The notes: generated by a model from the letters alone, not told the origin. DNA of 64,000 nt from a virus (IMGVR_UViG_3300028840_006907:128001-192000), one strand, 5' to 3'. Shown: positions 1-64,000, numbered from the stretch's first letter. Made by a program: numbers and translations.

Positions 1-66
1 ACCTTTTTCAGCTTCTTTGGCTACTGATTCAGGAGGTTTAAAATTGATATGTTCATATTTTTTCAT
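1..66 (-). CDS. hypothetical protein, N-terminal fragment (gene runs off window start)
   Basis: Reverse complement of 1-66 reads MKKYEHINFKPPESVAKEAEKG from ATG at 64-66, open to the window edge. Confidence 0.25.
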   Translation of the reverse strand, partial: MKKYEHINFKPPESVAKEAEKG

Positions 67-116
67 AATAAATAACTCCTTATTATGTTTTTATATATTT
101 ATAGATAATTATTTTT

Positions 117-202
117 GGAGGATATCCGAATTGGTTTAGGGGCTCGGTTGGAAACCGAGTGGGCTCAATGCCTTGCAGGTTCGATCCCTGTGTCCTCCGC
201 CA
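117..202 (+). tRNA. tRNA-Ser (anticodon GGA)
   Basis: Acceptor GGAGGAT/GTCCTCC, anticodon stem CTCGG/CCGAG with loop TTGGAAA, long variable arm, T-loop TTCGATC, encoded CCA. Confidence 0.8.
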
Positions 203-282
203 CTTTTTCAAAAAAACTTCCGAACAATTCTTGTTCTCATGTCGTATCATATATAGGGGCTGTTTTTTATGAAAGGTAAGAT

Positions 283-624
283 ATGGGTCGATACCAAATA
301 GCACTGGAGAAAAAACCTAAAAAGATCGAGTTAAATAAATCCGATACTAAGAAAATTGATATTTCTAATAAATCTGAATTAAAACAATCATATTTCACCG
401 ATCTTAAAGTGATGATGGAGTTTATGGCTGAAAAGGGTGGTAATTGGATACCAGAAAAAGATCTTTATTTTGAAGAGATCCCTTTAGTAGCCTATAAATC
501 TGATAACGAAATGGTTGTCATTACTGCAAAGGATATGCATCTTACGGAAAAGAATATAACGGAAATGGACAGAAAATCTTTTAGATCTGAGAAACCTCTT
601 CGATTTAAAAAGTTTTTTGAGTAG
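283..624 (+). CDS. small protein, MGRY-IAL N-terminal motif family (paralog 1 of 6)
   Basis: ORF track; N-terminus MGRYQIALEKK; shares internal EFM...W-x-P motif with paralogs; ends TAG. Confidence 0.5.
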   Translation: MGRYQIALEKKPKKIELNKSDTKKIDISNKSELKQSYFTDLKVMMEFMAEKGGNWIPEKDLYFEEIPLVAYKSDNEMVVITAKDMHLTEKNITEMDRKSFRSEKPLRFKKFFE

Positions 625-636
625 GATAGGAATCAT

Positions 637-945
637 ATGAGCCGGTATCGTATCATAGTTGATGAAAAAAAAGAAGAAGAACAGATCCATTTAAGACAGG
701 AACGAAATAAAGAAGAGAATAATCGCATATTTGACGATGTAAAAAAGATGAGTGACTTTATGTCCCTATTAAATTCAGTATGGGTTCCTACTCATTTTGG
801 GTTCATTATGAAATACAGGGAATTTGAAGGAGTGATAACAGTTATTATAAGTACTGCAGAGTATAATAAAACAAAAGATCTTTTACCCAAAGAATTGTTA
901 ATACAATTCGAAGCTCATGGAGTGGTAGTTTTTAAAAAATCATGA
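637..945 (+). CDS. small protein, MSRY N-terminal motif family (paralog 2)
   Basis: ORF track; N-terminus MSRYRIIVDEKK; AGGA upstream of ATG; C-terminal YNKTK motif. Confidence 0.5.
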   Translation: MSRYRIIVDEKKEEEQIHLRQERNKEENNRIFDDVKKMSDFMSLLNSVWVPTHFGFIMKYREFEGVITVIISTAEYNKTKDLLPKELLIQFEAHGVVVFKKS

Positions 946-1262
946 GTAGATACAAAATAGCATTAAATAAGGGAAAGTCTCCCGAAGATAAAGAATTAAA
1001 TGAGTATTTTGCAAATAAACCAGAACATAGTATTTCGTTTATAAGTGCTGTAGATGTTTATAATTTTTTATCTGAAGAAAGTGATAAATGGTTCCCAGAT
1101 TCTGGGACACCTTTGATAATAAGTTATGTAAATAAAGATAAAAATAGATCGTTTATGATAACTCAATATAACTGGAATAAGACAAAGCATTTTATACCAG
1201 TATCTATTTTGAGATCCATTGAAGAAAGAGCACCGTTTTTCGTATCAAAAAAGAGAGTATGA
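942..1262 (+). CDS. small protein, MSRY N-terminal motif family (paralog 3)
   Basis: ORF track; N-terminus MSRYKIALNKGK; YNWNKTK motif; ATGA overlap with upstream gene. Confidence 0.5.
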   Translation: MSRYKIALNKGKSPEDKELNEYFANKPEHSISFISAVDVYNFLSEESDKWFPDSGTPLIISYVNKDKNRSFMITQYNWNKTKHFIPVSILRSIEERAPFFVSKKRV

Positions 1263-1263
1263 A

Positions 1264-1788
1264 ATGGGACAAGAAATTTGGTTGTACCCAGATCCGGTTC
1301 AGATACCTAAGGTAAAAGAGTACGTTAAACTTTTAGGTAAGAGGGTGGATGATTATAATTACATCGATGGACCGGATTTTGATGGTTGGGAAATGAATTG
1401 TTGGATTGAATGGACAACAGTGGATCCCGAATGGGAGAGTGATACAGAAGAATACAGTTTTGAAGGTATGGATGAATTCTTAGAAATAGGTTATCAATCT
1501 CATCACTATAAGGGTGATTTCGCAGAATGTATTGCCTGGGAAATTAAAAAACGATTTACAATACTTAAAGTTGGTTGGGATTCAATTGGATGGTCCACTC
1601 AGTTCTGGGATAATGAGCCTTTTGATTTTCAGATAAAGATGAGACAAAAAACATTGAAAAAAGATTTGAGTGATGAAATGCGAAGGGATTTCGAAGAAGA
1701 AATAGTTATGATAAAAAAGATAAAAGAAGGCTGTATGGGTTTTGCCAAAGAGCTGTTCTTAAAAGCTGATCAATTACTAAAAAATTAA
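1264..1788 (+). CDS. hypothetical protein
   Basis: ORF track frame; start moved to ATG at 1264 (MGQEIWLYPD) to avoid overlap with upstream gene. Confidence 0.4.
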   Translation: MGQEIWLYPDPVQIPKVKEYVKLLGKRVDDYNYIDGPDFDGWEMNCWIEWTTVDPEWESDTEEYSFEGMDEFLEIGYQSHHYKGDFAECIAWEIKKRFTILKVGWDSIGWSTQFWDNEPFDFQIKMRQKTLKKDLSDEMRRDFEEEIVMIKKIKEGCMGFAKELFLKADQLLKN

Positions 1789-1790
1789 AT

Positions 1791-1946
1791 ATGGGTAGAT
1801 ACGAGATAGCACTAGATAAGCAACCGAAGAGAGTTTTAAATTTGAATCATTTTAAACAACAAGCCCAAACTGTTATATCAAGCTGGCCTAAATGGAAAAG
1901 ACAGGGAGCGGGTAAAGAGGAAACAGCTCCAATTAAAAGAAAATGA
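1791..1946 (+). CDS. small protein, MGRY-IAL N-terminal motif family (short paralog 4, 51 aa)
   Basis: Translated by eye: MGRYEIALDKQPKRVLNLNHFKQQAQTVISSWPKWKRQGAGKEETAPIKRK; below the track length cut-off. Confidence 0.4.
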   Translation: MGRYEIALDKQPKRVLNLNHFKQQAQTVISSWPKWKRQGAGKEETAPIKRK

Positions 1947-1964
1947 GTTATTAAGGGATACAGT

Positions 1965-2318
1965 ATGAGTCGTTTTGATATTGCCTTGGGTAAAGAACTC
2001 CCAAAGGTAAAAAAGACCAAAAATTCTAAGAAAAGTAAGAAGGCTAAAAAGAAGGTTATTTCTCCGTATGATTTAAAGAGTAATGTAACTGTATTTACGA
2101 ATGCTCGTAAGATGTATGAGTTTATGGGTTTGGCAATAGGTTCTTGGCATCCTGTTATTTCTGACCCACCGGTGATTGGTTATCATAACCCGGCTTGGGA
2201 AGGGATCTCGGTTACAATTAGTGTTGAAGATTACAACAAAACAAAAAGTCCAATTAAGGGTATTAAGATGCCTGTTATGAGTCCTGTTGAAATTGTAGGA
2301 AATTTGTTTAGAAAATAA
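1965..2318 (+). CDS. small protein, MSRF-IAL N-terminal motif family (paralog 5)
   Basis: ORF track; N-terminus MSRFDIALGKE; EFM...SWHPV and YNKTK motifs. Confidence 0.5.
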   Translation: MSRFDIALGKELPKVKKTKNSKKSKKAKKKVISPYDLKSNVTVFTNARKMYEFMGLAIGSWHPVISDPPVIGYHNPAWEGISVTISVEDYNKTKSPIKGIKMPVMSPVEIVGNLFRK

Positions 2319-2420
2319 ATGGCAGTGTAGCATAGTAGATTAATGCATTCGGCTCATATCCGGGAGATCGGAGGTTTAATTCCTCTCACTGCCACCAATT
2401 TACATAAAGAAAGAAGTAGT

Positions 2421-2621
2421 ATGACATATGAATTAGAATTTGATCCTGAATATGAAGAACAAATTCGTGAGGCAGAATTACTTGCTAGTGATATATGCCC
2501 TACGTGCCTTGGTTCAGGTAAGGTCTATGGTAAATGGAATACAAAAAAACGGTGTACTGACTGTGATGGTACAGGAAAACACCCGGATAATCATAAAGAA
2601 GAAAAGGAGCTTCCTTATTAA
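2421..2621 (+). CDS. small zinc-finger protein (DnaJ-type CXXCXGXG repeats)
   Basis: CPTCLGSGK...CTDCDGTGK in translation; start placed at internal ATG 2421 behind AAGAAG. Confidence 0.4.
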   Translation: MTYELEFDPEYEEQIREAELLASDICPTCLGSGKVYGKWNTKKRCTDCDGTGKHPDNHKEEKELPY

Positions 2622-2900
2622 TGGCAACAAACAACCAGACTACAACGCGCTGGGATCCTAATGGTGAAATCGTGAAAAACTATGGTTGTTTGAGCGATTG
2701 TGACGGTGCGATAATCCGATGACGGTGGACTCCGTAGCTGAAGCTCCATATCAGCTTCTATGGGTAACAATGGAGATAACCCATAGCGCAGGGCTGTCAT
2801 AGCTTTAGAGTGTCATATAAGGAAGTATCCTTATATAAATTTATTAACCCTTTACAAAGGAGGTAGATATGCTATAACACAATAAACAAGGAGTTATAGT

Positions 2901-3137
2901 ATGTCTAGAAGTTACAGAAAGCCGTATGTAAAAGACGGCTATGGATCAAAGGGCAAAAGATTCATGAAGAATTATGCCAATCGGGTGGTAAGGCATTCTA
3001 AGGATGTTCCGAATGGCAGAGCCTATAAGAAATTATTTTGTTCTTATGATATTTGTGATTATTATTTCTACGTGGAAGTAAAGAGAAAGGATGATCCTTA
3101 TTTTGAACCAGAGTTCTGGAAATACGCCAGAAAATGA
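2901..3137 (+). CDS. hypothetical protein
   Basis: ORF track; GGAG upstream of ATG. Confidence 0.4.
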   Translation: MSRSYRKPYVKDGYGSKGKRFMKNYANRVVRHSKDVPNGRAYKKLFCSYDICDYYFYVEVKRKDDPYFEPEFWKYARK

Positions 3138-3162
3138 AATAAAAGTACAAGCTACAAGGATA

Positions 3163-3309
3163 ATGCAGGAATTACTTAAACGCATCTTAGACAATTCTGC
3201 AGAGGTAGGACGACCAGACCCAGACATAAGATATGGCTCTTCTCTTCATGTTTTAAGTAAATCCATTGGGCAAGTCATGGCGGAGGAATTGGAGAAATTG
3301 AAGAAATGA
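3163..3309 (+). CDS. hypothetical small protein
   Basis: ORF track frame 3091..3309 trimmed to ATG 3163 behind AAGGA. Confidence 0.3.
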   Translation: MQELLKRILDNSAEVGRPDPDIRYGSSLHVLSKSIGQVMAEELEKLKK

Positions 3310-3503
3310 AAGTTTCATTCCATTTTTTATGGTATGACTTCTGGGTCGGGTTCTTTTGGGATCAAAAGAAACGAATTTTGTACTTTTGCCCATTACCATG
3401 TGCCGTTATTAAAATGAAATTCAGGAAAAGGAAAATTGATAAAGGTTTTCGACATCCAAAATTAAGCTTCTTTTATAAAGTTTTTAAAGGGAAAAAAGAA
3501 TAA
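3306..3503 (+). CDS. hypothetical small protein
   Basis: ORF track only. Confidence 0.25.
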   Translation: MKVSFHFLWYDFWVGFFWDQKKRILYFCPLPCAVIKMKFRKRKIDKGFRHPKLSFFYKVFKGKKE

Positions 3504-3557
3504 CTATTTGTGCTGTAATAAAGATGGGATTTTAATTGTAGAAAAAGTTATAGGATT

Positions 3558-4142
3558 ATGATGAGTGAAGCTCGTAAAAGTTATGCTAAACGTTCATTTA
3601 TTATAGGTAAATTTAAATATATCTTTAAAATATATGTTACTGAAGAACTAATATTTTCATCAGAGGATCTATTCCCTTTAAGGGATAAGACTATGATAAC
3701 ATTTTTTAGAACGAATTCTTATATTGAAACAGCAAAACAAATGAATATCTCAATTCCTGAATTAAAGAAAAAGATCTTAAATACTATAGAATTACTTGGA
3801 GAAGTTAGATCATTCTATTTAACGAAAAAACTTGTTAGGCATAATAAAAAAAGTAAAGATTGTAATTTAGGAACTTATAGAACAAAAAGAATAAGAGTAA
3901 GTGAATATAAAAAACCATTAGTTGAAGAATTCAGATGTAATATTAAGAGGTATCAAAATATAATGGGTAAATTTTTGAGCCCTTTAAAAAAGGATGTTAT
4001 GGAATTAATATTGAAAAACGGCTCTTATTTAAAAACAGCTAAAAGATTGAATATAACACCCAAAAAAGTCAGAAATGAGCTTGTGGGAATAGTTAAATTA
4101 CTTAAAAAGGTGAAAAAGACTGATTGGATTATTCCATCATAG
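3558..4142 (+). CDS. putative DNA-binding protein with two HTH-like segments
   Basis: Two similar segments (TAKQMNISIPELKKKIL and TAKRLNITPKKVRNELV) resembling helix-turn-helix / sigma region-4-like motifs; ends TAG. Confidence 0.4.
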   Translation: MMSEARKSYAKRSFIIGKFKYIFKIYVTEELIFSSEDLFPLRDKTMITFFRTNSYIETAKQMNISIPELKKKILNTIELLGEVRSFYLTKKLVRHNKKSKDCNLGTYRTKRIRVSEYKKPLVEEFRCNIKRYQNIMGKFLSPLKKDVMELILKNGSYLKTAKRLNITPKKVRNELVGIVKLLKKVKKTDWIIPS

Positions 4143-4154
4143 AAAAGAGATATT

Positions 4155-4322
4155 ATGACCATATGTCCTTATTGTAATGAACAAAGAAGTTTAGAGCATG
4201 ATAATTCATGTGTTCTCTGGAAACGAAGAATATACATAGGTTTTACGAATGCCCTGATGTGCCTTTTCGGGATACTTTTAATATTTGGTCTAATGTTTCT
4301 TGTAATAAAGTATGGTTGAAAG
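4155..4322 (+). CDS. small membrane protein with CxxC motif (55 aa)
   Basis: Translated by eye: MTICPYCNEQRSLEHDNSCVLWKRRIYIGFTNALMCLFGILLIFGLMFLVIKYG; in frame with the upstream ORF across a TAG. Confidence 0.3.
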
Positions 4323-4328
4323 ATTTAT

Positions 4329-4410
4329 GGCCGAGTGGCAGAATTGGCAGACGCGCTAGATTTAGGATCTAGTTTCGAAAGAATTGGAGGTTCGATCCCT
4401 CTCTCGGCTA
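4329..4410 (+). tRNA. tRNA-Leu (anticodon TAG)
   Basis: Acceptor GGCCGAG/CTCGGCT, anticodon stem CTAGA/TCTAG with loop TTTAGGA, long variable arm, T-loop TTCGATC, A73; no encoded CCA. Confidence 0.8.
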
Positions 4411-4438
4411 TTTAAAGAATTCTTTAAAGGTAAATAAG

Positions 4439-4741
4439 ATGAGAACTTATGGACAAATAGTAGATGATGTAAAAAAGGTTTCAGGGCCTCAATTAGTGGC
4501 TTTGTTCTGCGTCATAGCAGGTGAGTGTATAAAAAAGAAATGTTTCAATCCTGGTGGGATGAAAACAACTATTGCCAGAATAGAAAACAGAATTGCTGAA
4601 GAAATGGGTAAAGAAGAACCTAAACCTAAGATAGCGGAATTAACGTGTGGAAGTTGTGGAGCCACTTACACTTTAGATACGAATTATATACATCGTACAT
4701 GTGGCTTACGGGGCTGTAAAGGTAAGTTACATAAATTATAA
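4439..4741 (+). CDS. hypothetical Cys-containing protein
   Basis: ORF track; CGSCG...C..C residues. Confidence 0.4.
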   Translation: MRTYGQIVDDVKKVSGPQLVALFCVIAGECIKKKCFNPGGMKTTIARIENRIAEEMGKEEPKPKIAELTCGSCGATYTLDTNYIHRTCGLRGCKGKLHKL

Positions 4742-4749
4742 ATAAAAAT

Positions 4750-4833
4750 GATCGGGTGGAGGAATTGGGATACTCAGCAAATTTAAGCTTTGCTGTCCTT
4801 TGTGACATGCGGGTTCGATTCCCGCCCCGATTA
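4750..4833 (+). tRNA. tRNA-Leu (anticodon TAA)
   Basis: Acceptor GATCGGG/CCCGATT, anticodon stem GCAAA/TTTGC with loop TTTAAGC, long variable arm, T-arm GCGGG-TTCGATT-CCCGC, A73. Confidence 0.75.
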
Positions 4834-4846
4834 TTATATAATAATT

Positions 4847-5323
4847 ATGGTTTACAAAAATTGTAGAACATACGGCCCTTATGAAGGTAAAGATGGTAGA
4901 CTAAGAGTATGTGTAGTTTACCCTGATTTGAGTAAAAGAACAGTATCATATCCTAAATATCTTATGGAGAAACATTTGAATAGATATTTAGAAAAGAATG
5001 AAACAATAGATCATAAAGATGAAAATCCTTTAAATAATAAATTAAGTAATTTGAATATTCTTATTAAAGGTGATCATTGCCGTAAACATGCTAAGAGATT
5101 GTTACCTAGAAGTTTTAGCTGCCCTCAATGTAAGAAACCGTTTGTTTTATCAGGACGAAGATTACATGATGCTATACAAAACAGAAAAAGAGGTAAAGTG
5201 GGTCCTTTTTGTAATAAAAGATGTGGGGGAATATACGGAACAGATGTTCAAAATAAAAGAATAGAAGTTTTAGATGTGATTCAAATACCTGTTGAATATG
5301 AGCCTAAAATAAAAGAGATATAG
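4847..5323 (+). CDS. HNH endonuclease
   Basis: DHKDENPLNNKLSNL...GDHCRKH motif; track ORF starts inside tRNA-Leu, so start moved to ATG 4847. Confidence 0.55.
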   Translation: MVYKNCRTYGPYEGKDGRLRVCVVYPDLSKRTVSYPKYLMEKHLNRYLEKNETIDHKDENPLNNKLSNLNILIKGDHCRKHAKRLLPRSFSCPQCKKPFVLSGRRLHDAIQNRKRGKVGPFCNKRCGGIYGTDVQNKRIEVLDVIQIPVEYEPKIKEI

Positions 5324-5325
5324 AC

Positions 5326-5637
5326 ATGAATTTATATTGTCCAAAATGCAAGGAGCGTCGTGTTGCCCAAGTAGGTGCAGGGGCTTCTATAATGGTAAAT
5401 GGTAAACCTGCTGATTATAGCATTTTAAAAGGAATTATGAGATGCGGTGAGTGTGGTAGCTCATTGGTAGCAGAAGAAGATTTAATAGAATACAATCCTC
5501 ATAAATGTTTACCTGTTGGGTTTTCTTTTTGTGAAGGGTTTTGTCCACAGAAGACAGAAGATGGTAAATGCGGGTTTGATAAGTATGAGTTGTTAAGTTG
5601 TCCTTATGATTTAGGTAATCGTAATTGTAATTGTTAA
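5326..5637 (+). CDS. Cys-rich zinc-ribbon protein
   Basis: CPKCK...CGECG...multiple Cys in translation. Confidence 0.4.
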   Translation: MNLYCPKCKERRVAQVGAGASIMVNGKPADYSILKGIMRCGECGSSLVAEEDLIEYNPHKCLPVGFSFCEGFCPQKTEDGKCGFDKYELLSCPYDLGNRNCNC

Positions 5638-5644
5638 TAAATAA

Positions 5645-5727
5645 GGCCGGATGTTGGAATTGGTATACAAGGACGGCTCAAACCCGTTCGCCTTTACGGT
5701 ATGGGAGTTCGATTCTCCCTCCGGCTA
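5645..5727 (+). tRNA. tRNA-Leu (anticodon CAA)
   Basis: Acceptor GGCCGGA/TCCGGCT, anticodon stem GACGG/CCGTT with loop CTCAAAC, long variable arm, T-arm GGGAG-TTCGATT-CTCCC. Confidence 0.8.
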
Positions 5728-5741
5728 AATAAAGGATTCTT

Positions 5742-6035
5742 ATGAATAAAAGGTGCTTTTATACGTCAATAGTGCAAAGCCGGTATCATATCAGAGGCAC
5801 TAAGCCACAGGAACCTTATATTCATTATATAGATCCTTATCTTCGGAAGGTATTGAGATATCCTCGGTGGTTAAGATCTGATCTTAAATTTGAAGTACAA
5901 GAGCCCGTTTTATCGAAAAAAGAATATTTAAAAATAAAAATGAAAATTATAGCTAAAATTGCAAAAAAAGCTACAGAGCAAATTCAAGCTGAAGAAGATA
6001 GACGCATTATCAAATTTTTAAAGAAAGTTGCATAA
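5742..6035 (+). CDS. hypothetical protein
   Basis: ORF track. Confidence 0.35.
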   Translation: MNKRCFYTSIVQSRYHIRGTKPQEPYIHYIDPYLRKVLRYPRWLRSDLKFEVQEPVLSKKEYLKIKMKIIAKIAKKATEQIQAEEDRRIIKFLKKVA

Positions 6036-6376
6036 TGGAAAATAAAGAAATTACTCTTAGGGAAATTGGTGAATTAGCCAATAAACTAGAAGATGAAATC
6101 GGAATAAATCTGGATGCTGTGATGAATAAGTTGACTCAGGAGGTTGGAGAGTTCAATGATGCCATCCAAAAGCACAGAGGTATTCACAGCCGGTCATGGG
6201 TACCTTTGGTTAAAGTGATAGATGAGCTAGGTGATGTCCTTGTGAATTTAATATCGATAGCTTATAGGCTTGAAATTAATCCAGATGCCTTTCCTGGTAT
6301 AGCTGAGAAGACTCTTAATAAGTTCAAAGAGCGTAAGAATGATTACATAGAAAATAAGGGGATTGATAATGTATAG
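6035..6376 (+). CDS. MazG-like nucleotide pyrophosphohydrolase
   Basis: LTQEVGEFNDAI and ELGDVLVNLISIAYRL resemble the MazG/HisE all-alpha NTP-PPase EExxE/D motifs. Confidence 0.5.
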   Translation: MENKEITLREIGELANKLEDEIGINLDAVMNKLTQEVGEFNDAIQKHRGIHSRSWVPLVKVIDELGDVLVNLISIAYRLEINPDAFPGIAEKTLNKFKERKNDYIENKGIDNV

Positions 6377-6557
6377 TTCGATTCAAACTGATTTAGTGAC
6401 CAGACGTGTCCTTATAAATGATTATGAGGTAAAGGATTATGAGGGAATTGTAAGAGCCGTCTTTCATGATGGTAAATATTTAAAAGCCATAGTGGAAAAA
6501 GAAGGTGGTGAATTAGAACAGTGTAATGTTGTAGAGATGAAAATTATTAGAAAATAA
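6363..6557 (+). CDS. hypothetical small protein
   Basis: ORF track; overlaps upstream stop. Confidence 0.3.
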   Translation: MIMYSSIQTDLVTRRVLINDYEVKDYEGIVRAVFHDGKYLKAIVEKEGGELEQCNVVEMKIIRK

Positions 6558-6563
6558 ATATAC

Positions 6564-6642
6564 GCCCTGTTAGCTCAGTTGGATCTAGAGCAAGGCCCTT
6601 CTAAGGCTTAGGTCGGGGGTTCGAGTCCCTCACAGGGTGCCA
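6564..6642 (+). tRNA. tRNA-Arg (anticodon TCT)
   Basis: Acceptor GCCCTGT/ACAGGGT, D-stem GCTC/GAGC, anticodon stem AGGCC/GGCTT with loop CTTCTAA, T-loop TTCGAGT, encoded GCCA. Confidence 0.8.
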
Positions 6643-6867
6643 TTTTAATAATGCTCTAATAGCGCATTTTTAATAAATGCGAATGGAGGATTATTATGGA
6701 CGAGAACAAGAAGCATTTAATTGAAATGGCTACACTTAAGTACGGAGAAATTTATCCCACTAGTGAATGTAATTCCCTCTTAGAATGATTTACTGTAGTG
6801 GGAGGTAAGTTGTACCTCTGGTTTAATTTAAAGGATGGGAATACAAGAGTCCTGTCACGGGAGATAA

Positions 6868-7443
6868 ATGATGGGGATAAGGATTGATATTGAACATGTC
6901 CGGAAGATCCAGGAAGAACGGAAAAGAATTAATTCTATACCATTAGAACAAATTGAATGGTACGAAGATGGGATAAAATTGGAAATTCATCCCGATTTAA
7001 TAAGAGAATTTTTATTTACAGGATTAGATAATACTGACTTCATAATAAGTGAAATGTACAAAGATAAAGGTCCTTACAGAGTTTTTAAAGATTCTGAATG
7101 TGGTAGATTATTTGATGAGAAGCAAATTGTCGGGCAGAAAATGTGCTATTTAGGTGATGTTGGTTGTGGCTCAACCGGTATAGGACCTAGACCTATATTT
7201 GTTGATGCTGAAGAGTTTGTGAAAAGAGTAAGTACTTTACGATCAGAAGGTATGACAAAAGAACAGTGTAAAGAGTTTGTCTTTAAGAAACTGGAAAAGA
7301 AAGGGTGTGGTTATAATTTTAGTGGATCCTGGATTGAATGGGATAGTCTTATAGAAGCAGTTTTCGGTAATTTAGAAACTGATAACACGAATCCAGTTGT
7401 CCGGAACGTAATTGAAATAATGAAACGTGATAAGTCCCTGTAG
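6868..7443 (+). CDS. hypothetical protein
   Basis: ORF track; stop TAG overlaps the start of tRNA-Arg(CCT). Confidence 0.4.
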   Translation: MMGIRIDIEHVRKIQEERKRINSIPLEQIEWYEDGIKLEIHPDLIREFLFTGLDNTDFIISEMYKDKGPYRVFKDSECGRLFDEKQIVGQKMCYLGDVGCGSTGIGPRPIFVDAEEFVKRVSTLRSEGMTKEQCKEFVFKKLEKKGCGYNFSGSWIEWDSLIEAVFGNLETDNTNPVVRNVIEIMKRDKSL

Positions 7444-7509
7444 TTCAACAGGATAGAACATAGGTTTCCTAAACCTAGTATTGGGGTTCGAGTCCCTACA
7501 GGGATACCA
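7434..7509 (+). tRNA. tRNA-Arg (anticodon CCT)
   Basis: Acceptor GTCCCTG/CAGGGAT, D-stem GTTC/GAAC, anticodon stem TAGGT/ACCTA with loop TTCCTAA, T-loop TTCGAGT, encoded CCA. Confidence 0.8.
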
Positions 7510-7640
7510 TAAATTCATAATAGAAAGGAACATCAGAGTGCAGAAAAACATGTTGAAGGTGTTTAGCATTTTGCCCCATTATTACATACAATATGACACT
7601 CGAAATGTATAATTAAAAATGAGAGGAGGATGATGTAGCT

Positions 7641-8192
7641 ATGAACAACTATAAGACATTAGTATTAGCAGGTGGAGTACCTATTGACGTGGAAAGCTGG
7701 CAAAAATCATTAACAAAATGTATATCGGGAAAGGCCATAGCAATCAAGAATAGGAAAGAAATTGCCTTTGAGACTAATGGAGTAGTTACATACATACCTT
7801 CGATCATTGTAATCTTAAATACCTATTTTATGGGTAGATTAAGGTTTGTAAATACGGTTCCTCTTAATAGGCGTAATTTGTGGCTTAGGGATAAAGGTCA
7901 TTGTATGTATTGTAATAGTAAAATAACGACAGAAGAAGTGACTTTTGATCATGTCATTCCTCAAAGTAAAGGCGGTAAAACAACTTGGACGAACGTTGTC
8001 TGCTCGTGTTCTATTTGTAATAATAAAAAAGACAATAGAACTCCAAAACAGGCTAGGATGACTTTGGTAAAAGCACCAACGGTTCCTAAACTTAGTAAAA
8101 AGGTTGTCCAAAGAATGATAAAAAAGTTGGGAACTATTTCTATTAATGAGGATTCTTGGAAAGGTTATTGGGACGTGACTTTATTGTCGTAA
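7641..8192 (+). CDS. HNH endonuclease
   Basis: CMYCNSK...FDHVIPQSKGG...NVVCSCSICNNKK HNH motif; GAGGAGG upstream. Confidence 0.6.
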   Translation: MNNYKTLVLAGGVPIDVESWQKSLTKCISGKAIAIKNRKEIAFETNGVVTYIPSIIVILNTYFMGRLRFVNTVPLNRRNLWLRDKGHCMYCNSKITTEEVTFDHVIPQSKGGKTTWTNVVCSCSICNNKKDNRTPKQARMTLVKAPTVPKLSKKVVQRMIKKLGTISINEDSWKGYWDVTLLS

Positions 8193-8193
8193 G

Positions 8194-8224
8194 AAAAAGG
8201 GAGTATTTTTACTCCCTTTTTTTA
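8194..8224 (+). terminator. rho-independent terminator-like hairpin
   Basis: AAAAAGGGAGTA-TTTT-TACTCCCTTTTT perfect stem followed by a T-run, directly after the HNH stop. Confidence 0.55.
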
Positions 8225-8253
8225 TATTTAAAATTATAAAAGGAGAAAAAATT

Positions 8254-8514
8254 TTGAAAGCTGTATGCACATGGGGTGATGGACCCGATGTAATCTTATG
8301 TTTAGATGGAACACCTTTGGTTTTACTCGAAAATCCTGATTTAAATAATGGCCAATCAGTTCATGGTGTTGTAACTAAAGGTGATGTAGATTTAACTGCT
8401 GATCAGGCTTATAAATTGGGTTTTCAATTAATAAATGCCGCTCAACAGGCCAAAAAATTGTATGAAGGGATTAGGGGACAGGATGAGAAAAGAAATTCAG
8501 GAAATGATAGATAA
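8254..8514 (+). CDS. hypothetical protein (possible TTG start)
   Basis: ORF track; AAAGGAG upstream of TTG. Confidence 0.3.
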   Translation: MKAVCTWGDGPDVILCLDGTPLVLLENPDLNNGQSVHGVVTKGDVDLTADQAYKLGFQLINAAQQAKKLYEGIRGQDEKRNSGNDR

Positions 8515-8662
8515 AATTGATCGTGGTGAACACATGCCTTATAAAGTTATTAAAGGGCGGGTGCCTATAACAAACGGTGAAGAAGACTGGGACCAAGCAG
8601 AATTTACATCAACCGAGGAGAGGGTATTATGTCCAGAGACAGCGAATGCGAAGAATCATTAA
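8483..8662 (+). CDS. hypothetical small protein
   Basis: Track frame 8435..8662 trimmed to ATG 8483 behind AGGGGA. Confidence 0.3.
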   Translation: MRKEIQEMIDKIDRGEHMPYKVIKGRVPITNGEEDWDQAEFTSTEERVLCPETANAKNH

Positions 8663-8841
8663 GGTACCATACCTGCCAGGGACCTCTGCATAAAGTTATA
8701 GATAATGGTGAATCCAGAGTTATTTGTATGGGTGCTATAAAAACTTTAATATTAAAAGGCCATGAAATAGATATAGAGGAAAATGTTCCCAGGAAGTTTA
8801 AGAAGGAGTTGTCCAGTATTGTTATAATCGATAATTCATAA
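8629..8841 (+). CDS. hypothetical small protein
   Basis: ORF track; GGAGAGGG upstream of ATG. Confidence 0.35.
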   Translation: MSRDSECEESLRYHTCQGPLHKVIDNGESRVICMGAIKTLILKGHEIDIEENVPRKFKKELSSIVIIDNS

Positions 8842-8868
8842 TAATTCATTAATATCGATTTAAATAGT

Positions 8869-9246
8869 ATGGCAAAGAAAAAAATATTCGAAATCGATAA
8901 AGACAGTATTGTTAAAGCAACTAAAGAGGGTTATCTATATTGTTGTACTATACCACCTCATGGAGAAATCCGTGGGGATAGAAATAAGCGTTATATTTAT
9001 TACCATAGAGCTTTAATGGAACAAAAATTAGGTCGTTTTCTTAAATCTTGGGAAGAGGTTGACCATAAAAATGGGGATAAAACTGATAACCGCCTATCAA
9101 ATCTTGTTTTAAAGGTACATGGAGAGCATCAACGTGATCATGCCAATAATGGTAATAGCTTCTGGAAAAAGAGTCCTCTGAATAAACCTGGTGCGAAACG
9201 AAAGGCTCATAGAGTAATAGCTAAGTTTTTGGGAGAAATGTGTTAA
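8869..9246 (+). CDS. HNH homing-endonuclease-like protein
   Basis: VDHKNGDKTDNRLSNL...HGEHQRDH motif. Confidence 0.55.
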   Translation: MAKKKIFEIDKDSIVKATKEGYLYCCTIPPHGEIRGDRNKRYIYYHRALMEQKLGRFLKSWEEVDHKNGDKTDNRLSNLVLKVHGEHQRDHANNGNSFWKKSPLNKPGAKRKAHRVIAKFLGEMC

Positions 9247-9478
9247 AGAATACTTTTTCGGCTTCTTGTGGAGTATACTTTTTAAATAAGAGTGATATCT
9301 TTTTTCCTTCAATATCTAAAATTCTTTCTACATAAGGTTGCCCTATTTCAGGTATAAATTTATTTGCAAATTTATTATTTTTCTGTATTTTCAATGAATG
9401 GTGATATCTTAATTTTGAAGGAATATCTTTTATTCTTTTTTTAGGTTTTTTCTCTAAAATTATCTCATATCTACCCAT
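9221..9478 (-). CDS. small protein, MGRY N-terminal motif family (paralog 6)
   Basis: N-terminus MGRYEIILEKKPKK, near-identical to paralog 1 N-terminus but on the opposite strand about 9 kb away. Confidence 0.45.
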   Translation of the reverse strand: MGRYEIILEKKPKKRIKDIPSKLRYHHSLKIQKNNKFANKFIPEIGQPYVERILDIEGKKISLLFKKYTPQEAEKVFFNTFLPKT

Positions 9479-9481
9479 GAT

Positions 9482-9985
9482 TTAAAAAGTTTTCCATGAA
9501 GTCCCTTCTGAATTACCTGCTCCGGGTCCAGCAGTAAAACCGCAGGTCTTACAAGTAGGGTACTGCCAGCATGTGGTACCATTTCCTTCATAAGTCCGAC
9601 AACAACGACAGTTTGTATATGTATATTTTATATCAATTCCCCCACATTTGGGGCATGGGTCTTGTCCGTTTCTTAGAATACCTTTTTCATCAAATAACTT
9701 TTTCAGTCGTCTTTTTTCTTTGTATAGGTTCTCAATCTTTTTATCTATTTTTTCAATCATTTTAGTAAAGATAGGATTAGCCTTGTTCCAAGCAATTCGG
9801 ATTGATTCATATTCTGCTCCTAAAGCACAAATACTTACCTTTACTGTATTATTACATTTTTTATTTGAGCACCGGGCCTCACCGGGATTAAAGGTTGTAT
9901 AACCGCAATGCCCAGCCAAGATTCCTTTGGTACCACATTTTAAACAGGGGTTAACCTTTTTATTAATAGGAGTTTTTAGTTCCAT
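9482..9985 (-). CDS. Cys-rich protein (multiple CxxC)
   Basis: ORF track; CLKCG, CPKCGG, CKTCG and other CxxC pairs. Confidence 0.4.
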   Translation of the reverse strand: MELKTPINKKVNPCLKCGTKGILAGHCGYTTFNPGEARCSNKKCNNTVKVSICALGAEYESIRIAWNKANPIFTKMIEKIDKKIENLYKEKRRLKKLFDEKGILRNGQDPCPKCGGIDIKYTYTNCRCCRTYEGNGTTCWQYPTCKTCGFTAGPGAGNSEGTSWKTF

Positions 9986-10164
9986 TTAAGTCTCTTTCTG
10001 TTTAAAGCAATCACGCCAATTATCACCGAAATGTTCTTGTGCAAATTTAATTGTAATAACTCTGACTGAATTACAATTATCACAAGGTCTATCCATACTA
10101 TCCTGCTCATGACCACATTCTGAACATACATAATTCATTTTATTGCCTCCCTCAGGTTTATATA

Positions 10165-10566
10165 TTATCTACAAGCTCCTGCACAACTCTTACCACAGTG
10201 CTTCCAAAATTCATCCCATTTCTTTTTACTGGCATTTTTCTTAGGTAACCGGGCAATGGGGCCTATCCATCTTACATCATCTGACCCACATTTACACATA
10301 CGTACTACACCAGAACGTTTAAGTACAAAATAATCAGGCCATACATAAATTTTATGGCATTCGTAACATATTACTTTATAGGAAGCTCGGGTAGTTTCTG
10401 TCCTTTCACAATAAACTTCCCCTTTCCTAGGTTTATTTTTTCGTAAAGGTTTAAGGGGTGTTTGTTTATATACCTTTGCTCTTATAGTTTTAAGAAATTT
10501 CTGGAATATCCTTTGTCTTTCCTCACCATTAATAGCATCTCTTAATTCTTGGCCTAACGTTTTCAT
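10165..10566 (-). CDS. Cys-rich hypothetical protein
   Basis: ORF track; CYECH...CKCGSDD...CGKSCAGAC. Confidence 0.4.
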   Translation of the reverse strand: MKTLGQELRDAINGEERQRIFQKFLKTIRAKVYKQTPLKPLRKNKPRKGEVYCERTETTRASYKVICYECHKIYVWPDYFVLKRSGVVRMCKCGSDDVRWIGPIARLPKKNASKKKWDEFWKHCGKSCAGACR

Positions 10567-10612
10567 GTAAATATTCCTCTTAAAATTGTGCCTTGAAAAC
10601 TTGCACCGTTTT

Positions 10613-10915
10613 TTAAATATTTTGATTTATGATTTTGCCTTTATATTCCTTAAGCATCTCATCCATATTGGTGATCCGAATTTTTTTATTGAACTGCTTT
10701 GCCATTCCCCTGGGACTTTTTAAAATTAGTCCAGTATCATCTAATTCGAAATATTCCCATTCCCGACGTTGATATCCAAGAGATTTAACAATACGCATAC
10801 CGTAACCTCCCCCTTCATTTTTATGTACTGCATTAGATTGACAGCCCATAACATTGTAACTGGCTAAATATTTTAGGAGGGGAAATTCCTCATATTTGAT
10901 TTCTTTGACTTTCAT
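10613..10915 (-). CDS. hypothetical protein
   Basis: ORF track. Confidence 0.35.
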   Translation of the reverse strand: MKVKEIKYEEFPLLKYLASYNVMGCQSNAVHKNEGGGYGMRIVKSLGYQRREWEYFELDDTGLILKSPRGMAKQFNKKIRITNMDEMLKEYKGKIINQNI

Positions 10916-11277
10916 TTTTTACTGTAACCTTTTTTACGTTTATATTCTACTCTTGTTAACCATCCACTAAAAGAAATTAATGCTCTTCTTTTTAATCTGG
11001 GCTTTGAATAAAAGCGTGATTTATAGTGCTTCCTTTGAAATGATAACTTTCTTCTGAGTTTGATTAATTCAGGATCAATCGGTTTTAAATGATACTCTTC
11101 TTGTTTTTCAGGTTCAGGCTCTCCCGTAAAAGTACCCATGGCAACTGGAGTCCTACCTACAAAAACAATAGTACAAGTCCATGTGCAATTAGCACAACAA
11201 GTAGAAGTTAATCCCCATCCTTGAGGGCATTGATTATAATAAGTTCCTCCAGTGCCTGTGCAAGAGATATCTATCAT
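10912..11277 (-). CDS. hypothetical Cys-rich protein
   Basis: ORF track; ATGA-type overlaps with neighbours. Confidence 0.35.
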   Translation of the reverse strand: MIDISCTGTGGTYYNQCPQGWGLTSTCCANCTWTCTIVFVGRTPVAMGTFTGEPEPEKQEEYHLKPIDPELIKLRRKLSFQRKHYKSRFYSKPRLKRRALISFSGWLTRVEYKRKKGYSKK

Positions 11278-12089
11278 TTGTCAGGTATCTCCTGGAATTT
11301 GTTACTGTATTTCCATTTAAATCCACCACCTGTTCTATTTGTAAAAAATTTTTTTCCAGACGGATCATTTCTATTCCTATCTTTTCGGTTCCTGGCTACT
11401 GCTGTTATTTTAGACTTATCTACACCTGTTACAAAAGAAGCTTCTTTAATACTGCTGTATGTGCATATTAAGTTTACTCCCTTTTTATCCCATTGTTCTA
11501 CAGGTCTTTCAAATTTTTTGCACCATTGTTCTTTGGTTATTATTTCAAGGTTGTCTAATGCATATGGTTTATTTGTATCAATTCGGGTTATATATGGTGT
11601 TAAACCTTTATTTTGTTTATCTTGTACCCATATCCGAAACATTTTGAAAAATTTATATTGATCGGAGATCCATCCTAAAAACTCATCGAATGAATAAGAA
11701 AGATCTTCTCCTTTTTTTCTTGAAAGTGCCTTATGACGATTGTAAACTTTATTTAGAAAATCATTAACATAATTGAGCCTTTTTTTCTTCCAAATTTTAT
11801 GACAGTCTTTGCATATGTTGAAATTTTTACGAGCTTTATTTTTATCAGTTAATTCAACTCTACATTTACAACATACTTTTTGGTTATCATGTTCATAATT
11901 TTCTGCATATTTCCAGATGTAACCTCCACAACTTTTAGATTTACCAACAACACAATTATTTATAGTTTGTCGATGTAATTTATTCTTTCTTGCAGCCATG
12001 GATATTGAAGGGTAAGTCTTTATGGCTCTACCGGTTTCCATTGAATATTTTGTAACTGCTCTCCATCGAGTCTTTGGTATATTAATCAT
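11274..12089 (-). CDS. putative DNA-binding protein with two repeated homing-endonuclease-associated-like modules
   Basis: N- and C-terminal segments repeat the pattern GxxYxSIxEA/MAxxxGxxxxxIxxxxxxK...GGYxWKY; CxxC pairs in the middle. Confidence 0.35.
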   Translation of the reverse strand: MINIPKTRWRAVTKYSMETGRAIKTYPSISMAARKNKLHRQTINNCVVGKSKSCGGYIWKYAENYEHDNQKVCCKCRVELTDKNKARKNFNICKDCHKIWKKKRLNYVNDFLNKVYNRHKALSRKKGEDLSYSFDEFLGWISDQYKFFKMFRIWVQDKQNKGLTPYITRIDTNKPYALDNLEIITKEQWCKKFERPVEQWDKKGVNLICTYSSIKEASFVTGVDKSKITAVARNRKDRNRNDPSGKKFFTNRTGGGFKWKYSNKFQEIPDK

Positions 12090-13297
12090 GGTTTTTTACA
12101 GAAATGATAAAGTTTACGTTTTTCTGGAAAAGATTTACCTATCCGGGATTCTCCTAATAACTTATAATAATTAAATCCGACATCTCTGAAAATAGTTACA
12201 ACATCTCCGTCCGAGTCATGAGGCTCAAGAAATACATGTCGAAAAAGTGATAAATATTTAAGTAGTCTCTTTTTCTTTTTAATCCATCGTAAAAAACTGA
12301 AACAAAAAACTACGTCATAATCATATCCAAGGATGTTTTCATATTCTGAATTATCAAGATCTATTTGAATAATTCTCATCTTATCAGTAGGAATTCGAAA
12401 AGCATTTTTTACTATCTGTGTAGCTTGTAGATGAACCGAATTAAAATCAATTGCAGTAGCTGAATCTATCCCACAATATTTGAAGAGATAGGCAGGGACA
12501 AGTCCCATACAGGTACCTAGATCAAGTACTTTGAGCCCTTCCCAGCAAATTTCATTTTTAAATTTAGTCCATCTTAAATTCCAATTTCTTTCCCCTTCAT
12601 AATACTTCCCATTTATGGTAACGTTATAATAGGGTTTAAAATTCATACCACCCGTGGAATAAGACCAGGCTTTTTCTATAAGAGGAATATCGATTCCAGA
12701 ACGTTCGATAGTAATTGTTTCATTATATAAATTCTTTAGAAATTCATAATAGTCAACTGGGATGCATTGTAAGTGGTATAAAGGGATCTTTATAAAATCT
12801 CTGATATTTGCTATTGATTCAAGATCGATTATACCGTATTCATATCCATTATCAGTTACATTTGATTGGACTAAGTCATAAAAGAAGAACCCAGTTTTTC
12901 GGGCATTTTCGGTTAAAGTTTTAAAGAATCGTTTATACTTGTCGTTCTGTTTATTTACATTTTCAAAAGTACTAAATTCATGCTTATTTTTATACCGTTG
13001 AATATCCCCGTATAGTTTACCATCTATTTCCTTCATGGGACAAGAGACATATCCCATGCTGTACCCTATACAAGAGCCGTTATCAGAAAGAATAACTTCT
13101 TTGATGTCAGCAAGACCATTATAAAATCCTGCATTTACAGCTTGTAGAAATAGACTTCCTATATGTCGTTCCCAAAGGACATAGTCTTCTTTCCAAAGTT
13201 TGTAATATGTTTTATTTAAAGGGTCGTAAAATAATCTGTTTTCTTTTACAATTTCTAGTGCACAGAAGTCAATAGTATCTATATATGTAAATTTCAT
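12086..13297 (-). CDS. protein with C-terminal class I SAM-dependent methyltransferase-like domain
   Basis: VLDLGTCMGLVPAYL (motif I-like), IIQIDLD, DVVFCFSFL in translation. Confidence 0.4.
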   Translation of the reverse strand: MKFTYIDTIDFCALEIVKENRLFYDPLNKTYYKLWKEDYVLWERHIGSLFLQAVNAGFYNGLADIKEVILSDNGSCIGYSMGYVSCPMKEIDGKLYGDIQRYKNKHEFSTFENVNKQNDKYKRFFKTLTENARKTGFFFYDLVQSNVTDNGYEYGIIDLESIANIRDFIKIPLYHLQCIPVDYYEFLKNLYNETITIERSGIDIPLIEKAWSYSTGGMNFKPYYNVTINGKYYEGERNWNLRWTKFKNEICWEGLKVLDLGTCMGLVPAYLFKYCGIDSATAIDFNSVHLQATQIVKNAFRIPTDKMRIIQIDLDNSEYENILGYDYDVVFCFSFLRWIKKKKRLLKYLSLFRHVFLEPHDSDGDVVTIFRDVGFNYYKLLGESRIGKSFPEKRKLYHFCKKP

Positions 13298-13306
13298 TAA
13301 TTCTCC

Positions 13307-13804
13307 TTAATCTGATATAAGAATAAATTCACTTTCATGAACATTAAATTTGTCAGGATCCCATGTTGATACGATAATTTGGATTAATTCATTGGCTTTG
13401 TTTTTTGTCGCATCAATTCCTTGAAGACCGCATTTTACATTATTTTTAATATTACTAGCACCTGAAATTGTGACCATATCATCATTTTTGGAAATTGTAT
13501 TTAAGATACGGCCCATTGTATCCATGGAAAGAAGTTGTACATCTTTAAAGATAAAACGAAATAGAGAATATTTTTTTTCTTCGTAATGTCTTTTCTGTAT
13601 ATCAGGCCAACAAATATTATGGAATTTTTTAATTTCTTTTTTAATACTGTTTATGTCTTCAATCACTTCTTTCCATTCATTAGAGATGGTATAATTAGGG
13701 ATAGAAATTTCATGAGCCGTTTCAATTCCGGCTTCAATTAGTAAAGTCGTTCTTAATATTCTTGTTTTCTGATAATATTCGAGATAATTTTTTATTTGAC
13801 CCAT
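13307..13804 (-). CDS. hypothetical protein
   Basis: ORF track; GAGGA upstream of ATG. Confidence 0.4.
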   Translation of the reverse strand: MGQIKNYLEYYQKTRILRTTLLIEAGIETAHEISIPNYTISNEWKEVIEDINSIKKEIKKFHNICWPDIQKRHYEEKKYSLFRFIFKDVQLLSMDTMGRILNTISKNDDMVTISGASNIKNNVKCGLQGIDATKNKANELIQIIVSTWDPDKFNVHESEFILISD

Positions 13805-14084
13805 TTTTTATTTCCTCTTCTTTTTTCTTAATATCAAATGAAATCATCCCTATTATATAAATTATAAAAGTTGCAGTAAAAATTATAATAGGAGGTAAGA
13901 TTTTAAACCCTAACCATAGGATAATACTGACAACATAAATAATAATAATAATAATCCATGTAATAATGAATCTGTTAGGTGGCTCATAAAAACATTTCAA
14001 TTCTTCATAAGTACTATTTTTCATATGGTAATTTTTTCTCCCACTGCTTTCCACAAATTTTACATTCCATAGTGACTTTACCAT
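13734..14084 (-). CDS. hypothetical membrane protein (start uncertain)
   Basis: ORF track; hydrophobic segments IITWIIIIIIYVVSIILWLGF; overlaps both neighbours by about 70 nt. Confidence 0.25.
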   Translation of the reverse strand: MVKSLWNVKFVESSGRKNYHMKNSTYEELKCFYEPPNRFIITWIIIIIIYVVSIILWLGFKILPPIIIFTATFIIYIIGMISFDIKKKEEEIKNGSNKKLSRILSENKNIKNDFTN

Positions 14085-14382
14085 CTCTTTTGCTATTCGG
14101 GATTTCTCTACTTTCAGTATGTATCCAACGTATATCTTCAGAATCCCTGTCTTGTGTATAAGGGTAATCAGGTGTACATTTTTCTATAGTCTTTTTTAAC
14201 TTTTTCAGTCTTTCTCTAATTTTTTCTTGCCTCTTTCCGAATTCTGGGTCACATTTTTCCATGTGCTCACTCCAGTGGCCCCGTTTTATTCTTTTATGGC
14301 ATATTTGACAAGTAAAACAACATGCAATAGTGTGTTTGATGCTTTTATTGTCATGGCATTTACAGTGGCATTCTTCAGTCAA
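14014..14382 (-). CDS. zinc-finger protein
   Basis: CHCKCH...CCFTCQICHK...CKICGK. Confidence 0.4.
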   Translation of the reverse strand: MTEECHCKCHDNKSIKHTIACCFTCQICHKRIKRGHWSEHMEKCDPEFGKRQEKIRERLKKLKKTIEKCTPDYPYTQDRDSEDIRWIHTESREIPNSKRDGKVTMECKICGKQWEKKLPYEK

Positions 14383-14401
14383 TTTTATATCTCCCCTTTA
14401 A

Positions 14402-15571
14402 TTATCCAAAATTAGACTTTCGGGTCAGAGGTATCTTTTTTGCAGTATCCGCAAATAGTTTTAACCCTTTCCATGAATCAATGTGGTAGGAAGTAATATA
14501 AGGTGCCTTAGGAGGTGGGCAACCACAATGCCCGTTAACTCTAACTGATCTTTTACCCTCTTTATTGGCATACATCTCCTTAGCATCTTTTAAAGGCATA
14601 TTCCCATCGACCATCCAGTAAGTCCATGCTCTTTCAAAGGTGAAACCCGGGAGTTCTCCAGAGATAGAGAAAGGAACTTCTCCGTCACCTTTTTTAGATA
14701 CAATATCAATACCGGCTAGATCAAGTTCAAGTCTGATGTAATGATCACAAGCTACCTCTCCAGCAAGATTCCCCATTGTATAACTTTCTCCATTATTGGC
14801 TAGATGCGTTTCGCATTTCTTTTTGATTTTTTTCTGATAACATTCTTCGTGGAAATATTTCCATTTTTCATAAAGAACTTCATCATTTTCTTCAATGACA
14901 TAATTTTCATCTATATTTTTTCTGCCATTTTTGTTTTTCTCATAACCATATTCTTTATCAATAGTCAGGTCAATGAGCCCCCTATTGAAAATAGTATGAT
15001 GAAATATATAGACAGTATTTTTGTCTGTGTTTCGAAGCTCTTTTTCAATTTCTGTTAAAGTTTTCCCGACGTATTTGGAGTTTATCTCAAATTGGTTAGA
15101 GTACCGTAATCTTTTGGTTTTATGGCAATACTCTACTTCCCATCCTTTATTACAGTGGGAACATTTTACATAAGCGGGAGGTAAATCATTGCCCATTGAG
15201 AATGAGATACTTATAGGATACGGCCTTTTGTTTTTTGCCCAATCAAAATCTTCTGCATCCATCTCTTCTCGGGTTAATATATTAGGGATATTTTCTTTAC
15301 TCCATCTTTCAATAAAATCCCAAAATTCTGTCTTTGTAAAAACTTTTCCTACAGGAAAATTGAAAATTTTCTCTACCGGAATAAAACCTGTCGCAGTACC
15401 TAAATTACCACACGTATCGAGATAATATCGACCTAAGACATAATATTCGTATAGTCTTTCATCACGTTTGTAACCTGCTTCGTGTCTTTCATTGATCATT
15501 TCCCAAAATGTGTTGTAAGATTTAAGTGACTTTTCGATTCCTTTAATTGTGTTATAGTCTTGTTTTTTCAT
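14402..15571 (-). CDS. hypothetical protein (389 aa)
   Basis: Long uninterrupted ORF in the track. Confidence 0.5.
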   Translation of the reverse strand: MKKQDYNTIKGIEKSLKSYNTFWEMINERHEAGYKRDERLYEYYVLGRYYLDTCGNLGTATGFIPVEKIFNFPVGKVFTKTEFWDFIERWSKENIPNILTREEMDAEDFDWAKNKRPYPISISFSMGNDLPPAYVKCSHCNKGWEVEYCHKTKRLRYSNQFEINSKYVGKTLTEIEKELRNTDKNTVYIFHHTIFNRGLIDLTIDKEYGYEKNKNGRKNIDENYVIEENDEVLYEKWKYFHEECYQKKIKKKCETHLANNGESYTMGNLAGEVACDHYIRLELDLAGIDIVSKKGDGEVPFSISGELPGFTFERAWTYWMVDGNMPLKDAKEMYANKEGKRSVRVNGHCGCPPPKAPYITSYHIDSWKGLKLFADTAKKIPLTRKSNFG

Positions 15572-16599
15572 TTTACCACATGTTTAGAAGTGATTGTTTC
15601 TGCGAATTCTGGCCCCCTATCATAGTCATCAATCCATATGTTATCACAGTGCCGATTTCCTTTTTTCTCACTGCCGTACCATTGTGTCCTCCAATGTGCC
15701 TCAACTCTTATCTTATGATCCAGTTTCCATTTTCCGACACCTCCAGCTTGTTTGATACGAGTTATATCGTTATTCTTATCCTTTATATTTGAACCAACAA
15801 TAATAAATCTTTTGTTGGTAGCTTTTTCTTTCCTTTGTTCCAGTTTTCTTTTCTTGGTTTTATTTTTAATATTTTTTAATCTTGCATCAAAATCTAGTGG
15901 ATCATGGTTTTTTAAATCAGGTTTTTTGCTTGTGATATATAAAAGAGTGTTAAATACAAATTTTGCGAATTCTTCTAAATGATCAACATTTTTATATAAA
16001 TCATATTTATCTACTTCTTCCTTTTTTCTTTTTGTCTCATTTTCAATATAAATCTTTAATTGATCCTGAATTTTTCCAGGTTGCATTTCTATGTGGAAAT
16101 AAAAGGTGGTATCATTAAATGGTATGTCTGGTGTAGGTTTTAATAATGAACATGCCATTACTCTAATATGCTTTTCAGTATTGAAATCTCGAAGATAAAC
16201 GTAAAAACCATTTACAGGATGTTTACTTCCATCTATATCATTTATAGAAAAAAGACCTGGATCTATCTGTATAAAAATTTCTCTAAACGGGGATCTTAAG
16301 AAATAAGCATCAGTATTACAATTTGTTTGGGCTAGTCTTGCTGAAAGTTCTGGTGTTATATAGTATATCTGATCAGCATTATTTTTCATTTGATACATAT
16401 GAAAATATGTATTGTAAAAATGACTTATTCTTGCTGGTGAATCAAATTCAGTAAAAATAGAAGAAGTAGCATTACAAAATTGTTTGAATGTAGGATCAAA
16501 ACCAATATCGAGCATATTTTGTACTAGTATAGTTGGGGCTACTGTCTCTAGATGTTTAATAGCCAGTTCATAATGAGTTTTTGTGAAATACTTCTCCAT
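15568..16599 (-). CDS. hypothetical protein (343 aa)
   Basis: Long uninterrupted ORF; ATGA overlap with downstream gene. Confidence 0.5.
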   Translation of the reverse strand: MEKYFTKTHYELAIKHLETVAPTILVQNMLDIGFDPTFKQFCNATSSIFTEFDSPARISHFYNTYFHMYQMKNNADQIYYITPELSARLAQTNCNTDAYFLRSPFREIFIQIDPGLFSINDIDGSKHPVNGFYVYLRDFNTEKHIRVMACSLLKPTPDIPFNDTTFYFHIEMQPGKIQDQLKIYIENETKRKKEEVDKYDLYKNVDHLEEFAKFVFNTLLYITSKKPDLKNHDPLDFDARLKNIKNKTKKRKLEQRKEKATNKRFIIVGSNIKDKNNDITRIKQAGGVGKWKLDHKIRVEAHWRTQWYGSEKKGNRHCDNIWIDDYDRGPEFAETITSKHVVK

Positions 16600-16763
16600 A
16601 ATAATTATACAAAGTTTATAAGGTGTTTCAATAAGAAAAAAATGATTTAATTTCTATTTAATCGTTTAATCAGCGATTATCTATTAATATAATTACCGTA
16701 TATAGAAAGTAATGTACTATAAAAATAAAGTGAAATACCATAAAAGCAAACAGAAATGATAAA

Positions 16764-17390
16764 ATGATTGAGACACTTTTTTATTTTTGCTATTATTCTT
16801 ATTTACTAGGTGACTTAAAAAGTACTGAGATGTACTATTCTCTATTGAGAAAAGAATTCAAAGAACATGGCCGAAAAGATTCATTAGAATCTCACCAATA
16901 CCGAGAATTGAAAAAAGTTAAAGATGCTCTTGATTCTGGAACCATATCCAAGAAGGAATGGGTAGCTGATAAAGTTATTGTACCCAAGATTAATTCAGAG
17001 ATAAAAATAAAACAAGATGAATTGGTCCGGAAGATCCATATGGAGGGGCTAGAACAGCTTAAAGTTATCTTGGATGATTGTGTGCAGATATATAATATTG
17101 AGCATCCTTGTGGCTCCTACGGGGCTGTAGATATGGTTTATAAAGGATTGAATACGATCTATCCGGTGGAAGTGAAACGAAGTCGGGGAGAACATGATTT
17201 AATTGGACAAATAGGAAAGTATGATTTATATCATCGTTTAAGGCTCCATTACAAACATTATAAACATGTTCAACCGGTAACGATATGTCATTCTTATCAG
17301 AAATTTGCTTTAAATGAGTTAAGACAAATGAGGGTTTTGACCTTAATTTATACCATAATTAATAAGAAAATTACTCTAAATGTAATATAA
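16764..17390 (+). CDS. hypothetical protein
   Basis: ORF track; first + strand gene after the divergent intergenic region 16600-16763. Confidence 0.4.
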   Translation: MIETLFYFCYYSYLLGDLKSTEMYYSLLRKEFKEHGRKDSLESHQYRELKKVKDALDSGTISKKEWVADKVIVPKINSEIKIKQDELVRKIHMEGLEQLKVILDDCVQIYNIEHPCGSYGAVDMVYKGLNTIYPVEVKRSRGEHDLIGQIGKYDLYHRLRLHYKHYKHVQPVTICHSYQKFALNELRQMRVLTLIYTIINKKITLNVI

Positions 17391-17487
17391 ATTACTTTTC
17401 TATTGACTTTAAGATCATTTAGGGGTATATTTAAATTAAATTACCTTTTGTTAGAAAACGATAATTTCTAAAGAGTGTGTCAAAGAA

Positions 17488-17565
17488 ATGCTGAGAATGA
17501 CTTTTAATAGTAACCCAAATCCACAACCAAAGAATTTGCTATTCGTTGGGGTTGTTATGATATAG
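17488..17565 (+). CDS. small peptide ORF (25 aa), copy A of a repeated peptide-plus-hairpin unit
   Basis: Translated by eye: MLRMTFNSNPNPQPKNLLFVGVVMI; similar to the peptide at 18036..18110. Confidence 0.25.
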   Translation: MLRMTFNSNPNPQPKNLLFVGVVMI

Positions 17566-17589
17566 TCATAATCTCTACCTTGGATCAGG

Positions 17590-17629
17590 AAAAGCCCCGG
17601 CAAATGAGAGTTCTCCGGGGCTTTTCTTA
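17590..17629 (+). terminator. terminator-like hairpin with conserved loop AATGAGAGTTC (copy A)
   Basis: Stem AAAAGCCCCGG / CCGGGGCTTTT, 14 nt loop CAAATGAGAGTTCT, then T-rich tail. Confidence 0.45.
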
Positions 17630-17646
17630 TTTAATAATGTACTAAT

Positions 17647-17979
17647 ATGAAATTCGGTTCTATCACAGGTTTTTATAAGGGAAGGATAGAACTTATGAAT
17701 AAAGTATCTTGGGATGAGTATAATAGTATGGTAAATTCAGCAATTGATAGTGGGTATCCTTATGCTAGTGGTATTTTAATAGCTGAATTAGAATCCATAG
17801 CTAAGAATCTAACTCATCAAAATAAAAAGATAGAGGAAACATTAGTAAAAGAAGATAAGGATAAATTGGAAATTAGATTGGAATCAGTAAAGTCATGGAA
17901 TAAAGATACTATTGAGGGTATCGAAAGAGCTATTAAAAAAGCTGATGAAGCAGTAAAAAAATTAAGTGTTGACATTTAA
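17647..17979 (+). CDS. hypothetical protein
   Basis: ORF track. Confidence 0.4.
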   Translation: MKFGSITGFYKGRIELMNKVSWDEYNSMVNSAIDSGYPYASGILIAELESIAKNLTHQNKKIEETLVKEDKDKLEIRLESVKSWNKDTIEGIERAIKKADEAVKKLSVDI

Positions 17980-18035
17980 TACAATTTGTGGTATCTTTAA
18001 ATTTACATAGTTTTTATTATAAGGAAAGTTTTAAA

Positions 18036-18110
18036 ATGTTGTTTACAAAAATACTCAATAATAACCCGCAACCTAATCAACCAACGAATATTTATTTGTC
18101 GGGGGCCTGA
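18036..18110 (+). CDS. small peptide ORF (24 aa), copy B of the repeated unit
   Basis: Translated by eye: MLFTKILNNNPQPNQPTNIYLSGA; AAGGAAAG upstream. Confidence 0.25.
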   Translation: MLFTKILNNNPQPNQPTNIYLSGA

Positions 18111-18140
18111 GTATTGTCCAAAAGTTAAACTGAAATCACA

Positions 18141-18175
18141 ACCCCCGGCGAATGAGAGTTCACCGGGGGTTTTTA
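18141..18175 (+). terminator. terminator-like hairpin with conserved loop AATGAGAGTTC (copy B)
   Basis: Stem ACCCCCGG / CCGGGGGT, loop CGAATGAGAGTTCA, then TTTTT. Confidence 0.45.
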
Positions 18176-18179
18176 TTTT

Positions 18180-18255
18180 TGGGATGTCGCCTAACGGTAT
18201 GGCACCTGACTCTGGCTCAGGAATAATCAGGGTTCAAGTCCTTGCATCCCAGCCA
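18180..18255 (+). tRNA. tRNA-Gln (anticodon CTG)
   Basis: Acceptor TGGGATG/CATCCCA with U1-A72 (typical of bacterial tRNA-Gln), anticodon stem CCTGA/TCAGG with loop CTCTGGC, T-loop TTCAAGT, encoded GCCA. Confidence 0.75.
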
Positions 18256-18279
18256 ATTAACTTTAGGAAACAACAATAA

Positions 18280-18353
18280 CGGGGTGTGGCCTAGTCTGGT
18301 AAGGCGTCTGCTTCGGGAGTAGAAAATCGGAGGTTCAAATCCTCTCATCCCGA
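18280..18353 (+). tRNA. tRNA-Pro (anticodon CGG)
   Basis: Acceptor CGGGGTG/CATCCCG with C1-G72, D-stem GCCT/AGGC, anticodon stem TCTGC/GTAGA with loop TTCGGGA, T-loop TTCAAAT. Confidence 0.75.
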
Positions 18354-18371
18354 TTAATAAAGGTAAAAATT

Positions 18372-18926
18372 ATGAGACCCATGATATATCCTAAAAAGAA
18401 TAGGAAAATAAAAAGACCACGAAGATCGAGACCATTAAAAAGATGTGTTCATATTGATGGAAAAGAATGGAGGTGGGAAACAACAGGTCACTGGGATAGT
18501 GATGCAGGTAGTTATGGTTGTTTAACTGATCAGAGCGTTAAAATACTTTCTCCTGATAATAAATTTTTTTCTATACGTGCTCATGAAGTAATGAAATGTG
18601 AACCGATAAGATGGGAATGTTGTGTTGGTGAAAAATTAATAACAGTTTTACCGGGGAAAGTAAAACAGTATATAATAGATAATTTAATTGATCATGATAT
18701 TTCAAGATCGTTAAGGAGACGCATTCATATAGATGGTAGAGAATGGGGTTGGCAGTTTAGTAAAGGAAATCCTGCATATCAGCTCTGTGGAGTATCTGTC
18801 CGTTCTCCTGATAATCGGTATTTATGGATTTATGCAAAAGAGTTAGGATACGAGATTAAACCATCAGTAATTAAAAAGTATATAATTGATAATTTATTAT
18901 ATCGGGGTATAGCGCAGCCTGGTTAG
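18372..18926 (+). CDS. hypothetical protein with internal tandem duplication
   Basis: Two repeated halves (HIDGKEWRWETTGHW...SPDNKFFSIRAHEV / HIDGREWGWQFSKGN...SPDNRYLWIYAKEL; KQYIIDNLIDH / KKYIIDNLLYR); 3' end overlaps tRNA-Pro(GGG). Confidence 0.4.
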   Translation: MRPMIYPKKNRKIKRPRRSRPLKRCVHIDGKEWRWETTGHWDSDAGSYGCLTDQSVKILSPDNKFFSIRAHEVMKCEPIRWECCVGEKLITVLPGKVKQYIIDNLIDHDISRSLRRRIHIDGREWGWQFSKGNPAYQLCGVSVRSPDNRYLWIYAKELGYEIKPSVIKKYIIDNLLYRGIAQPG

Positions 18927-18980
18927 CGCGTCTGAATGGGGTTCAGAAGGTCGCCAGTTCAACTCTGGCTACCCCGACCA
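18903..18980 (+). tRNA. tRNA-Pro (anticodon GGG)
   Basis: Acceptor CGGGGTA/TACCCCG, D-stem GCGC/GCGC, anticodon stem TCTGA/TCAGA with loop ATGGGGT, T-arm GCCAG-TTCAACT-CTGGC, encoded ACCA. Confidence 0.8.
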
Positions 18981-19008
18981 AAGTTCTTTGAAAATTATGG
19001 GGGTGTGG

Positions 19009-19274
19009 CAGAAGGGATATGCAGTCCTCAAAAAGTAGACAGGTCTGGGTAAAACCGGGTCATTACAGGAAGTTTGTATTCGCTACTGAAACGAAACAAA
19101 GGGAAGGTAGTGTAACGCTTACGGACTGGTGCTTGCAAGGGTTTACGGAAGACACTGACACGTTGCCTGGGATCTGGAGACAGCCCAGGAGGGTTTGTAA
19201 ATAACGGCAGGAAGTCCTTTTTCCCAATAGTGAGCTTTGGATGACTTATGCCGGTTCGAATCCGGTCACCTCCA
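19009..19274 (+). ncRNA. tRNA-Ala-like element with about 190 nt insertion (interrupted tRNA or other tRNA-like RNA; identity unresolved)
   Basis: 3' end is a canonical T-arm GCCGG-TTCGAAT-CCGGT followed by CACCTCC-A; the only complementary 5' strand is GGGGGTG at 19009, giving a 7 bp acceptor helix with a G3-U70 wobble (the tRNA-Ala/tmRNA identity pair); no group I motifs and no tag-like ORF inside. Confidence 0.3.
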
Positions 19275-19360
19275 TCAAAATAAATTAAATAGATAGATAG
19301 GCAAACTGGCAAGCCATTTGGTTGTAATAGAAAATGTGTAGCAAGATCATAAAGACATAC

Positions 19361-19632
19361 TGGAGTGTAGCTCAGTGGCAGAGCGGGTGGCTGTCTTGGT
19401 TGGCAGCTCTTATAGGAAACTGTAAGATGAAAACTCGGTGAATTCAGGGAAACCTAAGTCTTAAACAGATATGGCAATCCTGAGCGAAGCCTTGAGAAAG
19501 GAACGTGCAGAGACTTATAGCGCCGAGCACCTAAGGTGAAAACTATGGTGATGAGATAGTCCAGGCCCTTGGGAAATCAGGGGAATTACTGTAACCACTT
19601 GGTCGGGGGTTCAAATCCCTCCACTCCAGCCA
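19361..19632 (+). tRNA. tRNA-Asn (anticodon GTT), interrupted by a group I intron in the anticodon loop
   Basis: Exons join to TGGAGTG-TA-GCTC-AGTGGCA-GAGC-G-GGTGG-CTGTTAA-CCACT-TGGTC-GGGGG-TTCAAAT-CCCTC-CACTCCA-G-CCA; U1-A72 and loop CUGUUAA match E. coli tRNA-Asn. Confidence 0.7.
19395..19591 (+). ncRNA. group I self-splicing intron (in tRNA-Asn anticodon loop, between positions 35 and 36)
   Basis: Contains group I core motifs TCAGGGAAACC, GGCAATCCTGAGC, GTGCAGAGACT (R-like) and GAGATAGTCC (S-like); 5' exon ends in U paired to G in putative guide GCAGC (P1 GCTGT/GCAGC); intron ends in G. Confidence 0.65.
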
Positions 19633-19683
19633 ATTTTAAAGGGTCCTAGAGGAATTTACTTTAAAGAAAAGGAGAAAAATTAA

Positions 19684-19884
19684 ATGAGTAAAGATGAGAA
19701 ACCTGATTATTCGAAAGATTTCGATACATGTCCTTGGTGTAATAAAATACCAAAAGTATCGAAACATTTCAGATATGATGAATGGCAACTGATCCATCGT
19801 TGTGATAAATTACTTACTGTAATTAGTATGGATTGGACTGAATTAGATAGTCTTAAAAATCGATGGAATCGACCTAAGAAATGA
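19684..19884 (+). CDS. hypothetical small protein
   Basis: ORF track; AAGGAGAAAAA upstream; CPWCNK in translation. Confidence 0.4.
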   Translation: MSKDEKPDYSKDFDTCPWCNKIPKVSKHFRYDEWQLIHRCDKLLTVISMDWTELDSLKNRWNRPKK

Positions 19885-20156
19885 CAGAATGTACTATATG
19901 TGAAAGAGAAACTCCTGAGAAATATGTGGAGAAACATCACTTGACTCCTTGTAGCCGAGGAGGAAAGGATAAGGAGAAAACACTTACTTGTATTGATTGC
20001 GGAGATCAGGTACATCGATTATTTACGAATAAAGAATTGGAGAGAGACTATTATACACTCGAAAAATTATTAGCTCATCCTAAAATCCAGAAATGGAAGA
20101 AATGGGTTAAGAATAAGAGATTCGGGATATGTATGAAACGAAAAAAGAAGAGATAA
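19881..20156 (+). CDS. zinc-binding small protein
   Basis: ORF track; CTICERE...CIDCGDQVH; ATGA overlap with upstream gene. Confidence 0.4.
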   Translation: MTECTICERETPEKYVEKHHLTPCSRGGKDKEKTLTCIDCGDQVHRLFTNKELERDYYTLEKLLAHPKIQKWKKWVKNKRFGICMKRKKKR

Positions 20157-20163
20157 TATATAA

Positions 20164-20239
20164 CGGGCGGTCGCCTAATCTGGTATGGCACCACATTTGG
20201 GATGTGGAATAACTGGAAGTTCAAATCTTCTCCGCCCGA
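20164..20239 (+). tRNA. tRNA-Pro (anticodon TGG)
   Basis: Acceptor CGGGCGG/CCGCCCG with C1-G72, anticodon stem CCACA/TGTGG with loop TTTGGGA, T-arm GGAAG-TTCAAAT-CTTCT, A73; variable region slightly long. Confidence 0.65.
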
Positions 20240-20263
20240 TATATTTTTAAATCAATAAGTTAC

Positions 20264-20339
20264 TGGGATGTAGTTCAGTTGAAAGAACACCGGAATTTGG
20301 ATCCGGGGGTCGCAGGTTTGAGCCCTGCCATCCCAGCCA
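20264..20339 (+). tRNA. tRNA-Gln (anticodon TTG)
   Basis: Acceptor TGGGATG/CATCCCA with U1-A72, D-stem GTTC/GAAC, anticodon stem CCGGA/TCCGG with loop ATTTGGA, T-arm GCAGG-TTTGAGC-CCTGC, encoded GCCA. Confidence 0.8.
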
Positions 20340-20537
20340 TTTAATTTTTTTATCAATATATTTACCACAAAGACGTATATTATTTATACAACTTAAAAAT
20401 AGGAATAATATATGACATAGATAAAAATACCACCCTAGATCCTCAAAATATTCAAACCTCCTTAAAACACGGTTATTATACCAAATGGTGTTATACCAAA
20501 CAGTACAATATTCATTCATTTAAACAGGAGAATAACC

Positions 20538-20837
20538 GTGATCAAAAATAGAAAATTTTTAAAATTTGAATTAAAATTAGAAGCTCAAAAATTACGAAAA
20601 ATCAAGACTGATATTAAAACCAAGCAGAGAGCTGGCCAGTATGCCGGTCATGAACAGTCCGAATTATTGACTCTTAAATGGAATTACCGCCATCGATTTA
20701 TTGCTTATTGTATGATGCGGGGTAGAGAATATAAGCAAATCGAAAGAACATGTAGAGTTGAACCAAATCATGACTGGGTAAAGGAGATCATCAATGAATA
20801 CTCCCCGCAAAAAGAAACTATACGTGCTTCTGCGTAA
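20538..20837 (+). CDS. hypothetical protein
   Basis: ORF track; AGGAGAA upstream; GTG start. Confidence 0.35.
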   Translation: MIKNRKFLKFELKLEAQKLRKIKTDIKTKQRAGQYAGHEQSELLTLKWNYRHRFIAYCMMRGREYKQIERTCRVEPNHDWVKEIINEYSPQKETIRASA

Positions 20838-21108
20838 AGATTTGGATGAAACTTATCGATGTGTTCAAGGAGGCCATGCTATTGCTGAGTATTCTCTAAA
20901 GGATTACCAGTCATTTAAAGAATGGGCAAATGGAACTCTGATTTATCTTGGAGTACCTGATTTAAAAGCTTTGGAATTATGGTTGCTCAAATTGGAACGG
21001 AAAAATATTTTTCATATCAGGTTTCATGAACCCGATCTTGGGAATGAGTTAACATCGGTAGCTTGTATAAATACAGGGAAAATTTTTAAAAGTCTTCCTC
21101 TTGCTTAA
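20794..21108 (+). CDS. PTH2-family peptidyl-tRNA hydrolase-like protein
   Basis: LYVLLRKDL...QGGHAIAEY...IYLGVPDLKAL...TGKI lines up with the PTH2 pattern (VLVVRxDL...QxxHA...kvvlKv....L......G......DAG.T.i..G..T.lgiGP). Confidence 0.5.
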   Translation: MNTPRKKKLYVLLRKDLDETYRCVQGGHAIAEYSLKDYQSFKEWANGTLIYLGVPDLKALELWLLKLERKNIFHIRFHEPDLGNELTSVACINTGKIFKSLPLA

Positions 21109-21115
21109 AGTTACA

Positions 21116-21189
21116 GCGCCTGAGGCTCTGAGGTGAGCAACTTGGACTCTAAATCCAAGTTTTTCAGGGTTCGACTCCCTACAGGCGCA
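21116..21189 (+). tRNA. putative amber suppressor tRNA (anticodon CTA)
   Basis: Acceptor GCGCCTG/CAGGCGC, A73, D-stem GCTC/GAGC, anticodon arm ACTTGGA-CTCTAAA-TCCAAGT (loop has U33, CUA, A37), T-loop TTCGACT; non-canonical 7 bp anticodon stem or 3 nt D/anticodon linker and short D-loop. Confidence 0.5.
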
Positions 21190-21287
21190 TTATAACTATA
21201 ATCTTTCCAACATTTTAAATTTTTAGTTATCACAATCATCTCTCAATCTTGTATAATATATAAGGGAAAAATTTAAGGAGATATAAA

Positions 21288-22022
21288 GTGATAATAATTT
21301 CTAAATTCCATGATTATTACGATAGTGGAATGACATATGGTATTGATAAAGAATTGAGGTTTATAAGAAAAACTGAAAAAATAGATAAACAATTGGAGAT
21401 ACCTGAAAAGATTACTGAATTAATGAAAGATTTGCCTAAGGTTTATGATTATTATAGAAGTCAACAATTTACAGCTCAACCTTTTATAATAATTTTCTGT
21501 GGTCAGGTTCATCTGGGGTATCATTTTTTTAATTTGAAAGATCCTAAGGATAAGAACTATTATGTGCGTCATACAGATCCAGATATCTATACATATGATT
21601 TGCCTTCAGTAGAAAAAGTGATTCAGAAATACGAACCGGAGATGTTCAAAACGTTTCGTAATAAAGATACACTCTTTCACCGTATCCTACCTTCATTCAA
21701 ATATGACGTTCTGGAAAGAGCATTCAAAAAATTCGAAGACAAGAAAATGGATGTCGGGATTCATCTGGATGAAGAATCCCCGATCCTATATCTTGGATAT
21801 GATGACAGAGATTTTATTTACATAAAGAATCCTGTTCTTCGGAAACTTCAATTTTTTAAAAAGGTTAATTCATTTACAGCTTTCCAGAATATCTCAATGT
21901 TTATAGGAGGAATTTGTAGCAAGACTTTCCCTCCCACCGTGGAACTCAGTGAAAAAGACAGAATCGGAAAACAAGGATTTGACAAGTGGTCTTTCAGAAA
22001 GAAGGGGGAAAATTCAAAATGA
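21288..22022 (+). CDS. hypothetical protein (244 aa)
   Basis: ORF track; AAGGAGA upstream of GTG. Confidence 0.45.
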   Translation: MIIISKFHDYYDSGMTYGIDKELRFIRKTEKIDKQLEIPEKITELMKDLPKVYDYYRSQQFTAQPFIIIFCGQVHLGYHFFNLKDPKDKNYYVRHTDPDIYTYDLPSVEKVIQKYEPEMFKTFRNKDTLFHRILPSFKYDVLERAFKKFEDKKMDVGIHLDEESPILYLGYDDRDFIYIKNPVLRKLQFFKKVNSFTAFQNISMFIGGICSKTFPPTVELSEKDRIGKQGFDKWSFRKKGENSK

Positions 22023-22192
22023 ATTTATTAGTAGCAGTAACAGGAGGATTCAATTTGTTTCATTGAAAATGCTATGGAACATTGTAGTGTAGAAGATCGT
22101 AAGAATGTTTATTATAATAATGCAGATAAAATATTGGATGGGGTTTATTTAGATAGATAAAGAAGAGTTTTAAATACATATATTTGAAATTG

Positions 22193-22240
22193 AAATACCC
22201 ATATTCGAAATTCATGAATCTTGAATATGGGTATTTTAAT
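22193..22240 (+). terminator. terminator-like long hairpin
   Basis: AAATACCCATATTC ... GAATATGGGTATTT perfect 14 bp stem around a palindromic loop, followed by TTTAATTATTT. Confidence 0.45.
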
Positions 22241-22290
22241 TATTTATTGATATTTCCATTAATTATAAACCTTAACTAGGAAGATGTATT

Positions 22291-22563
22291 ATGGCCGATA
22301 AAAAAACCGAAAAGAAGAAGTTTAATTGTGAGGTATTATTAGCACTTGATGAGAAGATAGGCCGAGGCAATATAGTCAGGTTACAAGTAGTGCGTTGGAA
22401 TAATTATTCCCCGGTTCTGGAAAAACGGGAGTATTACCAGAAGGATGATGAAGAAAGAACTGGGAAAGCCAAAGGTTTTAATCATGAAGATTTTGAAATG
22501 ATCCTAGAAAATGCAGATAAAATTCAGAAACTCCTTGAAAAGGAGTTTAAAGATAAAAAATAA
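22291..22563 (+). CDS. hypothetical protein
   Basis: ORF track; AGGAAG upstream. Confidence 0.4.
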   Translation: MADKKTEKKKFNCEVLLALDEKIGRGNIVRLQVVRWNNYSPVLEKREYYQKDDEERTGKAKGFNHEDFEMILENADKIQKLLEKEFKDKK

Positions 22564-22580
22564 AATAAAGGTTAGTTTAT

Positions 22581-22763
22581 ATGAGTATCGAGATTGTCGT
22601 AGCTGAATTAACACAAGGACTCAAAACTTTTCAATCAATCCATGGAGTTGATGACGAAGCAATGGTTGATGTTCTTACAGAGTGTGCCGAAATGTATAAA
22701 CGTAAAAAATTAGCAAAGGAAATGATGAAAAATAAAGATATAGTGACTGAACCTATTACTTAG
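22581..22763 (+). CDS. hypothetical small protein
   Basis: ORF track; convergent with the following minus-strand block. Confidence 0.35.
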   Translation: MSIEIVVAELTQGLKTFQSIHGVDDEAMVDVLTECAEMYKRKKLAKEMMKNKDIVTEPIT

Positions 22764-23454
22764 ATTTCTTTTCTTTATATTTGCTAAAGAGACCCATAAA
22801 AAGCGTCCAGAGTAATTTCAAGGCGTTATTCCTGACGTATTTTATTATTAATTCAATACCTTTCTTTTCGATATATAATTCAAATTCCTTTTCAAAAGTT
22901 TCTGTTCTATCCTTTATTGATTTTTTCCATACTTCAACCATTTCATTCAGATTGGTTTTACGTTCTTCAATCTCTTCTCGAATAGAATCTATTACCTCTT
23001 CTTTTTTATTACCTATTTCACTCAACAGGTCACTTAAATTTTTATCAATATCATTTTTGACATTCTTTAAAGCATCCTCTAGGAAACCTTGACCTTCATC
23101 CAATATCTTTCTGAGATTGTTATAGACTTCTCCCAATTCCCCTGTCTTGGTATCAGTTTTTCCCAAGAATTCCTTAACATTCTGGAGCTTTTCATCCATA
23201 TTACCAAGGTTGAGCTTTTCCATTGATTTTCTAATTTTTTCTGCTTTATCTTCTTGAATAGCCATATATTCTGCTAAATAATCTACTATTTTGTTTATTT
23301 TAAGTTTTGATTCAGAAAAATCAGGTTTTAGTTTTTCAACTTCCTCTTGTAATTCTTCTAAAAACATTTCACGGATTTTCTGAAGGGCTCCTTCCATTGC
23401 CCCACCGTTTGATGAGACACTGTTAAGTAGGTTCTTAAATTTCTTTTTATTCAT
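22756..23454 (-). CDS. coiled-coil protein
   Basis: E/K-rich heptad-like sequence throughout (LEELQEEVEKLK..., EIEERKTNLNEMVE). Confidence 0.45.
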   Translation of the reverse strand: MNKKKFKNLLNSVSSNGGAMEGALQKIREMFLEELQEEVEKLKPDFSESKLKINKIVDYLAEYMAIQEDKAEKIRKSMEKLNLGNMDEKLQNVKEFLGKTDTKTGELGEVYNNLRKILDEGQGFLEDALKNVKNDIDKNLSDLLSEIGNKKEEVIDSIREEIEERKTNLNEMVEVWKKSIKDRTETFEKEFELYIEKKGIELIIKYVRNNALKLLWTLFMGLFSKYKEKKSK

Positions 23455-23726
23455 GATTTCCTTTCTATTATTGTTATTTTTCTTACTTTGAGTTTCGGTC
23501 CTGGTACAACTTTGGCTGGTATTGGTATTTGTTCATGATACCATTCTATAAATCTTTCATCGTTTATATCAAAAATAAGCCCATCAGAGATAACAATATC
23601 AGGTTTATTTGATTTACTATCTGAAGTACCAATATGGACAGGATGGGTATATTCTTTTTCTGATGTTTGAACTTTTTCAGTTACCCAATAATATCCGTTT
23701 TTTTCAGGAGCTTTCTTTGTCCACAT
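23451..23726 (-). CDS. hypothetical protein
   Basis: ORF track; ATGA overlap. Confidence 0.4.
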   Translation of the reverse strand: MWTKKAPEKNGYYWVTEKVQTSEKEYTHPVHIGTSDSKSNKPDIVISDGLIFDINDERFIEWYHEQIPIPAKVVPGPKLKVRKITIIERKS

Positions 23727-24029
23727 TTATAATATTTCTTTCACTTTGTTTTTTAATGTATCACATTTAGGATCAAATTCTGGCTCTTTTCCATCGTTCC
23801 ATGGTGACTTAATCCAGAAAAAGCATGAGTCAACACGACCCACTCTGATGTCTCCATTCATGTAATCCCTTTGTCCTTTAAAATAAGCCCTCTCAATGGC
23901 TTTAAAGTCGGTAGTGGCCTCTATACTAATGTATTGTATTTTATTGCTCTCAGGGGCAAATAACCGCCATGAGATAAGGAATAGTAAGTAAGCTCCTATT
24001 AAAATTATAAAACTATTAATTTTAAACAT
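23727..24029 (-). CDS. hypothetical membrane-anchored protein
   Basis: N-terminal hydrophobic segment FIILIGAYLLFLISW; stop TAA directly abuts downstream ATG. Confidence 0.4.
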   Translation of the reverse strand: MFKINSFIILIGAYLLFLISWRLFAPESNKIQYISIEATTDFKAIERAYFKGQRDYMNGDIRVGRVDSCFFWIKSPWNDGKEPEFDPKCDTLKNKVKEIL

Positions 24030-24897
24030 ATAAATTGTTCTCTTGTATAATACCAGCTATTAATGTGAGAAAAGGAGACTCCCTAAGATACTTTTCCCGA
24101 TCCTCCTTTAATTCTTTTCTGATATCTGTAGAGGATATCTTTGGTATTTTATTACCAGCATCAAAAAACTTATGTGGTTCTTTCATATACCAATTCACAT
24201 TTGGATCGCGCTTTTCTCCTTGTCTAGATACTACAATGAATGGTATCAATTTTTCAAGGTGTTCATAGTTAACCCATTTATCAAATGTATTGGCATTATC
24301 AAGTCCAATGACATAATTGAATCGGTATTCGTTTTTGGCAAAATCCTCTTCCATAAATTTATTAAGGAAATAATATGTCTCTCCAGCTAGTTCGTGAACA
24401 ATTTCATAATCGCATACTTTCATTCTCTTATCTACCTGTACATATTCTCGACACATGGCTAGCCGTAGTGATGCAGGAGCCATTTCTTTTCCATATAAAT
24501 GTCTGTAGCAGGGGATGTACCAAACTTCATCGAATAACCCTGCTTCATCGAGTAAGAATTTTCCTATAGCAAGATGGCCAGGATGGATGGGATCAAAAGC
24601 ACCCCCGATGAGCGCAACTGATACTTTCCTGCCAAGTTTACGGTATAAAGATCGGCTATTAATTTTGGTGATGTTCATTTCAACCAATTCATTAAAATCA
24701 TAACCGGCTTCATTAATCCATTGTATCAGTGTACCAAGTAGATCGCTCGTTTCATCTTTTAATCCCGTCATGGTCCTGGCTCTTGTCAATTCAAATGCTT
24801 CTTTAAGGATATCATTCAATCTGATATCAGTAGGAGTATTTCCAAAAGCTTCTGAATACGTTTTATTGATATTATTTAATAAATCTGATAAATTCAT
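24022..24897 (-). CDS. nadD: nicotinate/nicotinamide mononucleotide adenylyltransferase (NadD/NMNAT-like) with N-terminal extension
   Basis: GGAFDPIHPGHL (HxGH nucleotidyltransferase motif) and ISSTDIR near the C-terminus; about 100 aa N-terminal helical extension of unknown function. Confidence 0.6.
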   Translation of the reverse strand: MNLSDLLNNINKTYSEAFGNTPTDIRLNDILKEAFELTRARTMTGLKDETSDLLGTLIQWINEAGYDFNELVEMNITKINSRSLYRKLGRKVSVALIGGAFDPIHPGHLAIGKFLLDEAGLFDEVWYIPCYRHLYGKEMAPASLRLAMCREYVQVDKRMKVCDYEIVHELAGETYYFLNKFMEEDFAKNEYRFNYVIGLDNANTFDKWVNYEHLEKLIPFIVVSRQGEKRDPNVNWYMKEPHKFFDAGNKIPKISSTDIRKELKEDREKYLRESPFLTLIAGIIQENNLYV

Positions 24898-25078
24898 TTT
24901 TCAATTTCTTTTTAGGTAAATTTTTTATTATACAATCAATACAAATATCTTTACTTTTCCACTGCCCATTTTCTATAGTTCTTAATACCACCCTATAACT
25001 TTTATCTCTAATAAAGAGCCTGCTATCGTCAATATCCATTTGTTTTTTGCATATATCACATATTGTAATTTTAGCCAT
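24872..25078 (-). CDS. small zinc-ribbon protein
   Basis: CDICKK...CIDCIIK. Confidence 0.35.
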   Translation of the reverse strand: MAKITICDICKKQMDIDDSRLFIRDKSYRVVLRTIENGQWKSKDICIDCIIKNLPKKKLKNEFIRFIK

Positions 25079-25095
25079 TTTGTTTTAAATTACAT

Positions 25096-25887
25096 TTATA
25101 TATCTAAATGGCAAATACGAGGCATTTCCATTTTATGAGCATTCTTTTCATGTCGTTCTAGATATAATTCAAGAACTTTCATTTTTCTTTTTTCTATTGT
25201 TAACATAGATTTCATCGCTTCAAGTCCTTTGATAGTTTTTAAACCACCTAATTTTTTACAAAAATCCATAGCCCATTCCAATTCAGAATATGTAGCTCCA
25301 ATCTGATCTTCATCAGTTCTGCCATCTTCCCATAATCCATCAGTAGGTTTTGCTGTTAAAATATCTGAGTTCACTCCAAGATAGGCTCCCATACCATATA
25401 CCTCAGATTTGACTAGCTCTCCTATTGGACTTATATCAACACCACCATCACCGAATTTTGTAAAGAAACCAATTCCGAAATCTTCAACCATATTCCCAGT
25501 ACCAACAACATAATAATTATGGGTATTTGCGATAGCATAAAGAGCTACCATTCGAAGACGGGATCTGGTATTAACCATGGCAAATTCATTGTAATAATTA
25601 CTATGATTAAAATTATTAAAGACAACTGAAAGATCTTCCGTATGACTGGTAACATTGGTATAGTCTTTTTTTAATTTTTCAACATGTGCTTCTGCTCTGG
25701 GAAGAATATCTTGATTTATTGGCATATGGGCACATATAACAGGTTTATAAGTTCTGGCACATAAATTTGATACAACTGCTGAGTCAATTCCACCTGAAAC
25801 TCCAACTACACAGCCATCTACATGGGATTCCTTCATGTCTCTAATAATCCAATTTACAATATGATCTGAGACTTTTTTATAGTCCAA
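25096..25887 (-). CDS. nadE: NH3-dependent NAD+ synthetase
   Basis: PP-loop GVSGGIDS near N-terminus; length 263 aa typical of NadE. Confidence 0.65.
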   Translation of the reverse strand: MDYKKVSDHIVNWIIRDMKESHVDGCVVGVSGGIDSAVVSNLCARTYKPVICAHMPINQDILPRAEAHVEKLKKDYTNVTSHTEDLSVVFNNFNHSNYYNEFAMVNTRSRLRMVALYAIANTHNYYVVGTGNMVEDFGIGFFTKFGDGGVDISPIGELVKSEVYGMGAYLGVNSDILTAKPTDGLWEDGRTDEDQIGATYSELEWAMDFCKKLGGLKTIKGLEAMKSMLTIEKRKMKVLELYLERHEKNAHKMEMPRICHLDI

Positions 25888-25899
25888 ATTTATCCTCCT

Positions 25900-27624
25900 T
25901 TAATTCATGGCAATTGAGTATATTTTTTTATTGTCAACAAATAACACTTTCATATGTTCATGGTATAATCGCATAGATACATTAATCGGTGTATTCGTAA
26001 TATCCTTACTTCCTTTATTATTTTTAAATAGAGACATTTTATCATTATCGACAGAGATGCACATTCCAGTAGGTAATGTAATAAAATTAACTGGATGGTA
26101 ATCAATCATATCTTCCTGTTTAATATCATAGCTAGTATGGGTTTTATCAAAACAAATTGTATATTTAAAATAACTTCCCTGTTTTTCTGTGACCACTATA
26201 CAGATTCCTTTATCATACCGGGCATCAATGATTCTTTGGCCGTCCAATTCTTTTACATAAGTATTAATACATTTCCCTCTTTCGAAAGGAATAGCTAATC
26301 GTATCTTTGTGAAATCATCCTGTACAATAACACCTCGGAAAGACTTATATGATTTGCTTATTCTACATACAGTTTTAGTCGTATGAATAACTCTCTGGAA
26401 TTTTTCAAAATGATTCTCTATCAATCTTCCATTATTAATGGTGTAAATATACCCATTATACCCCATTATGTCTTCAGCTTTGATGTCGGATATTGATTTA
26501 TTATTTAAATCAAAGAACTCAGCTTTTAAATTCTTGAAATAAACTATTAAGGGATCCGCTCCATAAGCTTCACACATGCCTACTATGGTTGATTTTAAAG
26601 GTTTATGGAACTTAACCACTTTATCTTTATTCTGGTCATATATGGCTTTAGAAGTTATCACAAAGCGTTTATCATTAAAGAAGAAGATATTCCGAATCGG
26701 TTCATTTACTTCGAATACTTTTTCTACTATGAAATCACCTCTACTAGTTATAGTTCTGGCAACTGCTGCTACAACCACGACCTCGTCCGGTAATGGCGGG
26801 ATGGATCTCTCATTATTTTTAAATTCTGATACATACCATTCAAAATGTTTTTTAGGGATCACAGAATAATCTTGGCACATGGCCGGTAATGGCTTTGCTC
26901 CTTTATCAAAATTTGAGACTCCATCATCCATCCTTTTAATCCATTGTTTCGGTTTATAATCGATATGTCTACTTTTGTAAGGGTGAATACCCAGATACAT
27001 TTGATAAGTTACGACACCCCAGGAGAACCAGTCAGAGTACTCAGTAAATTGAGCATTCTTAACCTGTCGATCTCGAACACTATCCATAAGAGCATCTGCT
27101 GGGAAGCTTTTTGTTTTCCAGGCATCCACATCAATGTGATAAACGGTCTTTAAATCACCGCTAAGAAGGAAATTCATCTCATTATAATCAACTACTAGGA
27201 AGCCATTTTTATGGATGTATTGTAGGGCTTTCTGCATTTTAAGAACTAGGTCAGCTATATCTGTTGGACTTAAATGTTTATTGTCTCTGAAAGTCTTAGT
27301 AAATACTTGGCAGAGAAATTCAACTCCATCAACATATCTCATTGTAAACCCAATGGGTGTGTGGTTCCTCACTTCATATAAAGGTTCTATGGGTGACAGG
27401 ATATCATCTCGTTTTAATTCGGTCAATTCGTGTATTTTTGCTTCTGGTATCATATTTTTAGTATCATGATAAATTTTATATGCAATCCCATTTAGATAAA
27501 AAACTGTTCCAAAACCACCAGAAGCTTTATAATTATCATCAGTCAAAGTAACAATTTCTTTTGTTGTCTGAACTTTGAATGACTTCTTTATTATCGGGTT
27601 CATTTTTGTTTTCGGTAAAATCAT
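25900..27624 (-). CDS. Ser/Thr protein kinase-like protein with large C-terminal domain
   Basis: Gly-rich loop GGFGTVF, lysine in IAYKIY, catalytic-loop-like HKNGFLVVDYNEMNFLL, DVDAW, SDWFSWGVVTY; about 330 aa C-terminal region unassigned. Confidence 0.55.
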   Translation of the reverse strand: MILPKTKMNPIIKKSFKVQTTKEIVTLTDDNYKASGGFGTVFYLNGIAYKIYHDTKNMIPEAKIHELTELKRDDILSPIEPLYEVRNHTPIGFTMRYVDGVEFLCQVFTKTFRDNKHLSPTDIADLVLKMQKALQYIHKNGFLVVDYNEMNFLLSGDLKTVYHIDVDAWKTKSFPADALMDSVRDRQVKNAQFTEYSDWFSWGVVTYQMYLGIHPYKSRHIDYKPKQWIKRMDDGVSNFDKGAKPLPAMCQDYSVIPKKHFEWYVSEFKNNERSIPPLPDEVVVVAAVARTITSRGDFIVEKVFEVNEPIRNIFFFNDKRFVITSKAIYDQNKDKVVKFHKPLKSTIVGMCEAYGADPLIVYFKNLKAEFFDLNNKSISDIKAEDIMGYNGYIYTINNGRLIENHFEKFQRVIHTTKTVCRISKSYKSFRGVIVQDDFTKIRLAIPFERGKCINTYVKELDGQRIIDARYDKGICIVVTEKQGSYFKYTICFDKTHTSYDIKQEDMIDYHPVNFITLPTGMCISVDNDKMSLFKNNKGSKDITNTPINVSMRLYHEHMKVLFVDNKKIYSIAMN

Positions 27625-28487
27625 TAATATTCCTCATTTAAATAAATAGTAGCAGTACCAACGTCATCATAATGATGCCAATTATGTTTTTTAACTTTCT
27701 TACCAAAAAAGATCATGCGCTTTTTTACAAATTCACCGGTAGTGTTTTTAAATCCAATAAATTCGGGTATTGTAATATCTAATCCTATATCTTTTTTATA
27801 ACTATCTCTGTAGGTTGATATACCATCTGTACATATTGTAACAGATAAGAGTTTATCCTTCATAATATTGGAAATTTCTTCGGAATAGATTGTATCAAAA
27901 GGTAATGAAGATTCAAGAGGATTTTCTAGCCCCTTTTCTCCTGACAAAGTAATAATTTCCCGAAAGCATTGAGGATTATCTTCACCTTTAATAGCACAAT
28001 TTTTTAAATAGACTGTTCTATCACTTATTAGATAAAATGGGGCATTTAAGGAATAATCTATTTTCATTATTAGCTGATAATTACCGCCATCTTCTTTTCT
28101 ATAATTAGCTGTAATGACACCATCACCCCATGCAAATACCAATACTCTTGAAGACAATCTTATAGTTATTAATAATGTGGCTTCCAAAGCCTTAGGAGTA
28201 ATGGGGTATATCTTTCTTATTTCATCAGCTCTTTTGTGAATGCCGTTTCCGAGATAAAATGAGAGTTCTTTCAGATTTAATCGTTCGAATAATCCAGTTT
28301 GGATACAAAATTCAATATTATATTTAGCAACATGACATAATATTTGAGCACCTACTTCAGAATGATCCGCAGAAGAACATCCATCTGCAACGATGCCATA
28401 CTCAATTCCTTTAAAAGAGCCACTTAATGCATAGTCTTGACAGACTAAATGAGTGCTTCCTTTTTCATAATATGAGTCACAGCTCAC
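27624..28487 (-). CDS. PP2C-family protein phosphatase-like protein
   Basis: YGIVADGCSS, VFAWGDGVI, TICTDGIST, DDVGTATIYL resemble PP2C metal-binding motifs; GTG start behind AAAGGAGG. Confidence 0.5.
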   Translation of the reverse strand: MSCDSYYEKGSTHLVCQDYALSGSFKGIEYGIVADGCSSADHSEVGAQILCHVAKYNIEFCIQTGLFERLNLKELSFYLGNGIHKRADEIRKIYPITPKALEATLLITIRLSSRVLVFAWGDGVITANYRKEDGGNYQLIMKIDYSLNAPFYLISDRTVYLKNCAIKGEDNPQCFREIITLSGEKGLENPLESSLPFDTIYSEEISNIMKDKLLSVTICTDGISTYRDSYKKDIGLDITIPEFIGFKNTTGEFVKKRMIFFGKKVKKHNWHHYDDVGTATIYLNEEY

Positions 28488-28546
28488 AATTACCTCCTTT
28501 TAGTAAGCACAGAAGGCTCCATTACAGAGCCTTCCTGCAAAAATTC

Positions 28547-29314
28547 CTAGTTAAATTTGAAATCTTTAATTGGTTGTGAAGGTTGTCCGGTGCCGAGGGC
28601 ATCTGACTGTGAGCTAACACTCTGACTCATAAACTGGGCTAGTTTAGCTAATTTTGATTCAGAAACATCACCCATTGATATATATTCATCAAGTCCAGCT
28701 TCTTCTTTGAAATCCGTAAGTAATTTCTTTAAATCTTTTCTACCATCATTAACACCAATAAGAATGGTACGAACTGATTCCATCGCTTCATCTTCATCAT
28801 TCATACTGTCTAATGTTTCTTTTATCATTTGTGGAGTAACACCGAATTCGGGGCAATTATCTTCACCATCAGTAATTATGAAAACCATTCCATTAGCATT
28901 TACGATCCTTTCAGAATTATAGAGCTTATTTATATAATCTCTCATGACGTCCAAACCACAAAGAGTCGCTTGAAAAAGATTTGTAGCATTCGCTGGAAAG
29001 ATCACATCGTCGTAATTATCTAGTTCAATATCACTCAGAAGCATCCATCCATGAATTTCCTGGATACCTCCATTATTAAAAGCGATAACACGTAATAAAA
29101 GATTCAAAGCTCGTGGGGAGCCTTTACATGACCCTACACATGCTTTTATCATTTTTTCCAGACCTGTTTTAAACCCTTTCACTGAATAGGTTTTATCAAC
29201 GATTATAGTGACTGCTGTATATTCTGTAGCTCCAAGTCTATCAACTTTAACTTTTGTATAATCGAATTTATGGAGAGATACATCGGAATCACTTACATTC
29301 ATAAACTTAGGCAT
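28547..29314 (-). CDS. von Willebrand factor A (vWA) domain protein, TerY-like
   Basis: VFIITDGEDN and vWA-like alternation of hydrophobic strands; first gene of the vWA / PP2C / kinase triad. Confidence 0.5.
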   Translation of the reverse strand: MPKFMNVSDSDVSLHKFDYTKVKVDRLGATEYTAVTIIVDKTYSVKGFKTGLEKMIKACVGSCKGSPRALNLLLRVIAFNNGGIQEIHGWMLLSDIELDNYDDVIFPANATNLFQATLCGLDVMRDYINKLYNSERIVNANGMVFIITDGEDNCPEFGVTPQMIKETLDSMNDEDEAMESVRTILIGVNDGRKDLKKLLTDFKEEAGLDEYISMGDVSESKLAKLAQFMSQSVSSQSDALGTGQPSQPIKDFKFN

Positions 29315-29326
29315 AAGTTATCCTTT

Positions 29327-30154
29327 CTAGAAAAAGTCCACTGTTGTAGCAACCTGCATACCATAATCATCTGCAGTATACTTGTTAATAAAGTCTTCAC
29401 CATTTTGCTCACATCCAGGTACACTTGAAGTAGCATCTTTGAGTAAAACGAATTTTTTAACTTGGTCGGCACCTAAATATTCAAAGATATCTCTGAATGT
29501 AAAGGAATAGCAGTGTGAAAGAGCTTCACCAGCTCCAAGAATTATATCATATTCCTTGATTACATTGATAAAATCTTCGTTTAATCTGGTTCCTTCATCC
29601 TCTGGGTCAATCACGTCAGCCACTAATGCTGAATAGTGCTCAGTGAAAGGATTACTCCCTTTGGTGGTACGGGGAGCAATACCGTAATAAGTGGCTTCCC
29701 ATTCAGAGACCGCATTGAGAAATTCAGGCTCTAACATTTGTCCATCACTTCCGATAATACAATGTTCAGGCCATATCATTAATTGATATCTGTTATTAGC
29801 CTTTAATTGTTTCAAGTAGTCAACATAACGCTCTTGAAAGCCTGGATTGAAAGCACGGTATTCTCCATCTAAGACCATTTCTAAAGTTAAGTACGTAGGT
29901 ACAGTATTCCCTTTGTGAAGGAAAATAGGTGTGGGGTGGTTTCCCTCTCTGTCAATCCAAGATCGGCTGTGAGCCACGTGGAGCTTATAATGTGAGTCCA
30001 TCGTGATTTGGATTTCATCAATATCACCCCCGAATTTTCGAATCATTTTTGAAAGTCTTGCCATGTCTTCAACGGCACCAGGAACAGTGAGAGTTCCCCT
30101 TGTAAAGTCTTTTTGAGGGTCAATTACCACAAGGCACACTTTAGGTTTTTCCAT
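29327..30154 (-). CDS. pncA: isochorismatase-fold hydrolase, nicotinamidase (PncA)-like
   Basis: VIDPQKDF (catalytic Asp region), WPEHC (nicotinamidase-type motif), candidate catalytic Cys in ALSHCY. Confidence 0.5.
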   Translation of the reverse strand: MEKPKVCLVVIDPQKDFTRGTLTVPGAVEDMARLSKMIRKFGGDIDEIQITMDSHYKLHVAHSRSWIDREGNHPTPIFLHKGNTVPTYLTLEMVLDGEYRAFNPGFQERYVDYLKQLKANNRYQLMIWPEHCIIGSDGQMLEPEFLNAVSEWEATYYGIAPRTTKGSNPFTEHYSALVADVIDPEDEGTRLNEDFINVIKEYDIILGAGEALSHCYSFTFRDIFEYLGADQVKKFVLLKDATSSVPGCEQNGEDFINKYTADDYGMQVATTVDFF

Positions 30155-30201
30155 ATCTTATCCTCCTTTAAGATTTAGTATATGTTATCTGTTATTTATA
30201 A

Positions 30202-30444
30202 TTAAAGCAACCCTTTTATATCAGCCCTTTCAATATCAGTTCTGTTAAAAAAGTTCTTATTTCCTTTTTTTCTAGGTTCTGGTAATACCCCGCATTTTAT
30301 ACGACGGTATATAGTTTGTTTGGATATATTATATTCAGTACAAATATCTCTCAAACTAATTTCATCTCTATGATGTTTGTAAAGTATTTTAGCTACTTCT
30401 TCTGCTATAGCTTTTGCTAATTTTTTAATATCTGCATCATCCAT
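30202..30444 (-). CDS. small HTH DNA-binding protein
   Basis: ISLRDICTEYNISKQTIYRRIKCG helix-turn-helix-like segment. Confidence 0.4.
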   Translation of the reverse strand: MDDADIKKLAKAIAEEVAKILYKHHRDEISLRDICTEYNISKQTIYRRIKCGVLPEPRKKGNKNFFNRTDIERADIKGLL

Positions 30445-30451
30445 AATATAT

Positions 30452-31624
30452 TTATATCATTAAATCTTTTTTACAATGTACAATCATATCTTTATTACCA
30501 GTGTTCTTTCCTTCGTCATCTGATAACTTGACTGTGTCAATCCATCTGCCATTTATCATACAGGCTATCATTTTAATAACAATATTCAATGGTATGACAT
30601 CTACGTCATTTGTAAACCAGGTTCCAATTCCATATGCATCTCTGATCAAATTGATGCAAGCTTTATGGATAGATTTCACTTTATCTATACTGTTAATAGC
30701 ATCAGAGAATACCAATGTTTTAAGCATCGGATCAATTCTTAATTTTTGGTATTTACTTACTGATTTAGTAATGAAATCAAAAGGTGAACCACTATCTTGC
30801 CGGAGACCATCAAAAAGTTTCGCAAAAAATGTATTGAATGTTTTTAGGAATACATCAGTAGTAAATGTATCTGGAAGAGCAATTCCAAGATCTCCTTGAA
30901 ATATATCAGACCATATTTTCAGAGCCATCTCATTAGCCATACGAAATCCATACATAGCTGCATGGAATTGATACCATTCATGAGCTTTTGTTCCTATGGG
31001 AGTTAAATTGTATTTCTTTGCTAGATAAACATTACTAGGTCCAGAGAAACAACTACCTAGATATTGCTTTGCATCACGAACTACTTCATCATGATTCTTT
31101 AGAGAGTATCTTCTACGAGTACCAAATTCAGCGATGGGTACTCCGATTTCTTTAAGAGCCATAAATTTCAGACGATTTCTTTCTTTACGTTCCTTACGAA
31201 TCATCTTTGTCTTACCAGTTTTCTCAAAATAAAGTTGACTGATAGTAGCCATCAAAGGTACTTCCCAAAGAATCTTTCGGTACCAGGGTCCTATATACTT
31301 ACAATGAAAATTAGATCCTTCTTGTGTTAATATTATCTCATCTGGGTTATACCGGTACCCACTAAGAAGATCGATATAGGCAGGATTTAAATAATAACAT
31401 TTTTCTTTAAGAAAGTCTATATCATCTTTGCTTAATGTAAAACCACGAAATGTGTCTATAATTCTCCTTAATTCATCGGCAAAGCCATCTGGAAACTCTC
31501 TACCATCACGGTTTATAAATTGGTACATAGCGAGAGCATTGGGGTATTTCTGACATGCCCCACACTGCATAGTGAATTTATACACATCATTATCGAGTAT
31601 ACCAGCTACGTACTCATTCTCCAT
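30452..31624 (-). CDS. pncB: nicotinate phosphoribosyltransferase (PncB-like)
   Basis: DNDVYKFTM, EFGTRRRYS, GPSNV...GTKAHEW match the NAPRTase signature pattern. Confidence 0.65.
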   Translation of the reverse strand: MENEYVAGILDNDVYKFTMQCGACQKYPNALAMYQFINRDGREFPDGFADELRRIIDTFRGFTLSKDDIDFLKEKCYYLNPAYIDLLSGYRYNPDEIILTQEGSNFHCKYIGPWYRKILWEVPLMATISQLYFEKTGKTKMIRKERKERNRLKFMALKEIGVPIAEFGTRRRYSLKNHDEVVRDAKQYLGSCFSGPSNVYLAKKYNLTPIGTKAHEWYQFHAAMYGFRMANEMALKIWSDIFQGDLGIALPDTFTTDVFLKTFNTFFAKLFDGLRQDSGSPFDFITKSVSKYQKLRIDPMLKTLVFSDAINSIDKVKSIHKACINLIRDAYGIGTWFTNDVDVIPLNIVIKMIACMINGRWIDTVKLSDDEGKNTGNKDMIVHCKKDLMI

Positions 31625-31712
31625 ATATACCCTCCTTTTATTTTATCTATTTCCGTTCTTTTATTTCTAAAATCCTTTTTTTATATTCTTATAATGGAAA
31701 GGAACTATCATA

Positions 31713-31943
31713 TTGGAAACTGAAAAACATATAAAAACGATTATAGCTGAGATTTTATGCCTTAAAGAAGATGAAATAATACCGCAAGCATCTATCGTAG
31801 ATGATCTTGGTGCAGATTCACTAGATGAAATAGAAATTTTAATGGCTTTAGAGGATGAACTTGATATAGATATTCCTGAAAATGAAGCTCAGAGAATGAA
31901 AACAGTTAAGGATATCTTAAAATATATTGAAGAAATCACCTAA
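31713..31943 (+). CDS. acyl carrier protein
   Basis: DLGADSLDEIE phosphopantetheine-attachment motif; 76 aa acidic protein; lone + strand gene within a minus-strand block. Confidence 0.6.
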   Translation: METEKHIKTIIAEILCLKEDEIIPQASIVDDLGADSLDEIEILMALEDELDIDIPENEAQRMKTVKDILKYIEEIT

Positions 31944-32017
31944 CTAAATACATAACTCCTAAATAGAATAAAAGACCAAAAATAGCAAATAAACTTAAGA
32001 GTATAAAATATGCTTTA

Positions 32018-32548
32018 TCATCTTTGGTCCATTTCATCATTAAGCCCTAACTTTTCAGAATATTCCTCAAAAAGAAATCTATGTTTATCACTTTTTGATA
32101 AATTGTAGTCTTCCCAAATATCCTCTACTATAGATGTACCATAAAAACATATCCCTGCACAATTATTACTATTGTATTCGTTATAAATTTTCATACAATC
32201 CTCACTCCACTCTATCAAATGACATCCTGCAGGAGGGGGAGGGAATGTTTCTACGAATTTTTTATAGTATCTGGATATTATTGGTAGTTTATTATATTCT
32301 ACAATAATGTAGTCAAAAGTTGAAGCATGAATTAATCTTATCCATCCTGGAATTTTTTCATCTTTTACTGCATCCCATAATCGTTTATGATTTTTTTCAA
32401 TTAACCATGTATCAAGATCACCTTTCTTTAAATATTTATTCCATATTGAATTCCATATGTAAGCGAGACCTCCCCAGGCATCCCTATATTCTTGATAGGT
32501 CTCTACAAAGCCGTTTAATTCCGCTACTTTTAATTCTGTGTAACTCAT
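32018..32548 (-). CDS. hypothetical protein
   Basis: ORF track. Confidence 0.4.
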   Translation of the reverse strand: MSYTELKVAELNGFVETYQEYRDAWGGLAYIWNSIWNKYLKKGDLDTWLIEKNHKRLWDAVKDEKIPGWIRLIHASTFDYIIVEYNKLPIISRYYKKFVETFPPPPAGCHLIEWSEDCMKIYNEYNSNNCAGICFYGTSIVEDIWEDYNLSKSDKHRFLFEEYSEKLGLNDEMDQR

Positions 32549-32580
32549 ACTTTTATGCTACCTGGTTCATTTTGTAAATG

Positions 32581-32793
32581 TCATATTTTAGGATTTTTCC
32601 ATTCTTCCAGTTCTCTAATTTTTATTATTTGGTCAAGAGATAAATCTGTATATTCAGAAATACCAAATTTTTTCATATATTTTTTAACGACTTTGCCTCT
32701 GGCTTCTAAAATTTTCTCAGTTTCTTCAGCCGCTTCTTTAGAACTAGTTGTATAATGTGTCTCACCGAATGGCGTTTTAATAGGATAATTCAT
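32581..32793 (-). CDS. hypothetical small protein
   Basis: ORF track. Confidence 0.35.
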   Translation of the reverse strand: MNYPIKTPFGETHYTTSSKEAAEETEKILEARGKVVKKYMKKFGISEYTDLSLDQIIKIRELEEWKNPKI

Positions 32794-32799
32794 TATTTT

Positions 32800-33726
32800 T
32801 TACCTTTTATGTGTGAGTAATTTTACTTTTAGATTTTTAATATTTTCGTTTTTATTATCACTACTGATGATCTGTGATAATATATCGACAATACCTGGAT
32901 TCTCCAGTTCCTGAACCATCATTTTACTTATCATACCATCAATAGAGATACAGCTATTGATTGTCATTTTTTTCATATTCTTGATATTATTCGCGTTGAC
33001 CACTTCAACGATGGTATTTATTTCACGTTTTATCTCTTCTTCAATGGATTCAATAAGGGTACCTATGACAAAGGTGCGCTCATCAGATCTAGGATCATGG
33101 GGATCATCTGCTATTACAAAAACAGCCTTACATTCTTTGACATTTGCTTTATGCAGAATATCCAGATCAGTAGGCATTCCCCTAATGAAAGAAATTTCAG
33201 TTTTAATATCTTCCGGAAGCTCTTCTAATTTTTCAGTTATTAGTACCATTTTACATTTAGAATATTTGGAAGTATTTTTTATTTCGTGAATGAAATATTT
33301 AATTTTCTTTTCATTGGGATATCCACAAAGGATAACATGATTTTTAAAGGCTATATCCATTAAGCCTCTCCTTTTCCTATTAATAAGATCGATTAATATA
33401 CTGGTTATAACACCGATTAAAGAGCCTATAATACCTATCCCAAGTATCATACAGGCATATGAAATGACAAACCGTCCTATAAAGGTTTTTGCATAAAAAT
33501 CCCCGTATCCTACGGTAGTCATTGTTACAATAGCCCACCAGATTGAATCCAGTAAAGAAATGTCTTGAGAGTCCCTTTCAACAAAATAGAAAGTAACTCC
33601 GAAGAATAGATTTAATACGGCAGCCAAACCTATTACGTATATTAAATCTCTTTTAAAGAGACTCCCAAAACGTAAAAATAATCTGAATATATTCATAAAT
33701 TTTATAATAGACCGTGGGAGAAACAA
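32800..33726 (-). CDS. potassium channel with RCK/TrkA-like cytoplasmic domain
   Basis: Selectivity filter TVGYGD flanked by two hydrophobic helices; VILCGYPNEKK Rossmann-like start of an RCK domain. Confidence 0.6.
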   Translation of the reverse strand: MFLPRSIIKFMNIFRLFLRFGSLFKRDLIYVIGLAAVLNLFFGVTFYFVERDSQDISLLDSIWWAIVTMTTVGYGDFYAKTFIGRFVISYACMILGIGIIGSLIGVITSILIDLINRKRRGLMDIAFKNHVILCGYPNEKKIKYFIHEIKNTSKYSKCKMVLITEKLEELPEDIKTEISFIRGMPTDLDILHKANVKECKAVFVIADDPHDPRSDERTFVIGTLIESIEEEIKREINTIVEVVNANNIKNMKKMTINSCISIDGMISKMMVQELENPGIVDILSQIISSDNKNENIKNLKVKLLTHKR

Positions 33727-33800
33727 CTTTAACTTTATATTTTTAATATTTAGCTTCGTTTATACGAAGAAGGGTAGATCCCCCACGGCTATGTTATTGA

Positions 33801-34469
33801 TTATAAATCATCATACCCTGGTAGATCTTGGCCTAATGCTTTTTCTGTTTCAGCATCAAGACTACCAGTAGGATCGGCACTTTGTTCAACAAGAGCATCA
33901 GAAGCATCTAACTCAGCTTGCATTTTTGCTTCTCTTTCCTTGAATTTAGCAACTGCTGACATGGAACTATCAGTATTTATTGTAGCAATGGCATCATTGG
34001 ATTTTTTAACTTCTTCCATTGTCTTCATGCGATCTATCGCACGTTTCATCGTGTCCAAATTTCCAGATAATGTAGTTACATTGCTCTCTTGCTTTTTATA
34101 AATGTTTTGATACTGTTCAAGACTCTTTTCCAGTGTCTGTAATTCGTTATCAAGTTCTAATTTAATAGCATATTGTTGTTTAGCCAGATCTTCATGTCCC
34201 GCCGTTTTTAATTTTTTTACTTTATCTATGCGACTAACAATTTCTTCTTTTTTAGTACTCACTTTTCTCTGTAAGCCCATTATTGAAGCTTTAGTATTTG
34301 CTAATCCAACTCTTGCTTTTTGAAAGTCCTCTTGTGCCTCTTCAATGTCTTGTTTAGCAAAAGCAATTCGATTTCCATCTTCAATTTTTTCTTCCACTTC
34401 GTTCATCTTTGCTTTACCAAATTTGAATATTGTTCCAAATAAACCCATTATCTTATCCTCCAATTTCAC
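33801..34469 (-). CDS. pspA: PspA/IM30-family protein
   Basis: N-terminus MGLFGTIFKFGKAKMNEVEEKIED matches the PspA/Vipp1 start pattern; remainder coiled-coil. Confidence 0.5.
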   Translation of the reverse strand: MKLEDKIMGLFGTIFKFGKAKMNEVEEKIEDGNRIAFAKQDIEEAQEDFQKARVGLANTKASIMGLQRKVSTKKEEIVSRIDKVKKLKTAGHEDLAKQQYAIKLELDNELQTLEKSLEQYQNIYKKQESNVTTLSGNLDTMKRAIDRMKTMEEVKKSNDAIATINTDSSMSAVAKFKEREAKMQAELDASDALVEQSADPTGSLDAETEKALGQDLPGYDDL

Positions 34470-34857
34470 TAATTTTTTTGATATTTTGACTAACTGTTAA
34501 GACCATCGATACAATTGACGCCTGCAATTCGTTAGAATCAAGGTTTGCGATTTCCAAGACATCTTTAAAAATGATTTTACCTTTACTTGTGTCCCATCCG
34601 AACCCACCGTGAACTGCTTCATCAGCATTTAGCTTTAATAGCAACTCACCAAATTCTTGTGATACTCGTTCGGCTGGACAAATATCCATGAGGAAAATTA
34701 TTGTTGTTTCCTCAACGTCAATAATTACTTCGAGCCCGGTATCGGGTTCGGTTACCAAGAAGATATCATCGGTTTTTTGTTCCGTATCGAAATCTCCTAA
34801 TTCTGTCAACATTTCGAAAACTTTAATTCCGTTTTCAATTTCTTTTTGACTTGCCAT
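34453..34857 (-). CDS. YbjN-like hypothetical protein
   Basis: Weak resemblance only; acidic 134 aa protein. Confidence 0.3.
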   Translation of the reverse strand: MASQKEIENGIKVFEMLTELGDFDTEQKTDDIFLVTEPDTGLEVIIDVEETTIIFLMDICPAERVSQEFGELLLKLNADEAVHGGFGWDTSKGKIIFKDVLEIANLDSNELQASIVSMVLTVSQNIKKISEIGG

Positions 34858-34888
34858 GATTTTTTATTCCTTTTTTATTTGTTATTTG

Positions 34889-35455
34889 TTATCTCATTGA
34901 AAGAATACTTACTTCGTGTTCTTTCACTTGACATCCATACCATATTTCTAGATATTCGTCATCATCACTACCTGACCATTCCAGAAATGCTATTGGATTA
35001 TTAATTTCACTATTCGTACCATATTCACAGATATGTAATGGCTCTCCTTCTTCTCCATTAACTTCAATTTCAACACCGAAAATAGGGGAAGATTTTTGAA
35101 TCCATGTTATATCTTCACCATCAAGTGTAATCTCGAAGTCATGTTCAAAATCTTCTCCATCTTCATCAATAATAGCTCCATAATAATCTGAAGCATCACC
35201 TTCCTGATCCAGATAGAATAATAAGATGTCAGTTACATTATCTACTTTCCGGATCATCAGCATATATTTACGTTTATCCGGAGCTATGACGATATAAGCA
35301 GTATAAGTGAAAAGATCACTTGGTTCGTGATAAATACGTACCTCTTCGATTTTGAAATCCACTCCATCACTAGCTTTAAAAGTAGCAATGGTTTGTAAAT
35401 CGGAGAGGGTCATAATATCACCTTCTCTGTGACCTAGTAATTCTTTTATTTCCAT
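34889..35455 (-). CDS. hypothetical acidic protein
   Basis: ORF track. Confidence 0.4.
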   Translation of the reverse strand: MEIKELLGHREGDIMTLSDLQTIATFKASDGVDFKIEEVRIYHEPSDLFTYTAYIVIAPDKRKYMLMIRKVDNVTDILLFYLDQEGDASDYYGAIIDEDGEDFEHDFEITLDGEDITWIQKSSPIFGVEIEVNGEEGEPLHICEYGTNSEINNPIAFLEWSGSDDDEYLEIWYGCQVKEHEVSILSMR

Positions 35456-35456
35456 C

Positions 35457-36296
35457 TTAACTACCGCCCTTCATTTTAGTTATAATTACGCCAACTATTA
35501 CAGCGACAACTATAAATCCAATAAAAAGAAGAATGTACAGAACTATTTTTGCATCATTTTCATTTGTAGGTTTTCGATCTACATGTACGACTTGTGGTGT
35601 TTGTACATGTTGTACACGAGGAGTAGTTAAAGCAGTTAAAACGAGGGCATCAACAAGAAAATCATCATCGTCATAGACAACAAAAACCCCTGAGCTATTA
35701 CGATAACCGTATCTGCCATTATAAAAGTCAGTTTCATACCGTTGCCCGTTAATTTCACGGTATCTAGGAACATGATCTGGCATTACGTCAGGTTCTTTAT
35801 CATATGTTTGATTACTTAAAGATTTTCGATAAGCTGTTTCAGCTTCTTTTTTAGATTTAAAAGTTTTTCCTTTTAAAGCCTTGTGTTTTGACAGCTTTTT
35901 ATCAACAGCACTTTTCTGGGAAGCATTAAGTTTAGGAACAGTTGTAGTCTGATTTTTACTAGTTCCATCCTTTCCCTTTATAGTACTTGAACCGGTAGGT
36001 CGTGTTAAAGATGACTTGGTATTAGTACCTGTATTATTTTTTAATTCTGCAGCTTTTTTCTCAGCTTCTAATCGCTTTTTCTTTTCTGCTGCGGTTTCAA
36101 CTTTCTTCTTATCATCTTTTTTCTTTACTTTTGATGTCCCGGTAGGACGGGTAACTTGTTTCTTTTCTTGTTTCTTTTTGCTATCGCCACTCTTGCTACT
36201 ACCGGATTTTGATTTAGATTTTGCAGCATAAACATCATCAATTCCGGCACCAGAAACCAAAAGTGAAAGAAATAGAATTATAAAAATTCTTTTCAT
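35457..36296 (-). CDS. Lys-rich protein with N-terminal signal-like and C-terminal transmembrane segments
   Basis: N-terminal MKRIFIILFLSLLVSGAG, K/S/T-rich low-complexity middle, C-terminal IVLYILLFIGFIVVAVIVGVII. Confidence 0.45.
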   Translation of the reverse strand: MKRIFIILFLSLLVSGAGIDDVYAAKSKSKSGSSKSGDSKKKQEKKQVTRPTGTSKVKKKDDKKKVETAAEKKKRLEAEKKAAELKNNTGTNTKSSLTRPTGSSTIKGKDGTSKNQTTTVPKLNASQKSAVDKKLSKHKALKGKTFKSKKEAETAYRKSLSNQTYDKEPDVMPDHVPRYREINGQRYETDFYNGRYGYRNSSGVFVVYDDDDFLVDALVLTALTTPRVQHVQTPQVVHVDRKPTNENDAKIVLYILLFIGFIVVAVIVGVIITKMKGGS

Positions 36297-36304
36297 AATA
36301 ACCT

Positions 36305-36338
36305 TCCATTTAAAAGTGATGGGGGCTAATGAGCCCCC
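36305..36338 (-). terminator. terminator-like hairpin (minus strand)
   Basis: GGGGGCT-AATG-AGCCCCC stem-loop followed on the minus strand by a U-rich stretch, in the 47 nt gap after the flotillin gene. Confidence 0.35.
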
Positions 36339-36343
36339 TTTGC

Positions 36344-38209
36344 TTATGACGCTTCGACTTCTTCTATGAATTCTTGCTCTGCAGGTTCTGGAACTGGTTC
36401 TGTTACCTGTTCTTCGACCTGGGGAGATTCTTTAGGTTTTGTGGAAGTCATCATATTAGACACATTCTTCACTACATTTGGAAGATTATCACCTAATCCT
36501 GCTTCTTTTAATAATTGATCTACAACAGGAGCCTGAGCGCGATATCCAAGAAGTTGATCCAATAAAGATTGAGTAGAAAAACCTCCTGCAGACATTTTTG
36601 ACCCACCGTTACCATTACTATGGCCATTGCTACCGGTCAAACCTGATACGTTGATAACTTTGAAAGCTTCAATTTTTTCAAGGGGTTTTACACTGGATTC
36701 AATTACTGCTGATATGTGTTCAATTATTTGGAGTTTTACACGCATATCAACAATGTCTTTAGAGAGCCTGTTTTCAGCTTCATTGAGTTTTTCCTGACCT
36801 TCAGCTTCGACTTCGTATTTTCTTTCATCGGCATCAGCTTGAATTTTGATAGCCTCAGCTTTGGCTTTGGCTTCAATTTTGATAGCCTCAGCACGATCTT
36901 GAGCTGCTTCTTTTTCAGCCTGTGCAAGAACTTTAATTTTGGCTGCATCTGATCCGGCTACTTCTTCAGCTCTAATAATTGTAATTTCTCTGGCACGATT
37001 AGCAATTTCTTTTTCACGAGCGGTGGTTACTTTTTCCTCTGCAGAAATAGCGAGTGCTCTAGCTTCATTTGCTTCCTGATCAGCCAAAGAGGTTTCTTTA
37101 GATTTATTAGCAACTTCAATATCTCTTTCCTGTTCAGCAAGTTTTATTGCTTTCTGTTTTTCGATGGTAGCTGACTCTACTGCTTGTTCTTTAACAATAG
37201 TAGCTGATTCAATTGCTTGTTCTTTTTCAATATTGGCTTCTTGTAAAGCTTTTTCTTTTATAATATTTGCTTCGGCAATGGCTTGTTCTTTTCTAATATT
37301 CTGTTCTTCAAGAGCTTTGGTAGTTTCGATTGTTTTCTTTTTAACTTCTTTTTCAGATTCTATCCTTGCTTCTTGGGCTATCTTATTTTGTTCAGCATTA
37401 AATTTTTCTTTTGTGGCATTTTCTTCTGCTGTCCTAGTAGCAATTTCACGTTCTTGTTCAAGTCTAGAATACTCTTTTTCTTTATTAATTTTTAAAGTCT
37501 GTTGTTCAGCTTGAAGATTTTTTGTTTCAATTTTTACTAGATTATCTCTTTCAATCTCATTACGTTCTTTTCTACGCTCTTCGATGATTCTAGTTAATGC
37601 TGTCAATCCCTCAGCATCAAAAGCATTATTCTCATTGAAGTGCTCTCTACTGGTTTGATCAAAACCTGTAAGTGACACAGTTTCAAGCTCTAAGCCATTT
37701 TTCTTAAGGTCTTCCAGAACATTGTTTTGGACTTTTTGCACAAAATCAGCACGTTGCTCATGCAGTTCTCTCATTTGCATTTGAGCAGCAACAGCTCTTA
37801 AGGCGTCAACGAATTTACCTTCAATAAGTTCACGTAGTTTCTCTGGGTCAAGAGTGCGGTCACCAAGAGTTTGAGCGGCATTTGCTATGGAATCAGCTTC
37901 TGGTTGTACCCGCATATAAAACTCTACAAGAACGTCAACTCTCATACGATCTTTTGTAATTAATGCGTCCTTTTCATTTCTTCTTACCGGTAATTTTAAA
38001 GTACTAAGTTTTACCCAGGTTATTTGATGAAGTACAGGTAATACTACTGCTCCACCTTCTTTTATAACTTTTTTCTTGCCCATACCAGTACGGACAAAAG
38101 CCATATCAGATGAAGCTTTTACGTACATCCTAGCAATAATTAATCCTATAACAATTAGTGCCACTAGGATTATACCTGCCATAATTAAAATAGGCATAAG
38201 GTTTTCCAT
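36344..38209 (-). CDS. flotillin-like SPFH/band-7 protein
   Basis: N-terminal TM helix, SPFH-like region, then long E/A/K coiled-coil with repeats (EANIIKEKALQEANIEKEQAIESATIVKEQAVESATIEKQKAI). Confidence 0.55.
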   Translation of the reverse strand: MENLMPILIMAGIILVALIVIGLIIARMYVKASSDMAFVRTGMGKKKVIKEGGAVVLPVLHQITWVKLSTLKLPVRRNEKDALITKDRMRVDVLVEFYMRVQPEADSIANAAQTLGDRTLDPEKLRELIEGKFVDALRAVAAQMQMRELHEQRADFVQKVQNNVLEDLKKNGLELETVSLTGFDQTSREHFNENNAFDAEGLTALTRIIEERRKERNEIERDNLVKIETKNLQAEQQTLKINKEKEYSRLEQEREIATRTAEENATKEKFNAEQNKIAQEARIESEKEVKKKTIETTKALEEQNIRKEQAIAEANIIKEKALQEANIEKEQAIESATIVKEQAVESATIEKQKAIKLAEQERDIEVANKSKETSLADQEANEARALAISAEEKVTTAREKEIANRAREITIIRAEEVAGSDAAKIKVLAQAEKEAAQDRAEAIKIEAKAKAEAIKIQADADERKYEVEAEGQEKLNEAENRLSKDIVDMRVKLQIIEHISAVIESSVKPLEKIEAFKVINVSGLTGSNGHSNGNGGSKMSAGGFSTQSLLDQLLGYRAQAPVVDQLLKEAGLGDNLPNVVKNVSNMMTSTKPKESPQVEEQVTEPVPEPAEQEFIEEVEAS

Positions 38210-38244
38210 TTGTTAAATCCCTTTCAGTTGATTTTTTAATTTAA

Positions 38245-38949
38245 TTAAAGTTCATTTTCGATACATCTAAATGTACCGTCTTTCTCCTTTCGAATTATTA
38301 AGACCTCATCACCAGCTTTAAATTCAGCGTCATCTTCTTCGGGTTCCAGGTAAACAAGATGTTGCTGTCCGTGTTTATCTTTAAGCCGTGCTTCAGCTCT
38401 AAGACCTCTTTTTGTACTACCAACAGTAATAGTTGCAAGGGTTCCAATAAATTCATCAGATGAGACCGCAGTGCTCTCATCTTTGAATGCAATATGACTG
38501 CATAATTTTGATATATAACGTGATATCAAAATCGAAAGAACAAAAGAGGCTGGCACAATTATAAACCATGGAAAGTAATGACTAGTATATTTTTTTATAT
38601 AAAATTGACCTATTAGACCTATACCGGAGAATGAAGATAAAAATATGATGAAGTAAACGAGCATCGGTACTTTTCCTTTCACCCAAATAAATAGCTTGGA
38701 TAAAGCAGGAACACTTGCTCCTTCTCCTACATCAGCTTCTACATCTACATCTGCGTCAGCATCTATGTCAATTTCAATTTCAGGTACGTCTATATCTGGT
38801 ACATCTACGTCAGCATCAAAATCTGGAATTAATCCATCTAGGAAACCAGAGATCACTCCGGATGAGAGTACTTCTAATAAAAAAATTAATACTAACAATA
38901 CTAATGCTACTGAAAAGGCCGTATTTTCAGTAGAAAGAAAGAGTTCCAT
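38245..38949 (-). CDS. NfeD-like membrane protein
   Basis: TM segments, acidic DxDxD linker, C-terminal OB-like tail; trimmed to ATG behind AAGGAAG; lies next to the flotillin gene. Confidence 0.45.
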   Translation of the reverse strand: MELFLSTENTAFSVALVLLVLIFLLEVLSSGVISGFLDGLIPDFDADVDVPDIDVPEIEIDIDADADVDVEADVGEGASVPALSKLFIWVKGKVPMLVYFIIFLSSFSGIGLIGQFYIKKYTSHYFPWFIIVPASFVLSILISRYISKLCSHIAFKDESTAVSSDEFIGTLATITVGSTKRGLRAEARLKDKHGQQHLVYLEPEEDDAEFKAGDEVLIIRKEKDGTFRCIENEL

Positions 38950-39076
38950 TTTACTTCCTTCTTTGTAATTTGTAAATCTTATGGTTTTGGTTAATAGTGT
39001 ATTGAGACTTTTATGGTTAAAGGATTGGTTATTGCTATATTGTCCTCCTTTCAATTATTTAATTGAATATATTTAT

Positions 39077-39970
39077 TTAAGCAGCTCTACTCATATTATA
39101 TATGTTACCCATTTTTCTAAATTCTTCTTCGTCAATTTGAATCATGTTAAGGAATGCAATGACGTTATCAGTAGGTGGTATATTAGAATCTTTGATCCGT
39201 ACACAAACTTCCTCAATAATTTTTCCAGCTTTCCATACTCTGGTATGCGACCGGTTTCTATATACCTGATAGATTTTACCACTCTGCCCCTTTACCAGGA
39301 CAAAACCGTATTTGATGTATTTTCTAAATTCAGCTTCAGTGATCTCTTCGCGTAGGGTTTCGATTGCAATCTGTTCATTCTCAGGAATATTGCTTATAGG
39401 ATTGGCTCTTGATCTGATATTTATAGCTAAGTTTCTTCTGAAGTTATCTTTGATTTGCTGTCTCTTGATCTCTTTTTGTATTTCACTATAATTATCATCA
39501 CCTTTAAAGGTGAGAGTAGGCCAACTTATATAACCATCAATATTTGGATATTCTATAATGTACTTTGATGGATCGTAAGTATATTGAGCTGAATCTACAA
39601 CTCTTATTTCAGCCCCACTTGTTGCTGATCTTGTGGTAGGACTGTAATAAATTTCTGTTTTGGTAGCTGTACCTGTCCCTTGATAGACAGCATTGGTAGA
39701 CCCTGTGTCAAATATACAATTTCCAGATATTTTAATGGTAGATCCCGTGCTTCCACTATAGATATAATTAGCTGCTGATCCCGATGTAATATTGATCCTA
39801 GTAGTGTTAGCAGTACTACTTGTTGATACCAAGGCATCATATTCCGAGTATCTATCAGAGGTAATTGTACTGTTAGGGAAATAATCATTATTATTGTTTG
39901 CTCCACTTGGAGGATAATATAGGTATTTATCAGAAAATTCGAAAGTAGCTGGTGTAGCCATTATCAGCAA
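39077..39970 (-). CDS. hypothetical protein with S/T-rich N-terminal half
   Basis: ORF track. Confidence 0.4.
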   Translation of the reverse strand: MLIMATPATFEFSDKYLYYPPSGANNNNDYFPNSTITSDRYSEYDALVSTSSTANTTRINITSGSAANYIYSGSTGSTIKISGNCIFDTGSTNAVYQGTGTATKTEIYYSPTTRSATSGAEIRVVDSAQYTYDPSKYIIEYPNIDGYISWPTLTFKGDDNYSEIQKEIKRQQIKDNFRRNLAINIRSRANPISNIPENEQIAIETLREEITEAEFRKYIKYGFVLVKGQSGKIYQVYRNRSHTRVWKAGKIIEEVCVRIKDSNIPPTDNVIAFLNMIQIDEEEFRKMGNIYNMSRAA

Positions 39971-40260
39971 TCCTTTAAATGATTAATAAGTTTTTGTTTG
40001 ATACTACTACTGTTGTCAAGAAGGAATATGTTAAATTTACCTTGTTTTTTAATTAAACATAGACTGGTCTTAGTATTGCCTTGAATTTCTACCATGCCCT
40101 CTTTCTTTTTGAGTGCGTTAAAAGATTCCTCAACTTCCTTTTTTAAATCTTCCAAATCTAATTCAAATTTTATACTTCTGGAATCATCATGGAAATGGAT
40201 ATCTCCATTATTTACATGTATTCTTAGACCTGAAATTGTATCTTCGTTTGTACCACCCAT
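39964..40260 (-). CDS. hypothetical protein
   Basis: ORF track. Confidence 0.35.
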   Translation of the reverse strand: MGGTNEDTISGLRIHVNNGDIHFHDDSRSIKFELDLEDLKKEVEESFNALKKKEGMVEIQGNTKTSLCLIKKQGKFNIFLLDNSSSIKQKLINHLKDC

Positions 40261-40338
40261 AGTATTTTAATCCCTGTTTTATGGTCACCGGAGAAAGGTT
40301 GAAGCCCTCTCCGATGGTTCAAATTTATATAACTGCAA

Positions 40339-41160
40339 TTAAGCAGCCATGTTTTTTTGTTCTTCTAATTGATTTATTTTCATAAATATTTGTAAGGCTT
40401 TAGCGACTTCATCTATCCCCCAGAGTTCATAGTCCAGAAATTTAATCATGTCTGTTGGATCAGATCCGAGGATAGCAAAGGAATAAAGAATACCTGGCAT
40501 AATTGTCCCTATATCCCGAATGTAAAATTCCATGTTATTCTGACCATAGAATTCTCTTTTAATATCTGCTTCCATAACCCCTGTATCCATATATTTTGTA
40601 GCGCACCAAGCTACATGGTTGCCGTGTAATATATGTCTCATTTCCTCTGAATTAGCATTCTTTAAAGCAGCCGTTAACATATTTAAGACAGCTTTTTCAG
40701 TGTAGAGCACATCTTTTGAACCAAGAAAAGAGGAAATACTTTTAGCTAAAGACATAGTTGCTGTCTCGTTACTTATTCGGGCCTTTTCCGGTAAATCCTC
40801 AAATTTAACATAATTAGGATTCCACACTTTTTCTATTGGTTCAGCATCCGATTGAATACCTAAAGCTAACATCGCTTCTTTGGACAGATCTCTGACAAAA
40901 ACAGCATTTTTTTCTTTTCCTGTAAATGTGTAATCTCCCATTGGACCTCCTCCATACTCTATTCTGTACGTATCGCCAATTGGAAAAAAACCTCGGAAAG
41001 GATGATCTGGATTTTTTAAAAGTTTGGTTTGTCCTTCATACCATAATTGGTGAGGTAGGCGAGATGGTATGGCCATATTTTTGAGAAGATAGAGATAAAA
41101 GGCACTCCCACTTCCCGGAATACTACTCGCATTTTTTGTAGGATAATATCCCATAATCAC
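40339..41160 (-). CDS. hypothetical protein (273 aa)
   Basis: ORF track; no family recognised. Confidence 0.4.
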   Translation of the reverse strand: MIMGYYPTKNASSIPGSGSAFYLYLLKNMAIPSRLPHQLWYEGQTKLLKNPDHPFRGFFPIGDTYRIEYGGGPMGDYTFTGKEKNAVFVRDLSKEAMLALGIQSDAEPIEKVWNPNYVKFEDLPEKARISNETATMSLAKSISSFLGSKDVLYTEKAVLNMLTAALKNANSEEMRHILHGNHVAWCATKYMDTGVMEADIKREFYGQNNMEFYIRDIGTIMPGILYSFAILGSDPTDMIKFLDYELWGIDEVAKALQIFMKINQLEEQKNMAA

Positions 41161-41257
41161 ATACTCCTTTATGATTTAAATGTATGTTTATGTTATTTAT
41201 GACTAACTTTTTCCAAGCATCTCCTCTTCACACTTAGAAAAAAGTTGTTTTCTATTC

Positions 41258-41626
41258 TTAAAATACAGATTCCACTAGTTTAAAAAAGAATTGTGAACTC
41301 TGTTTTATATATTCAGACCCTTCCCGTAAAACGAAAGGCATTTTCTTCTCAAAATCTTCTAAAATATCTTTAGCTTTCTTTTTATCTTTCCCCATTACAG
41401 TGATCATAATATTATATGAATCACCATCAGGAGTTCTGACTATGCAATCTCTTTGGGATATTAAAACCATTAATGAATCTGAAGGTGTAGCTCCTTTTAC
41501 ACGTAAAGCGTATTTTTTTACTCCTGGAAATCCTAAAGAAAGTTCAAAGAAGTCATTGGAATAACGTTCTATGTGTTCTCTAATATCATCATTAACAGTA
41601 CCGACTTTTACAGCATTATCTTCCAT
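41258..41626 (-). CDS. hypothetical protein
   Basis: ORF track. Confidence 0.4.
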   Translation of the reverse strand: MEDNAVKVGTVNDDIREHIERYSNDFFELSLGFPGVKKYALRVKGATPSDSLMVLISQRDCIVRTPDGDSYNIMITVMGKDKKKAKDILEDFEKKMPFVLREGSEYIKQSSQFFFKLVESVF

Positions 41627-42002
41627 TCTGGCGTTCCTTTACAACTATTAATTTTGCTTCTTCCCAATTTTCCTGAAAGAATTCTCCAATACCTTTAAAA
41701 ATGAAATACAGAGATACTATAAGAGTCCCTATAGAAAGTATTTGCATTCCTAGAAAAGTACTTTGAAATAAGAAATGGTATCTAGGTAAAGAATCTACAG
41801 CCAATGCTATGAAATTATTTGAATAAACTAAATTGCTTGAATGAAGAAATCCGAGAATGATTGAACCTATAATAGTTGCCCCTATTAATACACTTAACAG
41901 AAATAAGGAAACGTATTTATACATTTTTACCGTTGCTTCACCAAAAAATAATTCTGTTATTTCTTGGAATTTCAATCTGAGAAATATTTGGAAGGTTCTC
42001 AT
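41616..42002 (-). CDS. hypothetical membrane protein
   Basis: Several hydrophobic helices (LFLLSVLIGATIIGSIILGFL etc.). Confidence 0.4.
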   Translation of the reverse strand: MRTFQIFLRLKFQEITELFFGEATVKMYKYVSLFLLSVLIGATIIGSIILGFLHSSNLVYSNNFIALAVDSLPRYHFLFQSTFLGMQILSIGTLIVSLYFIFKGIGEFFQENWEEAKLIVVKERQNGR

Positions 42003-42005
42003 ATT

Positions 42006-42422
42006 TTATCCTTTCGCGGTTTTGGGTACCATTAGAATTTCTTCGGCATCAACATCAAATTCAACAATTTTACGGTTTCTTTTACCATCCCTATCTACGC
42101 TATAAGCTTTCCATCCATCTTTTAACAATTGATTGAATCGTTCTTTAGCTTGTTTGGCTTCAATACCATCGTCTTTATCCCATACTATTCTTTCATCACC
42201 TTTTTGATTGAGGATTTTCATTTCATGCTTTTTAGTTACCTTTTTGGCTAGTACAACTATTTCTTCTAATGCTGGGTTAAATCTTTCGATAATAGCCGTT
42301 TTGCTTTCATTGGTAAATTGATAACCTTGTCTTTTATATCTCATAAACATAGTTTTGGCTTGATCGATTTGTTTTAAATGAGTTTTATCCCACATGATGC
42401 GAGTGTCTAAGACGAGTTCCAT
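42006..42422 (-). CDS. hypothetical protein
   Basis: ORF track. Confidence 0.4.
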   Translation of the reverse strand: MELVLDTRIMWDKTHLKQIDQAKTMFMRYKRQGYQFTNESKTAIIERFNPALEEIVVLAKKVTKKHEMKILNQKGDERIVWDKDDGIEAKQAKERFNQLLKDGWKAYSVDRDGKRNRKIVEFDVDAEEILMVPKTAKG

Positions 42423-42817
42423 TATTTACCTCCCTTTTTCTTGGTCTTCTTTGCGATGCCTATTATACTTTTTAGTTTAGCCATCATACTGAATTCTGGC
42501 CTCTCTAGTGAAATGACTATATCACCATCTTTACAGGTAAATATGAGTGTATCATTATCCCCTGAACCAGGAATTTTTTTAACATCATCTTCTTTAAGAG
42601 AATTCAGATCAAGTTCATTGATGGCATCTTCGAAAAGGTCACAATCTTTTTTAAAGAGGAGTTTACCATCAGTGATATGGACAACACCACGTTTGAAAAC
42701 TTTGTAAGTAAGGCCACTTATTTTTCCCTCTTCTACGACATTTTGCTCTCTAGATTTTTTAGAGACTTTTCTCTTCGATTTAAATTCGAGGACATTCTTT
42801 TTTTTATTCATAATCAA
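42422..42817 (-). CDS. hypothetical protein
   Basis: ORF track. Confidence 0.4.
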   Translation of the reverse strand: MIMNKKKNVLEFKSKRKVSKKSREQNVVEEGKISGLTYKVFKRGVVHITDGKLLFKKDCDLFEDAINELDLNSLKEDDVKKIPGSGDNDTLIFTCKDGDIVISLERPEFSMMAKLKSIIGIAKKTKKKGGK

Positions 42818-42885
42818 CCCTCATCAATAATAATTACTTTATGTATTAGCTTCATTACAATTACAATATCTATGTTTATTTATAA

Positions 42886-43299
42886 TCATGCTCTGAGAGA
42901 GAATTTTTCTTTCCATAACCGTCTCATAAATCCGTTAGCTGTCTGTAAATTATCTTCAGTTGTTTCTTCCTGATAATCCCGACATGATGCTAACATGGGC
43001 CGAAGATCATCTACAATAGGACTATTTTGGTTATCGAAAAATCTATCACCAGTAATTTCTCCATTCTCAATTTTCCTATAATGTATATGTCCACAGTTAG
43101 GGCAATGTACACGATGATTCCCATTCAAAGACATATTCATTTTGATATCAAAATATTTCCCACAGCTACTACAATAAAATTCTACCTTTTGACGCATCCC
43201 TTTTACCTTGTCTTGGCCCTTTTTGGTACAGTTTGTTATATATTTTACGAGATTAAGAACCCGTTTCATTAAGTAAATTTTTTTAAATTTTTTAGGCAA
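42886..43299 (-). CDS. zinc-ribbon protein
   Basis: CSSCGKYF...HCPNCGH. Confidence 0.4.
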   Translation of the reverse strand: MPKKFKKIYLMKRVLNLVKYITNCTKKGQDKVKGMRQKVEFYCSSCGKYFDIKMNMSLNGNHRVHCPNCGHIHYRKIENGEITGDRFFDNQNSPIVDDLRPMLASCRDYQEETTEDNLQTANGFMRRLWKEKFSLRA

Positions 43300-43329
43300 T
43301 CACTGTATCTTGTTATTTTAAAACCCCTT

Positions 43330-43602
43330 TCAGAAAATATTTTTTTTCGTTTTTTTATTAGGATCAGGTTTATTCTTATCTCCATATTCATGATCCATGA
43401 CAATATTTTTAATTTCATTCCAATACATATAAAGAGTCCCTTTTCCATCAGGAAATGGTATTCCGATTCTCAATGTCTCTTTTTCATATTCTGAGATTTC
43501 TATATTATATGTTCTATCCGATTGCTCTGATATATGCACTTCTGCAGATCCTGTGCCAATGTTAATTCGAGCTTCTTCATATGACTTTATTTTATTATTC
43601 AT
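43330..43602 (-). CDS. hypothetical protein
   Basis: ORF track. Confidence 0.4.
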   Translation of the reverse strand: MNNKIKSYEEARINIGTGSAEVHISEQSDRTYNIEISEYEKETLRIGIPFPDGKGTLYMYWNEIKNIVMDHEYGDKNKPDPNKKTKKNIF

Positions 43603-43711
43603 TGTAATTTTCTTCTAATATTGGTTTTATATTATGCTCTGTAATATTTATACATGTGTGCAGATGCAATTATCTCAATTTTTTTTATTTTTTTTATCAG
43701 GCTAAATTTTA

Positions 43712-44353
43712 ATGAAAAATTTGGGCAAAACAATTGATCGATTAATCTCAATTGACCAGGGTCTTGAAAAATCTTTAAAACCCATAAAAAACAAATGGAA
43801 ACGATGGCCTAAAAGAACTATGAACTATTGGGCTGAACTTCTGGAAGTTTTAAATTCGGATGATTTGATGGAGCATCCTGATCGTGATAAAATGAGTCAA
43901 GTTCTTAATGATGCCAAAAAAAGGAAACGTCCTAATTATTCTTTTGAAGTAATATCAATGCATGATAGGATTGTAGGTCCTTTAACAGGTCTTTTAGCTG
44001 ATAAAATAAGACGTTTGGATCTCAGATCAATAAAAATAGGAAGAGACCGTGCTGAGGCTAATATGACGCATAATTTAAAGATGCAGATTGATGTGGCACG
44101 AAGAGAGCAACTTTTAGAAATTGAAACCAAAAAAATATGGGTTGCTTTAAGAGATGAATTTAAATTATGGACAAAGCCTGGTTATTACAATATCAAAGTT
44201 TCAACTGAAAATAATATCCTTTATATGGTGGAACAACTCCCACAACCTCAGTTGGTCGGACCAGGTGTAATAAAGATGAATCCGGATATGTTAAAAAAAT
44301 TTTTTGATTTTATGGGGATGGATCCTCCCCCCGAACTTTTTGGAGGTAAATAG
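43712..44353 (+). CDS. hypothetical protein
   Basis: ORF track. Confidence 0.4.
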   Translation: MKNLGKTIDRLISIDQGLEKSLKPIKNKWKRWPKRTMNYWAELLEVLNSDDLMEHPDRDKMSQVLNDAKKRKRPNYSFEVISMHDRIVGPLTGLLADKIRRLDLRSIKIGRDRAEANMTHNLKMQIDVARREQLLEIETKKIWVALRDEFKLWTKPGYYNIKVSTENNILYMVEQLPQPQLVGPGVIKMNPDMLKKFFDFMGMDPPPELFGGK

Positions 44354-44889
44354 TGATCAGAGCATTAAGAGTAGTTGAAGCATATTTAAAAGAAGCCTAT
44401 GATTTCAGCTCAGTCCAGGCTGAATTTCCTGAGAAGATAGCCCAGGAGCTTCGGGATTGGGGGTATAAACATATTCCTGAAGAAGCTCTTTCTGGTGACG
44501 GGTTTGAAGATGATAAACATGTGACTATTAAGTACGGAATCCATATTAATGATTTTACTGAAATAAGAGATCTGTTTAAAGATGAAAAACCGATAGAGAT
44601 GGTCCTTGGTAAAATGACCCTTTTTACTTCAAGTCCTGATTTTGATGTATTGAAAATTGATATTAAATCACCGGCTCTGCATCGATTAAACAAAGCTGTA
44701 TCAAAAAATTTTGAAGTCACAGATACACATCCAGAATACCTACCCCATTGCACAATAGCATATGTGAAGAAAGGTGCTGCAGATCCCTTTAATGGCGATA
44801 CTACATTTGAGGGTCGTAAGGTAATATCAGATTTAATTCTTTTTTCAGGAAAAGATAATCGTCATACGGAATTTAAATTGGTTAAATAA
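44353..44889 (+). CDS. 2H phosphoesterase (LigT/ThpR-like, possibly Acb1-like)
   Basis: Two H-x-T-x motifs at the expected spacing (HVTIKYG and HCTIAYV); 178 aa. Confidence 0.55.
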   Translation: MIRALRVVEAYLKEAYDFSSVQAEFPEKIAQELRDWGYKHIPEEALSGDGFEDDKHVTIKYGIHINDFTEIRDLFKDEKPIEMVLGKMTLFTSSPDFDVLKIDIKSPALHRLNKAVSKNFEVTDTHPEYLPHCTIAYVKKGAADPFNGDTTFEGRKVISDLILFSGKDNRHTEFKLVK

Positions 44890-45681
44890 ATGAAATACGA
44901 TGTGATCATAATAATAGGTGGTGGTATTAATAAAGACGGTGACCTTCCTGAAGAGGCATCATTACGGGTCAAGGAAGGGGTAAAGAAGTATAATGATGGT
45001 ATTGCCCCGAAAATATTGATGTCAGGGCGTTGGGGTAAAGATATAGATTTTACTCCGAAGAAGAAAGAAGCAATAGCTATGAAAGAGATGGCTGTTGATT
45101 TAGGTGTACCATCCAAGGATATTTTAATTGAAACTAGGGCTATGGATACTTTAAGTAATGCTAAAGAATCTAAAAAAATTATTGATAATAGTGATTGGAA
45201 AAATATTCTTGTTGTAACCTTGGATTTTCATAAGGATCGGACTGAAAAAATATTTAGAGATATTTTCGGTGATTCTTATAATATAGATGTCTATGGAGGT
45301 AAGAGTAATTTAGAAGAGTCATTATATAAGAGACATCTGAAAATGGAAGATTTAAAAATGAAAAGATATGAGAGACAGAAAAAGTTTTCTTCTATAATAG
45401 ATACACTTGATCAAATTGCTGATGATATAGAATTACAGGATAAAAGAATTGCTCTGGCAATAGATATTGTCAGTGATCAAATAGAGAAGAGGGCTTTTTT
45501 CAATCAATCCACTTGGTTACCTGGGCGTTGTACAAGAACATATCCAAATAGGAATCAGAAATCTCATAGTAGATATGAGAAAAGAGCTACTTATATATGT
45601 ATTGCTTGTAATTTACGAAGATATTCGGCGAGTGAGTATTGCCCTCGATGCGGTCATTCTATGCAAAAGATCTTCTGCTAG
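44890..45681 (+). CDS. DUF218 (YdcF/SanA-like) domain protein with C-terminal zinc ribbon
   Basis: IIIGGGINKDG...ILMSGRWG...LVVTLDFHKDR resembles the DUF218 pattern; C-terminal CIACN...CPRCGH. Confidence 0.4.
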   Translation: MKYDVIIIIGGGINKDGDLPEEASLRVKEGVKKYNDGIAPKILMSGRWGKDIDFTPKKKEAIAMKEMAVDLGVPSKDILIETRAMDTLSNAKESKKIIDNSDWKNILVVTLDFHKDRTEKIFRDIFGDSYNIDVYGGKSNLEESLYKRHLKMEDLKMKRYERQKKFSSIIDTLDQIADDIELQDKRIALAIDIVSDQIEKRAFFNQSTWLPGRCTRTYPNRNQKSHSRYEKRATYICIACNLRRYSASEYCPRCGHSMQKIFC

Positions 45682-45937
45682 GTGTTCTTTTCCTAGCTTC
45701 ATTAATTTTTAGATTTCTACCACCTAATTCTCTGTTATTTAAGTTAGAGATAGCATCATCTGCTTCGCTATCCTTACTCATTTCGACAAAACCAAAACCT
45801 CGTGAACGGCCTGTATCACGATCTTTAATGATTTGAGCTGATACAACTGTACCAAAAGTACTGAAAAGTTCTTTTAATTCATCTTCTGTGGTTTTCCATT
45901 GAAGATTACCAACATAAATTTTCTTGTTTGGCAACAT
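45659..45937 (-). CDS. RRM-type RNA-binding protein
   Basis: RNP-2 IYVGNL and RNP-1 RGFGFVEM motifs. Confidence 0.65.
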   Translation of the reverse strand: MLPNKKIYVGNLQWKTTEDELKELFSTFGTVVSAQIIKDRDTGRSRGFGFVEMSKDSEADDAISNLNNRELGGRNLKINEARKRTPSRRSFA

Positions 45938-45982
45938 ATCCTCCGATTAATTTTAAATAAATTTAGTAGGCAGTAATATAAT

Positions 45983-46906
45983 TTAAATGCCTGTTTGTAG
46001 TCTATAACTGATTAAAACTCTTTTTTGTATTGTATTTCCATAAATTCTGTGATCGAAAGCATCTTTCCCTTTTGTCTTTACCCATAAAAAGCCGTCTTTA
46101 TATTTAACTAGTGCGAATTGGCCTTTTAATTTTTTTCCATTAAAATTGAGAATATACTTGGTATCTCCTTCGGAATAAATAAGATCGAAAGTACCTTTAT
46201 CCCAAATTTTAACTTTACCTGCACCATAACCATCTTTTATTTCACCTTCGAATTGGCCATAAGCTATGGGATGATCTTCAGTTTCAATCAGATATACTTT
46301 GTTCTTTCTGGTAGGAATTTCGCGCAGTTTATTAACGAAAGACCTGTATACTGTTCCTGGATCCTTTGATCCTTTACCTGTAGGTTCATTGGTTTGAGGT
46401 CTCTTTTTATCATAGTTTTTAAGGGATCTTTCTAGTGATTTTACGGGGAATTCAAGTCTAACATCCCAATGTTTTCCAGCTTTGTCAGCTTCATGATTAT
46501 GGATAACGAATTTACCTTTATAACCTTGTTTCATTTTTTCCAGGTCATATCCGGCTGTAATAGTTCTGACTATATGAGATTCACCATTTATGCTTCGATT
46601 TATGATTGATGCAATTTTTTTGGATAACTTTTTATATTCTTCTGCGAAGGCATCAAATTTTTGAATAGCTTTTTTGATCTCATATTCTTTTACACCAGAA
46701 AGTGCTATTACAATTTGAGAGTCTTTTCGGTTAATGGTAAAACCGTGTTTACTTGCTATTTTAAAAACTCTTTTAGAAGGTTCATTATTAAAAATAAAAG
46801 CCCAATGATTTTTATACCATCCTAAACTAGCGGGTTTTTCTGGTATTAGGGCTTCAGCAGCATTTATGAGAGGTCCCTCTAAATGTATATGAGCTATTTT
46901 ATCCAT
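45983..46906 (-). CDS. protein with LigD-type 3'-phosphoesterase domain
   Basis: KFVIHNHEADKAGKHWDVRLE and ETEDHPIAYGQFEGEI...YGAGKVKIWDKG match the LigD phosphoesterase signature. Confidence 0.55.
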   Translation of the reverse strand: MDKIAHIHLEGPLINAAEALIPEKPASLGWYKNHWAFIFNNEPSKRVFKIASKHGFTINRKDSQIVIALSGVKEYEIKKAIQKFDAFAEEYKKLSKKIASIINRSINGESHIVRTITAGYDLEKMKQGYKGKFVIHNHEADKAGKHWDVRLEFPVKSLERSLKNYDKKRPQTNEPTGKGSKDPGTVYRSFVNKLREIPTRKNKVYLIETEDHPIAYGQFEGEIKDGYGAGKVKIWDKGTFDLIYSEGDTKYILNFNGKKLKGQFALVKYKDGFLWVKTKGKDAFDHRIYGNTIQKRVLISYRLQTGI

Positions 46907-47768
46907 AAGTTTCTGTTAATACCGGTTTCTTACCTTTAAGTTTTAACCATTCATATTTCTTTTTGTTGTTTTTTAAATGGTTTAAATATTCTTCTGTAAC
47001 AGTGATTTCTTTAAATTCCCCATCTATAAATTCATTTATTACTTCTCCTACTTTAGGAAGGGGCTCTTCTGAAAGTGGGGTTGAAGGGATTGTTTCTCCT
47101 TTTTGATGTTGTTGCTCTCGTTTTCTTAACCTTTTTATTTTACTTACTTCTGCTGGTGAAAGGGGTTCACCATAAAGGCTTTCTTTTTTAAGATAAGCTG
47201 ATAATACTCTGTGGGCAGCTTCTTTATTTTTTGTATCCTCCATATTAATTGACGCTCCTTCTCTATATTTATTTATAACTTTCATAGCTTTCTTTTTTCG
47301 TTGTCTCCACATATTGAGACATTGAGCCACTGCTTCATCATGGTCTTTTTTCTCAACTTTTAATAATTGGTGCATACAAGCAGACATCCATTCTTTTTCA
47401 TTTTTAAATTTATTTGGATTAGGCATATCAATAACCTTTTTTAAAGATGTTTTTATTTTGATATCTGTAAAAGCTCTTTTAAGAATATCTTCAGTTTCTT
47501 CAATTCCTTCGAGATAGGATTTAAATTCCTCCGGTCTTAGATAGACGAGAAGACGTAGAAATTCCCCGGCATGAACAACTTCTTCTTCTGCGATATCTCT
47601 CAATACATTCTCAACTTTACTATCTTTTATAGAATCAGCCAATTGGGTATATAATTGAACCGCTTCATATTCTGCTGCAATTAAAAATCTAATCGCTCTT
47701 ATAATCTCTTCTTTATCTAAATTTCGGTCATTTCTCAATCCCGAAAAAGGTGTCCCAAAGTCAGGCAT
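46899..47768 (-). CDS. hypothetical protein with ferritin-like N-terminal segment
   Basis: AAEYEAVQLYTQLA...AEEEVVHAGEFLRL resembles a ferritin/rubrerythrin-like pair; weak. Confidence 0.3.
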   Translation of the reverse strand: MPDFGTPFSGLRNDRNLDKEEIIRAIRFLIAAEYEAVQLYTQLADSIKDSKVENVLRDIAEEEVVHAGEFLRLLVYLRPEEFKSYLEGIEETEDILKRAFTDIKIKTSLKKVIDMPNPNKFKNEKEWMSACMHQLLKVEKKDHDEAVAQCLNMWRQRKKKAMKVINKYREGASINMEDTKNKEAAHRVLSAYLKKESLYGEPLSPAEVSKIKRLRKREQQHQKGETIPSTPLSEEPLPKVGEVINEFIDGEFKEITVTEEYLNHLKNNKKKYEWLKLKGKKPVLTETYG

Positions 47769-47782
47769 AATATTATTTCTCC

Positions 47783-48076
47783 TTAAATTATTGGTATTGA
47801 AACCACATTTTGGTGAGGGTGAAAGAAAACTTTATGACCATGAATATCTATTTCTATAATTTTATCTTTTAAAGTAAAACGATAATAATTACGGCCTTTT
47901 TCAACTCCACTCACATTTGTTTTATTTATTACCTGATCAACTTTGTGCTTTTTAATAAATTCTTTTGTGTTTTTTGATAATTTTTTAAATTGATCATTTA
48001 AATTGTCATCATTAAAATCGATGGTAGCTTCATCACTAACAGCTCTTTTATATTCATTCCATGAAATCTTTTCCAT
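47783..48076 (-). CDS. hypothetical protein
   Basis: ORF track. Confidence 0.35.
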   Translation of the reverse strand: MEKISWNEYKRAVSDEATIDFNDDNLNDQFKKLSKNTKEFIKKHKVDQVINKTNVSGVEKGRNYYRFTLKDKIIEIDIHGHKVFFHPHQNVVSIPII

Positions 48077-48363
48077 TATTCTTCCTCTTTAAAAGCATCT
48101 GGAAAATACACCGATGTTTTATTCGGCGCTGTACCCAAAGAAATGGCTTCTTTGAGTATTATTCTCATATCGTAAGCAGAAATTACATCGTCTTTTTTAA
48201 GGATAACTTCTAAAGAATCTCCATCATATCTAATCATCTTTTCAATGTGGCCTCTTTCTTTTCCCAGATCTTTTTGAAGTTTAACTGGAAGATCCGATGT
48301 CTTTTTAATTTCGATTTCTTCTGAAACTGCCATTTTATAATCATTCCATTTAACTTTTTTCAT
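48076..48363 (-). CDS. hypothetical protein
   Basis: Track ORF begins at TTG; trimmed to first ATG (MKKVKWNDYK). Confidence 0.35.
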   Translation of the reverse strand: MKKVKWNDYKMAVSEEIEIKKTSDLPVKLQKDLGKERGHIEKMIRYDGDSLEVILKKDDVISAYDMRIILKEAISLGTAPNKTSVYFPDAFKEEE

Positions 48364-48375
48364 ATTTGATTCCAA

Positions 48376-48951
48376 TTAAGGTCCTGGTGGTATTGCTGGT
48401 TCTACATCTACATCTCTTTTAGCTTCTTCTTCCTGTCTTTTCTCTTCTGTTAATAGCTCATTTTCAGCCCATACAAAAACTTGAATGCCATCACTAGTCC
48501 AGGATAAATCTTTAAATAATTTTAAGTTTCGATCCATTCTATCAATAATATCAGGATCAATTATATCATTACGACGGATCATTACTTTATATAAAAACAT
48601 ATCACCGTCTTGTTCGTTTTCGAGAATTTGGACTTCATTTTTTTCGATTATATTATTTATACCTAATTTTTTTAAAGTAGGTAAAACCTGGTTGTAAAGA
48701 TACGAAACTTCATAAGGATTTTCTTGAGCTTTAATCAGATAAGCTGTTTCTCTTATTATGTTGGCAAGAAATGTATTTTTTTCAATTTTTTTTAATCTCT
48801 TTTCAATATTTTCCTTTTGTTTAAGAAGCCTTTTTCTCTCAGGAGTATCTACTTCCTTTTCCTTTTTTGTAGGATCATCAGGAATATTTGAAGGATTTGG
48901 GTTATTTGTTTTCCCTGGACTGGTAGTGAAATTTCTCTGTGTTATAGCCAT
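48376..48951 (-). CDS. hypothetical protein
   Basis: ORF track. Confidence 0.4.
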   Translation of the reverse strand: MAITQRNFTTSPGKTNNPNPSNIPDDPTKKEKEVDTPERKRLLKQKENIEKRLKKIEKNTFLANIIRETAYLIKAQENPYEVSYLYNQVLPTLKKLGINNIIEKNEVQILENEQDGDMFLYKVMIRRNDIIDPDIIDRMDRNLKLFKDLSWTSDGIQVFVWAENELLTEEKRQEEEAKRDVDVEPAIPPGP

Positions 48952-49013
48952 AAAGTGTATAATCCTTATCTAAAGTAAGAATTATACACTTCGTATTAAA
49001 AGATAATTAGCAA

Positions 49014-50534
49014 TTATGAATAGTTTTTTCTCCCTACAATGGTGAAGGAATTCTTTTCTTGATTATAATTTGAGTACATGATAATTAAATTATTCCCCAT
49101 ATCTTTTTTAACTTCATCAAAGAATTGTGGTACTCCACCCATCATCATATGAACGATAAAATATCCTCCAGGTCGTATAAGGCCCTTACAATTTTCATAA
49201 ACAGGTTTATTCTGTGGACTAAATCCATGTGGTCCTAGATAAAGTACAAATGGAAAACTCTCTCTTTTAAATTCGGTTCCAAGATCGTCTATATCTGGTT
49301 TAGCGAATTTATTGGTATCAACTGTAATAACATTATGATGTTTATAATAACCGGAAAAGAAACAAAGTCCTTTATCAGCAGAGAGCATATATTTGTCTAC
49401 TTCGGATAAGTCGGGAGTTATTAACATTTCTTTCATGTAATTAAAATGTTGCCCAGTGAATTTGATTTTTAAATGATCAATTGCCTGTAAAACGTCCTCA
49501 GGTCTCACCTGAGTGAAGCAAGGACTAGGGTGGCCTTTGACACAAGTTCTGAAATCATGCTTGTAGCAGGGGCTACAAACCACACTAGGATCCAATCCTA
49601 TAGCATTTTTAAAGTATCTCATTCTTACTTCACTTGGAAATGGCCCATAAAGTCCCACTAATGGTTTATCTAGTGCCCCAGCTACTTGTACCATGAATGT
49701 GTCAGGAGAGATCACCATATCGAATCTTGTGGCTAATATCATAACTTGTCTAACACTGTAGTTGGTGGCTAAATAGACATTATTATTGCCTCCTTTGAAA
49801 TAACTTCCTATTACGTTATGTTGTGGCATTCCTATTAGCACAATTTTAACTTTGTTCTCTCTTGCAAGTATATCAATGATAACTTTCATTTTTTCTTTAG
49901 GAAAATTACGTAATGGAGCAGAAGTTTCCATTTGGATTCCGATAACATATTCTTCGGATTTAATCCCTATAATTGCAAGTTCTTTTTCAAGCCAATCCAT
50001 TTCTTCTTTTACATAAAAGAGTTGTGGTTTTTTGTCCTCAGGAGGAAGATGGATGCTATCAATACTGAAATAACTAAAAAACATATCTACAGCGTGAGTT
50101 TTCTTTGATTGCTCACTAGAAGATTCTATGATACCTTGGAACATGAGATGGTAATCGACTTCTTCCAATAACTGAGCATCAAAAGGCATATCATAGAGTC
50201 CGTCTATTTCCGGAACGTTTTCAAGTGATTGCTTACATCCTGAAGCTACCCGTATGAAAGAAGTAGGATATTTTTTCTTAAGGTATCGGAGAACTGGACT
50301 AAGAAATAAGATATCACCAATACCACCAGTTCTCCAGCACATTAATTTTTTATTGGTTAAATCCTCACCTTTATATGGTCTGTATATGGTTTCAATAGGA
50401 TAAGACATTCCTATATTTTGAGGAAATAAATTACGGTATTGCCCTTCGATGTCTTCAGCCATAACATAACTATGATTGGCTTCAAGAGTTTTATCAGCAT
50501 GGGTAAATGTTTCAGATATTTCAACTTTTCTCAT
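49014..50534 (-). CDS. glycosyltransferase family 9 (heptosyltransferase-like) domain protein
   Basis: WRTGGIGDILFLSPVLRYLKKKYP and VISPDTFMVQVAGALDKPLVGLYGP resemble GT9 N- and C-terminal motifs; extra terminal regions. Confidence 0.45.
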   Translation of the reverse strand: MRKVEISETFTHADKTLEANHSYVMAEDIEGQYRNLFPQNIGMSYPIETIYRPYKGEDLTNKKLMCWRTGGIGDILFLSPVLRYLKKKYPTSFIRVASGCKQSLENVPEIDGLYDMPFDAQLLEEVDYHLMFQGIIESSSEQSKKTHAVDMFFSYFSIDSIHLPPEDKKPQLFYVKEEMDWLEKELAIIGIKSEEYVIGIQMETSAPLRNFPKEKMKVIIDILARENKVKIVLIGMPQHNVIGSYFKGGNNNVYLATNYSVRQVMILATRFDMVISPDTFMVQVAGALDKPLVGLYGPFPSEVRMRYFKNAIGLDPSVVCSPCYKHDFRTCVKGHPSPCFTQVRPEDVLQAIDHLKIKFTGQHFNYMKEMLITPDLSEVDKYMLSADKGLCFFSGYYKHHNVITVDTNKFAKPDIDDLGTEFKRESFPFVLYLGPHGFSPQNKPVYENCKGLIRPGGYFIVHMMMGGVPQFFDEVKKDMGNNLIIMYSNYNQEKNSFTIVGRKNYS

Positions 50535-50797
50535 TTTTTAACTCCTCCATCATAGAAATTGATTTTCAAGGATCCTTCCATGATCCCGTCTGGGCCTATG
50601 GCTCCTACATCATTTTTAAGAAAAAGAGGCCATCGTTTATCAAATTCTCCGGTAGCAAATATTCCTTTTTCTTCCATCATTTTAATTAGTAAGTTGATAC
50701 GTAAATCAATATTGTAGATATTCATCCGGTATTGATCTAAGATTTGATTTTGTTGAGCTGTTCTTAAACTTAGAAGCTCAGTACTCTCACCTGGCAT
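50531..50797 (-). CDS. hypothetical protein
   Basis: ORF track. Confidence 0.35.
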   Translation of the reverse strand: MPGESTELLSLRTAQQNQILDQYRMNIYNIDLRINLLIKMMEEKGIFATGEFDKRWPLFLKNDVGAIGPDGIMEGSLKINFYDGGVKK

Positions 50798-51723
50798 GGT
50801 GCCTCCTTTTCAAGTTGATATAATTTGTGATATAACAATTTTTCTTTTTCAGAAATTATTGAAGGTATTTTTATTTTAATAATTGCTTTAAAGTCCCCGA
50901 CTTCTTTTTTGTATGTTATTCCTTTGTTTTTGAATTCTATTTTCTGCCCGTATTGTGTCCCAGGAGGGATTTTTATGTTCACAGTTTTTTTGAAAACTTT
51001 AAGATTAAACGAATCTCCAAGTATTGCTTGAATAGGGCTAATGGTTATTTTTCCAATAATATCAAGGCCATTTACATAGTATCTGGGATCTTCTTTAATA
51101 ATTAGACTTACAATTAAATCGCCAGGAGATCCCCCAGGAATACAATTGCCAAGTTTAGGTATTCTTATGATTTCTAAAAGTGGGTTAAGGGTTATTGTAT
51201 GCTGAATTATCTCAGGCTGGAGAGCAGTTCCATTACATATCTTACATTGATCTCCTTCAGGAATTCTTCCCATACCTTTGCAATATGTACATTTCTTTTT
51301 AGATCCTAGTATCAGTGATAATCCCTGTAAGCCAGTGCCATTACAGTATACACATTTTTTTAATAGCCTCTCTGCTGAACCTGTGCCCGAGCAATCTTTG
51401 CATGGCCCTTTTCTTTTAATTACAATTAATTTATTTATACTTTGAATTAGGTCCATTCTGGTCACGTTTATAGAGACTTTTAAATTGCTTCCTTGTTTGA
51501 AACTTCTTTTCTTTACGAATTGGTTGTCATATTTTTTTCTTTTATTCTCATCTTTTAAAACTTCATAGGCATCTGTGGCTTCTCTGAATTTTTCTTCAGC
51601 AATTTTATCATCAGGGTTTTTGTCAGGATGATACTTTATAGCCAACTTTCGATAAGCGACTTTAATCTCTATATCTGTAGCATCTTCTGGTATATTTAAG
51701 ATCTTATAATAGTTCTTATTCAT
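50770..51723 (-). CDS. dnaJ: DnaJ-like chaperone (J domain plus CXXCXGXG zinc-finger repeats)
   Basis: J domain YYKILNIPEDAT...YHPDKN with HPD; four C-x-x-C-x-G-x-G repeats. Confidence 0.7.
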   Translation of the reverse strand: MNKNYYKILNIPEDATDIEIKVAYRKLAIKYHPDKNPDDKIAEEKFREATDAYEVLKDENKRKKYDNQFVKKRSFKQGSNLKVSINVTRMDLIQSINKLIVIKRKGPCKDCSGTGSAERLLKKCVYCNGTGLQGLSLILGSKKKCTYCKGMGRIPEGDQCKICNGTALQPEIIQHTITLNPLLEIIRIPKLGNCIPGGSPGDLIVSLIIKEDPRYYVNGLDIIGKITISPIQAILGDSFNLKVFKKTVNIKIPPGTQYGQKIEFKNKGITYKKEVGDFKAIIKIKIPSIISEKEKLLYHKLYQLEKEAPCQVRVLSF

Positions 51724-51819
51724 TTCAAAAAATAGAAAAAAGTTTCAAAAGATTATTAATGGGTTTAATAATTATACGATATCTGGAAGTGATCGCGATA
51801 AGTAAAAAATTTTTTATTT

Positions 51820-52230
51820 TTAGGTGTAGGTATAAAAGAAGCGAAAATTAGGTTCATCAATTCCGGATCTGGTAGTGACTTGTGAGTCTATCCATAGATA
51901 ATAGGACGAAGTGGTATCCCAATTAACTGAGACTCCGTTTGGAGAGGATGCCGTAGCATCAGGGACTTCTGTAAAGTGAGTAGATAATTTGTTACTCCCT
52001 GATTCTATCGAGGATTCGAAAGCTGAGGAGATATAATACCCAAATTCAGTATCTTTCCATGTCCCTTTGTTTTCAAGATAAACTTTGAAATCTGTTATAT
52101 TTTCATTGGAGAAGGCTCTTAAAACAATAGGTTTAACTGAGTGTTGATTTTGGATAATATCACCAAAATTTAAAGCACTGACTTGTTCAATGAGATCACC
52201 AGTAATATAATCATATGTTTCGAAATACAT
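51820..52230 (-). CDS. hypothetical protein
   Basis: ORF track. Confidence 0.4.
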   Translation of the reverse strand: MYFETYDYITGDLIEQVSALNFGDIIQNQHSVKPIVLRAFSNENITDFKVYLENKGTWKDTEFGYYISSAFESSIESGSNKLSTHFTEVPDATASSPNGVSVNWDTTSSYYLWIDSQVTTRSGIDEPNFRFFYTYT

Positions 52231-52363
52231 ACTAGTGAACGGAATATTAAAAGATAATCAAAAAAGGTAAAGGCTGAAGAGAGGCCAATCTCTTCAGCCT
52301 TTGGCTCATATAGTTTAAAGGAAAACAAATAGAAAATATTTAAAAAGAAAGGAATCGTGCCCT

Positions 52364-52561
52364 TTAATTTTTGACTGTTTTATAACGAAGGTTTCCTTCG
52401 GGATCACAAAACGAAGTGTAAACTTTTCCACCACCGATGCCGAGGAGAACTGTGATAAAGATATTAGACCAGATATTTAAATGACTGAAACAAAAGAGTA
52501 ATATCATAAGGACAGTTAATATTGAAAATATGATTGTTGCTACAGTTTTATTGGTTTTCAT
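52364..52561 (-). CDS. small membrane protein
   Basis: Two hydrophobic helices in 65 aa. Confidence 0.35.
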   Translation of the reverse strand: MKTNKTVATIIFSILTVLMILLFCFSHLNIWSNIFITVLLGIGGGKVYTSFCDPEGNLRYKTVKN

Positions 52562-52564
52562 TGG

Positions 52565-52966
52565 TTACCTCTTTCTCAAAGATGAAAAAATGGATTTTAA
52601 ACGAGCATCAGAAAGTAACTCTTCTTGTAAACGTTTCTGACAAGCTGTACATTTTTCTATATGTCCTGCAATAATTTCTTTTTGAATATTATTAAGATTG
52701 TCTATCCAATTATAATTGCTATCATTAATATCTTCTGTAAAAACATAGGCATTAATATGACCTTTTGGATCAAAAATTTCATGACGTAATAGGAACTCAT
52801 TACCACATTTATCACACTTACTAAGTTCATCCCAATGTTTCGGTTCGCTCCATCTCTTTTCTAAATAGGTTATATTATTAACGTCTGTAAGATTAGTACC
52901 ACATTTTTTGCAGTTAGTTTTTTTATCATCTAATTTAATAATCTGAATGCCTGTTGGTTTTTTCAT
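52565..52966 (-). CDS. zinc-ribbon protein
   Basis: CKKCGTN...CDKCGNE...CTACQKR. Confidence 0.4.
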   Translation of the reverse strand: MKKPTGIQIIKLDDKKTNCKKCGTNLTDVNNITYLEKRWSEPKHWDELSKCDKCGNEFLLRHEIFDPKGHINAYVFTEDINDSNYNWIDNLNNIQKEIIAGHIEKCTACQKRLQEELLSDARLKSIFSSLRKR

Positions 52967-52969
52967 TTT

Positions 52970-53518
52970 TTATTTTGCCTTTTCTCTGTATATCTTTGCT
53001 CTCTCTTTATTTTTTTCTCTACATTTTTTGCAAAGGGTGGTACTCCCATCTGCTATAGGATATTTACCACATCGACCACATAGACCTAATTGGTAACGGC
53101 GACGGTATGATTGAGAAATACATTTTTTGCAAGAAGTTTGTCCAGGAAGTCTTGGATTGGTTTCACAATACCCGCATAAACCTTTTTTAAGGAATTTATT
53201 TCTTCTCCTTCTTTTATATTCTTTAGCAAACATTTTACAAGTTGAACAAGCTTTGATGAATTTTCCTTTATTTTTTTCCATATCTTCTTTAGAAAGCTTA
53301 TTTCCACAAATAAAACATTGGCTTTTGTATGCTTTTCTTGTAATTCTGGTAATATTATATATTTGTGTAACTGTGACACCAAATATTTTAGCCACTATTT
53401 CAGCAGGGATTTTATCTTTGTTTCTGAAGGTGTAAACCTGTCTTTTTTCTTCAGTAGTCCACTCATAATTTTTCTTTTCTTTTACACCATCTAAATACCA
53501 AGAAGGTCTCTCAGCCAT
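52970..53518 (-). CDS. putative DNA-binding protein (HTH plus multiple zinc fingers)
   Basis: IPAEIVAKIFGVTVTQIYNI HTH-like segment followed by five CxxC pairs. Confidence 0.4.
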   Translation of the reverse strand: MAERPSWYLDGVKEKKNYEWTTEEKRQVYTFRNKDKIPAEIVAKIFGVTVTQIYNITRITRKAYKSQCFICGNKLSKEDMEKNKGKFIKACSTCKMFAKEYKRRRRNKFLKKGLCGYCETNPRLPGQTSCKKCISQSYRRRYQLGLCGRCGKYPIADGSTTLCKKCREKNKERAKIYREKAK

Positions 53519-53906
53519 TACATACCTCTTCTGTTAAACGTGTTTTTGAAGAGTACCAAATTTGTTCATCTATGCTGTATAATACACATGTGATGGTACC
53601 GTTCATTGGAGGTTTCTTCTCAGTAGAAGGGAAGGGAATTTTTATTTCATTTCTATCAATTTTCCCTACTACAACATATTTTTCTGGGCTTATATCAATT
53701 ATTCTTTCTATTTTAATCTGAAATGTTTTCTCTTTTATATTGTTTGCTTCATGATGTATCCTTTTACAATCAACTAAAAATTCTTCAGCTATTGAGATAA
53801 ATATCTTTTGTTTTTCTATGGGTAGGTTGAAAAACTCTTTCATTAAAAGGGTCTTGAACCATCTTTTATATTTATCAAATCGTTTTTCAATTTTGTTTAT
53901 GTTCAT
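53511..53906 (-). CDS. hypothetical protein
   Basis: ORF track. Confidence 0.4.
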   Translation of the reverse strand: MNINKIEKRFDKYKRWFKTLLMKEFFNLPIEKQKIFISIAEEFLVDCKRIHHEANNIKEKTFQIKIERIIDISPEKYVVVGKIDRNEIKIPFPSTEKKPPMNGTITCVLYSIDEQIWYSSKTRLTEEVCNG

Positions 53907-54012
53907 GCTGACTCCTTATAAATATTATACCAGTCTACAAAGGGAAAACTACCAACTTTTATTTAGGTTTTTTATAACCTAAATAGATATAAGGAGTTAT
54001 GACTAAAGAAAA

Positions 54013-54312
54013 TTAGTGTGGAATTCCCACAAGTTTCTTAGTTTTCTTTATTTTTGGGACAACTAATTTAAATTTATGTGGTTTTTTTGGTTTTCCAGGT
54101 TTAGTATGTTTTATTTTTTTAAACCAAGTTGGTTTATATCTCATGAACATTTTTCTATGTTTAAGAACACTTCCATGGGTTCGCATGTATCTACGTCTCT
54201 GTACTCGGATCTTACTTCGATTCTTTCTATAATATAAACGGGCTTTAAGTCTTTGAGAAGGACTTCTGCGAGTAGGAGGTTTAATTCTGAGTTTTACTGC
54301 GATTTTTTCCAT
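54013..54312 (-). CDS. highly basic small protein
   Basis: R/K-rich 99 aa sequence, likely nucleic-acid binding. Confidence 0.35.
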   Translation of the reverse strand: MEKIAVKLRIKPPTRRSPSQRLKARLYYRKNRSKIRVQRRRYMRTHGSVLKHRKMFMRYKPTWFKKIKHTKPGKPKKPHKFKLVVPKIKKTKKLVGIPH

Positions 54313-54316
54313 AATA

Positions 54317-54757
54317 TTAATGCTCGATTCCTTTTTCCATCTCTTCGAGTAAATCGTAATAGTTAGGTATCTCTGCTAAATGATCAAGAGCTATTTTAAG
54401 AGCTATTTTTTTATGAATCGTTTCTTGAAAAGAACTGTCTTTTTTGATGTGCTCTTTTTCTACTTTTATCCCTTTTTTTAGTTGTTTCTTATCTACATCT
54501 TTTTCTGTTATTTTTTTTTCTGTAGCTAAACCATTCGACATAAAAGATACAAATGCTGAGGCTAATTTATAGATCTCTTTTTCGAAGTCATGTATATCAT
54601 AATTATTTTTTTCTGCAAAAGAATGCACTTGAGAGTCACTAGGATTAGGATTCTCTTTTAAAAATGAGAAGACATCTTCTTCTATATTTTTGGCTATTTT
54701 TCTGGTGCACAATAAGGCTGCTACTCTTAATATAGATGAGATATTTATTTGTGACAT
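54317..54757 (-). CDS. hypothetical protein
   Basis: ORF track. Confidence 0.4.
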   Translation of the reverse strand: MSQINISSILRVAALLCTRKIAKNIEEDVFSFLKENPNPSDSQVHSFAEKNNYDIHDFEKEIYKLASAFVSFMSNGLATEKKITEKDVDKKQLKKGIKVEKEHIKKDSSFQETIHKKIALKIALDHLAEIPNYYDLLEEMEKGIEH

Positions 54758-55010
54758 ATTTATACTCCTTATTAGTTTTTAGAAGTAAGTAGAAATAAAT
54801 AGATTATTACAAATTCTTTTTAAGAGTTTTTTGATATGATTATATATAATTTGATTGAAAGAACTATCTTTTCTTTCCCACAATCACACTTACATTTCAA
54901 ATATATATGACGGTTTTTATCTCTTTTCTCAATTTTTAATACAGTTAATCTGCCAAATTTTTTATTGATTAAATTATCAGGTTTACCTATCATAATCGTT
55001 GGAAGGGTTT

Positions 55011-55538
55011 TTATAGATCGTGCATCTTTTTAAATTTATAAAGTCGGTATTCTGCAGATTTTTTTAATTTTTTTTCAATTTGTTCATATTCATTCAATAA
55101 TTCCTGAACTTTATTTGTAGTGAGATGGCCTCGGGCTATTTTCTTTTCAATCTCTTTCATTCTCTTCAAAGGTCGAGTTACTTTTCTGTACATATTATTT
55201 TGACCTTGCAGAGCAGATTGATTTTTTAACTTATGACAATTTTTACAATAGTATTTTTGTACTCTTGTAGCTAATTCGATGGGAGGGAGAAATAGTTTGC
55301 TACATCTTTTCTTACATTTAGGGCATTTAAAAAACCATCTATATCCTCCCAGATAATTCTCCATAGCTTCATATTCAAAAACCTGATCATTTACTGTGAA
55401 TTTATTTAATTCTTTTAAAGTTAAGTCATAGAATTCTTCCTGTGTGGATTCAGGATAGTCTCTATTAATAATCTTTTTTATAGTTTTTTGTAGAGTATTT
55501 ATGTCTACTGAACTACAATTTTCCACTGTGATTTGCAT
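55011..55538 (-). CDS. hypothetical protein with zinc ribbon
   Basis: CPKCKKRC...CKNCHK. Confidence 0.4.
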   Translation of the reverse strand: MQITVENCSSVDINTLQKTIKKIINRDYPESTQEEFYDLTLKELNKFTVNDQVFEYEAMENYLGGYRWFFKCPKCKKRCSKLFLPPIELATRVQKYYCKNCHKLKNQSALQGQNNMYRKVTRPLKRMKEIEKKIARGHLTTNKVQELLNEYEQIEKKLKKSAEYRLYKFKKMHDL

Positions 55539-55693
55539 TTATAACTGTCCTTCTAGAGTAAAAAAGTGTTTAATATAGATAAAATATCAAAAGATTATTA
55601 AAGATGACTTATAGTATATATAAAATAAATTGTTGAATATGGTTTTTAATTGGGTATAAATCATATTCTTAATGCTTTTTATATAATTTTACT

Positions 55694-55996
55694 TTATCCA
55701 GAAGTTTTTTTGTTATCGAATATATGTTGAGCTTCCTTTGAAAATTTGAAAAAAGGAGCTTGATATGATGGTATATCTACTGTTTCTCCTGTACGAGGGT
55801 TTCTTCCTATACGTTTGTTTCTTCTTTTCACACTAAAAGCTCCAAAGCCTCTGATTTCAATTCTGTTTTCCCTTGATAGATTTTCTAATACCTGATCAAG
55901 AAACAGTTCGACGACGGATTTTACGTCATTTACCGGTCTACCAAGTTTTTGTGCTATTTGGTTGCATATATCTAATTTTGTGGTATTTTTACTCAT
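55694..55996 (-). CDS. HU/IHF-family DNA-binding protein
   Basis: RGFGAFSVKRRNKRIGRNPRTGETVDIP matches the HU arm motif (GFGxF...R.GRNPxTGE). Confidence 0.65.
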   Translation of the reverse strand: MSKNTTKLDICNQIAQKLGRPVNDVKSVVELFLDQVLENLSRENRIEIRGFGAFSVKRRNKRIGRNPRTGETVDIPSYQAPFFKFSKEAQHIFDNKKTSG

Positions 55997-56019
55997 GCTA
56001 AACTCTCCTTAAAGACCTT

Positions 56020-56526
56020 TTATTTTTTTGGTTTAAATAAATTTATGTGGTAAAAGAATTTCCATAACCAACCGATGAATGGGATATCTGTTACAGGTTT
56101 TTCTAAAACCCATTCTAGAGCACAGATATCAGGATATTCTTTTTCTTTATATTTTTTGTCATTTAATCTCTCTTCGAATAATTGTTGAAGATCTTTTTTT
56201 GTATACCTATATACGAAAGCATTACAATTTTGACAATGGTGTATCTCTTGGCATATATCCAATAGATGGGGTTCAATCTTAGCATTTTCAGGATTTGGTG
56301 GTGGCCATATAAATCTTCCTTTTGGTAGATTTGATTCTGGCTGGTGAAGAAAACAAAGATTTATTACGGTAGATATTTTACCCTTTTTTAGATAATAAGG
56401 GTAATTATATCTACAATTCTCAGGTACTCTTTTAAGAAATTTCTTATAAAGTTTTACTAGATGGTAATATTTTACCTCTCTTAATTTTTTCCAAATTTTT
56501 CCAGTACTTTTCATTTTGGTTCCCAA
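56020..56526 (-). CDS. hypothetical protein
   Basis: ORF track. Confidence 0.4.
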   Translation of the reverse strand: MGTKMKSTGKIWKKLREVKYYHLVKLYKKFLKRVPENCRYNYPYYLKKGKISTVINLCFLHQPESNLPKGRFIWPPPNPENAKIEPHLLDICQEIHHCQNCNAFVYRYTKKDLQQLFEERLNDKKYKEKEYPDICALEWVLEKPVTDIPFIGWLWKFFYHINLFKPKK

Positions 56527-57179
56527 TTAAGTCCAAAAACCTTTACTTTAGGTTTTTTGTAAAAGAAATTTTCATCTATGAAATAGATTTTGTCCGCATA
56601 CGACTCTAAAGAAGAGTTGTAGCATTTTTTAAAGCTCCATATTTCTATCTGTTTATTTTTACTCTTTAAATACCGGCATAGATCAGTGAAATTCCCGTCT
56701 CCAGACATTAATATCCATTTAGAGTAATGGTTTATTTTATCCAAACAATCAATCACTATTTCTACATCATTATATGATTCTTTGTATATGGGTATATTAT
56801 ATGTCTGTTCATTCTGGACTGGTTTATTATATCCTGTTGTGGGTCGATTCTGCCTTTTAATTCTTACATTTTGTTTTTTTGCCTTCATAGACTTATTGTA
56901 AACGGGTTCATTCTGGACTAACCGGTTATGCCCTATTAAGGTCCGGTTTTGTTTTTTTGCCCTTATAGTGTATCCTATGGAAGTCAGTTTGGATTCAAAT
57001 CTGCTACTATCAAAATCATTTCCTCTGAACATATAAATACTTGCACCAATAAGAAATTCGGTTTCTCGACTATTAAAATATTCCCACACTTTTTCAAAAT
57101 CGATCTTTTCTTCTTTGTTTTTCATTTCATAAAAGAGATTTTGAAGATCTATTTGTAGGAATGTCGTAAAATTTTTCAT
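56511..57179 (-). CDS. hypothetical protein, possible NYN/LabA-like domain
   Basis: ILMSGDGNFTDL resembles the NYN pattern; internal basic repeats KAKKQN...; weak. Confidence 0.3.
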   Translation of the reverse strand: MKNFTTFLQIDLQNLFYEMKNKEEKIDFEKVWEYFNSRETEFLIGASIYMFRGNDFDSSRFESKLTSIGYTIRAKKQNRTLIGHNRLVQNEPVYNKSMKAKKQNVRIKRQNRPTTGYNKPVQNEQTYNIPIYKESYNDVEIVIDCLDKINHYSKWILMSGDGNFTDLCRYLKSKNKQIEIWSFKKCYNSSLESYADKIYFIDENFFYKKPKVKVFGLNWEPK

Positions 57180-57781
57180 TTAATTTTCTCCATGATAAGA
57201 CCGTTTTTTGATTCCTTCACTTTATATACTCGGTCTGCATCGTGTTTAAATTCTTTTTGATGGGTTACAAGAAGTATATCTATACCTATCTTTTTTGAGA
57301 GTTCACTTATTAATTTTGCTGTGTTAGAAATGTAAAGTTCTCCGACTGGTGCAAAGGTCTCATCTAAAAGCATCAATCGTGCGAGATCTTTTTTTAGTAC
57401 ACTGAGAATACGCATAAGAAAACTTTCTATAACAGCTACACTTCCTCCAAAAGATTTGAAATCACCTTCAATATCTCCATCTAAAGTTTTTAATTCAATA
57501 TTTATTTTTCCTGCTTTTTCTTTTTTGTCAGGTAAAAAAGTTAAATTCTGATCATCAAAGACACTTTTAAGACCGTAAGTGATAAGAGCTGCCATTCGGG
57601 TTATTTCATTTTTAACCATAATATCTAAAAGATGTTTTAATACCACACTAGCTTTTGAATCCCTTTCGATGTTTATCTTAAGGGATTCAATAGTATCTTT
57701 TAGTGACTGCTCTTGATTTAATAACGCCTTATAGAACCCATCAATCTGATCTGTTTGTCGTTGTAAAGCAGTAATATCCAT
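57176..57781 (-). CDS. SbcC/Rad50-like ATPase, C-terminal half (signature, Walker B, H-loop)
   Basis: SFGGSVAVIESF (signature-like), RLMLLDETFAPV (Walker B), ILLVTHQ (H-loop) after a short coiled-coil. Confidence 0.4.
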   Translation of the reverse strand: MDITALQRQTDQIDGFYKALLNQEQSLKDTIESLKINIERDSKASVVLKHLLDIMVKNEITRMAALITYGLKSVFDDQNLTFLPDKKEKAGKINIELKTLDGDIEGDFKSFGGSVAVIESFLMRILSVLKKDLARLMLLDETFAPVGELYISNTAKLISELSKKIGIDILLVTHQKEFKHDADRVYKVKESKNGLIMEKIK

Positions 57782-57783
57782 TT

Positions 57784-58938
57784 TTATACTTTCCTAGCTA
57801 GTGTTAATAAAGCTATCGCAGTAAAAGGTATTGTGATTGGATCTTTGTCTTTCTCTTCTATGATAATACTAGCTTCACTATAGATAGTGCATTTTCTCGC
57901 TTTTAAATAGAAATTGACATTTTTTGCCTGAAAGAGACTTAAAATGTTTTTAAATTTAGCACATTCTATAAGGAAATCAAGTTTATTATTTCCTGAAATT
58001 CTTTTACATTCCATATTTTCATATGAAGGTCGATCAGTCAAGGTTTTCATTTTAAGTATTTGATCTTCTCCGTAAGAAGAATCGATGGCTATATCTTCCC
58101 ATGAAGAAAGAGCTAAACGATTCAACTTTTTTGAGAAATCTGAACAGTTCACATTAAAACCGTCTGTGTCTGGGACTTCAGTGGTAATTGGTAATTTCGG
58201 TTTTCCCACAATTGATTGTCTAAAACCGAAATAATTAAGGTCGTCTTCTGAAGAAAATGTAATGTATTTTTCAGAAGATTTAATAGTGACTTCAGAAGAT
58301 TTTGTTTTATCAACAAAATTGATAATTGATGGAAGCATTGCTCTTCTTAAAGCCAGTTCCGGGATACTATTGAAATCATCACTCTTGAAAGCCCCTATTT
58401 TAGTATTACCATCTGATCCGTATAATGTACCTTCTTCAATAAACAGATTGGAGAACTTTTTATCCTTATCATCCTTAGGAAGAAAACCCTGGATAAATTT
58501 TACTCCTTTAAGAAAAACAACTGAATTGATTTTGCCCCTTAATTCTTGATTGGTTAAATCAAAATTAAGAAATTTTTCAGGTTCGAAAGAAGCAAAAGAA
58601 ATGTAAGCTTTTTTGTTATCAGATGCATACACATTCAGAGTTTTCTTTTCAGGGTCGTAGGAAAAAGAGATCTCTTCTGAATCTGAATTGTTAATAAGTA
58701 AAAGTATTCTTTTTGGATCTGCTGTAAATTCTGTTATATCCCCTTCAACAGATTTTAAAGGAAAATGAGATTGAGCAATTTTATCTTCGTCTGTGGCATA
58801 CAAAGAAACGTTTTCATTACTTTCATTAATTCTGAATAAAGTATGGCTACGGATGGTATTAGCCACATCACCCGTTGCCAGGGAGACTACTGATAGAGCA
58901 GTTTTTAATTCTTTAGTTGGAGCTGAAAAATTTATCAT
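57784..58938 (-). CDS. possible DNA polymerase sliding clamp (DnaN-like)
   Basis: N-terminus MINFSAPTKELKTALSVVSLAT resembles the beta-clamp start; length 384 aa; weak. Confidence 0.3.
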   Translation of the reverse strand: MINFSAPTKELKTALSVVSLATGDVANTIRSHTLFRINESNENVSLYATDEDKIAQSHFPLKSVEGDITEFTADPKRILLLINNSDSEEISFSYDPEKKTLNVYASDNKKAYISFASFEPEKFLNFDLTNQELRGKINSVVFLKGVKFIQGFLPKDDKDKKFSNLFIEEGTLYGSDGNTKIGAFKSDDFNSIPELALRRAMLPSIINFVDKTKSSEVTIKSSEKYITFSSEDDLNYFGFRQSIVGKPKLPITTEVPDTDGFNVNCSDFSKKLNRLALSSWEDIAIDSSYGEDQILKMKTLTDRPSYENMECKRISGNNKLDFLIECAKFKNILSLFQAKNVNFYLKARKCTIYSEASIIIEEKDKDPITIPFTAIALLTLARKV

Positions 58939-58941
58939 TTT

Positions 58942-59202
58942 TTATACCTCTATTAAGTTAAGTTTTTGTTTAGTTTCTTCTACTTCTTTTTCCAGATCTG
59001 TCAATAATTTCTGTAATTCATTTTCTTTCTCTTCTCTGATACTGGATAATTTTTTCGGATCATAACCTTTCTTTTTTATCTCCTTGAGGAGCTTTTCAAG
59101 ATTAATTTTTTCATTATTAAATCTCTCCTCCAGGCGGATTTTCTGATTAGAGATAGTATTCACATCTTCTTTGATTTTTTGATATCTTTCTGTTTCATTC
59201 AT
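58942..59202 (-). CDS. small coiled-coil protein
   Basis: E/K-rich heptad-like 86 aa. Confidence 0.35.
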   Translation of the reverse strand: MNETERYQKIKEDVNTISNQKIRLEERFNNEKINLEKLLKEIKKKGYDPKKLSSIREEKENELQKLLTDLEKEVEETKQKLNLIEV

Positions 59203-59217
59203 AACATTTACCTCATT

Positions 59218-60060
59218 TTAATCGAGACCGAATTCGATAACTTCACCATCGCTCTCTAGGTTTTCTATTTTAGAAGGTTTTGCCCGAGAAGCCTTATCTT
59301 TAAGACCCTCAAGACATTCGTTTGCATAGTTACAATATTTACAGGATTTGGAACTAGGTGTAGGAAGATATTTCTCTGTATTAACAATCTCTTTAATATC
59401 CAAAGATAGATTTGCTCTGAATTCGTTTAATAATTCCTGATCAATTGCTACAGGAATAAGAGTGTTAAAACGGTAATAGAAAAATCCTAGTTCCATTGGT
59501 AATCTTTTAAATTGGAAATAGTAAAGTAAAGCATAAAATAGGAGTTGATTATTATCAATATTTTTACCTATTTTAGTAGTCCCTTTTCCATCAAAGATAG
59601 ATTCTTCTGTTGTTTTTATAGGATTTTTATGTATAAAATCTAACCTTCCTTTTAAAATTAGAGAATTTTTTAATGTTACTTCTATCTGTATTTCTGACCG
59701 TGTATTAAGAAAATAATTTCTATTCGTTGATTCCATGATATGGCATACATCAGAATAAGCTGATGCTAGGATCTCCTCTTTAGACTCTTTACAGAAAAAT
59801 GCAGTCCAGTCAACGAGGCTATTTCTTAAAATCATTTTGTATAAAGTAATTAGTTTTTCTCTTATTTCTGAAGAAGTCAAGATAGGGTTGGTTTTACACC
59901 AAATATTACAATATAATTCAAAGAATTTTTCTACCAGTCTTCCATACAAAGTGAAATACTCATTAATAGGTACAGTAGGAGGATCTTCCTTTACATATTG
60001 TTTATAGAATTTTTTAGGGCATTCTTTAAATGCCTTCCAGGATTTAAAGGTTATGTTCAT
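59218..60060 (-). CDS. PD-(D/E)xK nuclease, Cas4/RecB-like with Cys cluster
   Basis: GRLDFIH...IFDGKGTTK nuclease-like core; one N-terminal Cys (KECPKK) and C-terminal CKYCNYANEC. Confidence 0.4.
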   Translation of the reverse strand: MNITFKSWKAFKECPKKFYKQYVKEDPPTVPINEYFTLYGRLVEKFFELYCNIWCKTNPILTSSEIREKLITLYKMILRNSLVDWTAFFCKESKEEILASAYSDVCHIMESTNRNYFLNTRSEIQIEVTLKNSLILKGRLDFIHKNPIKTTEESIFDGKGTTKIGKNIDNNQLLFYALLYYFQFKRLPMELGFFYYRFNTLIPVAIDQELLNEFRANLSLDIKEIVNTEKYLPTPSSKSCKYCNYANECLEGLKDKASRAKPSKIENLESDGEVIEFGLD

Positions 60061-61031
60061 TTAGAAGCCTCCTGGATAAAATAAAGCACTCTTTTCCGGA
60101 CAGCTTCAACCATATCCATTTTGTCTATCATATCATCAATTGTTTGGGATTTATCAGATGAATCAACTACAGCTTCAGTAGCTAATTTTTCCACAAATAA
60201 TTTTATTTCTTCTTTTTCCTGTTGTTCCTGTTTTTTCTTTTCAAGATCAAAAACCTCACTTGCAGGTTGAATTCTTAATCTTATAGGACGTACTAAATAC
60301 GATGGCTCACCGTTTTCTACCTGGATTTTTATGAAACCTATCTGAGGGTGATGGTCTATATCATCTTCTGATATAGCCCCGCGACTCATTGAGCCTATAT
60401 TTATAAAATATTTCCCGTTCTGTTTATAGATACCCTGGTCTATGTGATAATGCCCTATAACGAAAATGTCAGATGGGAGTTCACCTATCTCATCATACCC
60501 ATAAATTTTATTCTTAAAAAGCATAGTACTTTTTAAACCAGCATAAATGTGGAGAGCACATATCTGTGTAATACAATCACCTTTATCAGGTAGATTTAAA
60601 TTTGATAAATCAATATCTTCTGTAAATGGAATTCCTACAAGAGATATTTTCACATTATCCTTTTCAATTATCTCATGACGAAGTTGAATAAGGGTACCAT
60701 CAGCAAATAACACTCCCAGCGGTTGTTCAGAGATACTTTCCAATCGATCTGCTGAAAGATCATGATTTCCTTCTATCATATAGATGGGACAGGAAAATTT
60801 TTGAAATATTTTTATGAGTTCCCTGTTTAAGTTGTGGCTGTTTTTTGCCGGATTCTTAAGATTAAAAAGATCCCCTGCTATAATAGCAGCATCAGCATTT
60901 AATTTTCTACATGCCATGCCCATTTGGTCTATTTTATCAAGCATGGTTTTTTTAAAATCATCTGTCCTTGATCTGGGACCGTTATCACTAATATGGATAT
61001 CATTCGCTGTTATAATTGTAAATTCAGTCAT
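60057..61031 (-). CDS. sbcD: SbcD/Mre11-family nuclease
   Basis: Calcineurin-like phosphoesterase motifs DIHISD, AGDLFN, EGNHD, GHYH. Confidence 0.65.
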   Translation of the reverse strand: MTEFTIITANDIHISDNGPRSRTDDFKKTMLDKIDQMGMACRKLNADAAIIAGDLFNLKNPAKNSHNLNRELIKIFQKFSCPIYMIEGNHDLSADRLESISEQPLGVLFADGTLIQLRHEIIEKDNVKISLVGIPFTEDIDLSNLNLPDKGDCITQICALHIYAGLKSTMLFKNKIYGYDEIGELPSDIFVIGHYHIDQGIYKQNGKYFINIGSMSRGAISEDDIDHHPQIGFIKIQVENGEPSYLVRPIRLRIQPASEVFDLEKKKQEQQEKEEIKLFVEKLATEAVVDSSDKSQTIDDMIDKMDMVEAVRKRVLYFIQEASK

Positions 61032-62329
61032 AATGGCCTCTCACATAAAGGGCATACTTTAATTTCGTTCTTTTCTTTTTGTGCTTTTTCAAGCTCAGAG
61101 GTAGTTTTCTTTAAATCATCCCTTGTGGTTTTCAGGGATTTAACTAGTGCAAGAAATTCAATTTCTATGCTTTGCATATTTGTTAAATCTTTTAGCTTTA
61201 ATGAAACCTTATTTATAGCTTTTTGGATTTGATCGAAATTTAGAGATTGTAAAACATTCTTTTGTTTTCGTATGTTTTCAGAAGTAGTGATTAAAGAATC
61301 ATCCCATTTTTTAAGGGATAATACTTCATTTAGAGATAATTCTGTATCTTCAATTTTAGGTATCTTTATTTTTGATATACTTTTTAATTTGTTAACTATT
61401 GACGTTAATACTTTATACTTTTCACTCTTTTCTTGAATCCATTCAAATTCATCTAATATTTCTTTACCTTTGGTTTCATTAGGAATACTTATTTCGGGAA
61501 TGCTTTTTAATTTTTCTATGACCTCTATTGATTTTTTATATTTGCTATCTGTTTCTTGAAGCCATGGTAATTCAGATATAACTTTTTTACATTTAGAACT
61601 ATCAGGTATCTCGATATCTTTTATGGATTTAAGACGTTGTAATATGTCAGTGAGGGATTTTAACTGTCCTTCTAAATATCTGATGGTATGGATTTCTTCT
61701 TGAAGTTCTTTTGCCTTTTTATCTTTTTCAGCAAGTAATTTTACTGTTTCTTTTATTGTTTTGAAATCCTTATATTTCTCAAGATCAATTTGAAGTGCTT
61801 TGAGATCAGCTTCCCTGGTTTTTAATAACGATTTATCAGCTTTAATTGCTTTTTGGCATAAACTATCTGCAGTACTGAGAGTATCGATTTGATATAGATT
61901 TGCTAAAACCTCTGTGACGACAGGACCAGGTTTATTGATAAGAAAAAGAGGATCGAATTGAGATGCTATTAATGGTGATATCTTTTGATCCCCTATTACC
62001 ATTTTTCGAAATCCTGCCTTTGTTATAGGTTCGGGAATAGTTCCTTTTAATTTTGTAAACGGTTCATCATAACCTTTGATTTTATAAGAAGCTGTACTTT
62101 TTGTTTTTTCCCATTCAAAATTAAGGTCTTTATAATCGACAATGACTCTAGCTTTTTTCTTACCTTTCTTTATGAAACCACTTCCGGTCTGGTTATTTAA
62201 AGCTGCATCAATTGCTCTTATAATAGCACTTTTCCCAATATTGTTCTTACCAATAACAACAGTGAATCCTTCAATATCGAAATCAACTTTATTTATACTC
62301 TGGAAATTTTCAATTGATATTTTAGTCAT
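61028..62329 (-). CDS. SbcC/Rad50-like ATPase, N-terminal half (Walker A, coiled-coil, terminal CxxC hook)
   Basis: Walker A GKNNIGKS, long coiled-coil, ends in KVCPLCERPL (zinc-hook-like CxxC) immediately before the stop. Confidence 0.5.
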   Translation of the reverse strand: MTKISIENFQSINKVDFDIEGFTVVIGKNNIGKSAIIRAIDAALNNQTGSGFIKKGKKKARVIVDYKDLNFEWEKTKSTASYKIKGYDEPFTKLKGTIPEPITKAGFRKMVIGDQKISPLIASQFDPLFLINKPGPVVTEVLANLYQIDTLSTADSLCQKAIKADKSLLKTREADLKALQIDLEKYKDFKTIKETVKLLAEKDKKAKELQEEIHTIRYLEGQLKSLTDILQRLKSIKDIEIPDSSKCKKVISELPWLQETDSKYKKSIEVIEKLKSIPEISIPNETKGKEILDEFEWIQEKSEKYKVLTSIVNKLKSISKIKIPKIEDTELSLNEVLSLKKWDDSLITTSENIRKQKNVLQSLNFDQIQKAINKVSLKLKDLTNMQSIEIEFLALVKSLKTTRDDLKKTTSELEKAQKEKNEIKVCPLCERPL

Positions 62330-63538
62330 TTATTTTCTCTTTTTCTTTTCTTTTTCTTTTTTAACAAAACTATCTGCTACATTTTCCATTAAAGAATCAA
62401 AATCATCACCTTCATTTTCTGTATTCTGATATATTTCTTGAATCTCATTATCCTGATTGATTGTGAGACAGTCCTGAACTTTTTTAAATGCATCCATATC
62501 AGTATTAAGTTTTTTCCATAACTGCTCTTTTCCCTGTACTTTGAAAATGAGTTCCTTATTTAATGTAAAGCTATAAAAGGAACCTCCTTTAACAATGACT
62601 TTTGAATTAATTGCCAATTCCATAATAGATTTGATATTATCGAAGCCAATTCCAAAACGAATGTAAACTGGAGCAGATTTGTAAGGTTTATCGATTTTAT
62701 TTTTTACAACAGAAGCTTTAATAGTTACATTGGTAGGTTCCTTATCTTTTTTACCTGTTAATTTACTTGTAACATCAATTTTTTCTACAATACTTCTTTT
62801 TAGTGATATTCGAACAGATGAATAAAATTTCAATGCCCTACCACCACTAGATTCTTCATCTGGACCTGTCTCATATTTGCTCTTTTTAATAACAGTTCTT
62901 AACTGATTGGTAAAAAGAAGATTTGTATTACTGGCTTTAAGAAATTTGGTAATATAATTCAAAAATACAGACATTAATTGTGCTTGCAATCCAATACGAG
63001 CTGATTCATCAATATCTCCTTGAAGAAATTCTTTTGGAATCATGGCAGAGACACTATCAACAGCAATGATATAAGGTTTCATCATAAGCATATCGAATAT
63101 TTGTCTGGCTCCTTGCTGAAAATAATTTGGTTGAACTAGTATAAATTTATCCGGACTGAGGTCTACCCCTATTTTCTGGGCATAGTCAGGATGGAATGTT
63201 TGTTCAAAATCAACTAGGATACCAACACTACCTAATTCTTGAGCACATTTAATAGCACTTAAAACAAAGGTTGTTTTACCAGAAGATTCATCACCAAATA
63301 TTTCAACGATATGACCTCGGGGAAGTCCTCCCGGTTTACCTGTCATAGTACCGTCCCCGATAAGTGAATCGATTATCCAAGAACCGGTAGGGACGAAATC
63401 AATAGCTTGTCTATTTTTTAAATTGACAATAGTATGTGCATCTTCTTTATTTACTTTTCTTAGATACTCTTGAGCGCTTAGTGGCTTCTTGGCCTTTTTC
63501 AAATATTCTTCCGCTGTGAAGGCTTTCTTTTCCGCCAT
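62330..63538 (-). CDS. recA: RecA-family recombinase
   Basis: GLPRGHIVEIFGDESSGKTT (Walker A), IAVDSVSAM, LQAQLMS, FTNQLR, SGGRALKFYSSVRISL match RecA conserved blocks; GGGAGG upstream of ATG. Confidence 0.7.
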   Translation of the reverse strand: MAEKKAFTAEEYLKKAKKPLSAQEYLRKVNKEDAHTIVNLKNRQAIDFVPTGSWIIDSLIGDGTMTGKPGGLPRGHIVEIFGDESSGKTTFVLSAIKCAQELGSVGILVDFEQTFHPDYAQKIGVDLSPDKFILVQPNYFQQGARQIFDMLMMKPYIIAVDSVSAMIPKEFLQGDIDESARIGLQAQLMSVFLNYITKFLKASNTNLLFTNQLRTVIKKSKYETGPDEESSGGRALKFYSSVRISLKRSIVEKIDVTSKLTGKKDKEPTNVTIKASVVKNKIDKPYKSAPVYIRFGIGFDNIKSIMELAINSKVIVKGGSFYSFTLNKELIFKVQGKEQLWKKLNTDMDAFKKVQDCLTINQDNEIQEIYQNTENEGDDFDSLMENVADSFVKKEKEKKKRK

Positions 63539-64000
63539 TTGTAATTTCCTCCCTTATATTTATAGAATTTCTTTTCTGTTTTCTGTAATCAAAAAATTGA
63601 TCATTTTCCCGATATATTATTCCTGTATATTCGGTCAGACCTTTTTTGGCACCTCTTTTATATTTATGTTTACCACAGAAAAGTTTTTGTTCATATTCTG
63701 TTAATTCATCATCTTTGTATTTGTGTAAGAAGTACCATTGATAAAATTTTAATCCTATTTTTCCTACGAAATAAGCATCAGCTACATGTTCGGAGAATCT
63801 TCTCCCCATTAAACCAAGTTCTTTTTTGGCTTGGTGTGTGATATGATGTTTTGTTATTTCTTCCATTTTTACTTTAGGTAAAGCGTATCTTTTTAAGGTA
63901 TTTGGTTGAACATAGATTACAAAGATCTGTTCATCAAGAAAAGCTTCATGAATATGCTGGTTTAAAGCGAAGAGTAATTCAGTGTTATAATCTTGTAAAT
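63447..64000 (-). CDS. hypothetical protein, C-terminal part (gene continues beyond window end)
   Basis: Frame of track ORF 63447..63866 stays open on the minus strand to position 64000; overlaps the recA start by about 90 nt. Confidence 0.35.
   Translation of the reverse strand, partial: LQDYNTELLFALNQHIHEAFLDEQIFVIYVQPNTLKRYALPKVKMEEITKHHITHQAKKELGLMGRRFSEHVADAYFVGKIGLKFYQWYFLHKYKDDELTEYEQKLFCGKHKYKRGAKKGLTEYTGIIYRENDQFFDYRKQKRNSINIREEITNGGKESLHSGRIFEKGQEATKRSRVSKKSK

Follow-up and report, generated by a model that had tools for sequence, protein, structure and literature searches.

We identified two genes in a 469.6-kb phage genome whose products, proteins of 433 and 201 amino acids (aa), are likely the two halves of a single Rad50/SbcC-type ABC ATPase that partners SbcD, a reading that extends to the more tentative model of the arm given below. 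Canonical Rad50 is one chain, which runs from an N-lobe through an ascending coil, an apical hook and a descending coil to a C-lobe. We found no description in the literature of a conserved two-gene Rad50 layout. The window referred to below is the whole stretch of this genome that was analysed, 64 kb in length.

Complementary head lobes in one operon

The head lobes are encoded on the minus strand in two separate open reading frames, separated by 3.2 kb and four genes (Table 1). The original prediction that a Rad50/SbcC ATPase is made here as two polypeptides is borne out by complementary motifs, profile and fold matches, co-occurrence and operon order, and natural fusions. Its reading of the 433-aa protein (the N-half) as carrying Walker A and a long coiled coil and ending at a CxxC motif (CPLCERPL, then a stop) was confirmed from the open reading frame, the motifs and the DNA, and its assignment of the 201-aa protein (the C-half) as an ABC C-lobe with signature, Walker B and H-loop agrees with SMC_N, phrog_15167 and Rad50 head alignments. 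The intervening genes, listed there as SbcD/Mre11, a Cas4-like nuclease, a coiled-coil protein and a DnaN-like protein, encode SbcD/Mre11, a Cas4/PD-(D/E)XK nuclease, a small helical protein and a DnaN-like clamp. Three of them have profile matches, and for the 86-aa helical protein searches of Pfam, PHROG and NCBIfam profiles gave no family match.

Table 1. Genes and motifs of the split ATPase operon, with positions counted from the first letter of the window
Feature	Position	Strand	Remarks
RecA/UvsX-like recombinase	62330..63538	-	Pfam RecA 3.6e-51; phrog_97 UvsX-like 6e-61; first gene of the operon
N-half, 433 aa: Rad50/SbcC N-lobe (aa 1-145), helical arm (aa 148-422), terminal CPLC	61028..62329	-	
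Walker A GKNNIGKS, aa 27-34	62228..62251	-	G27, G32, K33 invariant (75 N-half homologs)
Three tandem 41-residue arm units, aa 233-355	61265..61633	-	Self-similarity peak at offset 41
CPLC zinc-hook-type half-site, aa 426-429	61043..61054	-	Four residues from the C-terminus
SbcD/Mre11 nuclease	60057..61031	-	Metallophos 3e-7; TIGR00619 sbcD 1e-10; Mre11_Sulfo 4e-9
Cas4-like PD-(D/E)XK nuclease, C-terminal cysteine cluster	59218..60060	-	PDDEXK_1 1e-12; Cas_Cas4 3e-7; TIGR00372 3e-9
Conserved all-helical protein, 86 aa	58942..59202	-	Equivalent gene (86-88 aa) in L004, L005, L006
DnaN-like sliding clamp, 384 aa	57784..58938	-	phrog_947 'DNA polymerase processivity factor' 5e-10
C-half, 201 aa: ~45-residue coiled-coil stub, then Rad50/SbcC C-lobe	57176..57781	-	
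Signature-motif equivalent SFGGS, aa 110-114	57440..57454	-	G112, G113 invariant in split and fusion families
Walker B LMLLDE, aa 136-141	57359..57376	-	D140, E141 invariant in C-half family
H-loop VTHQ, aa 172-175	57260..57262 (His174)	-	H174 conserved in at least 90% of sequences
NYN-domain protein	56511..57179	-	Pfam NYN 2.9e-18; next gene of the operon

The genes are tightly packed. The N-half sequence ends in ...KVCPLCERPL followed by TGA, and direct reading of the DNA places this stop codon within an ATGA overlap with the start codon of sbcD. The stop codon of the RecA/UvsX-like gene abuts the N-half start, and the start of the NYN-domain gene overlaps the C-half stop. The positions of these two flanking genes and the adjacency of the N-half to sbcD are common to the loci L004, L005 and L006, and a gene of 380-382 aa occupies the clamp position in L004 and L006. 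The SbcD/Mre11 motifs DIH, GDLF, GNHD and GHYH can be read in the translation.

Walker A and the Q-loop occur only in the N-half, and the signature, Walker B and H-loop only in the C-half. The catalytic residues, as well as C426, P427 and C429 of the terminal motif, are invariant in 75 aligned N-half homologs, in which Q124 of the Q-loop is conserved. Given that these residues and G112, G113, D140 and E141 of the C-half are invariant, the layout is not a product of chance.

Profile searches are consistent with this division, with every Pfam and NCBIfam match of either half falling below the curated cut-offs. In Pfam the N-half matches AAA_15 (28.3 bits, cut-off 32.1), SMC_N (aa 2-64), AAA_23 and Rad50_zn_hook, all below gathering scores, and in NCBIfam positions 191-445 of 878 of the Rad50 profile PRK03918, the ascending coil up to the hook, align with N-half residues 158-433. 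The N-half also matches phrog_16465 ('exonuclease') at 7.9e-19, and its family profile matches Rad50 heads in the PDB at E of about 1e-7. The C-half aligns with the last part of the SMC_N profile (positions 150-218 of 220, E=1e-3), toward its C-terminus, and matches phrog_15167 ('ATPase', 4e-11). Its family profile (aa 3-192) aligns weakly (E=0.009) to residues 172-362 of the Methanocaldococcus jannaschii Rad50 head, a region that comprises the descending stub and the C-lobe from end to end.

The fold scores of the head lobes do not discriminate among Rad50, SMC, RecN and RecF. We rejected an SMC proper, RecN or RecF because neither chain contains a complete head, the operon supplies an SbcD partner and there is no hinge, the N-half chain ending at CPxC. 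An OLD/GajA/AAA_15 defence ATPase was also rejected, as the N-half lacks Walker B and the H-loop, there is no Toprim domain, and Rad50 and SMC give stronger fold matches. More broadly, the genes might encode an SMC-like defence or counter-defence module of the Lamassu, Wadjet or Gabija type instead of an enzyme of recombination, as lower-scoring fold matches of the head lobes to GajA, OLD, retron ATPases, JetC and PtuA and the AAA_15 match could suggest. We regard this as extremely improbable, however, because the best fold matches are Rad50, SMC, RecN and RecF, no effector domain is present, and the N-half gene is translationally coupled to Mre11/SbcD between RecA/UvsX and the clamp. Fused forms of the ATPase, described below, also argue against a defence role, as they adjoin Metallophos genes in T4-like contexts with rIIB.

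A probable single-strand arm ending in a putative half zinc site

The arm of the N-half comprises about 275 helical residues (aa 148-422), compared with about 45 residues before the head in the C-half. Roughly 230 residues that would make up the descending strand are thus missing altogether, not frameshifted. The earlier description of a Rad50 broken at the hook therefore holds only in part: the hook motif is indeed where the N-half ends, but with the descending strand missing, and with natural fusions joining the C-lobe to the N-lobe in that order, the pair is not simply a Rad50 cut at this point. The Rad50_zn_hook profile (positions 1-29 of 52) aligns to N-half residues 406-433 with E=1e-3 and 19.3 bits, against a cut-off of 24.3. 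The form CPxC(E/G)(R/K)P is the C-terminal ending of nearly all N-half homologs (>100). The N-half of phage Magritte has no CxxC, and thus a terminal clasp is not universal.

Each 41-residue unit of the arm consists of about 32 helical residues and a linker with I-x-I-P, with prolines at positions 242, 283 and 324. An AlphaFold2 monomer model of the N-half places helices at 244-275, 285-315 and 328-362 in this region. Homologs carry one to four units between constant flanks, and close relatives differ by single units. No protein encoded nearby varies in size along with the arm: the C-half stays at 201-206 aa and the small helical protein at 86-88 aa. The arm is amphipathic over its whole length. 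Every arm helix carries a conserved hydrophobic seam with a period of about 3.4 (z=7-10, reached in 0 of 500 shuffles), including the distal arm of the fusion family, which is one unpaired 209-residue helix in the AlphaFold2 model.

An alternative keeps the two-chain head but has the arm doubling back, as a helical hairpin or a zigzag bundle, so that the CPxC would lie near the head or in mid-arm and serve as a local zinc latch between complexes. Proline-containing linkers do split the window arm into six helices, and helices 148-275 and 285-422 are similar in total length. In addition, pLDDT exceeds 90 in the proximal and terminal helices (161-230 and 341-420) of the monomer model, built without the C-half, a possible sign that the arm turns back in this model and places the CPxC near the head and not at the tip. 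We nevertheless consider a folded arm unlikely. With one to four units among relatives, a change of one unit would flip the chain direction of a zigzag and shift the register of a hairpin, and the fusion family is predicted to have an uninterrupted helix with no turn. As the permuted fusions show a single-strand arm, we favor an arm that has no matching return strand.

Conservation in huge phages and permuted fusions

More than 100 huge-phage contigs, among them contigs of 512 kb and 496 kb, carry the halves as two genes in an unchanged operon order. We collected more than 190 C-halves, all of about 200 aa, and more than 100 N-halves, nearly all of which end in CPxC. About 95 stand-alone C-half clusters (50% identity) were present among the top 150 representatives. 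In 18 pairs of N- and C-half clusters the longest contigs are identically long, implying that they are the same contig. The split layout is also found in isolated, completely sequenced phages. Specifically, the complete genomes of the cultured phages Tunturi_5 and Magritte each encode one N-lobe and one C-lobe. An intact Rad50 gene, which the original prediction held to speak against a split, was found neither in these two complete genomes nor in the window, which contains a single N-lobe and a single C-lobe.

That the split is an artefact of assembly, a frameshift error or a decaying Rad50 gene into which four genes were recently inserted has next to no chance of being true. Only the unusual layout itself would point to such an origin, and this layout, with translational coupling through ATGA overlaps, is shared by more than 100 independent assemblies (30-90% identity) and by completely sequenced isolates. 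The invariance of the catalytic residues and the absence, not frameshifting, of the coil residues also argue against decay.

In Tunturi_5 and Magritte the N- and C-half genes are 40 to 108 kb apart, showing that operon linkage is not universal. This distance would suit two functionally unrelated ATPase remnants, with the N-half binding DNA or serving as a scaffold without catalysis and the 201-aa protein having another partner. Such an explanation appears very unlikely, given that each half lacks exactly those invariant motifs that the other provides, that the two strictly co-occur in every genome and long contig examined, and that more than 160 natural fusions hold both.

These fusions, at least 167 proteins or clusters of 600-758 aa found only in metagenomes, make up a sister family in which C-lobe, N-lobe, arm and a terminal CxxC follow one another in one chain. 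Walker B lies near residue 148 and Walker A near residue 252, and the chain ends in CxxCxGxG. In hhalign alignments the N-half maps to fusion columns 234-437 (99.8%, E=7e-30), and columns 7-209 correspond to the C-half (98.1%, E=1e-13). As natural fusions contain both halves, we conclude that the halves belong to one enzyme. The AlphaFold2 model of one fusion, P0223 (613 aa, pLDDT 81.8), shows a stub and then the unpaired helix. Compared with Pyrococcus furiosus Rad50, it gives TM scores of 0.57 to the N fragment (1f2u_A/C) and 0.67 to the C fragment (1f2u_B). The fusion family thus shares with the split pair homology to both halves, the single-strand arm, the terminal CxxC and linkage to a Metallophos nuclease. 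It differs in its single chain running from C-lobe to N-lobe, in a continuous helix without proline-punctuated 41-residue units and in the CxxCxGxG ending.

Proposed enzyme and its relation to known systems

We propose that the two chains join non-covalently to form a complete nucleotide-binding head, in which the N-half would supply Walker A and the Q-loop and the C-half the signature motif, Walker B, D-loop and H-loop. Helix 148-184 of the N-half and the first ~45 residues of the C-half may form a short antiparallel coiled-coil stub. The head would partner SbcD/Mre11, encoded directly downstream of the N-half, in a phage machine for processing DNA ends. By analogy with T4 gp46/gp47 and recombination-dependent replication, this machine could feed the RecA/UvsX recombinase, the Cas4-like nuclease and the clamp encoded in the same operon.

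The arm would be carried by the N-half alone, with no descending strand, its length set by steps of 41 residues, and would end at the CPxC half zinc site. We infer that in an (N.C.SbcD)2 complex the arms of two N-halves might pair side by side and the two terminal CPxC motifs might jointly coordinate a single zinc ion. The intramolecular antiparallel arm with its apical hook would then give way to an arm of two chains from different molecules, clasped at its end. We put forward only tentatively, and with somewhat more doubt than confidence, the wider proposal that these enzymes have lost the hallmark intramolecular coiled coil in favor of single strands paired in trans, a terminal Cys4 zinc clasp, a two-polypeptide or permuted head and an arm built in 41-residue quanta. 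If this is true, Mre11-Rad50 can function without a fold-back arm, and these phages offer a minimal system, with genetically separable parts, in which to study what the arm and hook do.

Relative to canonical Rad50/SbcC, the window has neither both lobes on one chain in N-to-C order nor equal ascending and descending strands. T4 gp46/gp47 and Escherichia coli SbcCD resemble it in a Rad50-type ABC head, an adjacent gene for a calcineurin-type nuclease, a CPxC that ends the ascending helix, and a context of recombination and replication genes. In those systems, however, the ATPase is a single chain, whereas in the window the head comprises two chains and the CPxC forms the C-terminus of the N-half. 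For P. furiosus Rad50, the catalytic domain was reportedly rebuilt from N and C fragments that had been expressed separately (PDB 1F2U/1F2T), which shows that two polypeptides can form a Rad50 head, and the predicted phage lobes match these fragments individually. The P. furiosus split was made in the laboratory and lacks the coiled coil entirely, whereas the phage split is natural and retains one full-length arm strand and the hook motif.

SbcC and SbcD have been reported as almost universal in jumbo phages (PMC7824862). Mre11-Rad50 fusion proteins of the Mimivirus R555 type (PMC3175470) are likewise a non-canonical Mre11-Rad50 gene architecture in a large virus, but there the nuclease and ATPase are fused into one chain and the Rad50 part is canonical. 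RloC, a Rad50-like ABC ATPase with a coiled coil, a zinc hook and a fused anticodon nuclease (PMC2610378, PMC3458546), similarly reuses the module of Rad50 head, coiled coil and CxxC hook in another architecture. Unlike the phage proteins, RloC has both coil strands in one chain, is a tRNase effector and lacks an Mre11 partner. Among existing protein families, phrog_16465 and phrog_15167 already hold the two halves separately, without annotation as parts of one enzyme.

Complementary ATPase halves in a recombination operon

On the minus strand we identified two ORFs. They are complementary in the motifs of an SbcC/Rad50-like ATPase and have sbcD and three other genes between them, as the original prediction had described; profile scans of both ORFs also agree with its family assignments. 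The window (GC ~0.32) appears to belong to a huge phage, and a 469,617-bp contig carries the exact same proteins. The operon is tightly packed from RecA/UvsX to NYN. The N-half ends in ...KVCPLCERPL, and its TGA stop lies within an ATGA overlapping the sbcD start.

Features of the window, including the recombination operon
Feature	Coordinates	Strand	Remark
RecA/UvsX	62330..63538	-	operon gene 1
ATPase N-half, 433 aa	61028..62329	-	operon gene 2
SbcD/Mre11	60057..61031	-	operon gene 3
Cas4-like PD-(D/E)XK nuclease	59218..60060	-	operon gene 4
All-helical protein, 86 aa	58942..59202	-	operon gene 5; without family match
DnaN-like clamp	57784..58938	-	operon gene 6
ATPase C-half, 201 aa	57176..57781	-	operon gene 7
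NYN protein	56511..57179	-	operon gene 8; RNase-type, downstream of C-half
HU/IHF-like DNA-binding protein	55694..55996	-	same operon, downstream of C-half
Lys/Arg-rich ORF, 99 aa	54013..54312	-	
Array of 13 tRNA genes	117..21189	+	
Suppressor-type tRNA, anticodon CUA	21116..21189		'tRNA-Pyl' per ARAGORN

The N-half matches AAA_15, SMC_N, AAA_23, Rad50_zn_hook (E=1e-3) and phrog_16465, and N-half residues 158-433 align to positions 191-445 of 878 in the NCBIfam Rad50 profile PRK03918. The C-half matches the final 70 positions of SMC_N and phrog_15167. Every curated-library score for either half falls below the family cut-off, so these matches are leads rather than assignments. Alignment of 75 N-half homologs revealed invariant G27, G32, K33 (Walker A), R38, Y82, F129, C426, P427 and C429 and a nearly invariant Q124 (Q-loop), with no Walker B, signature motif or H-loop. 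The C-half family conserves G112/G113 (signature), D140/E141 (Walker B) and H174 (H-loop), and has no Walker A. A PDB search with the N-half profile retrieved archaeal and bacterial Rad50 heads (E ~1e-7); residues 3-192 of the C-half profile weakly matched (E=0.009) positions 172-362 of the M. jannaschii Rad50 head construct, which comprise the descending stub and C-lobe. With AlphaFold2 the N-half gives a model (pLDDT 85.5) that matches the N-terminal fragment of P. furiosus Rad50, as well as SMC, RecN and RecF heads. The window encodes exactly one N-lobe and exactly one C-lobe. The two halves probably constitute one two-chain Rad50-type enzyme.

Stop-codon recoding was considered as a way of joining the halves. 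A CUA tRNA is present, but the N-half stop is TGA, within the ATGA overlap, and TAG serves as the stop of 9 of the 54 window ORFs of >=150 aa. Read-through therefore does not rejoin the halves and, as TAG is in use as a stop, genome-wide recoding is not obvious within the window. The 99-aa ORF is extremely Lys/Arg-rich (MEKIAVKLRIKPPTRRSPSQRLKARLYYRKNRSKIRVQRRRY...) and could encode a nucleic-acid-condensing or ribosomal-protein-like protein.

Conservation of the split and a permuted fusion family

More than 190 C-half homologs were detected, all ~200 aa, together with more than 100 N-half homologs of 345-491 aa, nearly all of which terminate in CPxC(E/G)(R/K)P. For 18 N-/C-half cluster pairs the longest contigs are identical in size, implying that the two halves lie on the same contig. 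An exhaustive profile search returned 3,246 proteins (E<=1e-10), and ~95 among the best 150 cluster representatives are stand-alone C-halves of ~190-240 aa. The window's operon order is kept on 512-kb and 496-kb contigs: RecA, N-half, SbcD, PD-(D/E)XK nuclease, 86-88 aa protein, clamp, C-half, NYN, 150-aa protein, HU. The split is conserved, not accidental. In related huge phages the 86-88 aa counterpart occupies the same slot, flanked by the Cas4-like nuclease and the clamp, and the order NYN, 150-aa protein, HU recurs in the related loci L004 and L006. L006, the 496-kb relative, also carries two IS605-family insertions, one just upstream of RecA and a second downstream (OrfB/TnpB genes with a Cas12f-like TNB domain, 2754..4142 and 17011..17793).

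The phage lineage with the split pair is abundant in metagenomes, and its cultured members include Tunturiibacter phage Tunturi_5 and Microbacterium phage Magritte. In Tunturi_5, gp181 adjoins UvsX and SbcD, and gp14 lies 108 kb away, near a clamp gene; the Magritte pair is genes 155 and 2. Both halves are also present in the uncultured 485-kb phage LR745208. Profiles of the N-half, the C-half and the fusion were run against all six-frame ORFs of two complete genomes, Tunturi_5 (308,711 bp) and Magritte (133,228 bp). Each of them encodes one N-lobe and one C-lobe, and this search, a comparison with related genomes such as the original prediction called for, detected nothing similar to an intact Rad50. 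Two candidates were rejected: Magritte gene 247 ('ASCE ATPase'), considered as the true N-half, has no N-half profile match, leaving gene 155 as the sole N-lobe, and Tunturi_5 gp270 ('DNA repair exonuclease'), considered as a hidden SbcC, is a second metallophosphoesterase, not an ATPase. Magritte gene 155 (350 aa; OR553905.1, 93838..94890) is a variant with an N-lobe and helical arm that lacks the terminal CxxC, and it lies far from both Mre11 (gene 228) and the C-half.

Weak matches in the N-half search were proteins 600-758 aa long, with a C-half-like segment ahead of an N-half-like one; a dedicated search found at least 167 clusters of such fusions. In all of them Walker B falls at ~residue 148 and Walker A at ~residue 252, with CxxCxGxG at the C-terminus. 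In a profile-profile comparison the N-half aligns to fusion columns 234-437 (99.8%, E=6.6e-30), the C-half to columns 7-209 (98.1%, E=1e-13). The AlphaFold2 model of one fusion, P0223 (pLDDT 81.8, pTM 0.58), comprises an N-terminal helix, C-lobe, N-lobe, a continuous 209-residue helix and a small beta knuckle with the CxxC. Model confidence is >90 at residues 1-40 and 400-470, consistent with a predicted antiparallel stub, and ~70 over the distal 130 residues, which are without an intrachain partner. Compared with P. furiosus Rad50, the model gives TM 0.57 for the N fragment and 0.67 for the C fragment. The fusion genes adjoin Metallophos (Mre11-like) genes, one locus being in an rIIB context, and the fusion protein has no tblastn match among 50,697 deposited phage genomes. 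The fusions indicate that the two halves are one enzyme.

The fusions also bear on the proposal of a Rad50 broken at the hook. The N-half does end at a hook motif, but the return strand is absent. The fusions join C then N, so the hook is not where the halves are meant to be connected, and the arm is an appendage of the N-lobe with a single strand. Fusion C-termini (for example, P0223 residues 598-609) read CxxCxGxG(Y/V), a DnaJ-type zinc-knuckle half-motif predicted to form a small beta hairpin, whereas the split family has CPxC(E/G)R.

The helical arm and its partner

In the AlphaFold2 model of the window N-half, the arm helices span residues 148-184, 189-234, 244-275, 285-315, 328-362 and 365-422. 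Helices three to five form repeats of 41 residues that terminate in an I-x-I-P linker. Homologs have their first linker at ~residue 240 and a fixed spacing of ~103 residues between their last linker and the CxxC; the 1, 2, 3 or 4 units between these linkers account for length classes of ~347, 390, 433 and 478 aa. Leucine-rich-repeat PDB matches of the arm profile (LIC11098, SHOC-2) were judged to be artefacts of composition or periodicity, given the 41-residue period and the predicted helical structure of this region.

Family-averaged hydrophobicity revealed a seam with a period of ~3.4 residues along every arm helix and the distal fusion arm (z=7-10, reached by 0 of 500 shuffles); ~30% of arm residues are hydrophobic. 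So strong a seam speaks against a charged single alpha-helix; the arm must pack against something. The 86-aa helical protein was a candidate for the missing descending strand. It cannot partner the whole arm: like the C-half, it keeps its size (86-88 aa) while arms vary by 41-residue units. An arm folded back on itself is an alternative that we regard as rather unlikely: the single-unit length changes fit most readily with a segmented, collinear rod that has an identical arm as its partner. We tentatively suggest that arms pair in this way and that their two terminal CPxC half-sites together bind one zinc.

Proposed mechanism and comparison with Rad50

Rad50/SbcC and SMC proteins are defined by two head lobes connected by a long, folded-back coiled coil, capped in Rad50 by a zinc hook; the mechanistic contribution of the Rad50 arm and hook is still debated. 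The Rad50 stub is the normal binding site of the Mre11 C-terminal helices. The phage genes have complementary lobes, a conserved split, linkage to SbcD and, through the fusions, the identity of a single enzyme. By analogy with T4 gp46/gp47 and SbcCD structures, the N-half and C-half chains would assemble a head and short stub. From established knowledge of Mre11-Rad50, ATP-driven head dimerisation may then clamp DNA ends for cleavage by SbcD, the products entering RecA/UvsX-dependent recombination and replication. Pairing of the arm in trans, with a terminal zinc clasp, would be specific to the phage system.

The phage system would work in the same way as Mre11-Rad50/SbcCD, but it departs from Rad50 in two defining points of architecture, having neither a single chain ordered N to C nor an intramolecular antiparallel coiled coil, and its hook motif is present only at the end of a chain. 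Its nearest precedents are a Rad50 catalytic domain made from two fragments in the laboratory (1F2U), gene fusions of Mre11 and Rad50 in giant viruses (PMC3175470) and RloC, which reuses the Rad50 head, coil and hook module (PMC2610378). A jumbo-phage survey reports SbcC and SbcD as near-universal, and its passages with those terms do not mention a split (PMC7824862); the SPN3US paper notes only that the sbcC and sbcD genes are apart (PMC5105663). Full-text literature searches did not turn up any account of a split or permuted Rad50/SbcC.

The split lineage keeps the head, hook motif and Mre11 partner but has dropped the return strand, and its lobes are either separate or permuted. It therefore offers a natural experiment on which arm features are essential, and the N-lobe with its arm can be manipulated separately from the C-lobe as distinct genes. 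PHROGs and JGI annotations have already seen the halves, under separate labels. At present the halves go by 'exonuclease', 'ATPase', 'RecN' or 'hypothetical' instead of being recognised as one enzyme, a practical point for annotation. Jumbo-phage genomes like Tunturi_5 may be prone to gene fission in general, as other replication genes of this phage also occur in pieces that adjoin or lie close together: three consecutive 'DNA helicase' ORFs (PP885688.1 gp98-gp100, 75742..79525) and two 'NAD-dependent DNA ligase' ORFs (gp108 and gp116, 83460..88691).
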